From Nemertoderma westbladi (taxonomy: Eukaryota > Animalia > Xenacoelomorpha), in NCBI GenBank assembly GCA_032718475.1, contig JAUCBJ010005415.1:1-48043 (forward strand): a DNA stretch of 48,043 nt, written 5' to 3'. Positions 1 through 48,043 of the stretch are shown in pieces (position 1 is the first letter of the stretch; the number at the start of each line of letters is the position of its first letter). Under the pieces are notes generated by a model. It ran no database searches. It was not told where the DNA came from and saw only the letters and a program-made list of their open reading frames with translations. Position numbers and translations under genes: made by a program.

Positions 1-1097
1 ACTAACTATGGAGGGGGTAACGGCCCCCTCCATATCTCCGTGTCGCACGACCTGTTCTCGTCCAGGGGGTTCGATGTTCTTATTCCTGGTTTGAGTGTAT
101 TGTTGATATTGTAATGGGGGAATGTCACCCTGTCCCCCACCCCCCCCCCCCCCCCCCCCCCCCCCACCGGTATGTTTGGTACTGGGGTTGATGTTAATAT
201 TTTGGGGCCCATACACCTATCTGCAATAACTCTCCCCTCCCCTGGATATATGTTATGTCCCTGCATATTATAGTCATGCTGCTGTGCTGGTACCGATATT
301 GGCCTATCCACTTCTTGCCTGCCTACCGGTATATACGCCGCGACTTCCGGATCTAATCCCGTCATTCGCGCTACCCTATCGCCTACACTATCTCTCCCAG
401 CATGGCCTATAGTATGTGCAGTAAGGCCTACAGTATGTTCTGCAGTCTGCATGTGCCCTTCCAGACCGAAGTTTAACCTTCTCGAATAATTCAAGAAGTC
501 CTCCCCGCGACTACCTTACTCTCGATCAGCAGCTATATCCTGTCGGGAAGTTTCTCTTCGATCCCCTCTCCTGTTCTCTTCCTCGTATCAGTACGTCCTG
601 TACCCTTCTCTTAGTGTGCGGTGCGTCTCTCCGGGGCGACGGCAATCTCCCAGAGTTCGACCCCACTGACTCCCTAAATCCATCTCTACTACCGACAGCT
701 CGCTATCCGTCCTCGCTCTCCGGTTGCTCGTAGCAATGATTCTTCTATTCTCTTCACTTCCTCCCAGTTAAACTCTACTATTCTTCTTCTCTCTTCCGAC
801 TGACGTCTTCTCGCTCGCCCACTCTCGGCGCTAACATCTGATTGTACTCTGTCCGGCTGGACCCTCATGGGTATACTCATCATCCCCCTACTATTCTCCA
901 TCGTCGGGTGCCGCGGTTCACCTAACTTGCCCCGCGCATTATCCGCCGACGCTTGTGGGGCATTCTCTGCCCCCCCCCCCCTCTCTCGCCACTAATCTCT
1001 CGTGGTGGGGCGCCCATAGCCCCCCCCCCCCCCCACCCGCTGCTTCTTACTTCGCTATATCTTAATTCGCTTCTACGCCCCTATTGTGGGACATTCT

Positions 1098-1129
<32 letters not shown>

Positions 1130-1173
1130 CTCGCCACTAATCTTCCGTGGTGGGGCGCCCAGCAGGGGGGGAG
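1..1173 (+). mobile_element. Probable 3' internal region of an LTR retroelement (family X), with long poly-C tracts and antisense ORF remnants
   Basis: Ends in a polypurine tract (AGCAGGGGGGGAG, 1161-1173) directly abutting the TG start of the family-X LTR. No recognisable domain in the minus-strand ORFs 6-494 and 689-901. Confidence 0.45.
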
Positions 1174-1787
1174 TGTGAGCGGATTCAATTCCGCCTCATT
1201 ACCCTCATAAGTTAGGACAGTGGCGCCCTTTTCAGCAATATTGGAGATACGAGATTGGTAACAACCAATCTCGTATTACACCCAATAACGGGGATAACAC
1301 AAACCCCAAAAGCCACATAAAGGGAGGTTAGAGGTCAAACCACCTCGAGAGAGCAAGGGCTAACAGGGCGGGGAAGCACTCCCACAGAGGTGAGAGGCGT
1401 GAAGTGGGTTAACAGCCAATGAGAGTGGGGGAGAGTATCCACGGGACAAAGGCCACAGTAGTGTACTAATTATACATATATTATCCTGCTACCGGTCAGT
1501 TAATCAGTTTACTCAGTCATTCAGTTCAGTGCAGACTGGTGATGTTTTTCACCGTCACCGTCACCAATGTCATCAGTATACTATCTATTATACCGGTATC
1601 AATCAACACTTATGATTTAACTGATCCTTTATTTGCGCTATCACTATTATCATTAACAGAACCTCAAGAGACGACAACTAACTCTTATTGTTTTGTACTG
1701 CAACAGCCTCGGCCTAGCTACCAATCCCTAAGCAAACGGTGACGCGTAGTCTACTTACCCAGTTGGGATCCCACTGATCCCGTCACA
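1174..1787 (+). repeat. LTR of family X (probable 3' LTR), inserted in the gag of BEL/Pao element 1
   Basis: TGTGAGCGGATTCAATTCC...CCCGTCACA termini. Homologous to the TSD-flanked solo LTR at 24314-24912 and to the inverted partial copy at 10317-10695. BEL gag-like coding sequence begins immediately after 1787. Confidence 0.8.
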
Positions 1788-2565
1788 CCTGAGGGGTATA
1801 ACATCGGGTGGCCTACAGGATAACCCTGTTAGCATAAAAACGTTTGCGAACAAGGTCAAGAAGGAGTTAATCGTGCTAAAGACACTAGACGCGCCATACG
1901 AACTCAATGCATCTAATAATATCACCACGATAGCGCAGGCACTGCCGATCTGGCTGCGCAATAAATGGAGAAAGATCGCCTTCTCCACCCGGGTGAAGAA
2001 GGGTGCGGAACCGGGCCTAGAGGAAATGTCGAACTTCCTCAACTACGAAGCTGAGTTGATCACGGACCCAGTCTATAGTGATGATAGTCCGGGGAAGGGG
2101 CCAAAGACCGAATATAACAGGCCAAAACCAGAACACAACACGGCAAACTCATTGCCAAAGCTTAGACAATCGCTGCCATACGGGGCGACGCAGGGGACTG
2201 CTAGTCCACATGTAGCAGTGGTCACAAAGCTGATCAATGCAAAGAAACACCAATTAAGTTCGGTCAAGGCAAAGGGCAGACAATGGCGACAAGCACTGTA
2301 GGGGCGAAGAAAAGAGGAACGGTACTACTCCGGGTAGTACCAGTGAGTGTGATCGGAGAAGGCAGTCGATCAGTAACCACGCTGATGCTGGTCGACAGTG
2401 GAGCAGCCTTCACATTGGTGGAGAATTGGGTGGCCGAAGAGATAGGACTAAAGACGAGGCCAAGTAGGATGGCGGTAACAACCATCTCCAGCAAAGATGA
2501 GGCCCTGGAGATGAGGACAGGATGGTGCGAGATAGCAGCGATAGCACCGGGATGCGATTATGGGG
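1788..2565 (+). pseudogene. BEL/Pao gag C-terminal part and aspartic protease remnant (frameshifted)
   Basis: ORF 1873-2301 (LPIWLRNKW...LEEMSNFLNYEAE, DUF1759-like) and ORF 2283-2585 (LLRVVPVSV...LMLVDSGAAFTLV), cut at 2565 by the Gypsy insertion. Confidence 0.75.
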
Positions 2566-2740
2566 TGTGGCGTACAGGGGTGTAGGATATGGAGTTGGGT
2601 TGTTGACACGGTTGCCTAGCAACACTCTAGGATTCGGGTTGTAGGCTATGTACCGGTACCTCTTCAGTACAGACTTACTGACTTGTGCAACTCTTAACAA
2701 ATCTTATTATTATAACTTCACAATTTAGCCTGACGCTAAA
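2566..2740 (+). repeat. Gypsy 5' LTR (175 bp)
   Basis: TGTGGCGTAC...GACGCTAAA; direct repeat of 6755-6970 apart from a 41-bp indel and about 6 substitutions. Confidence 0.92.
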
Positions 2741-2741
2741 C

Positions 2742-2750
2742 TGGTGACCC
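2742..2750 (+). promoter_or_regulatory. Primer binding site, tRNA-Trp-like
   Basis: TGGTGACCC lies 1 nt after the 5' LTR and matches the start of the tRNA-Trp PBS typical of CsRn1-type elements. Confidence 0.7.
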
Positions 2751-2833
2751 GGCATGGTGAACTCGCTAATCCAAACAGTTGCGGAATAATCCCCATGTTC
2801 AGCTATTAGCCTATTACAATATTAACTACCGGT

Positions 2834-3625
2834 ATGCCTCTCGCTGCTGAGGATATTGCGGCCCTCGCCACGGCCCTCCAAGGCCTCCTTCCTGCTGCTT
2901 CCGGCTCCGACACAACCGGAACCTCAGTAAACGCCGTCGGAGTCAAACTCCCCACGTTCTGGACCGAGAACCCGGAGATCTGGTTCTCCCAAGTCGAGGC
3001 TCAGTTCGCCACGCGCAACATAACTGTAGACTCAACCAAGTTTCACCACGTGGTTGCTGCGTTGGATAACACTACAGCCAAAGAAGTTGGACCAATACTT
3101 CTCGATCCGCCGGCGGGAGACAATAAGTATAGAATGCTGAAGCGCGCCCTCATCGCCGCTTTTGGTAAAACCCAGGCTCAGAGAGACAACGAACTTTTGT
3201 CCCTTTCTGGACTCGGTGACCGCCGACCTACCGGTCTCCTCCGCCACATGAGATCCCTCAACGCGGACCCAGAGACACTCTTCCGGGCGTTGTTCCTCGC
3301 CCAGCTGCCGACGGATGTCCGGCGCGTTCTGGCCGGTTCGAGCTCCACCGACCTCGACGAACTCGCTACGGACGCCGACCGGATTATGGAGGCGACCCGA
3401 GGAGAACCCGTCGGAGTCGGTATCGCCGGGGTACAACGGAACGCCGTCTCCGCCTCCGGGCCTACACAGCCTCCCGGGTCCTCCTTTACGACTCTCTGCT
3501 TCTTCCACAAGAAGTTCGGGAATGCCGCGCGGAACTGCGGTTACAGAGGCTGTCGACTGAGCCACCTCATTCCCACCACACCGGCCTCATCTCCTCGTTC
3601 GGGAAACGCCGGGGCCGGTCGCTAA
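2834..3625 (+). CDS. gag: Gypsy Gag
   Basis: VKLPTFWTENPEIWFSQVEAQF N-terminal motif and C-terminal CFFHKKFGNAARNCGYRGC (CHCC-type knuckle). Confidence 0.92.
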   Translation: MPLAAEDIAALATALQGLLPAASGSDTTGTSVNAVGVKLPTFWTENPEIWFSQVEAQFATRNITVDSTKFHHVVAALDNTTAKEVGPILLDPPAGDNKYRMLKRALIAAFGKTQAQRDNELLSLSGLGDRRPTGLLRHMRSLNADPETLFRALFLAQLPTDVRRVLAGSSSTDLDELATDADRIMEATRGEPVGVGIAGVQRNAVSASGPTQPPGSSFTTLCFFHKKFGNAARNCGYRGCRLSHLIPTTPASSPRSGNAGAGR

Positions 3626-3643
3626 ACATATCCGCGGCCGGCC
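3601..3643 (+). promoter_or_regulatory. Programmed -1 ribosomal frameshift signal (gag-pol)
   Basis: G GGA AAC heptamer in the gag frame, a 5-nt spacer, then a 10-bp stem GGCCGGTCGC (3613-3622) / GCGGCCGGCC (3634-3643). The -1 frame is open into pol. Confidence 0.85.
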
Positions 3644-3660
3644 AAAACGGGAAGACAACA

Positions 3661-6600
3661 ATGACTGTGTGGGACCGTCGCACCGGCCAGACCTACCTGG
3701 TCGACTGCGGAGCCGAAGTCTCGGTTTCGCCCGCATCCGCTGCCGACAAACGGTCCCGCACCCCAACTGCCCCGTTGGTCGCCGCCAACGGCAGTCCGAT
3801 TGCCACTTGGGGCAAAAGGGCGATCTGCCTCCACCTCGGCAACGGGCGGGTCTTCACGCAGGAATTCTACGTGGCGAACGTCTCTTCCCCAATCCTCGGC
3901 GCCGACTTCTTCTTCTCCAACCGGTTGGCCATCGACCTTGCAGGGAGACGCCTCATCGATATGTCGAACCCTACAGCGATCCCGACCAAGATCGCCTGCT
4001 ATTCGACCGCTATCGCCGGCATCCGCATCCCTACTACAGGTCCCTGCGAGCGACTCATTGACGAGTTCCCGGAGCTCCTCATCCCTCGGTTCGAGCCGAC
4101 TGCGTTGAATAAACATGGTGTAGAGCACCACATTGTTACGGAGGGACCTCCTCTACACGCTCGCGCCCGCCGACTCGACGCCGAGAAACTCGCGGTGGCC
4201 AAGGCCGAGTTCGCCAAGATGGAGGAACTCGGCATAATCCGGCGTTCCAACTCGCCGTGGGCCTCCCCGCTCCACATCGCCCCCAAACCCGGTGGCGGTT
4301 GGCGGCCCTGTGGGGACTACCGCCGTCTCAACGACGCCACCGTCGACGACCGGTACCCCCTACCACACATCCAAGACTTCAACGGTCACCTGGATGGAAT
4401 GTCGGTCTTCTCTAAGATCGACCTGGTACGGGGATACCACCAGATCCCCATGGCGACCAAAGATACACCAAAGACGGCGATCATCACTCCCTTCGGCCTT
4501 TGGGAGTTCCTCCGAATGCCGTTCGGACTAAAGAACGCCGCCCAGGCGTTCCAGCGGCTAATGGACGGCATTCTACGCGGCATTCCGTTCGCGTTCGTCT
4601 ACCTCGACGACATCCTGGTAGCGAGTCGCTCCGTCGCCGAACACATCGACCACCTCCGCCAAGTCTTCCGACTCCTTTCGGACAACGGGATGGTTTTGAA
4701 CCGCACCAAGTGCGTCTTCGGTGTCCCGGAACTGACATTCCTCGGTCACAAAGTTACATCCTCGGGAATCCTTCCTCTCGAAGACCGAGTCGACGCGATC
4801 CGCGACTATCCGACCCCGGACTCCAAACTCAGCCTCCAACGCTTCCTCGGCATGGTAAACTACTACCACCGCTTCATGCCAAGGTTGGCCGACAAACTCT
4901 GCCCGTTGTACGAGGCCACCAAGTCGAAGAGTCAGACGATTCAGTGGACTCCCGAATGCCAGACGGCGTTCGAGTCTGCCAAGTCCTCCCTCGCCGCTGC
5001 AACCCTCCTCCACCATCCCAACTCGACCGCCACCACGAGTGTCACTGTCGACGCTTCTGATAAGGCTGTTGGCGCTAAACTCGAACAGCTACATGGCGAG
5101 GTGTGGTGCCCTGTCGCATTTTTCTCGCGAAAACTCTCGACTGCCGAAGCGAAATATTCTGCATTCGATCGCGAGTTACTAGCGGCAAACCTCGCCATTA
5201 AACACTTTCGACACTACGTTGAAGGTCGAACCTTTACGGTTTATACCGACCATAAACCGCTGACCTTTGCGTTGACCAGCGCCGCGGAACGTTCTCCCCG
5301 CCAAACTCGCCATATGTCGTTTATTGCCGAGTTTACGACGGATATTCGGCACGTCAGCGGCAAAGATAACGTCGTCGCCGATGCCCTGTCCCGCGCCCCG
5401 GTAGCCGCCATCCTCTCACCGACCATCGACTTCCGGCAACTCGCCACGGCACAGCAAACATCTGCTGAAGTCAACACCTACCGGACCGCCATTACCAGCC
5501 TCGTCATCGAAGACGTCCCATTCGGTGACTTCACCATCCTGTGCGACGTCTCCACGGGCCGAACCCGACCCATAATCCCCAAGGAGTGGACTCGACGCGT
5601 CTTCGACGCAATCCACGGACTCGGCCATTCCGGGAACCGCCCAACCCAACGCGCCATCTTGTCCCGTTTCGTCTGGCACGGACTGAAACGTGACGTCAGA
5701 CGATGGTGCCAGGAGTGCCACGCGTGTCAGGCCTCTAAGATTCACCGACACGTCCACGCCCCACTCACTCGACGACAGCCTCCCGACCACCGATTCGACA
5801 GCCTACATGTCGACATCGTCGGCCCTCTACCCGTGTCCGAAGGTATGACATATATGTTTACCGTAATCGACAGGTTTAGCCGTTGGCCCGAAGTTATTCC
5901 AATGGCGGACTCAACCACCGAGACATGCGCTCGAGCCCTCCTCCGACATTGGATATCCCGTTTCGGTATCCCCAGTCACGTTACTTCCGACAGAGGCGCC
6001 CAGTTCACCTCCCACCTTTGGGCCGATCTCCACCGCCTCCTCGGTATATCGGCATCCAACACAACGGCCTACCATCCACAGGCCAACGGGATGGTTGAGC
6101 GCCTCCATCGGCAGCTGAAGGCCTCCCTCATGGCGCGTCTCGTCGGCCCCAACTGGATGGACGAACTCCCCATGGTCCTCCTCAACATCCGGACCGCGTG
6201 GCGCGAGGACTCCGGCTGCTCCCCCGCCGACCTCGTCTACGGGACCAGCCTCCACATCCCCGGCGAGTTCGTCGCTCCAGTGCCGCGATCGGAGCCTCCA
6301 TCCTCGGACTTCCTCCTCCAACTCCAGGACTCTATGCGCGCCGTTGCTCCGCCGATTCCGGAGTTCCACGGCCGTCGTACGACTTCCGTTCCGGACAACC
6401 TCGGCTCGACCGGATACGTTTACGTCCGGCGCGACGCCCACCGCAGACCACTACAGCGCCCGTACTCTGGCCCTTACAGAGTCCTACAAAAATCAGAGAA
6501 ATACTTCGTTCTCGACGTCACCGGCCGCCGAGAGACCGTGTCCGTCGACCGTCTCAAGGTGGCCTACGGTTGCGGCGTCCAACCAGCCCAACCTCCTCCC

Positions 6601-6714
6601 GAAACTCAACCCACTCCTACAGTACAAACTCATTCATCTCCGCCAGTTACACCGCCTGCGCCACTAATAACCACAAGATCTGGTCGCATCATAAATCCCC
6701 CCAGATACTTATAG
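3661..6714 (+). CDS. pol: Gypsy Pol (protease, RT, RNase H, integrase), probably made as a Gag-Pol fusion from 3601
   Basis: LVDCGA protease, YLDD RT, TVDAS/TDHKPL/NVVADALSR RNase H, HHCC zinc finger, HVDIVGP / SDRGAQF / GMVER integrase core, GPY motif. Confidence 0.96.
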   Translation: MTVWDRRTGQTYLVDCGAEVSVSPASAADKRSRTPTAPLVAANGSPIATWGKRAICLHLGNGRVFTQEFYVANVSSPILGADFFFSNRLAIDLAGRRLIDMSNPTAIPTKIACYSTAIAGIRIPTTGPCERLIDEFPELLIPRFEPTALNKHGVEHHIVTEGPPLHARARRLDAEKLAVAKAEFAKMEELGIIRRSNSPWASPLHIAPKPGGGWRPCGDYRRLNDATVDDRYPLPHIQDFNGHLDGMSVFSKIDLVRGYHQIPMATKDTPKTAIITPFGLWEFLRMPFGLKNAAQAFQRLMDGILRGIPFAFVYLDDILVASRSVAEHIDHLRQVFRLLSDNGMVLNRTKCVFGVPELTFLGHKVTSSGILPLEDRVDAIRDYPTPDSKLSLQRFLGMVNYYHRFMPRLADKLCPLYEATKSKSQTIQWTPECQTAFESAKSSLAAATLLHHPNSTATTSVTVDASDKAVGAKLEQLHGEVWCPVAFFSRKLSTAEAKYSAFDRELLAANLAIKHFRHYVEGRTFTVYTDHKPLTFALTSAAERSPRQTRHMSFIAEFTTDIRHVSGKDNVVADALSRAPVAAILSPTIDFRQLATAQQTSAEVNTYRTAITSLVIEDVPFGDFTILCDVSTGRTRPIIPKEWTRRVFDAIHGLGHSGNRPTQRAILSRFVWHGLKRDVRRWCQECHACQASKIHRHVHAPLTRRQPPDHRFDSLHVDIVGPLPVSEGMTYMFTVIDRFSRWPEVIPMADSTTETCARALLRHWISRFGIPSHVTSDRGAQFTSHLWADLHRLLGISASNTTAYHPQANGMVERLHRQLKASLMARLVGPNWMDELPMVLLNIRTAWREDSGCSPADLVYGTSLHIPGEFVAPVPRSEPPSSDFLLQLQDSMRAVAPPIPEFHGRRTTSVPDNLGSTGYVYVRRDAHRRPLQRPYSGPYRVLQKSEKYFVLDVTGRRETVSVDRLKVAYGCGVQPAQPPPETQPTPTVQTHSSPPVTPPAPLITTRSGRIINPPRYL

Positions 6715-6754
6715 GTTACCTTCTCGTTTCATTTCCTTACACTGGGGGGAGCAT

Positions 6755-6970
6755 TGTGGCGTACAGGGGTGTGGGATATGGAGTTAGGTTGTTGACACGG
6801 TTGCCTAGCAACGATCTAGGATTCTGGTTGTAGGCTATGTACCGGTACCTCTTCAGTACAGACTTACTGACTTGTGCAACTCGTCATCCTACAATATATT
6901 AATTACCATACTGCCGTATACAGATAACAAATCTTATTATTATAACTTCATAATTTAGCCTGACGCTAAA
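6755..6970 (+). repeat. Gypsy 3' LTR (216 bp)
   Basis: Follows the PPT GGGGGGAGCA, repeats the 5' LTR and is followed by the TSD GGGG. Confidence 0.92.
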
Positions 6971-6981
6971 GGGGCGAAAGA

Positions 6982-7980
6982 ATGCAAATGGTCTTCGGCG
7001 AAGACAGACAGCGTGACCCGATGGCAATTCTCACACCATTCGGGTGGACGCTAAGCGGCCCAATTAAAACCAAGATTCCGTTTAGGATGTCGGAGACATC
7101 AGGGTGCATGTTTGCGGGAACTATGAGGAAGATCGAAGATGAAGGAGCGGAGGAGCAGCTTAGGAGACTGCTGAGACAGGACTTTGGGGGACTAAAGGAC
7201 ACCGGGGTCGGAACCTCGGTAGAGGATAAGCAAGCGATACAAAGTGTGAAGGAGTCGATGAGATGCGACGAGGGGCAGTACACCATAGGCATGGTGTGGA
7301 AACAACCAAAATTACCGCTACCGGAGAACAAGGGAATGGTACTCACGAGGCTTCGTAAACTGAAGCAAATGCTGAAACAGAGCCCCAAGAAGGATGAGTA
7401 CATCCATAAGACGATAAGGAAGTATGTTGAGAAAGGATGGGCCATGGAGTTGCCGGTCGACGAACCGAACACGGACAGGACCTACTACCTGCCACTTCAT
7501 GTGGCTTTAGATCCAAAGAAAGGTAAATTGCAGATGGTAGTCGACGCATCGGCTAAAACCAATGGCAAGTGCCTAAACGACTATCTGCTGGAGGGCCCCA
7601 AAATCTATAACTCGGGAATCGAGGTCCTACTGAGATTTAGAAACGGGAGACACACCTTCACCTGCGACATTGAAGGCATGTTCAACCAAGTCCGTGTGAC
7701 GGAGGAGGATAGCGACAGCCAGCGCTTCCTATGGTACAACGGCGACGAGGAACCGTCGACAATAGCGATGTACAAGATGGTGGTGCAGAACATGGGGGCC
7801 AAGTCGTCCGCATTTATGACGACTGTGGCTGTAAGAGATACAGTAGAGGGGAAAGAAGGGAAGTATAGCGCCAAAGCGGTCGATATGATTCGACGCGGCT
7901 TCTATGTAGACGACGGAATGGAGTCTGGAAACACGGTTAAAGAACTACTGGATACAGGGTGCGAGGTTCGTGAATCCTGA
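6982..7980 (+). pseudogene. BEL/Pao reverse transcriptase remnant
   Basis: AILTPFGW, YYLPLH, VVDASAK, CLNDYLLEGP, LLRFR, CDIEGMFNQV, QRFLW, FYVDD motifs. The RNase H region is missing downstream. Confidence 0.88.
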
Positions 7981-8050
7981 AGGGATCCGGGTTTAACCTG
8001 ACCAAGTTCCAATCAAGCTCAGAGGAGTATATGAAAGCCATAGAGGACAG

Positions 8051-8971
8051 ATGGCCAGAGTGCACTGCGGCGTAGATATGTTTGGCCCGATAAAGATCAA
8101 GGTGATGCAACACACAGAGAAACGCTACGGCATTATCTTCGTATGTAACAACACGAGGGCGGTAGGAATAGAACTTGCCCAAGACGCTACAGCATCGGCA
8201 TTCATCAATGCCCTAGAGAGATTCAGAGATCACAAAGGTGGGACGATCGCAGTGATCTATTCCGACAATGGAACCAACTTTGTGGGGGCGGAGAACGAGC
8301 TGGCGGAGGCCTTGGACATCCTGGAAGGAGAGGAAGTCAGGGCAGCCATGAGGAAACGACAGGTGAAGTGGGAAAGGAGGACGCCGTATGCTCCGCATAC
8401 TTTAGGATGCGTCGAGAGACTCGTGGGTAGTTCCAAGCGTCTAATGACAAATTTGATGAACACCCACATGGTGACAGAAGATATACTAAGGATGGTGCTA
8501 GCTAAGTGTGAGGATATCATCAATAGCAGACCACTATATCCAGAAAATGACGACCCAGAATCACTAGATGTGCTAACACCCAGCCATTTTCGGATGGAAA
8601 GGCCAGCGACCATCGACATGCGGGGTGTAGACCCAGATGACATACACTCACGACAGAGTTGGAAAGTCGCCAAGGCGATAAGCGCAGAGTACTGGAGGAG
8701 GTGGGTCGAGGAATACCTACCCACATTACATAGGAGGAGCAAGTGGAGAAATACCACTAGAGAGTTAAAGAAAGGTGATTTGGTGATCATCACGGACGAC
8801 GCAATCATCAACAGTCAGTGGAGGCTAGCAAGAGTAGTAGACACTTACTCTGACGAGGACGGAAGGGTCCAATTGGTGGAAGTGCGGATAGGGGGTAAGA
8901 TAGGAGCAAAAGATAGGAAGACCTACTGGAGGGCTGTAGATAAATGTTGCCTGCTAGAAGGGGCACCATAG
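8051..8971 (+). pseudogene. BEL/Pao integrase core and C-terminal domain
   Basis: GVDMFGP, SDNGTNFVGA, VERLV, INSRPL, LTPSHF, WRRWVEEYLPTL, W.LARV motifs. The N-terminal zinc finger is deleted. Confidence 0.88.
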
Positions 8972-9109
8972 AGTTTAGTCGTCCAAGTGTTGGACTGAGG
9001 GGGGTGGGATTGAGGGCGAGACGCCCTTCCCGCAAAAAATATAAATAATAATAAAAATAATAAATAATAGAAAGAAAGTAAGAGAAAGGAAAGCAATAGT
9101 ACATAGTAC

Positions 9110-9525
9110 GTAGTAGTAAGTAAATAGGCAGATAGAAGTTAGTAAGAGTTAGTAGTAAGAGGGTACGTGTAGTACCGTTAGTAAGAGTTAGTAAGAGTTT
9201 GTAGTAAGAGGGTACGTGTAGTACCGTTAGTAAGAGTTAGTAGTAAGAGGGTACGTAGTACCGTTAGTAAGAGTTAGTAGTAAGAGGGTACGTAGTACCG
9301 TTAGAGGAGTTAGTTAGAGAGTAAGAGGGTACGTAGTACCGTTAGAGTTAGTTAGAGAGTAAGAGGGTATGTAGTACCGTTGGTGGAGTTAGTTAGTAGT
9401 AAGAGGGTACGTAGTACCGTTAGAGGAGTTAGTTAGAGAGTAAGAAGGTACGTAGTACCGTTAGTTAGAGAGTTAATAAGAGTTAGGGAATTAGTAGAGT
9501 TAGAGAGTTAGAAGGGTTAGTAGTA
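9110..9525 (+). repeat. Purine-rich minisatellite (unit ~35-40 bp, AGTAAGAGGGTACGTAGTACCGTTAG...) in the putative BEL 3' LTR
   Basis: About 8 imperfect tandem units are visible. Confidence 0.85.
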
Positions 9526-10316
9526 AGAAGTGAGAGGGGGGCACGTGGGTACAGCAGGACAGACTGTGTAGGCCGCACGGGACATACTACTGTACTGCAC
9601 AGCCCGTAGAGTAGGTCAGAATGTTTGATACAGGGCCAGGAGGTTACCTGGTGCAGACTAGCATAGTAAGGAATAGCTAGTCTATCCTGTATACAAACCA
9701 TAGGGGTTATTTAAAATAAATAGTCCATCATAAGTATTGATAGAACAGTAATAGAATTAAAAATCAGATTCGACAAATTATAGCAACAGTAGGCAAAATA
9801 TTCTAGAACATAATAAAAGTAACTGACAGATTTAGGGAATTTAGGGAAATTTTGTACTTTAAGGGGTAAATAGGCAAATTCAGCAATAAAACCTAGCGTT
9901 CTGAGGGAGATAGGCCATTATCGGACCACACAGACCATCCTAACTACATCACTCACCTATACTGAGCCTTGGTAAGGCACCACCTTGTAGGTGAGCGATT
10001 GGAAGCGTTCGAAATGGCGGAGAGACTTGTCAGAAAGAGAAAGGCGGAAATGGGTGGAAAGGAGATACTAGTAGATTTCACCGAGAGGCATCCGGAGGAG
10101 AAGACGAGGGGATACTACAAGGGGTTAGAGAAGGGTCACAAGGCGCGAGTGCTGCAGGACCATTTCAGGAAGGTGCATGATAGGCGGCTGGTCGAGACCT
10201 ACGGGACGCCATCGCTAGACAATGCGATCCTCGAGCATTTCCACTATGTGGTAAAGGGAGACGAGGCGAAGTTCGGGATACCGAAGTATCCGAGGGAACC
10301 ACCGAGAAAGGATTGG

Positions 10317-10695
10317 CACCGGTCTGCACTGAACTGATGACTGAGTAACTGAACCGGTAATGTTATACATTGACAATATATATGTAATCGTTTCTACACT
10401 ATTGTGGCCTTTGTCCAGTGGATGCTTTCCCCCGATCCTATTGGCTGATAACCTACTTCACGCCTCTCACCTCTTTGGGAGTGCTTCCCCCTCTGTTGGC
10501 CCCTGTTGGTTATTTTTCCCTCCCGAGGTGGTTTGACCTCTAACCTCCCTTTGTGTGGCTTTGGGGTTCGTGTTATCCACGTTATTGGTTGTGGTACAAG
10601 ATTGGTTGTTACCAATCTCGTACCTCTGACATATTACTGAAAAGATGCCACTTCCCATTTATGAGGGTAATGCAGCGGAACTGAATCCGCTTACA
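10317..10695 (-). repeat. Truncated family-X LTR, inverted
   Basis: The reverse complement starts TGTAAGCGGATTCAGTTCC and matches about the first 370 bp of the 1174 LTR (e.g. AAAGGGAGGTTAGAGGTCAAACCACCTCG). Confidence 0.85.
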
Positions 10696-11473
10696 TAAAA
10701 ATGATGTACTGCTTGACATTACACTAACTGACTGAATAGAGATAGAACAATAATTAACGATATAATTAATATACGTAACTCCAATTGACAATAAGTAGTG
10801 AAATGTTGTTCAGCTGTAAAAATTTAGTTGTGGGTATTTAATTTCGCGTTCCATAATGTTGATAATATGCTAATATTTCGAATATCGCACATCGAATCGT
10901 TCCCAACTTTTTATTCAACATCTAGATACTAATTGATAAATAGTCGCATTTACAATTTTTGCGTACCTGCTTGAGTTTTTGAGATGTTGGATGGTTAAAT
11001 ACATATATACATACATAACCACATCGTGTTTTTGAACGGCTCAACTCTTAACAAGAAACTATCCAGTCTAAAGACAGGGTCGTTATAACCGGGGGGTATA
11101 GAAATTTATCAGGAATAAAGCTTAACTTAATAATAACTTCGCTTGCCAACACAGCTTGCCAACTCCTTGATACTGATTATTTAACCATTTAAATAATTAT
11201 TTATTGGATATATACAAAATGACAAGTACTGTAATAAGATTCCATAGAATGATAAAAAAAATGTTAATTTCTTTGCAAAATAGTATTTTATATTTATATG
11301 TATTATAGCGAAAACCCAAATATAGCGAAAACCCAAATCGAAAAATATCTATTAATACATTATATACACAATATTTATAAATATTACACAAATTAAAATT
11401 TAATAAAAAGACATAAAAAGACAAAAGACTAATATAATTATAAATGAAAATAGCCATTACAATTATAAATAAT

Positions 11474-12500
11474 GCCGGAATTTCCGGATCCGGGATTTCC
11501 CGGATCGGGACCGCGATCATATCTCTCAGGATCCCATTTTTCAGGATCGGATTGCAATTTTGGATTAAATTTCTTAAAGTTAATAGTATATATATGTGGC
11601 GGGATTTGGGTAACACTAACTTTATCTTACACTTCTGATTCTGAAATATTTAGTAAGGTAACGTTATATTAAAATCATTTTATTCCAAAATTGTAACATT
11701 ACTCAACGCCGTTAGTATTAACAGCGACTTGTTATTTAGCACTTTACAACTTTAGAGGACATTACAGTACATTGACATTAACTATTGTATTGGCCTGTAC
11801 AATTAGTATTGTATTGGTGTATTATTATTTATGTAATGTCCCGACGGCCTGACCGTAAAGTCACGGCGTCATGGTTACCACATAAACAATAATTGGTATT
11901 TATTATTAATTGCCTGACAGCCAGATAGGCCTACTGCATTACCTACCGGTAGCTATTAATAACCAACCAGTAGCTATAAACTATTAAAATGGCTCCAAAC
12001 GCCACCATAAATATAAGCTAACATTTTGATAACATACTTTATGTAATTTTTACATTTATTTATACAGGCAGTTTCTATCACTTATGTACAATCATATTGT
12101 AATGATACAATTTTGGAATAAAACTACATATATACTTGTTGCAGAGTGCTTTACAGTGTTCTGATCCTCGTGGCTTTATTTCCACTAACTCACTAACGTT
12201 CGTTCGTGTAATAAAGCCATTCGGATTATCACACTGTAAAGTCCTACTTTACACACAAGTTTGTTAATAGTTATTATAATAGATTACTGGCTGGTTTAAT
12301 GAAATAAAAATTCGATATAATCAAAACATTTCCGTTCTGTTGGAACTATTTATCACACAATATCAGATATTCAATAAATTTATTTAACAATTATACCTCG
12401 GGATCCCGTTCCATAAAATTCGGGATCTGGATCGGTACCGATATTGCATTTTTCACCGTGATCCCGGTTTTTCAGGATCGGGATCCCGTTTAAACGCTAA
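11474..12500. mobile_element. Probable non-autonomous DNA transposon remnant with GGATCC/CGGGAT subterminal repeat clusters
   Basis: Two GC-rich clusters of CGGGATC/GATCCCG motifs (11474-11552, 12398-12490) flank an AT-rich interior. No TSD established. Confidence 0.4.
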
Positions 12501-14032
12501 TTTATATATAGAATAGATATAAAATAGTGCCAATGTAAAAAGTAAATTATACTACAATTCAGACAAAAATACATCCCGAACCAAAAATATACAAAACAAA
12601 TTAAAAAAATATAAGTCATCACTCATGTATTGTAATAACATGGGATTAACATAAATCAAGATTGTAAGCAAAACGTTCATTTCTTAAGGAAGAATCCATT
12701 TTGGTGTATTATGATTCAATAATGCTGAAATGTCCTGTATATTTTATAATGGAAAACAATTAGGTATTCTTGAAACGTCGATTAGGGAACTTATCCATCA
12801 GTTAAACAAACAATTTTATAAAAGAAAACAAGAAAAGGCAACTAAACAAAACATCTCAGACAACAAAATAATAATAACAATACCCGACAACAGGACCACA
12901 ATTAATAGATTAATGAAAAATGAGATTAAAGAAAATAACATTGCAAATATTCAATTGAAATTGCATAAATTGTAACGAAAAATTGTAAGCAATCACTAAG
13001 CAACTGGGATGATAAATATATACAAAAAAATAGACTACGGTAATATTATTTACAAGAATATAATTAATATACATATTTAAATATAAAAATAAAAAACTCT
13101 AGTTTAAGTATAAGTATACTGTATACAGCTACCGGTACCTATATATACTTTCATGCAAAACCAGAGGATTATGGATTTTTAGTGATTTTTTAAACCAAAT
13201 AAGTTTTGAATATACCGGACCGGTAAATCAAACCAATATAATATATAAGTTAACTATATATACCCCGATTAGAAAATATAAATAAAATATACCAATTATA
13301 TAGGTATAATGTGTATCCGGTATACAAAGATATAAGTTTGCAATGAAAAGTATATATTACATATAGTCAATACACATTGTGTTTAATGGACCAAAAATAA
13401 AGCAAACCTTAGATGCAAACTGAACAACAGTTACTTAATAAATTACCATATTAACAATGGAATTAAATGGGTTTGCCCTTTGCAAACCAATATTTGACAT
13501 TGTTCTTTTAATAGCTTTTAATAATGAATATACATACACTTTCCATTCCATGCATTTAATTACTTGTGACTTTCTACAGCCATGTGTTGCTTCTGGTTTC
13601 TACTTTATAACATATTTTCAGCATAATATTTTAAGCATAATTTTCAGCATAATCAATTAACGGTATTTATATTTTCAGCAATTTCCCACAAATAAACATA
13701 TATGACAAATAATACCGGTACCTCTCGTCTTGCTTTAAACCCATTTTTAGTGATTTTTTAAACCCAAAATCAGGTAAAAAAAAAACACCAAATTTTCCCA
13801 AATTAGTGTTTTCCAAATTCAGAACATTTTTCCATAAAACTTTTGACTTTATCAACTTTTATATATATCACCCTATTGTTTAGCCAATCAGATTTACCCT
13901 ATTGTTTAGCCAATCAGATTTGACAATAAGAAAAAATACATGATAAACTAAGATATACATAGATCTTCCAGTTTCATATAAAACTAACCAGTGTCATTAA
14001 TTACAACATAAAAACCAATCCAGAAGCACTAA

Positions 14033-17000
14033 TTAAAAGCAATAACTATCATCCGATGCAACTTTGTATTCAAGAATATTATTGTTTTTTTGTTTGTGAT
14101 CGTCTGACTCATCCTGGTTGCGATGCGGATTCAATCTCCTTCTACTTGGATCCATCCGTTCTCCTCGATTCAATCCGAATCTACTTGGACCCACTTGTTC
14201 TCCCTTACCGAACTCGAAGTCCACAGAGCGATGCCTACTTTTGAAGAATCTCGGATCGTGTCGATCAATATCTGTTACCAGTACTACATTCTGTTTGTAA
14301 ATATCAGCAGCAACATTATCCTCAGAATGAGAGTCAGGGAGGATATTCAAGGAATCGATATTGTGCGATTTAGGAATGGATGAAACAAGATTATTCGACT
14401 TATTAAATCGTTCTTTTTCTTTTTTATTGCTAATTGTAGCATTTCCTACAACATCATCAAAACTATCCATAGTCATTATTAAATCTGAAACAACTGTTTG
14501 TATTGGATGTTCTTTAGCAACATACTGTGTCAACATTCTTATATCAGCATTGGACTGAACATGTTCTTTGTAGGGTAATATTTGACCAGTATTTTCCATG
14601 AAATTCGCTTTCAATGTAGTCTTCTCTTGACCACGATCTTCGGCAGGACTCCCTGTTTTGCACTTGTTTATTTGACTGTATGAATTTGATGGTTGTTTAG
14701 ATGTAAGTAGTGGTTTAAAACTTTGTGAACTCTTAATTCTCTCAATGTTTTCTTTGTAATAAGAATCATCAACAATATTATAATTATTAACATCAGGCCT
14801 ATCTTTGTTACTGAAAGAGTCTTCATGCCTTTCTTTAGATTGTGAAGATGCATAACAAAAAATGTCTCCATCAGTTGAATTGTCATTTAACTTTGGACCT
14901 CCAGTATACTTTTCAGACTTAGGGTGCCCTCTATACTCCCTTAAACTCTCCTGAATGTGATGGGGCCGTTTCACAGCTTCTTCAAACCTCTGTATAGGTT
15001 GATTGTATTTTTCAATGGTTGAACACAACACATTTGGTTTACATATGTCATTGATTTCTTGATTACGCATTGTAGGGTGGTGTTTTTGTGGCTCAATAAT
15101 ATTATTATGTTTCAAATTTTGAGGGTGTTGAATACTAAATTGTTTTGCATGCAAAGTATTCTGAGAAATACTTTCAAAACCCGCATGCCTCAGTTGGCTC
15201 CAATCAAAGTCAACCTCTTCTCGTTGTGGGGCTGCAGGAATATCATAATCATTGCCAAGACTTTGGAAATGAAGGTCATTACTGTTATTTCTCCATGATG
15301 TTGTGAAGTCATCATGATAAATGAGCTGATTTGTGCTATTCTCATTGGACATATTAGAGTGATCAGTGACGTTGCCAGAAATAGCGAGTTGAGGAAAACT
15401 CGGCGCAAGTACTCTATTGGATGCCAAATAACTATCTTTATGTGCATTAACTTCATTCACTAAACGTTTGTTTGTGTCAATCAATGCAGAGTGACTTTGT
15501 TCAAGCATTTCTGTAAGAATATCAACTCTTTCAAATTGTTTAACCTGCTGTCGTAATGATCCACATTCTTCTTCTAAATTGGATATAGTATTTTTAAGTT
15601 TCTCAATTTCTGAACTATTCTGTATCTTACTAGCATCTGTATCTTCTTTTAACTTTGTTAAAGAACTTAATTTTGATTTCAGTTCAGAATTTTGCTTAAT
15701 GGTAATGTCACAATCATACCTCAAGTCCTTCAGTTCTGTTTCCAAAGTTGACAACTGAGTTTTATCATCAGTGACAGCTGACAGACATGACTTACACTCT
15801 GCTAATTCTCCCTTAAGTGCAAAGTTTTCATGCGATAATTCAGCTAATTGTTTGGTAAGTTTATTCAAATCCATGTCTAAGTGAATTTCCTCTGGGATTG
15901 AAGATGGGGAATGGCCAGGCAGCTCAACACAAATTAACTCATGAGCTAGAGATTTAAACTTCTCATGTCTGTGGAGAGAATGCTTCCCATTCCAATATCT
16001 ATCAACCAAATCACAAATGCCTGCAATAAACTCCTCGTTTTGAGCATCATATTGTTTAAGGGTGGGGCAATTTTGAGGATCAAGTGGTGCAGATATGTTT
16101 TTATGTTCAGTGGTCCCACACAGTTGCAATGTAGTGGGAATGGCATAGTGATTTGAACAATTTGCCTCCTTTGAATCAGATTTATTTCCAGAAGTTGCAT
16201 TGATTGCAAATTGCGATACATCCACCTTCGCATGGCTTTCGGGTTTTTCATTATCCAGGCACCTGACTCCAATATCAAACGAATTTGTCACAACATTAAG
16301 GGGTTGATTCTGTTTTTTCTCAAAGTATATTGCAGCTCTTATGTAAGGATACCCTTCATCATTGCCTTCAGTATTTGCTATTATACCTTGTTCTTTACTC
16401 CACTTAATGGCTTCACTCCACCCATTATCATCTACTACAGCCGCATCTTCCATGCATTTATCTCTGCCTACCACTTCTGCTGTCTCTAGCTTATGAATAA
16501 AATGTTTTGAATATTTCTGCTGACTTGGTATATACTCAGCTGAGCCAGTAACAGGCCTTGGTTTATTTGGGTTGCCTTTACATCTGACTACATCATCAAT
16601 AATTGCACAGTCATCCATTTGAACACCTCTTCCCAAAGAGGCAACCAAATTAGACCTGGAAGAAACCTTAATTTCTGGAGTTTCTTTAACATCTTCCAAA
16701 TTTGTAATGCTATTTTCAAATTCGTATGTAGCACAATTTTGAATTTCAGCAGCCTGAGAAGTTGAAAAATGCATAATTGCAGACCTACGTTCAGAATCTC
16801 GTACAGATCTATCATCCAAAGCTTCGAGATTTGACAACAAATGAATGAGAAATAACCTGTAATCACGGTTACTTTTAGTTACAGGATTTAATCGCAAGTC
16901 CAGCAACCTCAATTTATTGTTATGTCGCAGGCGATATAATTCTTTCATAGAGTTAATTTTGTTGTAGTATAAGTTTAAATCCTCAAGATACAGCAGTGAC

Positions 17001-17215
17001 TGAATGCCTTTGAGTGACATCAGAATATTACGAGAGAGATCCAGAGATTGCAGATAGGTAAAGTGCAGTAATCCACAATCTAATTCTCTTATCTTGTCAT
17101 GGAATGTTCCAGGGAGGACGAGTTGTTTGATATCTTCGAGAATAGAATCATGGCCAACATTGATTCTATCCATTATCCAACTCTCAGTCAAAACTATGCC
17201 CGCACTAGCAGCCAT
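14033..17215 (-). CDS. CEP72: Centrosomal protein CEP72 / LRRC36 family protein (N-terminal LRRs + LRRcap, central coiled coil), single coding exon
   Basis: 1060-aa ORF. LPGTFHDKI, SLDLSRN, LNLYYNKI, DLRLNPV..DYRLFLIHLL..LDDRSVRDSER closely match the CEP72 N-terminus. The coiled coil ends in MLEQSHSALIDTN. Confidence 0.88.
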   Translation of the reverse strand: MAASAGIVLTESWIMDRINVGHDSILEDIKQLVLPGTFHDKIRELDCGLLHFTYLQSLDLSRNILMSLKGIQSLLYLEDLNLYYNKINSMKELYRLRHNNKLRLLDLRLNPVTKSNRDYRLFLIHLLSNLEALDDRSVRDSERRSAIMHFSTSQAAEIQNCATYEFENSITNLEDVKETPEIKVSSRSNLVASLGRGVQMDDCAIIDDVVRCKGNPNKPRPVTGSAEYIPSQQKYSKHFIHKLETAEVVGRDKCMEDAAVVDDNGWSEAIKWSKEQGIIANTEGNDEGYPYIRAAIYFEKKQNQPLNVVTNSFDIGVRCLDNEKPESHAKVDVSQFAINATSGNKSDSKEANCSNHYAIPTTLQLCGTTEHKNISAPLDPQNCPTLKQYDAQNEEFIAGICDLVDRYWNGKHSLHRHEKFKSLAHELICVELPGHSPSSIPEEIHLDMDLNKLTKQLAELSHENFALKGELAECKSCLSAVTDDKTQLSTLETELKDLRYDCDITIKQNSELKSKLSSLTKLKEDTDASKIQNSSEIEKLKNTISNLEEECGSLRQQVKQFERVDILTEMLEQSHSALIDTNKRLVNEVNAHKDSYLASNRVLAPSFPQLAISGNVTDHSNMSNENSTNQLIYHDDFTTSWRNNSNDLHFQSLGNDYDIPAAPQREEVDFDWSQLRHAGFESISQNTLHAKQFSIQHPQNLKHNNIIEPQKHHPTMRNQEINDICKPNVLCSTIEKYNQPIQRFEEAVKRPHHIQESLREYRGHPKSEKYTGGPKLNDNSTDGDIFCYASSQSKERHEDSFSNKDRPDVNNYNIVDDSYYKENIERIKSSQSFKPLLTSKQPSNSYSQINKCKTGSPAEDRGQEKTTLKANFMENTGQILPYKEHVQSNADIRMLTQYVAKEHPIQTVVSDLIMTMDSFDDVVGNATISNKKEKERFNKSNNLVSSIPKSHNIDSLNILPDSHSEDNVAADIYKQNVVLVTDIDRHDPRFFKSRHRSVDFEFGKGEQVGPSRFGLNRGERMDPSRRRLNPHRNQDESDDHKQKNNNILEYKVASDDSYCF

Positions 17216-17542
17216 TTATATTATTATTTTTAAATAAGGTTAGGCCTATATAATATTATATCAATAGTCTGCTAATAGTTCTACGGATAGACCTACCTGC
17301 TTACTGTCCTACTGGAATTATATCATATTTTTTCTGACTGTCTGAAATTAAAAAGTAAAACAAAAATATTAAGTAGGCCTAGGGCTAGGGTAAGTCGACA
17401 GCCGAGCAGCAGTCGTGGAGAAGTTCAAATTTCAACTGAGTTGAAATTTAAAACGTTTTTTTTTTTTAAATTCAACTTTTAAGTTGTAAATTCAACTCTA
17501 AAATGGCAGGAGGCGAAGACGCAGAAGGGTCCCAAGTATGAA

Positions 17543-18435
17543 GTAGGAATCGACCGGTGCACCGGTACCGGTCTGCCGGTCCGGTAGGTGCCGGTGTTGG
17601 CAGAACCGGTACCGGTACCGGGCCGGTTTTTTTTTAAATCGGTGCCGGTTTCGATTTTTTAATAATGGCTAATTAGGGTAAACCGGGGTTGTATGGCCAT
17701 GTGGGTTGTATGGCCACCCTTGACATAAAGTGCTAGGCCTATAACTTTACTTTATTTTAATGTCTGTCAGTTTTTATTACTTCTAAATGAAGCTGAATCA
17801 TTTTCCAATAAAATGACATAGGCCCTATAAACCATATCTTCAACTGATTCCATTATTTTACAGTGACATGGTAAAGTTTCAGTTCATGAAAAAGGGCAAC
17901 TTTTAGGTTTTGTGAATTTAGAGTAACACACACTACAGCACTAACAGGTGCCTTCTCGAACAAGTTAATGCTTGCCCATATTGTAATGATGTTGAATAGT
18001 ATATTTATTAAATGCTGAAATGATAATTAATAAATAATTTAATTCATTAGATTTCGTTAACTTTTAGATGAGATATTTACCCTCAAAAAAGCATGGCCAT
18101 ACCATACCACCCCGCCAAATTTAGACGTTGGGGTCGTATGGCCACAATAACAGAATAATTACTTTGTCAGTAAATTTAACTCCAGATCTCTGAAACCCAT
18201 ATCTCAGTATATATTCTATATTATTTTGTGATACAATATACCGGTAGGTGTATTATTCCACCTTCTCTAATTGTTAGTTATTCCACATTTTATAATTGTC
18301 AGATTCTACATTGATATCATAATTTTTTTTCATGCTCTACCTGTACCGGTATGTCTGTAGTAGGGCTCGATCGGAGCTCCGGCCTCCGGCTCCGGCCATT
18401 TTGGCACCTCCGGCTCCTGCTCCGTCTCCGGTAAA
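17543..18435. mobile_element. Cluster of DNA-transposon terminus-like fragments
   Basis: CCGGT-rich cluster at 17543-17655, GGTTGTATGGCCA repeats from 17676 to 18145, and TAGGGCTCG + CTCCGG repeats at 18361-18435. Opposite ends not identified. Confidence 0.35.
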
Positions 18436-19549
18436 AATATTGCCAGAGTTAATTTTTTAATAAAGTATTATATTTCGTGCATATTCTAATCTGAACAATT
18501 ATTTACACTATCAGACTATAAGTACTGTAGTACAGCTTCAATATCAAGCATAATACTGCAGTATTTACTTAGTCAATGACTGACTGACTGCTGCAGTCTG
18601 CAGTCTGGCAGTACTGGTGGTACAGGCCAGCTGGCTGACTAGCAGACTGTTACAGATAGGCCCTACTCTGCTACTGCTGTACTGTAAAAAATTGTTGTAA
18701 ATGCTGAAATGCTATGATTGTACACTGTACCACTGCAGCCATTTACTGATTGTCATGCCAGCATAATGTACTGCAGTACTGGTACACGTTCGGTACAGAC
18801 AGCGGTTGGCTCCTACCTACAGTACACACCTCTACCACAGTTAGACAGTTACTGAGTTAGGTACTGTAGGTAATTTTTAGCCGTCAGCTTCAGGCCGTCT
18901 GTCCGTGATAAATTAATTACTTAAATTTTAAATTGAAAATTCGTAAATCTATAAATTATGAATAATTAGACCTACAGTACAGCAGTATATATATATGTGT
19001 GTACCGGTATAACATTATACTGAAGTTATATATTATATATGTATAGTTATACAGTAGGTTTGTTTAGCCTATTGATACTAGCCATTGTTTATTGTGCTAT
19101 AATTTGATCAAAATATATTATATGTATTATACAGTCAGGGAGATCATCAACCATTAGGCCTATCAGCCTATTGCAGTATTGCTTGACTGCCTGATTTTTT
19201 TTTGTTATAGCAGTGCAGTATAGAGCAGTGTATAGAGACGGGTGCTTAGATCGTGGCTTTTTTTTGATTTATTGATTGAATTTTTTCCCATATAAAAATA
19301 CATACTGCACAATACTGAAATAATATATATAAATCACAATTTACCGGTAATTTATTTTACATTGTTTTATGTAAATTATGTAAATTAATGGACGGTAATA
19401 CATGTTTGAAATTATATAATAAATTGACTTACCTAGGTAACATAAATGGTCTAACTCTGTACAGTAGTTTACAATAAATCACGTGTATATACATACATTA
19501 AACTTGAAATAAAATAAAATTTACAGTTTAAAATATATCTGTTACGTAG

Positions 19550-19960
19550 CTACAGTTTAAAAAGTAGTATCACATATGTACAGTAAAATTTATTTAACAA
19601 GGTACAATAAAATACGAACACGTAGTTTAAAACTTATCACATATTATGTATAGTAAAATTAACTCGGAGTATCAGTACGTAACTACAGCAGTACAGTTTA
19701 AAAAGTAGTATCACATACATACAATGAAATTTATTTAACAAGGTACAATAAAATTTATTTAACAAGGTACAATAAAATACGAACACGTAGTTTAAAACTT
19801 ATCACATATGTACAGTAAAATTAACTCGGAGTCTCAGTATAATTTTATACAATAAAACAAGGTATACAAAATAAACCAAGGTAGACAAAATAAAACAAGG
19901 TAGACAAAAATATACAAGGTAGACAAAAATAAAACAAGGTAGACATCAATAAAACAGAAA
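19550..19960. repeat. Local tandem duplication (~140-160 bp) followed by an ~18-bp minisatellite (AAAATAAAACAAGGTAGAC)
   Basis: TACAGTTTAAAAAGTAGTATCACATA...AACTCGGAGT occurs twice, then about 5 CAAGGTA(G/T)AC units. Confidence 0.75.
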
Positions 19961-20980
19961 AATTAAATAAAAAACAAGTAGAAAATGTGCAATATAAGAT
20001 TAAAATGGAGGGATAGCCTTATGAGGTTTCACCTCGTTTCCATAAGGGTCCCTGTGCTCTATGCGGCAGACAATATTATTTGCACCAAAATTGTAATGAA
20101 AATGGAATGGCGCCAATGAAATGCTAAAAGTAACTGAAAAATACAATAAAAATAGCAATAAATGCAATAATAAAAACACTGTAATATATAAAATATAGCC
20201 TATAAAATAAATAATTATGAAGTTCAATAAAATACAATGTTTGTTATGTTAATTAATAATCATAATAAATGTAGTTAACAGTTAACATTATTCCATTTTG
20301 TATAAAACAAGTGATGTGGTTGGAGAAACCTACTAGGGGCTGCTACTAAGCAGCAATCAATCACGTTAATCCTGTTTAACACAGAGTCAATGAGAATGGA
20401 ATATTGCTAACATGAAAAAGTTCAGGTTGACATTATTCCAAAGTAATCAGATATTACAGCAATTAAGCTGCTACCTGCTAGTGTTAGTCAGTTAGTAATC
20501 GAGTAAGCCATATAATATTATATGGTCTGATGGTACAATACCAGGCATAATATATGCACAGATGCAAGAAAAAAAAACGTATGTACTGTAGTTTAAGTGG
20601 ATTAGTTTAATTACAATGATGTAAACTGAAAATGAAATATTTATAGTTAAGTCCGGTTTAGTAATAAACATACTGTACTTATACAATATCTCATTGAAGT
20701 ACATGCCATGTAATAATATCAGTAGCAAAATGCAGGTCTCACATATCAGTTCATCACCCCGAATCTCGTGTTGCGTTTTATTCACACAACTTTTATGATA
20801 CCAACCACTTCGTGCAAACGAAGTACCGTCACTATTACCAAGTCCTATTACCGGTATTACATACAACATATTAATTTACTTTCAGTTCTGGTTCCATATA
20901 AAGATTGCCTTAAATTATGTCGGTGATGGGTATCTATAAGTTTATCTTCCTCTTACCCTAAACTATTAAACATTAAACAA

Positions 20981-21196
20981 ACGGGGTGTAAATGCTACGC
21001 CGTAACGCCGACAGCCAACGCCGACAACCATTATTAAAGCTAATAATGTTATTTATTAATTGAGGGAAAGGAACAGGTTACAGTGGAAGGTTAGTCTAAC
21101 CAAAACAATAAACGAGAGTTACGAACTCAGGTTACATTTTCATATTTGCTGTTGTCGGCAGTGGTTGCCGGTTGTCGGCGTAGTGTTTACACCCGT
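20981..21196. mobile_element. MITE (~216 bp)
   Basis: Imperfect TIRs ACGGGGTGTAAATGCTACGCCG / CGGCGTAGTGTTTACACCCGT, with internal GCCGACA repeats mirrored at both ends. Confidence 0.65.
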
Positions 21197-21444
21197 GCAA
21201 ACGCTACATACTGTATGCTTATTTTCAGTTAAATACAACAGTTCCTTTCAGGTGCTGCACTCTAAATACTACACGGAGATATGACTTATACTAATTACAA
21301 CGGGCGGGCTTGAGATAACGCAAATGTTTACATCCTTTTGGGATGTATTTATTGAACTTTCAGATGCAAGCATGGACGGACAATAGTACTGAAACACGCT
21401 AATTTGCCAACAGTCACCAATTTTACTAATTGTCACCAAAATAG

Positions 21445-22482
21445 TGTTCGCGCTTTTAGACCTTTAACAGTTTAACCTGCTAATTTAAGTGTCTTAGGAA
21501 TTGACTATTGCCCCTACTAATTGAAATCAGCTGAAGCCAGTCTAGTGAGGCGTATGACCCACGGGTGTGGGAGACTGGATTCTATTATAAGAGAGCAGTA
21601 GGCTACTTTGTATTATTCGATTGATCACTACTATATAATCTCCGATAACTATATTTACTTTCGGGGAAATATTAACAGTTCCTTTTGGGGCGTGGCGCTT
21701 TAAGTATCACGCAGAGTTATGACTGACACTAATTACAACTAGTGGCAATGAGATAACGAAAATGACGCATTCTTTAGGAATGCTTTATTAACCTTCACAC
21801 TAAATTTCTGCACTAATATTCACACTAACACACCCTGATTTGCCGTCTGTCACTGATTTTAGTCATATATAAGGAGGATTGCGACTCATATACGTTGGGG
21901 TTATAAAATTGCATTAAATTCACACAGACCACTATAAATTGAGCCACAATTGCTACTGATACACCCTTCTGCTTACCTCATTAATTAAGAAAGTTAAGGG
22001 GGATTTAACGATTATTCATCAGTATTCTCCAAATATAACATCCATTAATATATAACAACAATTAACAATAGTATAAAACAGTAAAAACAGTGTTAGCGGT
22101 GCAACAGCAGTGTTGCAGTATCAGAATTCAGAACAAAGTGTATGTATGTTAATAGATTAGCTTTCTTATGACTCTCTTAGGCCACTGATGTTTCGGGCAA
22201 GTCAGAATAGTCAGAACATCAGAATGAATGAATTCTGAATGAAGGAATTCTGAGAATTTTGCCGCATTGCATCATTTCATATAGGCCACAGAGCACAGGG
22301 GGAGGTAGATCGCTCTGATTGGCTGAAATATGTCAACAACAAAGCAGAAAGAAACAGCTGGTAGATTTCGTCATCCCAGCTCTGAGTTTTTGATAGACAC
22401 GTAGTTGCATAAGTTTATAGGCCTTTTAGAGTATTTAGCGCATTGCTCAAAATGACTTATTTTGTCCACAAAAGCTTTTACA
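21445..22482 (-). repeat. 3' LTR of element A (~1038 bp)
   Basis: Same termini as the element B LTRs (TGTAAAAGCTTTTG ... AAAGCGCGAACA) on the minus strand, with a diverged interior. Confidence 0.85.
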
Positions 22483-22560
22483 CCGCTCCCAGAAAATGGG
22501 ATTTAAGTCTATAAAATATATATAAAATCACAGTTTCTAATATAAAAATACTCTAAACTA

Positions 22561-24308
22561 TCAGTCCTTCGAACGGTGTTTACAGAGTTTCTTAAGACTT
22601 GCGAGAGTCTTTTTCTCTTTAGGGCGAGCCACTTTACTAGGATGGCTATAACTCCTGGGGGAAGGGTGCAATACAATTGCATCGGAAGGGTTAGGATTGC
22701 GGTTAGTGTATCCACCAGTCGAGGTATCCGGTTGGTCGATATCGATATCGGGGGATCGTGATTGAACAACCTTTAGGGCTCGTTTCAGGATGGCAGCTCT
22801 TACTGGTCCTTGATTGGTTGTCTGTACGGCAGCGGTAGGTTGACTGTATATAGTGAGGAATTTTCTCGGTTTAATCGATTTTTCTAATTCGCATTCCCTT
22901 GCTTTGTATTCATATGGTCGTCTATGAACTTCTTGTAACTCAGGGTGTGCGTTTATGAATAATTCACCATATTCAGGATCTTGTCGAATAAATTTAATCA
23001 GATTATAAGAATCTAAACTACTGGGATTGATATTTCTCAGATATTTACGGACGTATTTGGTTGAAACACTCTCGCCAACGCGTTTCATCAGTTCATAACT
23101 AGGAGTGTGAGATTTTTGTTCAACTGAGGAAAAGAGGTATGGGTGAAACGCATAAACTCCTTCGTATGCACGTCCTGGATAATATCGGTGGCGTGATTCA
23201 CAATGGAGATCCGCACTAGCTTCCCAAGATGTGATATACCGTAATGCAACTATTTCATCCATTTAAAGGTCTCGGTTGAAAGGGCAATCAAAACTAGCAT
23301 GTCCTTTGAATTGGCAGTAGTGACACTGAGTCATGAATTGAGGACAAACAGCGAAAATATGCTGATTGTTAAGTCGACAATAAGCACAATAAAGTTCCAT
23401 AGAAGGTTGATCTTTAAAGTAGGAGCAGAGTTCGTTGGAGTCTAAAGGGGTAAATGGTCATGTGATGTACATAATCGACAACGTTTCCTAGAAATGTAAT
23501 TGGCATGCCGATAATCATATACCGTGAGACGTTGAGGCCCTTGATACCATTCCAACACATAATCATTATCACTACTCCTGGGTGTTATGGGTTGAATTTC
23601 TTCAGATTCTAAGCAAATTGGTTCTTCTTCAACTTGCAGAGATTCGACGGATGTAGCCATTTTCTCTAGGGAACCCACCATTTGAACTTCCATAATAGAG
23701 TATCCTGTGGGGATTCTGGGTCACTTTGCATAACAGATGAATGTAGATTTTGTATACAAACGTCCTTAAAAATGGCAAATCCAGCGCTATCTAACTTCTC
23801 AGCGGCGGAATCTCTCAAGCTGGGTTTGGTTAATGTGCGGTCTTTAAACTGACTATCAACGTTACAGAACAGAGTCAGAAAGCGTCTAAAGCATTCGAAT
23901 CGGATGAATTTATTGTGTTCATCTAGCTTAGCGAGTTTAGTCCCAAGCAGTAAGGGGTGAGCACGTATAGTTCCCCAACTTTGAAATTCCATCCGTATTC
24001 TTGGAAGGCCAGATGCCTGATGGAGGTCCTTTGTACTTTGTTAATTCCGCTCGGTGTATTGGTATACATGGTCTGGAAAAAACCTCGACCTTCTGCCCAC
24101 GGTGCAATTAATTGGGTGTCTACGAAAGGGTATCAGGATGTTTTCCATATTTCTAAAATCGTTCTAGAGATCTCCATAAATGGCTGAGCCAATTTTAACT
24201 ATTCTTTTGTCAAACAGCATTTCAAGGACTGGTTGGGGTAGCATAGATCCATCTATACCCATTGCCGGTTTGCGTTCGGTAATGGTTATTTAACATTGCG
24301 CGAGTTCG
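22561..24308 (-). pseudogene. Extra ORF of element A, 3' part: exonuclease ExoII region, Cys/His knuckles, basic tail
   Basis: Manual translation gives LPQPVLEMLFDKRIVKIGSAIYGD (24241-24170), FVDTQLIA, TSIRHLAFQEYGWNFK, and CRLC...H, CAYCRLNNQHIFAVCP, CHYCQFKGHASFDCP. Several stops and frameshifts. Confidence 0.7.
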
Positions 24309-24313
24309 AATTG

Positions 24314-24912
24314 TGTAAGCGGATTCAATTCCATGCATTACCCACCCAAAATGGGACTAGTGGCATTTTACCAATATGGGGGGGATGTGAGATTACCAAT
24401 AATAATCTCACCTTATAACCAACTGGGGGGGGGGGGGCGATACACGCCGTAAGCCACAGAGAGAGGTGAGAGGTCAAACCACCTCAGAGGGAGAAAGCAG
24501 CTAGTGCGGCTAGCAGCAGGGGGGAACACCAACAGGGAGTGGCGAAGTGACAATTAATAGTTAAGCCAATAGCGGGCACGTGAACACGTTGGGGAGGATT
24601 AGAGCGCATCCATTGGATACCAGAGGGCTTACAGTAGTATAGGGCTAAAACTAATATGTGTCAATTATATAATCATTGTAACTACTGATTATCAGTTAGT
24701 TGATTCCCTTACGATTGTGAGACCGGCATAGTTTTTGACCGCCGTTGTCATCGTTGTTACTGTTACTGGTTTACATCGTATATTATTATATTCAGATTCT
24801 GTGATTACCAACACTGACAGACAAACTATATTGTCTTTGCCGGCCTTTGGCCAAACATAACAATCTACACCGGTCGGGAGCTGATACTGTCAACTCCGTC
24901 AGTCCCGTCACA
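24314..24912 (+). mobile_element. Solo LTR of family X
   Basis: TGTAAGCGG...CCCGTCACA flanked by a 5-bp TSD AATTG (24309-24313 / 24913-24917). Confidence 0.9.
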
Positions 24913-25006
24913 AATTGTCCATGTCTAAGTCTCTTTTGCATATATGTAAGGGTTTCAAAAGAGTAGTCGATCGCGTCGGAACAGGCCCGAGTAAAAACAT
25001 GGGTAG

Positions 25007-26219
25007 TGTAAAAGCTTTTGCGGAATTGCCCGGTTATTTTTCCTTATTTTTCCCGTAAAATACTCTGTAGTTGGTTTAGTAGGCGTAAGAGGCCGTATTA
25101 TTGCTGTATCGGTGTTTTTTAGAGGACCTAAGAGCTATTTCTTCCGTATGTGTACTTTGGGGGACATGGTTGGTGATTCTATGGCAATTCTATGATGCAA
25201 AATAGCTAGATCCTCTTGAAACAGTAGTTACTATGACGACGGTTAACAGCTGAGCTGTATACGTGTCGATTTTCTTTGTTCTACGGTGCCTCTCAGTTCA
25301 GTCAACCAATCAGAGCGTTTTTACTGTTCTTGTACAGAAATTTCCTAGAAATCACGCAATGCTTTATGGGCAGTGTTATCATTCAGTCCTGAGCCAAGAA
25401 AGAACGGCTTTTGGAATATTTGTGCTTTTCTGCTTTTAGCCTAACACTAGTAGGCTTAATTATAAGGACATATATCCGTTATCTGGGTAACTCAATGGTT
25501 AACAACTTACTCAATGCTTGGCTGGTCTTGTCGTGCATACTTTTATAACGTTATACTGCTATTTACTGTCGGTTATTCATTATATGGTTGATGAAATATT
25601 ATATTTGGAATAACGAGAAATAACCCCGAAAACCCAATATTCTTGATATACCGAAGGTAAGAGAAACAGGTTACATATAACGATTGTGACTTATGTTAAA
25701 GTGGTTTGAAGTGAATCTAATGTTATCTGATAGACCCTACATGAGTCGGTCTGTGTTCCTTTTATATGTGACTAAAATCAGTGAAGATCGGCAGATCAGT
25801 GTGCAGTATTGTGCAGCATTGTGTATGAGTGAGACTGATAACGAAGCATTTCCTAAAGAATGCGCCATATATGTGAATTGTAACTAAGCCATATCGTTGC
25901 ATGTAGTTTAAGTCATAGCTCTGTTTATATAGATAGAGTGCCACGTCCAAAAGGAACTGTTAATATTCCCCGAAGGTGAATAATATTGTCAGAGATTATA
26001 TAATACTGTCAGTCGAATAATACATTAGGCTTACATAGCAATAAGATTAAGCCGTCGAAGTCAATCTCCCGGGTATATCCAGCGGGTGAATGATCGCGCA
26101 CAGATTGGTTTCAACTAGTGTAGTGAATCAAATACTTGTCAGAGGCTAAAAGCGATTTATTATCTAGAAGACATCCTAATTTGGCGGGTTAAACTGCCAA
26201 AGGTTTGAAAGCGCGAACA
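25007..26219 (+). repeat. Element B 5' LTR
   Basis: Direct repeat of 35439-36651; about 4 substitutions seen by eye. Confidence 0.95.
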
Positions 26220-28559
26220 ATAACGGATATAGCTTCTTTATTGCAGTAAGCAATAAAGTTGAAAGTACCGGTCAACCGGTAAACCTGAACCGGTACTGCG
26301 GTACGTCTGTAGGCCCAACTGCCTGAACCGGTACTGCTGTAGGCCCGTAGGCTCAACTGTCCTAACCGGTACTTCCAGTACAGGTATAGCAGTATTATTC
26401 GATTTTGATTATTATATACCAGTAGGCCTTAATAATTAATCAGGGAGGGCCCGCCCTGGTTTTTTATTGAGATTTTACTTATTTCTGTCAGTTTTATTTA
26501 TTTGTAGGCCAATATTGAACAGAAGGCGTGTAAGCCTGATCAGATTGTACAGACAATTTGTAGGCTTGACTGTTGGCTAACTGTTGATTAGGTCTGAACG
26601 GATTGCAGTGCATGTAGAGTGTATGTCCGATAAAGAACGGTTAGGAAGTAGGGGCAGCCATAGCTGTAAGGTAAACCCCCATCTAAAGAATAAGTCGTAC
26701 TACTGGGTTAGAACGCATACTACTTAACCATTTCGGAGTCTGCATGTCCTGTGGTTTATTTAGGCCAGCGTTTGGTCTGTACTTTGTTTGTGTAGTCTGT
26801 ACGGGTAGCGTATAATTTTATTTAGATAATTTGTAGGCTGGATAGTTGTCTGGCTGTTGTTGGGTTTGAGGAAATTTCGGTGTGTGTAGAGCATCTGTCC
26901 GATAAAGTGCTAAGTTAGGAAAGTAGGGGCTTCAAGTGCTGTGAGGTAAACCCCCTGTGAAAGAATAAGTCGTACTACTGGGTTAGAACGCATACTAACT
27001 AATCATTTTGGAGTCTGCATATACCGTAGTTTGTTTAGGCTTGATAGTAGTCTGTCAGTATTTGGTCTGCATTTTGTTTGAGTAGTTTGTACGCTGTTTG
27101 TTTGCTGTTTGTCAGTATTTGGTCTGCATTTTGTTTGAGTAGTTTGTACGCGTAGCGTAATATTTATTATTCAGAGTTATGCTATTATTCGCAACATTCA
27201 TATCCCCAAGTTTATTCCTACAGTAATTGTGTTTGTTATACATACCGTTATAGTTAAACTAACCCCGGTACTACATCAGGGCTGCTCGGCGTAGGTAAAG
27301 ACTGGTGATTTTGTGCACCAGTCACTCCAGCAGATGCCGTGGTTCTTTTAGCTGTTCAAGTATTTTTAACTACTAATTATTTGTTATACAAGTACTTGTA
27401 CCTAATTTAGGGTTTAGTGTACAGTGCTTTCCGAAAGCAATTAGTGTGTAGGCAGTGTATTTGTGTTGTAAAGTGGTTAATAGGCACGTTGGTTCTGGTA
27501 GACCGCGGTAATTAACTTCTAGGTAGGGACACTCCGTGATACATAATGTAGTACCTATAGCGATACGGTTATAGGTCGTCAGGCGGTGGTATTTTCCTAT
27601 CTGGACAACGCAGTATATTTACTACTACTTATTATTTTCAAATACCGTAGTAACCTGTCCGTTGTAATAACCAGATATACTAACCCTTTGTTAGGCTGGT
27701 TTGTAGATTTCTTGTAAAATTACCCTAAAAATTCGTATTTGTGTATTTGTAATTAAATTTTTGTGTTTATTTAGAGATTGTAATCTCAACCCGAATTGTA
27801 CGTAATTTGTAGTATTAAGTAACTTAGGTAAATTAGAATTATTTGTTTTAGTGTCTAACAAGTAGCACTCCACTGAGAGCGCACAGCTTATGTGTAGTGA
27901 CTCCCCCAGAAATAATAACATTTATTTCAAACATTGACAAAACCCATTAAACGGGTATATATATATTATAAATCAACTCAAACGATTTATAAATAGTAGG
28001 CCTGCCATATAACAATTAGGACTCAATATCAGTTGGACTACTGCTTAAATAACGGTAATAAAGTAAGTTAAAGTAACCAAGTAACCCTTAAAATTCAGAA
28101 ATTCAATTATTCTAAAATAATTGACATACCGGTATTTACAATAGGCTTATTATCTTTATTTTTATAAATATAAGCTGAAATTATACCGGTATTCTGTAAT
28201 TAATTCTAGTCTGTAATTATACTTATATATATACACTATAAGTGTAAACTGCATACCGGTATTCACGATAGGCCTATTATATATTTTTATATTTGTGCTG
28301 AAAGTACCTACCGGCATTCTGTGACAAATCTAGTCTGTAATAATACTTATATATACTATAAGCATACCGGTATTCTAATATATTATATATATCACGCTAC
28401 ACTGAGTAGCAGTATCGGTAATTAATTACTAGGCTAACAGTGATACTGAATTACTAGACTTACTTTAGCTGTATTTATAGCCGTAGGCATTCAACTGTGT
28501 AATCAAACATATCTGACACAAAACGGGCACTGTCAGATAGTCTTTTGAAAAGTGTTAGA

Positions 28560-31500
28560 ATGAGTCTTCGACTTGGACAGTGTCTTGAAAGGATAGAAGA
28601 AAGAAAAGCGGCAGAGGCAGTGGCAGAAGCAGACTTGAGGAGACAAATCGGAAGACGGTTATTTGCCTCCTCCGATGAAGGTGATATAAGAGATCCCGAA
28701 AGTAGAGGTAATAAATCTCGTTCAAGCAGGCGTAGAAGAATGCCACACTGTCCGAAGTTATCTAATTTGCCTCCTGCGGTGAGACTAGCTAGCACAGACT
28801 TAGGTAGTACAGAACCCACAGACCAAATTATTACAGTAGAAAGACTCCCTTCTATAGTAGATGAGCCTGAAATAATTAGGCCTGTTCTCAAAGCCACCCC
28901 TGCGGTGATAGAGACACCTGTACTCCCAGAACCTACCTCTAAATTCCCTTTGCACAGCACGAAACTACCTGTGCCCAGTAGGACTGTTCCCGAGTCCGAA
29001 CCCATCCTGGACGCCGAGCGAGATATTAAGAATTTATCGCCCGTCGTCTCTCGCTTGCCCGCTACTACGTTGGCGACTCCCGCTTCGGCGGTCGAGTGGG
29101 TAGCTGAGGGACGACGGGAGATGAGTCTCCTGCTCGGGCAGCTGAGGGAACATTGTAAATGTTCCTCCCAGCAGGTCCGGGAGTTGGAAGGGACTGTTCA
29201 GCAGTTAAAGGGAGCAGTAAGAGAGGGTAGGTTAGCGTTGCAAGAAGTGCAGCAAAGTATCGCGTTAGAACGCGATAAGTTAGTAAATACACAAAAGGGT
29301 ATACTACCACCCCCTGTAACAATGTGTCAACCTGTTAGGTCTGAAGTATCTCATGCGCAAGGTGTGGAGCCTACACGCATCTATACTGCTAGCGAAGTAG
29401 AAACTCCTATAGTGAACCCTATTAAGGGTAATTATAGACCTGTTGATAATGATATTCCCTATAGACCGGATCATAATCCGAGAAATTTATATACCGATAA
29501 CTCGATATTAAATAACACGATGGCCCAAGAAAGTTTTACGCGTCAAATGGCTAGAACCGAAGCCCGTCAAGCGGTAAAGGTGGGAGAGATCGTCAAGTTC
29601 AATGGAGATGAGATGAAATGGTTACCTTTTAATGAATATTACAAAGATAACATACAGAACTCTGTACTATCTAATGGAGAGAAACTTAGATTCCTCATCG
29701 AGTGCTTGGAAGGATCTCCCAAGTTAATGGCGTTAAAGTTTATTGGACATCCAGACGGATTAAGACAAGTTTGGGATACACTAAACATCAGGTATGGTAA
29801 TAGGAATAACATAGCTAGGTATTTGTATGCAAAATTAATGGCGCCCCGAAAGTTTCTTAGCAGCGGGATTATAGAGTTTTCCGATGAGATTCAGGAGATC
29901 TGTAGACAATTAGATTGGCTAGGTAAGTCTCATGAATACCAGAATTCTATGGTTGTAGGAGCCTTAGCATCTACTTTGCCCAAGGGTGGAGTAGGTACAC
30001 GCTGGGACAAGAAAGTGTTATATATGATGGAACAACAACGACGAGACCCTACCATGGCTGATCTCATGTCATTCTTAGATGGAGAAGTGAAATTACAGCT
30101 CCTAAGGCAGTCCAGAGAGAAGACACTGGAAAACAAGGTAAGTGAGAAACCCGTTTCTAGGAGAAGGGTAACACCAGTGTGTTATACAGACGACGGCGAA
30201 AGCCAGACTTCTCAAGGAGAGGATAGCGGGAAAGACACTGAAAGATCTTATTATGTCAATAAAGCGCCTATAGAACAGGTAAGTAAATTCAAGTCTCGAC
30301 CCAATGACAGAAGAGAACCGGTAAGAAAAACCCCTCCTACGTCTCCCAAGAGAATTCATGTAAGAAAGCCCGAGGAAAGAACAAGTGTGCACCACACAGC
30401 ACAGGTTAAAGTAAGTAACATCAAACCCAAATGTGTGCTGTGCGACGGGCCCCACCGCTTGAATATGTGCGATGAATTCTTAAAGAAATCATTAAAGGAG
30501 AGACGGGAAGTCATGTGGGATAAGCGGTTGTGTTATAATTGCCTCAGACGAGGACACCAACGGCGAACCTGTTACTCCGACGCAAGGTGTGCAAAGTGCG
30601 GTGCAAAACATCATATCTTGTTGCACACTGAATTCGAACGAAGCAGCCCGAGTCAGGTAAGTGAGTCCGAACAACTACATGTCCAATTCAGTGATGTGAA
30701 CGACACTGACCAAAGTTCTGAGATGGAAGGATTCTATACGGACGAATTCTCCGACGAAAACGAATCCTGTTACTTAATAAACACCACCGCAGTGTATCGA
30801 GCACTCATGTATGAGAAAGACACAGACAGCGACCTCACCCTAACTACTTCAGATCAACAACAATCTTGGAAAGCGCCAACTTCAAATGTAGGAATCCGAG
30901 AATTTCCTGTAGTCCAGTTACGGGTCCACGGACCTCAGAAGAGCTATATAGTGAACGCCCTCCTGGACTCCGGCAGCACAGGAACATTCATCGATAAAGA
31001 ACTAGCCGAAGACATCTTTGCTGGACAACCCAAGTTCCGAACCAAGCTAAACATGTCAGGGATCATGCAGGTTTGGAAATCTGCTGTGGCTGCCGACTAT
31101 TATATAGGTGAGTTGTCCACTCCACAGGATAAACTAGGAGAACACAGTATAAGGTCAGTCAAAATGGTGGCAATAAAGAACTTCGCTACCACCCAAGTGG
31201 AACCTTATAATTGGGACGAAGATGATCATGCCCAACAACTTAACATTCCTAGATTCGACACCGATTATCCTGGAGTACAAATATTAATCGGTCAAAACGC
31301 GCATGAGGCGCTGGAGACATTGGAGAAACGACCTGCTCAACCGCAACCACTTCAGACCTATGCGGTAAGAACTAGAGTAGGTTGGTACCTTACTGGACCT
31401 TCCCGAAGAACGCTCAGAGAAAGACTGCTTCAAGATCGCGTCTGCCAGGTGAGTGAATGGGAAGATGATACTAGTGAGGGAGACGACCCAACTGAGGGAA

Positions 31501-32177
31501 CACCATACTCCTCAGATAATGATGATATTAGCTCCAATGTAGATCAATGGAGATATTGCCCCAAGAAGTTTAATCCAACTGACATCGCTTCCAGAGGAGC
31601 AACTCCTCAAGAACTGACAGATACTACAGACCGGTTAGGTGAACCCGACTTCCTGAGTAAGGAGGATGAATGGCCTCCCCATCTTACTCCGACTGAGATT
31701 AGACCAGCCAAGGGAGCGGAGAAAGTCAAACCTAAAACCCGGACGGGTGGATCGGAGTTATTTGAACCCGGGATAGATCTGTCGGTATTACATATTGCCA
31801 GGGACGACGCCGTGGATCTGGACCTCCCCACCGCGAGTGGATCCTTCATGAAGATCAGAGAGAGCGATTGGAGCTCTGGAACATCAGACGTCTCGCAGGG
31901 ACTCTCACCTCTCCTGCAGGGAGCGACGGACCACTATAGCTCCTGGAATCGGCTTTGTAAGGCCGTCGTGTACCTAGAGCGATGTTTCTATCGTCACTAT
32001 TCCAGGACGAAGAGGAAACCTGGAATTGTATTCGGGATGCAGCGACTCAATCACCCAGTCGGTCGTTTGTGTTTACCGGAAGGGAATGGAGGACTCTCCG
32101 GAAACTGTGGAAGGCAAGATTCTCTTCCCACGACCACCTCCCTAATCCTTCAAACATCTAGGGACTCCATAACGTAA
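28560..32177 (+). CDS. BEL/Pao Gag-protease fused in frame to short RNase H-end and integrase-end remnants
   Basis: First ATG at 28560. FNGDEMKWLPF / EKLRFLIECLEG (DUF1759-like), three Cys-His knuckles (CVLCDGPH..C, CYNCLRRGH...C, CAKCGAKHHILLH), ALLDSGS protease, then QWRYCPKKFNPTDIASRG and YSSWNRL. No YxDD RT motif or DDE core recognised. Confidence 0.88.
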   Translation: MSLRLGQCLERIEERKAAEAVAEADLRRQIGRRLFASSDEGDIRDPESRGNKSRSSRRRRMPHCPKLSNLPPAVRLASTDLGSTEPTDQIITVERLPSIVDEPEIIRPVLKATPAVIETPVLPEPTSKFPLHSTKLPVPSRTVPESEPILDAERDIKNLSPVVSRLPATTLATPASAVEWVAEGRREMSLLLGQLREHCKCSSQQVRELEGTVQQLKGAVREGRLALQEVQQSIALERDKLVNTQKGILPPPVTMCQPVRSEVSHAQGVEPTRIYTASEVETPIVNPIKGNYRPVDNDIPYRPDHNPRNLYTDNSILNNTMAQESFTRQMARTEARQAVKVGEIVKFNGDEMKWLPFNEYYKDNIQNSVLSNGEKLRFLIECLEGSPKLMALKFIGHPDGLRQVWDTLNIRYGNRNNIARYLYAKLMAPRKFLSSGIIEFSDEIQEICRQLDWLGKSHEYQNSMVVGALASTLPKGGVGTRWDKKVLYMMEQQRRDPTMADLMSFLDGEVKLQLLRQSREKTLENKVSEKPVSRRRVTPVCYTDDGESQTSQGEDSGKDTERSYYVNKAPIEQVSKFKSRPNDRREPVRKTPPTSPKRIHVRKPEERTSVHHTAQVKVSNIKPKCVLCDGPHRLNMCDEFLKKSLKERREVMWDKRLCYNCLRRGHQRRTCYSDARCAKCGAKHHILLHTEFERSSPSQVSESEQLHVQFSDVNDTDQSSEMEGFYTDEFSDENESCYLINTTAVYRALMYEKDTDSDLTLTTSDQQQSWKAPTSNVGIREFPVVQLRVHGPQKSYIVNALLDSGSTGTFIDKELAEDIFAGQPKFRTKLNMSGIMQVWKSAVAADYYIGELSTPQDKLGEHSIRSVKMVAIKNFATTQVEPYNWDEDDHAQQLNIPRFDTDYPGVQILIGQNAHEALETLEKRPAQPQPLQTYAVRTRVGWYLTGPSRRTLRERLLQDRVCQVSEWEDDTSEGDDPTEGTPYSSDNDDISSNVDQWRYCPKKFNPTDIASRGATPQELTDTTDRLGEPDFLSKEDEWPPHLTPTEIRPAKGAEKVKPKTRTGGSELFEPGIDLSVLHIARDDAVDLDLPTASGSFMKIRESDWSSGTSDVSQGLSPLLQGATDHYSSWNRLCKAVVYLERCFYRHYSRTKRKPGIVFGMQRLNHPVGRLCLPEGNGGLSGNCGRQDSLPTTTSLILQTSRDSIT

Positions 32178-33842
32178 CAACATATGGAGTGGGTGTGTGA
32201 CTCTATTATTTTGTATTTGTTTTATTTTTATATTTATGTATGTATTATTATGTAATTTTATTTTAATCGTTTTATTTAATTTTATTTAGTAGTATGGTAT
32301 TTTAGAGATTATTTAGTAGATTAGTGCAATATATATTCGCGTTTATTATTTAATTACGTATATTATATATTTAGTGCGACGGCGAGAAATAATTCTTTTT
32401 CTCTTTCCTTACTGCCCGTATCATATTATAAATACGTGACTACAGTAAGATGAAATATCCGTACTTATTAAAGTACAATAAAGCCACTACTATATTTAAG
32501 TATTATTGGTAGGCAGAGTATTAGGAATGCAAAGTTCAGATCCTCGTGTCTCTGCTAAACCAAGCTCTGGGTAGACCTTGGAAACGACTTGCCTCTTCAC
32601 ACTGACATTGCTTCGTGCGATATTGCTCTCATACCGTATATTAAATAATACATATAGTAGCGTGATGTCCCTCTAACAGTAGCGTGAAACGCAAATAAAT
32701 CTGTTAAACCTTTTGACCATCTGTAATTCTAGTCGATTAAGATATCGCGGCACCCACCGATATACTTGAAAGACAAATTCTAGAATCAGTGGTTAACGTC
32801 CCCAGACAAGTTCTGGAATAAATCGGTGCCCATCTCAAATATTAATTATTTAATATTTGCAAATCTAATAAATCAAAATCTGTAAAATTCAGATCCTTCA
32901 ACAATTCTAGTCAATTAAGACATCGTAGCATTTACCGATATTCTTAAAAAGACAATTTTCATAGAATTAAGGATCTTGTGTCCCCAGACATGTTCTAGAA
33001 TCAAAACATGTCAATTTAATTATCAAATAATAAAATTTCAGGGAATAAATTTAAATTCATGCCTTTTAATGAATTTAATAAATTGCCATTTTTACGCAAT
33101 TTATAACATTCCCAAAATTCCATTAATTAATAGATCAAGGGAGCGGAGATTTATCTTCTTATGCGTATGAGTGTGCGAAAGTCTCCCAAACATAGTCAAT
33201 AGCCGATAAAATTCATAAAGCCATGTATAAAACAGGACATTGACCATTAAAGAATTACTATTAAATAACATCCCAGATCTGTATGCATTGGAATTACCCT
33301 AATTCTACCGCTAGCTTTGCATAATGTCACCATAGCAACAACCACGCTAGAATTAGAATTGAGTTAAAAGAACAATAGAAAGCTTGTCCCATTGAATAGC
33401 ATAGGGAATAAATAGCGCACCGCTAGTATCCAAGAATACATAATAACAACGTGACATTCTGGAAGGCACTTGACTAACGGACAAATGACCCGAATGTGTG
33501 ATAGAATGTGTACCATTTGTGACTGTTACGTGGAATTTGTGCGTTTGTAGGTGAATGTTACTACTAAGGTGTGTTTACAGTAGCGAGTCGCAATTGTGAA
33601 AGTAACCCTAACTCTCCAGTAAGAACCTGAAGTATATCTAAGCCTTTGGGACGGACGGTGGAGTGGCTCGTGCTGGTTGTTGTAGTCGTTGTGCAGCTAC
33701 GACGTTGGCGATAGGCACATCGGCGAAAGTACACCAGCGCTGAGGATCTCGCACTGTCCGGGGGCTGATTGGGGTAGGCAGCGACGCTCGCTAGCCTAAA
33801 TATAAACTCATTATAATATTAATAAACTCATATATAGCAGAT

Positions 33843-35360
33843 ATGACGGAGTTGATAGAAGATGGTCTTGGTATCAGGGAGCGATATACTCTACTTTCAA
33901 GCGTTTGTTGATAGCTTGATACGCGGTGATACTAGTCCAACTACTACGGAGGATGATGGTCGTTATATCGAACCTACGATTTCCTGGAAGTAACTTACGC
34001 GTGAATTGGACTATGGAAAATTCACCGCTCGCTATACGCATCGTAATGGTACGTATATGGACTTCTTGACTACTGGTCATCCTATTGATTTACACGACAC
34101 CGACGATATAGACACCGAAAGGGAAATGGTTTTATTTAAATATCATACCCAGCGGAGTCGAAACGATAAATCGAGAATAGAACACGAGAACTCTATTCGA
34201 AACAGACTCGAGAGGGAAGACGTTGAAGAACCTGATAAACGTCGCGACTTCAACGATTATCTAGAATTCCTAAGAGAGACCTATCTCAATATTGCCAGTC
34301 AACAAAACCTCGAAACTCGATATCCTCAAGGTATACATCCAGACCCTATGATGGAGCTCAAACGGCTCTATTTTACGATGATGTATCTTACCGCCGATCG
34401 ACCGCTACCTGTCATTCCAGATAGCTTCGAACAGATGGAGGAATATTGTAAAACTGGAGAGCGATCACCCGCGTTTCCCCTTCAAGACGTGCGTCTTTGG
34501 TATTATTACGATAAATGCCCTAGACCCAGCCAATAAACGGAAAGACATAAACATCCACGGAAACGTTGTGTTAAACACAGTTGTGCTCGTTATATTTACT
34601 GGAGTTTCGAGCGAAACTTGTTTGACGTATCACCTATGCTCACTCGGCTCGAACGATCCTGGAGTAAACCTACGATCAGAGTCCCGGAATACTCGGTCAA
34701 ACCTCCTCATTCCTTAGTTGGACCTCAGACCTGCGATCCTGGTGGTGTCGCGGATCCTCGCGGACTGTATTCACTGTTCAAAGATCTAGTGCTACCCTAA
34801 CAATTAATCGGTAACACTCCGACAGTGATTTCTAGCTAGCCGCCCATCTTACCTAGCCGGATTGTGACGCGGACACCTAATATCACTATCCAACCGTATG
34901 GTCGTCCCCGTTTAACGCGATACAACCCTTCATCAAGGTGAAGGAGAGCGTTGTACGAAACGAGTTAAACGCTATTCTATAAAGATCAAAAAAGAAACCT
35001 GCGTTTGTTCAGATAAACGTAAGTTATAACAGTAAGTCCAATCGATAAACGAATTGGCCTTATCTCAGTTCGATTGGGAAATCTCGAATCTCTAAGAAGA
35101 TATCAAGCTTAGAAAACCCTATTCTCTGCGAGAGTTTTGGACGAACGTATCCCATGACAAGCGGAGGAAAATCAGCTCGAGGAGAAGCATATCGAAATGG
35201 ACGAGACACCGACCGTAAACCCAAACCTTCTAATGCAATTGTATTGCACCCTTTACCCAGGAGTTATAGCCTTTCTAGTAAAGTGGCTCGCCCCAAAGAG
35301 AAAAGGACTCTTGCTGGCCTCGGGAAACTGCGTGAACGCCGTCCGCGCAAGAAAAACTAA
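33843..35360 (+). pseudogene. Extra ORF of element B, internally deleted and disrupted
   Basis: Homologous to element A 38880-37510 (MTELIED..., RYTHRNGTYMDFLTTGHPIDLHDTDD), joined near 35200 to the C-terminal tail (AIVLHP.PRSYS..SKVARPKEK) that matches A 22561-22710. Confidence 0.8.
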
Positions 35361-35438
35361 CTGTTTAGAGTATCTTTATGTTTTAGAAACTGTGATTTTT
35401 ATATTTTATAGACTGAAAATCCCATTTTCTGGGAGCGG

Positions 35439-36651
35439 TGTAAAAGCTTTTGCGGAATTGCCCGGTTATTTTTCCTTATTTTTCCCGTAAAATACTCTGT
35501 AGTTGGTTTAGTAGGCGTAAGAGGCCGTATTATTGCTGTATCGGTGTTTTTTAGAGGACCTAAGAGCTATTTCTTCCGTATGTGTACTTTGGGGGACATG
35601 GTTGGTGATTCTATGGCAATTCTATGACGCAAAATAGCTAGATCCTCTTGAAACAGTAGTTACTATGACGACGGTTAACAGCTGAGCTGTATACGTGTCG
35701 ATTTTCTTTGTTCTACGGTGCCTCTCAGTTCAGTCAACCAATCAGAGTGTTTTTACTGTTCTTGTACAGAAATTTCCTAGAAATCACGCAATGCTTTATG
35801 GGCAGTGTTATCATTCAGTCCTGAGCCAAGAAAGAACGGCTTTTGGAATATTTGTGCTTTTCTGCTTTTAGCCTAACACTAGTAGGCTTAATTATAAGGA
35901 CATATATCCGTTATCTGGGTAACTCAATGGTTAACAACTTACTCAATGCTTGGCTGGTCTTGTCGTGCATACTTTTATAACGTTATACTGCTATTTACTG
36001 TCGGTTATTCATTATATGGTTGATGAAATATTATATTTGGAATAACGAGAAATAACCCCGAAAACCCAATATTCTTGATATACCGAAGGTAAGAGAAACA
36101 GGTTACATATAACGATTGTGACTTATGTTAAAGTGGTTTGAAGTGAATCTAATGTTATCTGATAGACCCTACATGAGTCGGTCTGTGTTCCTTTTATATG
36201 TGACTAAAATCAGTGAAGATCGGCAGATCAGTGTGCAGTATTGTGCAGCATTGTGTATGAGTGAGACTGATAACGAAGCATTTCCTAAAGAATGCGCCAT
36301 ATATGTGAATTGTAACTAAGCCATATCGTTGCATGTAGTTTAAGTCATAGCTCTGTTTATATAGATAGAGCGCCACGTCCAAAAGGAACTGTTAATATTC
36401 CCCGAAGGTGAATAATATTGTCAGAGATTATATAATACTGTCAGTCGAATAATACATTAGGCTTACATAGCAATAAGATTAAGCCGTCGAAGTCAATCTC
36501 CCGGGTATATCCAGCGGGTGAATGATCGCGCACAGATTGGTTTCAACTAGTGTAGTGAATCAAATACTTGTCAGAGGCTAAAAGCGATTTATTATCTAGA
36601 AGACATCCTAATTTGGCGGGTTAAACTGCCAAAGGTCTGAAAGCGCGAACA
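35439..36651 (+). repeat. Element B 3' LTR
   Basis: Direct repeat of 25007-26219, followed by the TSD GGTAG. Confidence 0.95.
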
Positions 36652-38880
36652 GGTAGAACCAGCTAATCCTCGTATATGTATCATTCGCGTAGTTCCTAGT
36701 ACTCCAACAGGAACACTACCTTCGTTATCATAGGTAACAACTCCGTACATTTCGATAACATTACGAGTTTCGTTCCACTCCTCTGTGGCTTTTTCTATAG
36801 TCATGCCCACAGGATGCCATAATGTCGCTCGGTCACTGGCGTTAGGCACATCGCGATATTTTAAATAATGCGTAGTATGTGTAACTTCATCTCCATATCT
36901 CTGTATTCTTTCTTCTTCAAACAATACATCTAGATTCCATTGGACTAATCGAATTTTAATAAATCCATCGAGATTATATGGAGGTATCACGTCATTTTCT
37001 ATTCTCGAGACATTATAAGGTTTTCTAAATGAGTTTGCTTTAACTAATTGGTCCAAATGTTTCTGCAGTTGTTCAAGTTCAACAAGGTCTAGGGGATTTA
37101 TCAATGGTAGAAACTTTAAACTATGTGTAGGAACTTCAGGGTCTACCATATAATATTGAGCTAAGTGGACATAGTAGGGGTGGTCTTTGATCCTGTAAAA
37201 TGAGTTCTGTAAAGGTCTAGCGCGTATGTTAACCTCGTGTACCATACGACGGACAAGATCTGCTCGATTGTCAGGAGGTTCAACGAGTATACTGTCGACA
37301 CGAGCAGCTTCGAACGGCGGATGTTGTAACATAGGAGTGTCAGCTATAAGATCTCGAGATCTTAAGTTGATATCAACCGGTTGAGATTGTGCTGTCGCGA
37401 AGAGTTTATCTCCGAAATGAGGAACCATCGAAGGATGAATGATCGTTTTGGAGTAGAGATCAGTCATAAGTATCTGAGCTTCGGGTTGGGCTAAAGCTGC
37501 TTCTTCTCTCTCGTCCTTTTCGATATGTTTCTCCTCTAGCTGATTCTTCTCTGCTTGTCTTTGAAAACGTTCGTCTAATAACTCTTGTAACGAATATGTA
37601 CGTCCAAGTTCAATATCTCCCTCCAGATTCTCGATTTCACTATCAAACTGAGGTAAAGCTAATTCTTTTACCACTTGGACATGTTGATGTAATCTATGTT
37701 TGTCTTAACAATCACAGGTTCCCTTTCCAATATTTTGCAAAATTGCGTCCCATGCGTTCCGTATGACACTTTCCTCCACCTCGGTGACAGGTTGTATCGG
37801 AGTCAAACCGGGACGATTATACGGGTTGAACGGAGATATTAGATGTCCGCGTCCTAATCCGGCTAAGTAGGATGGGCAAATATCCAAGGAGCCCACAACC
37901 AGAGTGCCACTGACTAATTGTTCGGGTAACACCAGATCTTTGAACAACGAGTACAACTCAGGAGGATCTGTCATACTGTTAGTGTTTAGAGTCTGCGGTC
38001 GCCCCAGGGAATGAGGAGGTCTGACCTAGTATTCCGGAACTCTGATCATAGGTTTACTTAAGGATCGTTTGAGTCATGCGAGCGTAGGTGGCACGTCGAA
38101 CAGGTTTCACTCAAAACTCCCATAAGTATAGCGAGTAAAACTATGTTTAGCGCAACGTCTCTGCGGGTGTTTATGGCGTTCTATTTGTTGATTGGGTCTA
38201 GGGCATTCATCGCAGTAATACCAAAGACGCACGTCTTGTAAGGGAAACGCTGGCGACCTTTCTCCCATTTTACAATATTCCTCCATCTGTTCGAAGCTAT
38301 CAGGTACAACAGGTAGTGGTCGATTGGCAGTAAGATACATCATAGTAAAATACAATCGTTTAAGTTCCATCATAGGATTAGGATGTATACCTTGCGGATA
38401 TCGAGTTTCTAGATTTTGTTGACTAGCTACATTGAGATAAGTTTCTCTCAGGAACTCTAAATATTCGTCAAAGTCAGTACGCTTGTCCGGTTCTTCAACA
38501 TCTTCTCTTTCGAGTCGGTTTTGATTAGAATTTTCATGTTCGATTCTCAGTTTGTCGTTCCGACTCCGCTGGGTGTGATATTTAAATAAAATCATCTCCC
38601 TTTCGGTATCCACATCGTCCGTATCGTGTAAATCGATAGGATGACCAGTAGTCAAGAAGTCCATATACGTACCATTACGATGCGTATAGCGTGTGGTGAA
38701 TTTTCTATAGTCTAATTCACGTTTGAGCAGTTCCTCGGACATTGGCGGTTCGATATAACGTCCATCATCTTCCGTCGTATGTTGACTTGCATCGCCACTT
38801 ATCAAACTATCAACAAATGCTTGTAGAGGTAGAGTATATCGCTCCCTGATACCAAGATCATCTTCTATCAACTCAGTCAT
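36652..38880 (-). pseudogene. Extra ORF of element A, 5' part, ending in the exonuclease ExoI motif region
   Basis: Track ORFs 38107-38952, 37705-37974 and 36592-37674 share one frame, separated only by stops. ATG at 38880 is conserved in B. YGVVTYDNEG has D at 36727-36729 and E at 36721-36723. Confidence 0.8.
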
Positions 38881-40107
38881 AATATATATATATATGAGTT
38901 TATCGATATTATAAATAAAGGCTAGCGGGCGTCGCTGCCTATTCTCCCCCACTGCCCCCGGACAGCCCTGAGATCCTCAGCGCTGATATACTACTGTCGC
39001 TGTGCCCTCGCCAATGTAGTAGCCACACAACGACAACAATTAACCAGCGCGACTCACTCTACTGTCCGTCCCAAGGGCTCGAATATACTGGAGGTACTTA
39101 TTGCAGATGTAGGATATCTTTCACAATTGCGGCTCGCTACTGTAAACACACTTTAGTAGTAACATTCACCTATAAATACACAAATTCCACATTCCTGCCA
39201 CAATATGTACAAATTAGGGCCATTTGTCCGTTAGTCAAATGCCTTCCAGAATGCCACGTTGTTATTATGTATCCTTGGATACTATCTAGGTGCTATGTAT
39301 TACGCATTCTATTCAATGGGGCAAGCTTTCTATTGTTCTTTTCACTTACTTCTAATTCTAGTGTGGTTGTTACTATGGTGACATTATGCAAAGCTAGCGG
39401 TAGAATTAGAGTGTTTCTCATGCATGCAGATCTTTGATGCTATTTAATAGCGACTCTTGGGTTATTAATATTCCCTTTATATATGATATTTATTAATTTT
39501 GTCGGCTATTGGCTGCGCATTGGGAGATTCTCTCACACTGCTATACTCAATAGGGTGAATCTCCGCTCCCATGATCTATTAATTGACGAAATTTTGGGAA
39601 TATTAATAAATCGTATAAAATGACAATTTATTTAATTCATGAGAGGATATGAATTTAAAATTTATTCCCGTGAATTTTATTATTTAATTTTTGAATAGAC
39701 ACATTTTTATTCCAGAACATGTCTGGGGACGCCAACCATTGATTCTAGAAATTGTGTCTTTTAAGTACATCGGTGGGCGCTGCGATATCTTAATCGACTA
39801 AATTTTTAGAGGATCTAAGGGTTTAACATAATTTTATTTTAACATTTTATTATAACAAATGTTTTTAATATTTAACAAATAGTTAATATTAGGATGGGCA
39901 CCGATTTATTCCAGAACATGTCTGGGGACATTAACCACTGATTCTAGAATTTTTGTCTTTCAAGTATATCGGTGGGTGCTGTGATATCTTAATCGACTAG
40001 AATTTCAGATGGTCATAAAGGGTTTAAAGGATTTATTGGTCAAAGAATTTAACAAATTTACTTTGACAGCGCTACTGTTAAATGGACATCTTTCTACTAT
40101 ATGTATT

Positions 40108-40386
40108 AAAGTAAAGTAAAGTAAATTTTCTTCGGCCGCTAGGCCAGGGATTACGCACAAAGTCTGACGACTTATTTCCAGTGTGGTCCCCCCAGAACTT
40201 CACTCCCCAGAGGAAACTCCAGTACTCATTTAGCTACCACTTAAGGATGCAAGGCAGAGATGAGACCTGGCTGGTCCCTTTAAAGCATTGGTGCCGAAAC
40301 TAAAACTGCCCTGGCCCATGTGAGCATCGAACCGACGATCTACGGGAGATGTGAATTCAATGCAACCACTACACCAAGATGGAACC
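40108..40386 (-). mobile_element. tRNA-derived SINE
   Basis: Minus strand has A box TGGTGTAGTGG, B box GGTTCGATGCT, a CATCCTT..GGTAGCTAAATGAGTAC core and a (TTTAC)n tail. TATTA duplication at both ends; absent at the homologous site of element B (~32645). Confidence 0.85.
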
Positions 40387-40849
40387 TATTATTTAGCAAT
40401 ACGGTACGAGAGCAATATTGCAAGAAGCAATGTCAGTGAGAAGAGGCAAGTCGTTTCCAAGGTCTACCCAGAGCTTGGTTTAGCTGAGACATGAGGATCT
40501 GAACTTTGCATTCCTAATACTCTACTCTACCAATAATACCTAAGTATAGTAGGAGCGGTATAGATTGTACTTTAAGAAGTACCGACATTTCATCTTACTG
40601 TAGTCACGTATTTATAATAGAATACGGACAGTAAGGAAAGAGAAATTGAAATTATTTCTCGTTAACTATTATACTAAGTAATAAAATACCAAATATATTA
40701 CACTAATCTACTGAATAATCACCAAAAATCATTCTACCAAATAAAATTAAATAAAACGATCATAATAATATAAATTACATAATATTGCGTACATAAATAT
40801 AAAATAAAACAAATAAAATAATATGGTCACACACCCACTCCAATCGATG

Positions 40850-41733
40850 TTACATTATGGAGTCCCTAGATGTTTATTGGATTAGGGAGGTGGTCGTAGG
40901 AAGAGTCCCTTGTTTACCGTAGTTGCCAGACAACTCTCAGTCTCATTCCAATAAACATAAACGACCAACTAGGCGATTAAGTTGCTGAGTTTAAAAACAA
41001 TTCCTGGTTTTTTGTAGTTACGTCGCATGACTACGAGTTCCACTGATCTTACTAAACCATCATCGGATATGTGGGTCTCGATGATACTACCTGTCTGCCA
41101 CCTCTTACGGGGAAGATCTGATTCCACTATGAGGATCATGTCTCCGGCGCTGACATTTTCTTGCTGCACAAACCACTTTGTTCGAAGCTGCAGCGTAGGA
41201 AGGTAATATTTTTCGAAATGGTCAGCGAAACGACGGGATAATAATAACTGCATAAGTTACCAAGTTTGTCGGCAGTATTCGTCTCCGTCCGTTATTTCCA
41301 ACCGAGGGAGCATGGCTACAGGTTTCTTTAGTAGGAAATGCCTAGGTGTTAACGCTGCTAGGGAGTCTGGACTCGATGAGACTGGCATAAGCGGTTTCTC
41401 GTTGAGATAGGTGGCTATTTCCTCCAATAACGTCCTCAAAAGTTCGTCGGTGAGATACACGCGGCACGGCACTACAAAGTGAAATTTAGTCTTCACGCTA
41501 CGTATGAGTCTCTCCCAACTTCCTCCCAACCAAGGGGCGCCAGCGGCGTTGAAGGTCCAGCTAGATGCTGTTACTCTCAGCTGATCGTCCACCTGTCTTT
41601 GGTTCCAATCGTTTACGTAAGCTTTAATCTCGTTGTTGGCTCCAATGAAATTAGTACCTTTGTCAGATCTCATAGTGTTGCTAGTCCCAAAACGAGCGAT
41701 TTGTCGGCGTAAACTCAGTATGAAGCTGTTGGT
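40850..41733 (-). pseudogene. BEL/Pao integrase remnant of element A
   Basis: RSDKGTNFIGA, PWLGGSWERLIRSVK, LTPRHFL, YLPTLQLRTKW, SDDGLVRSV; in-frame stop and terminal frameshift. Confidence 0.88.
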
Positions 41734-41994
41734 AGGATATATCGTTCACCATATCAAGATAACTTCGTTGTTTAGGAAAATTTTCCGGCTTTCCAATGAT
41801 ACAGTATATGATATCATTAACATTTGTATGAATTGTATAAACACAGGAAAGTGTTCAAAATTTTAAACTTTAAGTTGAAAAATATGCAATCTTGAGAAAT
41901 CATTTGAAAATTTACTATGATTACGTGGGTGTACTGTAGGCCTATTACCTAAAACAAGTTTACCACTATAATAAAATTATCTACTTTCTGAAAA

Positions 41995-43736
41995 GGCTCA
42001 TTCCAAAGTAAAGTACGGGACATTCGTACACAATTTTGAACTTTGATTGCCTGTACAATGTTATCCACAGCACATATGTGCACAAAATTGTGCTTGGATT
42101 GTACTTTCGAATATCAGCTTTGATTTCGCGAAGCTTATGGCGGGACTTAGTCACTTTTGAGAAAACACCAGCTTGTCCAATTAAGGTAAAGTACGGATTC
42201 GTACGAAATGGTTTTTTTTATTTTATGATTTCAATTCTAACATTTAGCGAATTGTGCGCAGGTACAGTGTTGAGTTGATATTTAGGATAAAGCTGTATTA
42301 TTAAGCTTAAATAAAAATATAAATATAAGACGAATTGCTACATTGCTAATTTTTTACAGTGTGGTTTGTGTGGTAAAGTATGGGACATTGCTAAGTAAAG
42401 TACGGGACCTGTACGAATTTTATGGTTAAAATGGTCTCTTCCACTTAACCTAACAGTAATTTCTGGATAATTAGTGATAATAAAGTGCAACTAAGTATTT
42501 CCAACCAAGATATGGATGGAAAATGTGGGGCGACCCACAAATTGACCCGAAGTCTTAGCATATGGATGCCGTTGAGGAGTTGTCTGTCATCTGTCTAATT
42601 TTTGATCGCTAATATTGTATAACTCTTGTCATTTATAGATGAAATTAAACCAAACTTGGTACGTATGAAGTCTGTCAAAAGTTTGGAAATAATCTGAAGT
42701 TTAAGGAATGAAAGGTCATATCAGACATTCTGTCTGTTGGTACCGATAGTTTCAAAATTTTGATAAAAACCGAAATAAGTCCGCCAATCATTGATGAAAT
42801 ACTGTATAACCAAACTTGGCCACAGTGCACTAATGTAATCGCCATTATAATGGTAAAGTATGGGACAATTTTCAATTGGCCGTCATGATGTTTCTGAGGG
42901 AGTAGATTATGAAACTACAGGTAATTGTTTCTTAAGATGACGCAACACAAATGTGCTTTGCATTCCACTGGGTGATTGGGCTGAGTTAGACTACTTCTCT
43001 GTGTATAAATTAAAAATTTCACTAATTTTTTGGTAAAGTATGGGACTTTACATGCATAAACCCAAAGATTTCTTGACTGAGGAATGATTCTCAGTTCAAA
43101 TATAGACTCCTATTCTTACGACCGACTATGAAGTATTATATCACTCATGGCTTCACATATTACATTAGTGCACTAATATAATCGCCATTTAATGGTAAAG
43201 TATGGGACAATTTTCAATTGGCCGCCATGATATTTCTGAGGGAGTGAAGATGAAACTAATTGTTTTATACGATGACGCAACACAAACGTGCTTTGCATTC
43301 CACTGGGTGATTAGGCTGAGTTACATCTCTGTGAATAAACTAAAATTTCACTATTTTAGGTAAAGTATGGGACATCACATGATTAACTTTATCGATTTCA
43401 TTACAGAGGAATGAAACACTGGTGAAATTAAATGAAACCAAGAAAATTCGAAAATGGGTTTGTTTTTGATTTGGTACATGCTCATAAATGTTAATTTATT
43501 GGTCATAGGAAGTGCCTACAGGAAACGAAACTTTTGCACACTTTTATTCACATTTTGTGCAGAGCAGGTGCATAATTTGTAATTCGACTATTTTTGATAA
43601 ACCACCTGTGTTGATACAATTTTTAGCACTGAATTCAGGAAGTACGATAAATTTAGACCTAAAATAAGTATAAATTCAAAGCTACATCTCATTTTTCGAA
43701 ATTAGTGGGGAGGTTGACCTTTTCATGGAATGAGCC
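41995..43736. mobile_element. Non-autonomous TIR DNA transposon (1742 bp)
   Basis: TIR GGCTCATTCCA / TGGAATGAGCC flanked by AAAA on both sides, 8 direct copies of GTAAAGTAYGG(GAC), and an internal duplication with ~340-bp period. Confidence 0.75.
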
Positions 43737-44917
43737 AAAAACGTTACCGCATGAAATATCGTTCACTAGATCAAATTCTGTGGATACTTGAAGCAATGTA
43801 AAATATGATTTTCAATTTTGGCCACTATTATTGCGAATTACCCCTTTGTTCTTTTTGTTACGATAAATATGCACTGATAATAATGTTGGTGATAACAACA
43901 CACAGTACGGTTACGTTCAACCTTTGTTAATCTATCCACAAAAGTTTCAAATTCCACATCCCCAAATAATACATCTAAAGACATCAGATTAGCAGATGAA
44001 TATGGATGTATATATAATTAAATCAATTAAATTCGTATTGCGTTCCTCCCTGTTGTCACTACAATTATTATTTTGTGGTGTATTATCTGTCCCTGGTGGT
44101 TTTGAATACTTTGGGATTACAGTAGCCTACCATCTACGACATCATAAAATGACTCACAGTTTGTAGAAAATAATGCTGCCAACCTTTATATCACTTGAAA
44201 CATTTTGAGTCAGTGATCTAGTCCAAAAGTGTTATACAATACTAATACTCTACTGAAGACTTGTACTAATTTTTGTAGAGTTTCAAGCAAATTGGTATTT
44301 TCATGTATTACATTATTTTTTGGTTCTGGAACCGTAAGAATATTTATTAATTCCTTATCAAATCCATAGAGTATTGTATGGTTACGGTACTGTGCAGCAA
44401 AACGTACTACCGGTACGTTACTAAGCAATAAGTTTCTGTCTCGACAGTTCTGTTAAAAAGATCTTTGATAAAGATTCGATAACACTTGACAAAAAAGTGT
44501 TTTTTACCACATAAAATAGTTATTATTTTCATGGGTTGGAATTATCCTGATGCAGCATGATAATAGATATATTTATAAGATATTTATTTTAATTTTAATT
44601 ACCAAATAGCGACATTCAAATTAAGGGATGATGATCTTAACAAAATGTAGGAATGGTTTGCCGACCATTATTCAATGTTATATTCTTATGTTATTATTAC
44701 ATTTTTATTTAATTAAATTTTAAATGTTATTATTATACTTTGTAATTATAAAAGTCGAGAAAAAAGAGGCTGGGGTGGAAATTTGGTTAACTGATTTCAT
44801 GATTTTTGTTGGAATGAATTAAGTAATTCAAATCAAATCTCCCCCAGGCCCGAATGGTCTGCTTACTGACTCAATAATAAATAAACTACCGGTTTGACCT
44901 AAAGGCCTAATAATTTC

Positions 44918-47194
44918 TCAACCGAAGTCTGAGTCGTCGTGTTCACCAACCGACACGGGTTGGACAGCTGCAGATAGTTCCTCGTCCGATTCAATCTCCG
45001 AACCTGTTCGAACATTCCGAGATCCCAACTGCCGGAAAAGATCCCCCGGATTCCGGCTGCTTAGCAACACACGACCTCGATCCCGCTGCTTCTGGTAACT
45101 TAGCAACTCAGAGTCGGTAGTATCATCCGCCTTCGGCCCTCGAAAGTTGGTTGGCCCCCCTCGGAGGGCCGTAGCAGCCCCGCTGGACTCCCACGAAGCG
45201 GCCACCGGGAATATCTCGTTCTCTAAGTTATCGCTAGCTTCGTCGTCCTCTAGAACCCCAGGTCGCCATCCGACAACCCCGGAATCTTGGATCATCCGCT
45301 GTAAAGCGATCCGTTCAGCTTCTATATCGTGATGCGGTTGAACTGAGGAACGAGATACCGATAGTTCTTCTTGGAAATCTTCAAATCCCAAATAATTATT
45401 TGTTTCTGTGAGCTCATCTTGAGGAAAACTTGTATCCATCTCTTGAGGAACATTCGTATTCATTTCTTTGGGAACATTCGTATTGATTTCTCTGGGAACA
45501 CTTGTTTCCATTTCTTGAGGAACATTCGTATTCATTTCTTTGGGAACATTCGTATTGATTTCTCTGGGAACAGTTGTTTCCACTCCAGTTTCCTCAAATA
45601 TAATACCATTCGTTTTATCTACAATATCCGCAGAAGTTTTAACAACTTGGTGATTTGATTTACTTTCAGTTTGTTTATATTTCTTGTTTATCGATTTAGC
45701 AACCCTTGGCGACCCTGTACTTGCTGGTGGTTTCTCTATCTGCGGGGATTTATGGGGGGCACCGTTGGTTGTTTTAGTTGGTGGAGATGGAGGCGGTGGT
45801 GGGGACTGGAGCAAAGATGCCGAAGTCGATGTATCATCGCATTCCTGGTTATCTAAAGCGAGTTGATTAGTTAGTAATTGAGTGACGAGGAGAACAGCGG
45901 TGGAACAGTTCCGCTTGCTGGCAAGTCCTGGAGTGAACAAATTCGCTAAATCTGTAGGAGTAAGAATATCGGAACCAACCAAGGAGCGCATGTGGTTTAT
46001 TATTCTGTCGAATAGACCGTGAAGCATCGGTACGATAAACGTTCTCAAGCTGGAAACTGAATCCGGGATATTCTCCGATTGGATAATAAAGTCTGGGATT
46101 AGAGGGTCACTAACTCCACTTAGAGTTCGAACAATGTTAGGTAACTGCTGGACAACCAATCGACACAAACAACTCGCTGTGTCAGCAGACCAGACTGGTT
46201 TCATCGTGTTCACATCGCTGATGAGTTTGTTCGCCAACTTGTTGCTTAGTTTTGTAGGTTGATATAGAAACGGCCTAAATAAGGAATCGTTACAACTCTC
46301 CTCTATCATCCTCAACAAACTGGAAAACCCCTGGAATGTAAGCGATGCAACATTGAACGACTTCTTAATGTTTATTTTACTAAATAAAAGTTTGGTAATT
46401 CCACCTTTTTGACCAGTGGGATTTACCTTTTGTGAATTTGTCACTACCCGTTTAGAATTTGCAAATTCTTCGCGAAGTTGTGAAATTTCTTCTATTTCCA
46501 ATTTCACGGGATTGTCAGACTCAACTTTTTCTGTAGTTTTCTTTATTTGGGGCGAATTAGTTCGAATGAGGCTCTGGTGTGGGTTATTTTCAATTCCAAA
46601 CTGGTATTCATTTTCAGAATTGACTTCATTGTACATATTGCGTCCAGGCTGATCGCCTTTTATTAATATTCTTGACAGTTGCGTTTCATTTTGTATTATA
46701 TTTATTGGAGATTGAGTGAATGATTCATTGTTAATGTTATCTTCTTTAGTTAATAATTTCCCGTCATCTTTTGTTAAGGACTTGTCGTTTTTTATAGAAC
46801 GTGTTTTATAATTTTCTTTGATTTTCTGTTGGTTTATATTCTGAGCTTCAATTTCCTGTCGCCACCTTGGGAAGACCTTCTCAATGTAAGATTCATATTG
46901 ACCTTTTAGGAAACGTAATCTATCAGTATTTACATTCAGTCCGTTCATACGATATTCAATATCATCTATCTCTCCCAACAACATTTTATTTTGCAATTCA
47001 TGGTGGGCCTGCAAATTATGGAATTCTTTTTGCAAAGCTTGCAGTTCAGCTTGACGTAATCTTGCCATTCGATAATCCGAATGATAAAAGCTATTCAGTT
47101 TGGTCTGCAGAACTAGTCTATTTTGTTCGCTTGAATGTATTTGACATTGCAGCTCCTTTAATTTGCTATAAAACTCAACATTACTCGAGGCCAT
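44918..47194 (-). CDS. KIZ: Centrosomal protein Kizuna-like, single coding exon
   Basis: 758-aa ORF. The N-terminal coiled coil EFYSKLKELQCQIHSSEQNRLVLQTKLNSFYHSD resembles Kizuna (DYYERLGQLQHGLRDSEKKRLDLEKKLYEYNQSD, recalled from memory). Also a central LTFQGFSSLLRMIEE segment and an acidic DDSDF end. Confidence 0.72.
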   Translation of the reverse strand: MASSNVEFYSKLKELQCQIHSSEQNRLVLQTKLNSFYHSDYRMARLRQAELQALQKEFHNLQAHHELQNKMLLGEIDDIEYRMNGLNVNTDRLRFLKGQYESYIEKVFPRWRQEIEAQNINQQKIKENYKTRSIKNDKSLTKDDGKLLTKEDNINNESFTQSPINIIQNETQLSRILIKGDQPGRNMYNEVNSENEYQFGIENNPHQSLIRTNSPQIKKTTEKVESDNPVKLEIEEISQLREEFANSKRVVTNSQKVNPTGQKGGITKLLFSKINIKKSFNVASLTFQGFSSLLRMIEESCNDSLFRPFLYQPTKLSNKLANKLISDVNTMKPVWSADTASCLCRLVVQQLPNIVRTLSGVSDPLIPDFIIQSENIPDSVSSLRTFIVPMLHGLFDRIINHMRSLVGSDILTPTDLANLFTPGLASKRNCSTAVLLVTQLLTNQLALDNQECDDTSTSASLLQSPPPPPSPPTKTTNGAPHKSPQIEKPPASTGSPRVAKSINKKYKQTESKSNHQVVKTSADIVDKTNGIIFEETGVETTVPREINTNVPKEMNTNVPQEMETSVPREINTNVPKEMNTNVPQEMDTSFPQDELTETNNYLGFEDFQEELSVSRSSVQPHHDIEAERIALQRMIQDSGVVGWRPGVLEDDEASDNLENEIFPVAASWESSGAATALRGGPTNFRGPKADDTTDSELLSYQKQRDRGRVLLSSRNPGDLFRQLGSRNVRTGSEIESDEELSAAVQPVSVGEHDDSDFG
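45415..45580 (-). repeat. Coding tandem repeat in KIZ (24-nt units, 72-nt higher-order repeat)
   Basis: VPREINTN-VPKEMNTN-VPQEMETS repeated twice. Confidence 0.9.
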
Positions 47195-48043
47195 TTAAAA
47201 ACCATTTATATGCATATATATTGTATTAACAGCATTAAGAAGGCCTATTGGTTCTAAACGTCTACACTAACTACCGGTACAAGTCTAAATTAATAAAAAC
47301 TACTTCAGTAATACGGTATAACATAGGTCTACTACAGTTGATGTACCGGTACTCCGTTCATAAACAAATTACTATTACACAGCATCGTATGGCCAGAGTG
47401 TACCGACATGAGAGTAAAAACCTAAGCAATCATTTTGTGAACATCCATATTGCCTGTTTTATAAATGCTTTAAGTTGTTATGGGCTGTTCTGTTTGATTG
47501 GTTGTGAATGTAATTACTTGCTAATCTTGGCCAGTATTAAATGCACTAAATCAACAAGCAATCAATGTAACTTAGTAGTTTACATTTAAATATTAGCAGT
47601 ACAGCAGTATGCCGGTAGCTCTATGTACTCTCATACTCTAACCAACTTACCTAATGAGTGATTGTTCAGTTGTTTGCAGTGACTGACGTAATAATGAAAT
47701 AATGCAGGAATGTACTTAAGAATATATTACAATATGATGGACTCTTGCTGGCCTCTAGGATAGAGGCCATAGGCCTGTTTACAGCTTTAATCTTTGTAAA
47801 ATACTGTCATATCGTACAGTACAGCATTAACTGGACATTTAATGTGGGTAAATAATACGTAATACAGTATGCAGTAGAGGGCTTTTCTAAACAAACAATA
47901 AACGTTGTTGTTAGTTACCTTATAACCAAAACAATAAACTGTGTTGGCCAGGTTACATGGTGTCGCTTTTCTAACCAAAACAATATAAGTTGTTGTTACA
48001 ATAAATAATACTATAAATAATTATTACCGGTCTACCGGTACCA

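Follow-up and report, generated by a model that had tools for sequence, protein, structure and literature searches.

What kind of gene does a BEL/Pao retrotransposon carry between the end of its integrase and its 3' LTR, in the position of env? The question is raised by a window of 48,043 nt from Nemertoderma westbladi (assembly GCA_032718475.1, contig JAUCBJ010005415.1, positions 1–48,043), the whole stretch of DNA analysed here. A third-ORF coding region of 4,066 nt lies on its minus strand in one such element, element A, after the integrase end and before the 3' LTR, and is interrupted by two later insertions, element B (11.6 kb) and a solo LTR (599 bp). An earlier note on this DNA had proposed a ~4.07-kb coding region once both insertions are spliced out, and the junctions, target site duplications (TSDs) and motifs that it named were all recovered. 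The element B duplication (GGTAG) is at 25002–25006 and 36652–36656, that of the solo LTR (AATTG) is at 24309–24313 and 24913–24917, and the three pieces of the third ORF add up to 2229 + 89 + 1748 = 4066 nt. The general layout is as follows.

21445–22482, minus strand: element A 3' LTR, 1038 bp, with a short purine-rich tract before it
22561–24308, minus strand: third ORF piece 3, with the ExoII-like and ExoIII-like blocks, zinc knuckles and a 233-codon C-terminal region
24314–24912, plus strand: solo LTR of a different family, TG...CA, TSD AATTG; the site is empty in contigs from three runs (X1, X2 and X3), which read straight across it
24913–25001, minus strand: third ORF piece 2, 89 nt between the insertions
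25007–36651, plus strand: element B, a non-autonomous nested relative, TSD GGTAG, with LTRs at 25007–26219 and 35439–36651
36652–38880, minus strand: third ORF piece 1, 743 codons, an orphan N-terminal region and then the ExoI-like motif
38881–40859, minus strand: element A non-coding spacer of ~2 kb from pol to the third ORF, 79–81% identical to element B
40860–41685, minus strand: element A integrase C-terminal remnant of pol (DUF5641, E 1.2e-16, from translations)

Element A is a decayed BEL/Pao retrotransposon. This copy is dead, with 7 stops, 4 frameshifts and its 5' half missing; it is absent upstream of ~41700, and gag, RT and the 5' LTR are not in the window. We note that this truncation, like the deleted third-ORF copy of element B described below, is additional to the earlier note. 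A Gag with DUF1759 and three Cys/His knuckles is a mark of BEL/Pao elements. Such a Gag, followed by protease, is present in element B, on which alone it was examined, and the homologues of element B carry PF05380 (26/30) and PF03564 (25/30). The element A remnant has the integrase C-terminal DUF5641 seen in Pao polyproteins, and the LTRs (TG...CA, within 0.2–1.2 kb, short TSD) are of the expected kind, being 1213 bp with a 5-bp TSD in element B and 1038 bp at the 3' end of element A. The BEL/Pao identity proposed earlier is thus borne out by DUF1759, DUF5641, the Gag knuckles and the Pao homologues; the assignment rests on Gag, DUF5641 and the LTRs, RT being absent from both copies.

Element B is young and moved recently, its two LTRs differing at 4/1213 positions. 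It is 79% identical to element A, with which it has a common pol-spacer-ORF-LTR layout, and the pol ends of the two are 81% alike. Its RT and most of its RNase H and integrase are deleted, with the loose ends at 31522, and no RT family match was found in it with Pfam. Two of its reading frames are relevant here.

28503–32177, plus strand: Gag-protease ORF, open over 1224 codons and fused to pol remnants (DUF1759, E 3e-12)
33843–35360, plus strand: third-ORF copy, dead, with 8 stops and 6 frameshifts

The exonuclease-like and knuckle regions of that copy are gone through an internal deletion near 35205. In BEL/Pao the primer-binding site pairs with the 3' end of tRNA-Arg or tRNA-Gly. No TGG start of a tRNA primer site follows the 5' LTR of element B (the corresponding element A site lies in the missing part), and the 12 nt after this LTR pair with element B's own LTR. 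The third gene can be dispensed with in cis, because the young element B retains Gag-protease but has neither pol nor the nuclease part.

The third ORF, of ~1,350 codons in total, is a selected, non-envelope gene of the BEL/Pao lineage. Piece 1 runs in a single frame from a Met at 38880, with 4 stops (38109, 38076, 38028 and 37707); piece 3 is shifted in frame 4 times (near 24135, 23975, 23720 and 23450) and has 3 stops on its path (24292, 24166 and 23265), and the ORF ends 79 bp upstream of the 3' LTR. The earlier note had looked to dN/dS between copies, and the value for A against B is a coding signal beyond chance: 0.123 in the ORF frame (CI 0.08–0.19, 291 codons; dS 0.69, dN 0.085), the shifted frames giving 1.28 and 1.53. 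A second figure for piece 1 in the ORF frame is 0.257, and the spacer (40030–39000, A against B) gives 0.68–0.87 in all three frames. We conclude that the third ORF is real because element B has the same gene start, dN/dS is 0.12, and no stop is common to the two copies (0 of 4 in A, 0 of 8 in B). Within the exonuclease-like domain, the majority differences of other copies number 32 and split 11/4/17 over codon positions 1/2/3 (P 0.016); the 10 at 36701–37143 split 2/3/5, which is uninformative. The phase is kept across both junctions, as had been claimed. Two frames are open through the 89-nt middle piece, so that stops cannot test its frame, and the chain test described below does not settle it. 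In one diverged contig the ExoI and ExoII pieces are separated by 126 letters where 121 are expected, and this contig therefore does not confirm the frame link between them. Summed contig depth in X1–X3 is 14,000–52,000 over the exonuclease-like part and 0.14–1.7 million over most of the parts held by element B, which is a hint and not a copy number.

The view that this gene replaces env holds in that an extra ORF sits in the env position and has no env features. Identity as env was rejected on hydropathy, which points to neither a signal peptide nor a membrane anchor: no transmembrane segment was found in eight translated pieces, the top 19-residue hydropathy being 1.38. The ~700-residue N-terminal part was described earlier as unrecognised, and no search returned a homologue. 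The 743-residue piece had no match at E 0.001 among 1.84 billion protein representatives; pieces of the third ORF matched 0/4285 candidates among longer proteins and 0/12 and 0/4 among viral contigs, nothing rose above the Pfam cut-off on any piece, and the N-terminal region alignment had no match in the PDB. Several candidates were set aside: a single metagenome match (L001, 1/178) is a chance match to a prokaryotic contig, PDB matches to glutamine synthetase (E 0.027), a Legionella protein (E 1.4) and an acetyltransferase (E 0.8) are weak and were judged to be chance, and the best ESM Atlas scores, 0.79 for 37704–36652 (ADP-ribosyltransferase clusters) and 0.85 for 38880–38110 (unnamed or mixed clusters), fall short of the 0.9 taken as the level for a lead, and recognition was low in both cases. 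AlphaFold models of two pieces outside the exonuclease-like domain have pLDDT of 35.9 and 34.8.

The remainder of the ORF has a candidate nuclease domain and a knuckle array.

36718–36747, minus strand: ExoI-like motif, D-x-E following a hydrophobic strand (chain test, weak at 4.8 bits)
24170–24241, minus strand: ExoII-like block, a K-x-G block ended by an Asp, the top-scoring exonuclease block (13.9 bits)
24103–24126, minus strand: strand following ExoII, F-V-D-T-Q (F-V-E-L-T in WRN; 13.3 bits)
23798–23812, minus strand: ExoIII equivalent, D-x-x-x-E in place of Y-x-x-x-D (chain alignment, -4.1 bits)
23284–23480, minus strand: Cys/His knuckle array of three units

The knuckles fit their earlier description, two being clear CCHC-type units (C-x2-C-x5-H-x4-C at 23388–23344 and canonical C-x2-C-x4-H-x4-C at 23325–23284) and one degenerate (23480–23454). 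The domain was evaluated by an ordered seven-block test, the chain test, based on domains of the WRN-like, RNase D and Pol I kinds and designed after the motifs had been seen; its profiles are prokaryotic only, the 120 proteins listed for a bacterial query resembling close bacterial relatives (41–63% identical to it). The third ORF scores 34.2, with 600 shuffles peaking at 21.0 and 280 unrelated protein chunks at 22.8. When any of the 243 frame paths may be taken, the score is 40.6, reached by 0/671 shuffles (the best giving 39.5) and by 0/90 other stretches of the window; true family members, all of them in training, score 104–159. Five blocks come in the correct order and where the eye had placed them; in 4/5 pieces the best path follows the long open frames. 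By eye, the ExoII-like block is identical to human WRN at 9/24 residues. Some 50 additional residues lie between the ExoI strands and ExoII. Profile searches are less favourable: hmmsearch gives 3–9 bits, matching the ExoII stretch alone, and shuffles exceed the real sequence with 1/4 profiles (8.0 against 5.9) and with another (3.3 against 3.1). A six-frame hmmsearch of the window is not significant (best E 0.25), and no exonuclease was matched in Pfam or the PDB by the separate pieces or, for Pfam, by a 121-residue read-through. Of the WRN/EXD/MUT-7-like reading given in the earlier note, the order of motifs stands beyond chance, and recognition by Pfam and the PDB does not follow. ExoIII, which that note suggested may have been lost in the frameshifted zone, instead aligns at 23812–23798; in this copy it reads D-x-x-x-E instead of Y-x-x-x-D, and membership of the DEDDy group therefore fails. 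The four metal-ligand positions are all acidic (D, E, D, E), and the ExoIII D and E codons have no majority difference at positions 1 or 2 among the listed rows (40 of 108). On these alignments the exonuclease reading is moderately supported and a DEDD fold is quite probable, with about even odds that the domain cuts as opposed to only binding.

What might such a protein do? We favour a reading, at a probability of about 45%, in which the selected ~1,350-codon gene kept by this BEL/Pao lineage encodes a protein whose WRN/MUT-7-shaped nuclease domain, altered at ExoIII, would together with the zinc knuckles bind the 3' ends of RNA. The protein would act in trans as an accessory factor, shield element RNA from host small-RNA silencing, and may be expressed from a separate message, spliced or internally started. 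Maelstrom and EXD1 are described in PMC5408684 as inactive DEDD derivatives that retain RNA binding in piRNA biogenesis.

An active 3'-5' exonuclease in the particle, trimming primer, cDNA or RNA-DNA ends or proofreading, with knuckles that package and with element B borrowing it in trans, is credible but doubtful. The acidic residues at all four metal-ligand positions suit it, element B needs pol in trans in any case, and 3'-end processing has been proposed for rotifer ORF3s and Dada transposons (PMC5408684, PMC3706591); however, the ExoIII tyrosine is missing in this copy, PMC8742986 gives other BEL/Pao elements gag and pol and, beyond these, no more than env, and the 700-residue N-terminal region is left unexplained. 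Proofreading, put forward earlier, is less likely in cis, as element B moved recently without the domain, which may be supplied in trans. It is rather unlikely that this is a real accessory gene whose exonuclease likeness is coincidental, its product being an orphan protein that binds RNA by zinc knuckles and has some other fold. Every library search was blank, most of the signal comes from two neighbouring blocks, and a test devised after the fact gives an empirical P of only ~1 in 670, but the ordered blocks at eye-picked positions and the choice of long open frames argue against coincidence. A bolder proposal, for which we hold out little expectation, is a silencing antagonist built by BEL/Pao itself, in which the new 700-residue region, a rewired MUT-7/EXD1-like pocket (D-E-D-E) and the knuckles would capture or trim host piRNA/siRNA intermediates in trans, and would have let a Gag-only, possibly self-priming derivative flood the genome. 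Passive carriage of a host gene, whose past would account for the apparent selection, is very improbable and already largely refuted: both window copies are dead, but dS and dN between them, the unchanged position in the element and the lack of a cellular homologue of the 743-residue piece all count against it.

The preferred reading of an RNA 3'-end-binding accessory protein has its nearest parallel in Juno and Vesta, LTR retrotransposons of bdelloid rotifers, whose DEDDy-type ORF3 is common to Athena/Terminon retroelements as well (PMC5408684). That third ORF is likewise not an env gene, lies downstream of pol and encodes a DnaQ-like exonuclease domain, with altered catalytic letters (DEED there) and without a transmembrane segment. 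The gene here differs in its BEL/Pao host, ~1,350 codons, 700-residue orphan region, knuckle array and D-x-x-x-E at ExoIII. This ORF3 matches the rotifer precedent cited earlier for DEDDy extra ORFs; the nematode precedent was not found, and the word 'nematode' occurs nowhere in PMC5408684. In Dada DNA transposons of Laccaria and Ectocarpus a DEDDy domain is part of a DDE transposase and retains the full DEDD set of residues, in contrast to the separate retroelement ORF here (PMC3706591). WRN, EXD2 and MUT-7 (PF01612; PDB 2e6l, 2fbt, 6k17 and 7jw2) have a similar order and spacing of ExoI, ExoII (the WRN-resembling block), the next strand and an ExoIII-like block, but the domain here is below Pfam and phmmer detection, has no Y-x-x-x-D, and carries long insertions. 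Belpaoviridae and BEL/Pao elements with env-like third genes share the three-knuckle Gag, DUF5641, TG...CA LTRs of 1.0–1.2 kb and the placing of a third gene ahead of the 3' LTR (PMC8742986, PMC13524379 and PMC3118150). Unlike those, the gene here encodes no glycoprotein and no hydrophobic anchor, and element B is without a TGG-type primer site.

BEL/Pao third genes have so far been described as env-like, and exonuclease-like cargo is so far in print only in other transposon groups. If the present reading is true, the enzymatic-ORF3 theme of the Gypsy-like and Penelope-like elements of rotifers extends to a further LTR superfamily, which would suggest repeated recruitment of DEDD domains by retroelements. 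With an abundant family whose members are with and without the domain, its role in end processing or anti-silencing is testable in one genome.

Self-comparison of the window shows three elements nested in one another, with the following parts outside the third open reading frame (ORF).

Parts of the nested elements outside the third ORF
41685-40860, minus strand: integrase end of pol, element A (DUF5641, E 1.2e-16)
2 kb between the integrase end and the third ORF, minus strand: spacer, element A
22482-21445, minus strand: 3' LTR of element A, 1038 bp
25007-36651, plus strand: element B, with LTRs of 1213 bp that differ at 4 positions; TSD GGTAG
24314-24912: solo LTR, 599 bp; TSD AATTG

Element A, the decayed minus-strand retrotransposon, retains only the integrase end, the spacer, the extra coding region and the 3' LTR. 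Translation of the window revealed no further pol frame upstream of ~41700, and non-coding repeats of ~335 bp lie at 42824-43428, upstream of the truncation point. Element B, its nested plus-strand relative, has an open ORF of 1224 codons with DUF1759, three Gag knuckles and a protease motif, in which Pfam found no RT family; most of its homologues (30 at E 0.001) are polyproteins of the Pao type, and PF05380 is present in 26 of the 30. Because RT is absent from both elements, placement in BEL/Pao rests on the Gag and the integrase end. No TGG-type primer site was found after the element B 5' LTR. The 12 nt directly following it (26220-26231) are exactly complementary to 25471-25482 within the LTR, a match reached by 3 of 5000 resampled LTRs in a post hoc test, and the motif is absent from the element A LTR. 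This resembles Tf1-type self-priming as described in the consulted part of PMC4600332, a candidate mechanism in element B.

Elsewhere in the window, a Gypsy-type element (2566-6977) has short LTRs and a 1164-codon pol with RVT_1, RT_RNaseH and rve, and a distant second BEL/Pao-like family has left RT and integrase remnants at 6970-8971, with tandem repeats of 37-49 bp after them (9137-9528). Inverted LTR-like copies akin to the solo LTR (68-84% over parts) are located at 1174-1541 and 10317-10695. Two long single-frame, host-like ORFs on the minus strand, 14033-17215 (1060 codons, N-terminal LRR_9 at E 2.8e-9, coiled coils) and 44918-47194 (758 codons, 24-bp tandem repeat), may be similar to CEP72/LRRC36 and kizuna, which are centrosomal proteins.

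The third ORF of element A is split into three minus-strand pieces (38880-36652, 25001-24913 and 24308-22561) totaling 4066 nt, and every motif named in the earlier note was located where it had been placed. The frame was also said to be preserved across both junctions; the phase does hold, although the middle piece of 89 nt has two open frames. Piece 1 is a single frame starting at Met 38880 with four stops, and the reading path through piece 3 meets four frameshifts and three stops. Contigs from three sequencing runs (X1, X2 and X3, from two samples and two studies) span the solo-LTR site, with 35 letters versus 35 in the window. Since contigs differ from the window at the stop at 24166 (another letter in ~99% of aligned depth) and at the frameshift near 24135 (an indel), these breaks are features of this copy. 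A 1354-nt record, treated as identical in X1 and X2 on equal length and depth, matches 24136-24276 and 36652-36984 in third-ORF order; the 126 letters between its matches, versus 121 expected, confirm adjacency of the two pieces but not the frame.

The third ORF is a real gene and part of the element. In element B the spacer and the beginning of the ORF are likewise present, at 79% identity, followed by a deletion jump to the last 50 codons. Between the two copies dN/dS is 0.123 in the first part (CI 0.08-0.19, 291 codons, dS 0.69), 0.257 in the next 147 codons and 0.37 in the 48-codon tail; it is 1.28 and 1.53 in shifted frames of the first part, 0.24 in the antisense frame with common third positions, and 0.68-0.87 in the spacer. 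The copies have no stop in common (four in A, eight in B). As no piece has a hydrophobic anchor (hydropathy maximum 1.38), an env identity was rejected. The element B copy also carries six frameshifts while its LTRs are 99.7% identical. The last movement of element B was therefore recent, at a time when pol was already deleted and the third ORF dead and without its nuclease part, and we infer that element B was mobilised in trans. It is a young non-autonomous derivative whose Gag-protease frame stays open through the pol deletion, and summed contig depth, which is not a copy number, suggests that B-type sequence is very abundant.

Library searches did not identify the encoded protein. Pfam gave nothing on any piece or on the 121-residue read-through, a PDB sequence search gave weak unrelated matches only, and a search of 1.84 billion representatives with the 743-residue piece turned up no relative. 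Profiles were built from a Bacteroidota protein (matching WRN at E 1.7e-13 and PF01612 at 4.7e-22) and its relatives, and from RNase D and Pol I domains, with the query read through with X at every break. With hmmsearch the first profile (70/80 loci) scored 3.1 bits, with shuffles up to 3.3, and three broader profiles scored 9.3, 5.9 and 5.5 bits versus shuffle bests of 7.6, 8.0 and 4.4 (2000 shuffles); alignments were confined to the ExoII stretch, and a six-frame search of the window was not significant (best E 0.25).

A chain test, in which seven blocks defined on the Bacteroidota reference protein are joined in order with insertions permitted, was devised after the motifs had been seen. 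It scored 34.2 on the third-ORF region, versus maxima of 21.0 for 600 shuffles and 22.8 for 280 chunks of unrelated protein; the six family members scored, each part of the training set, reached 104-159. When all 243 frame paths were permitted, the actual sequence scored 40.6; none of 671 controls made by dinucleotide resampling did as well (best 39.5), nor did any of 90 stretches from elsewhere in the window (best 28.5). The score comes mostly from ExoII and the strand following it. The sites at which the majority in other copies differs number 11, 4 and 17 for codon positions 1, 2 and 3 (third positions, P 0.016), counted on 32 of the 40 differences listed (of 108) after dropping seven in the solo LTR and one outside the domain. 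From these sequence comparisons the domain probably has an exonuclease-like (DEDD) fold.

The earlier note had called the domain DEDDy and suspected that ExoIII was lost. The block does align, approximately, at 23857-23771 (score -4.1), with D (23812) at the tyrosine position and E (23800) at the aspartate position; the predicted ligands in this copy are thus D-E-D-E, if the domain is active at all, and the DEDDy label should be dropped. Downstream are two clear knuckles and one degenerate one. Structure prediction and database searches assigned neither the first 700 nor the last 233 residues. A stretch rich in Cys and His within the N-terminal region (38214-38154, minus strand) is a candidate zinc finger, although element B has a tyrosine in place of the first cysteine.

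In the portions of the literature consulted, DEDDy ORF3s are described in the rotifer Juno and Vesta elements and Athena retroelements, with activity not assayed there (PMC5408684; the rotifer case is repeated in PMC6431247 and PMC5718144), and a DEDDy domain in Dada transposons (PMC3706591). The ICTV profile of BEL/Pao lists gag, pol and env only (PMC8742986), and 'exonuclease' does not occur in the consulted text of PMC3118150, PMC12440569, PMC7998251 or PMC13524379. Full-text searches of the open literature listed no BEL/Pao exonuclease ORF.

The observation in the earlier note is confirmed, and its interpretation supported in part. The third gene is selected, soluble, knuckle-bearing and dispensable in cis. 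An active end-processing or proofreading nuclease inside the particle is unlikely; the chain alignment supplies four acidic ligands in its favour, but the movement of element B without the domain makes proofreading in cis less probable. An unrelated fold, as the empty library searches might suggest, is doubtful, given chain scores above all controls. Passive cargo is very improbable beside a dN/dS of 0.123. Our preferred reading, held tentatively at about 45%, is a trans-acting accessory factor: the knuckles and a DEDD-shaped pocket would bind RNA ends, and the protein would most likely counter small-RNA silencing, through trimming or else through binding, the latter comparable with EXD1 and Maelstrom, named as inactive DEDD derivatives in the consulted part of PMC5408684.
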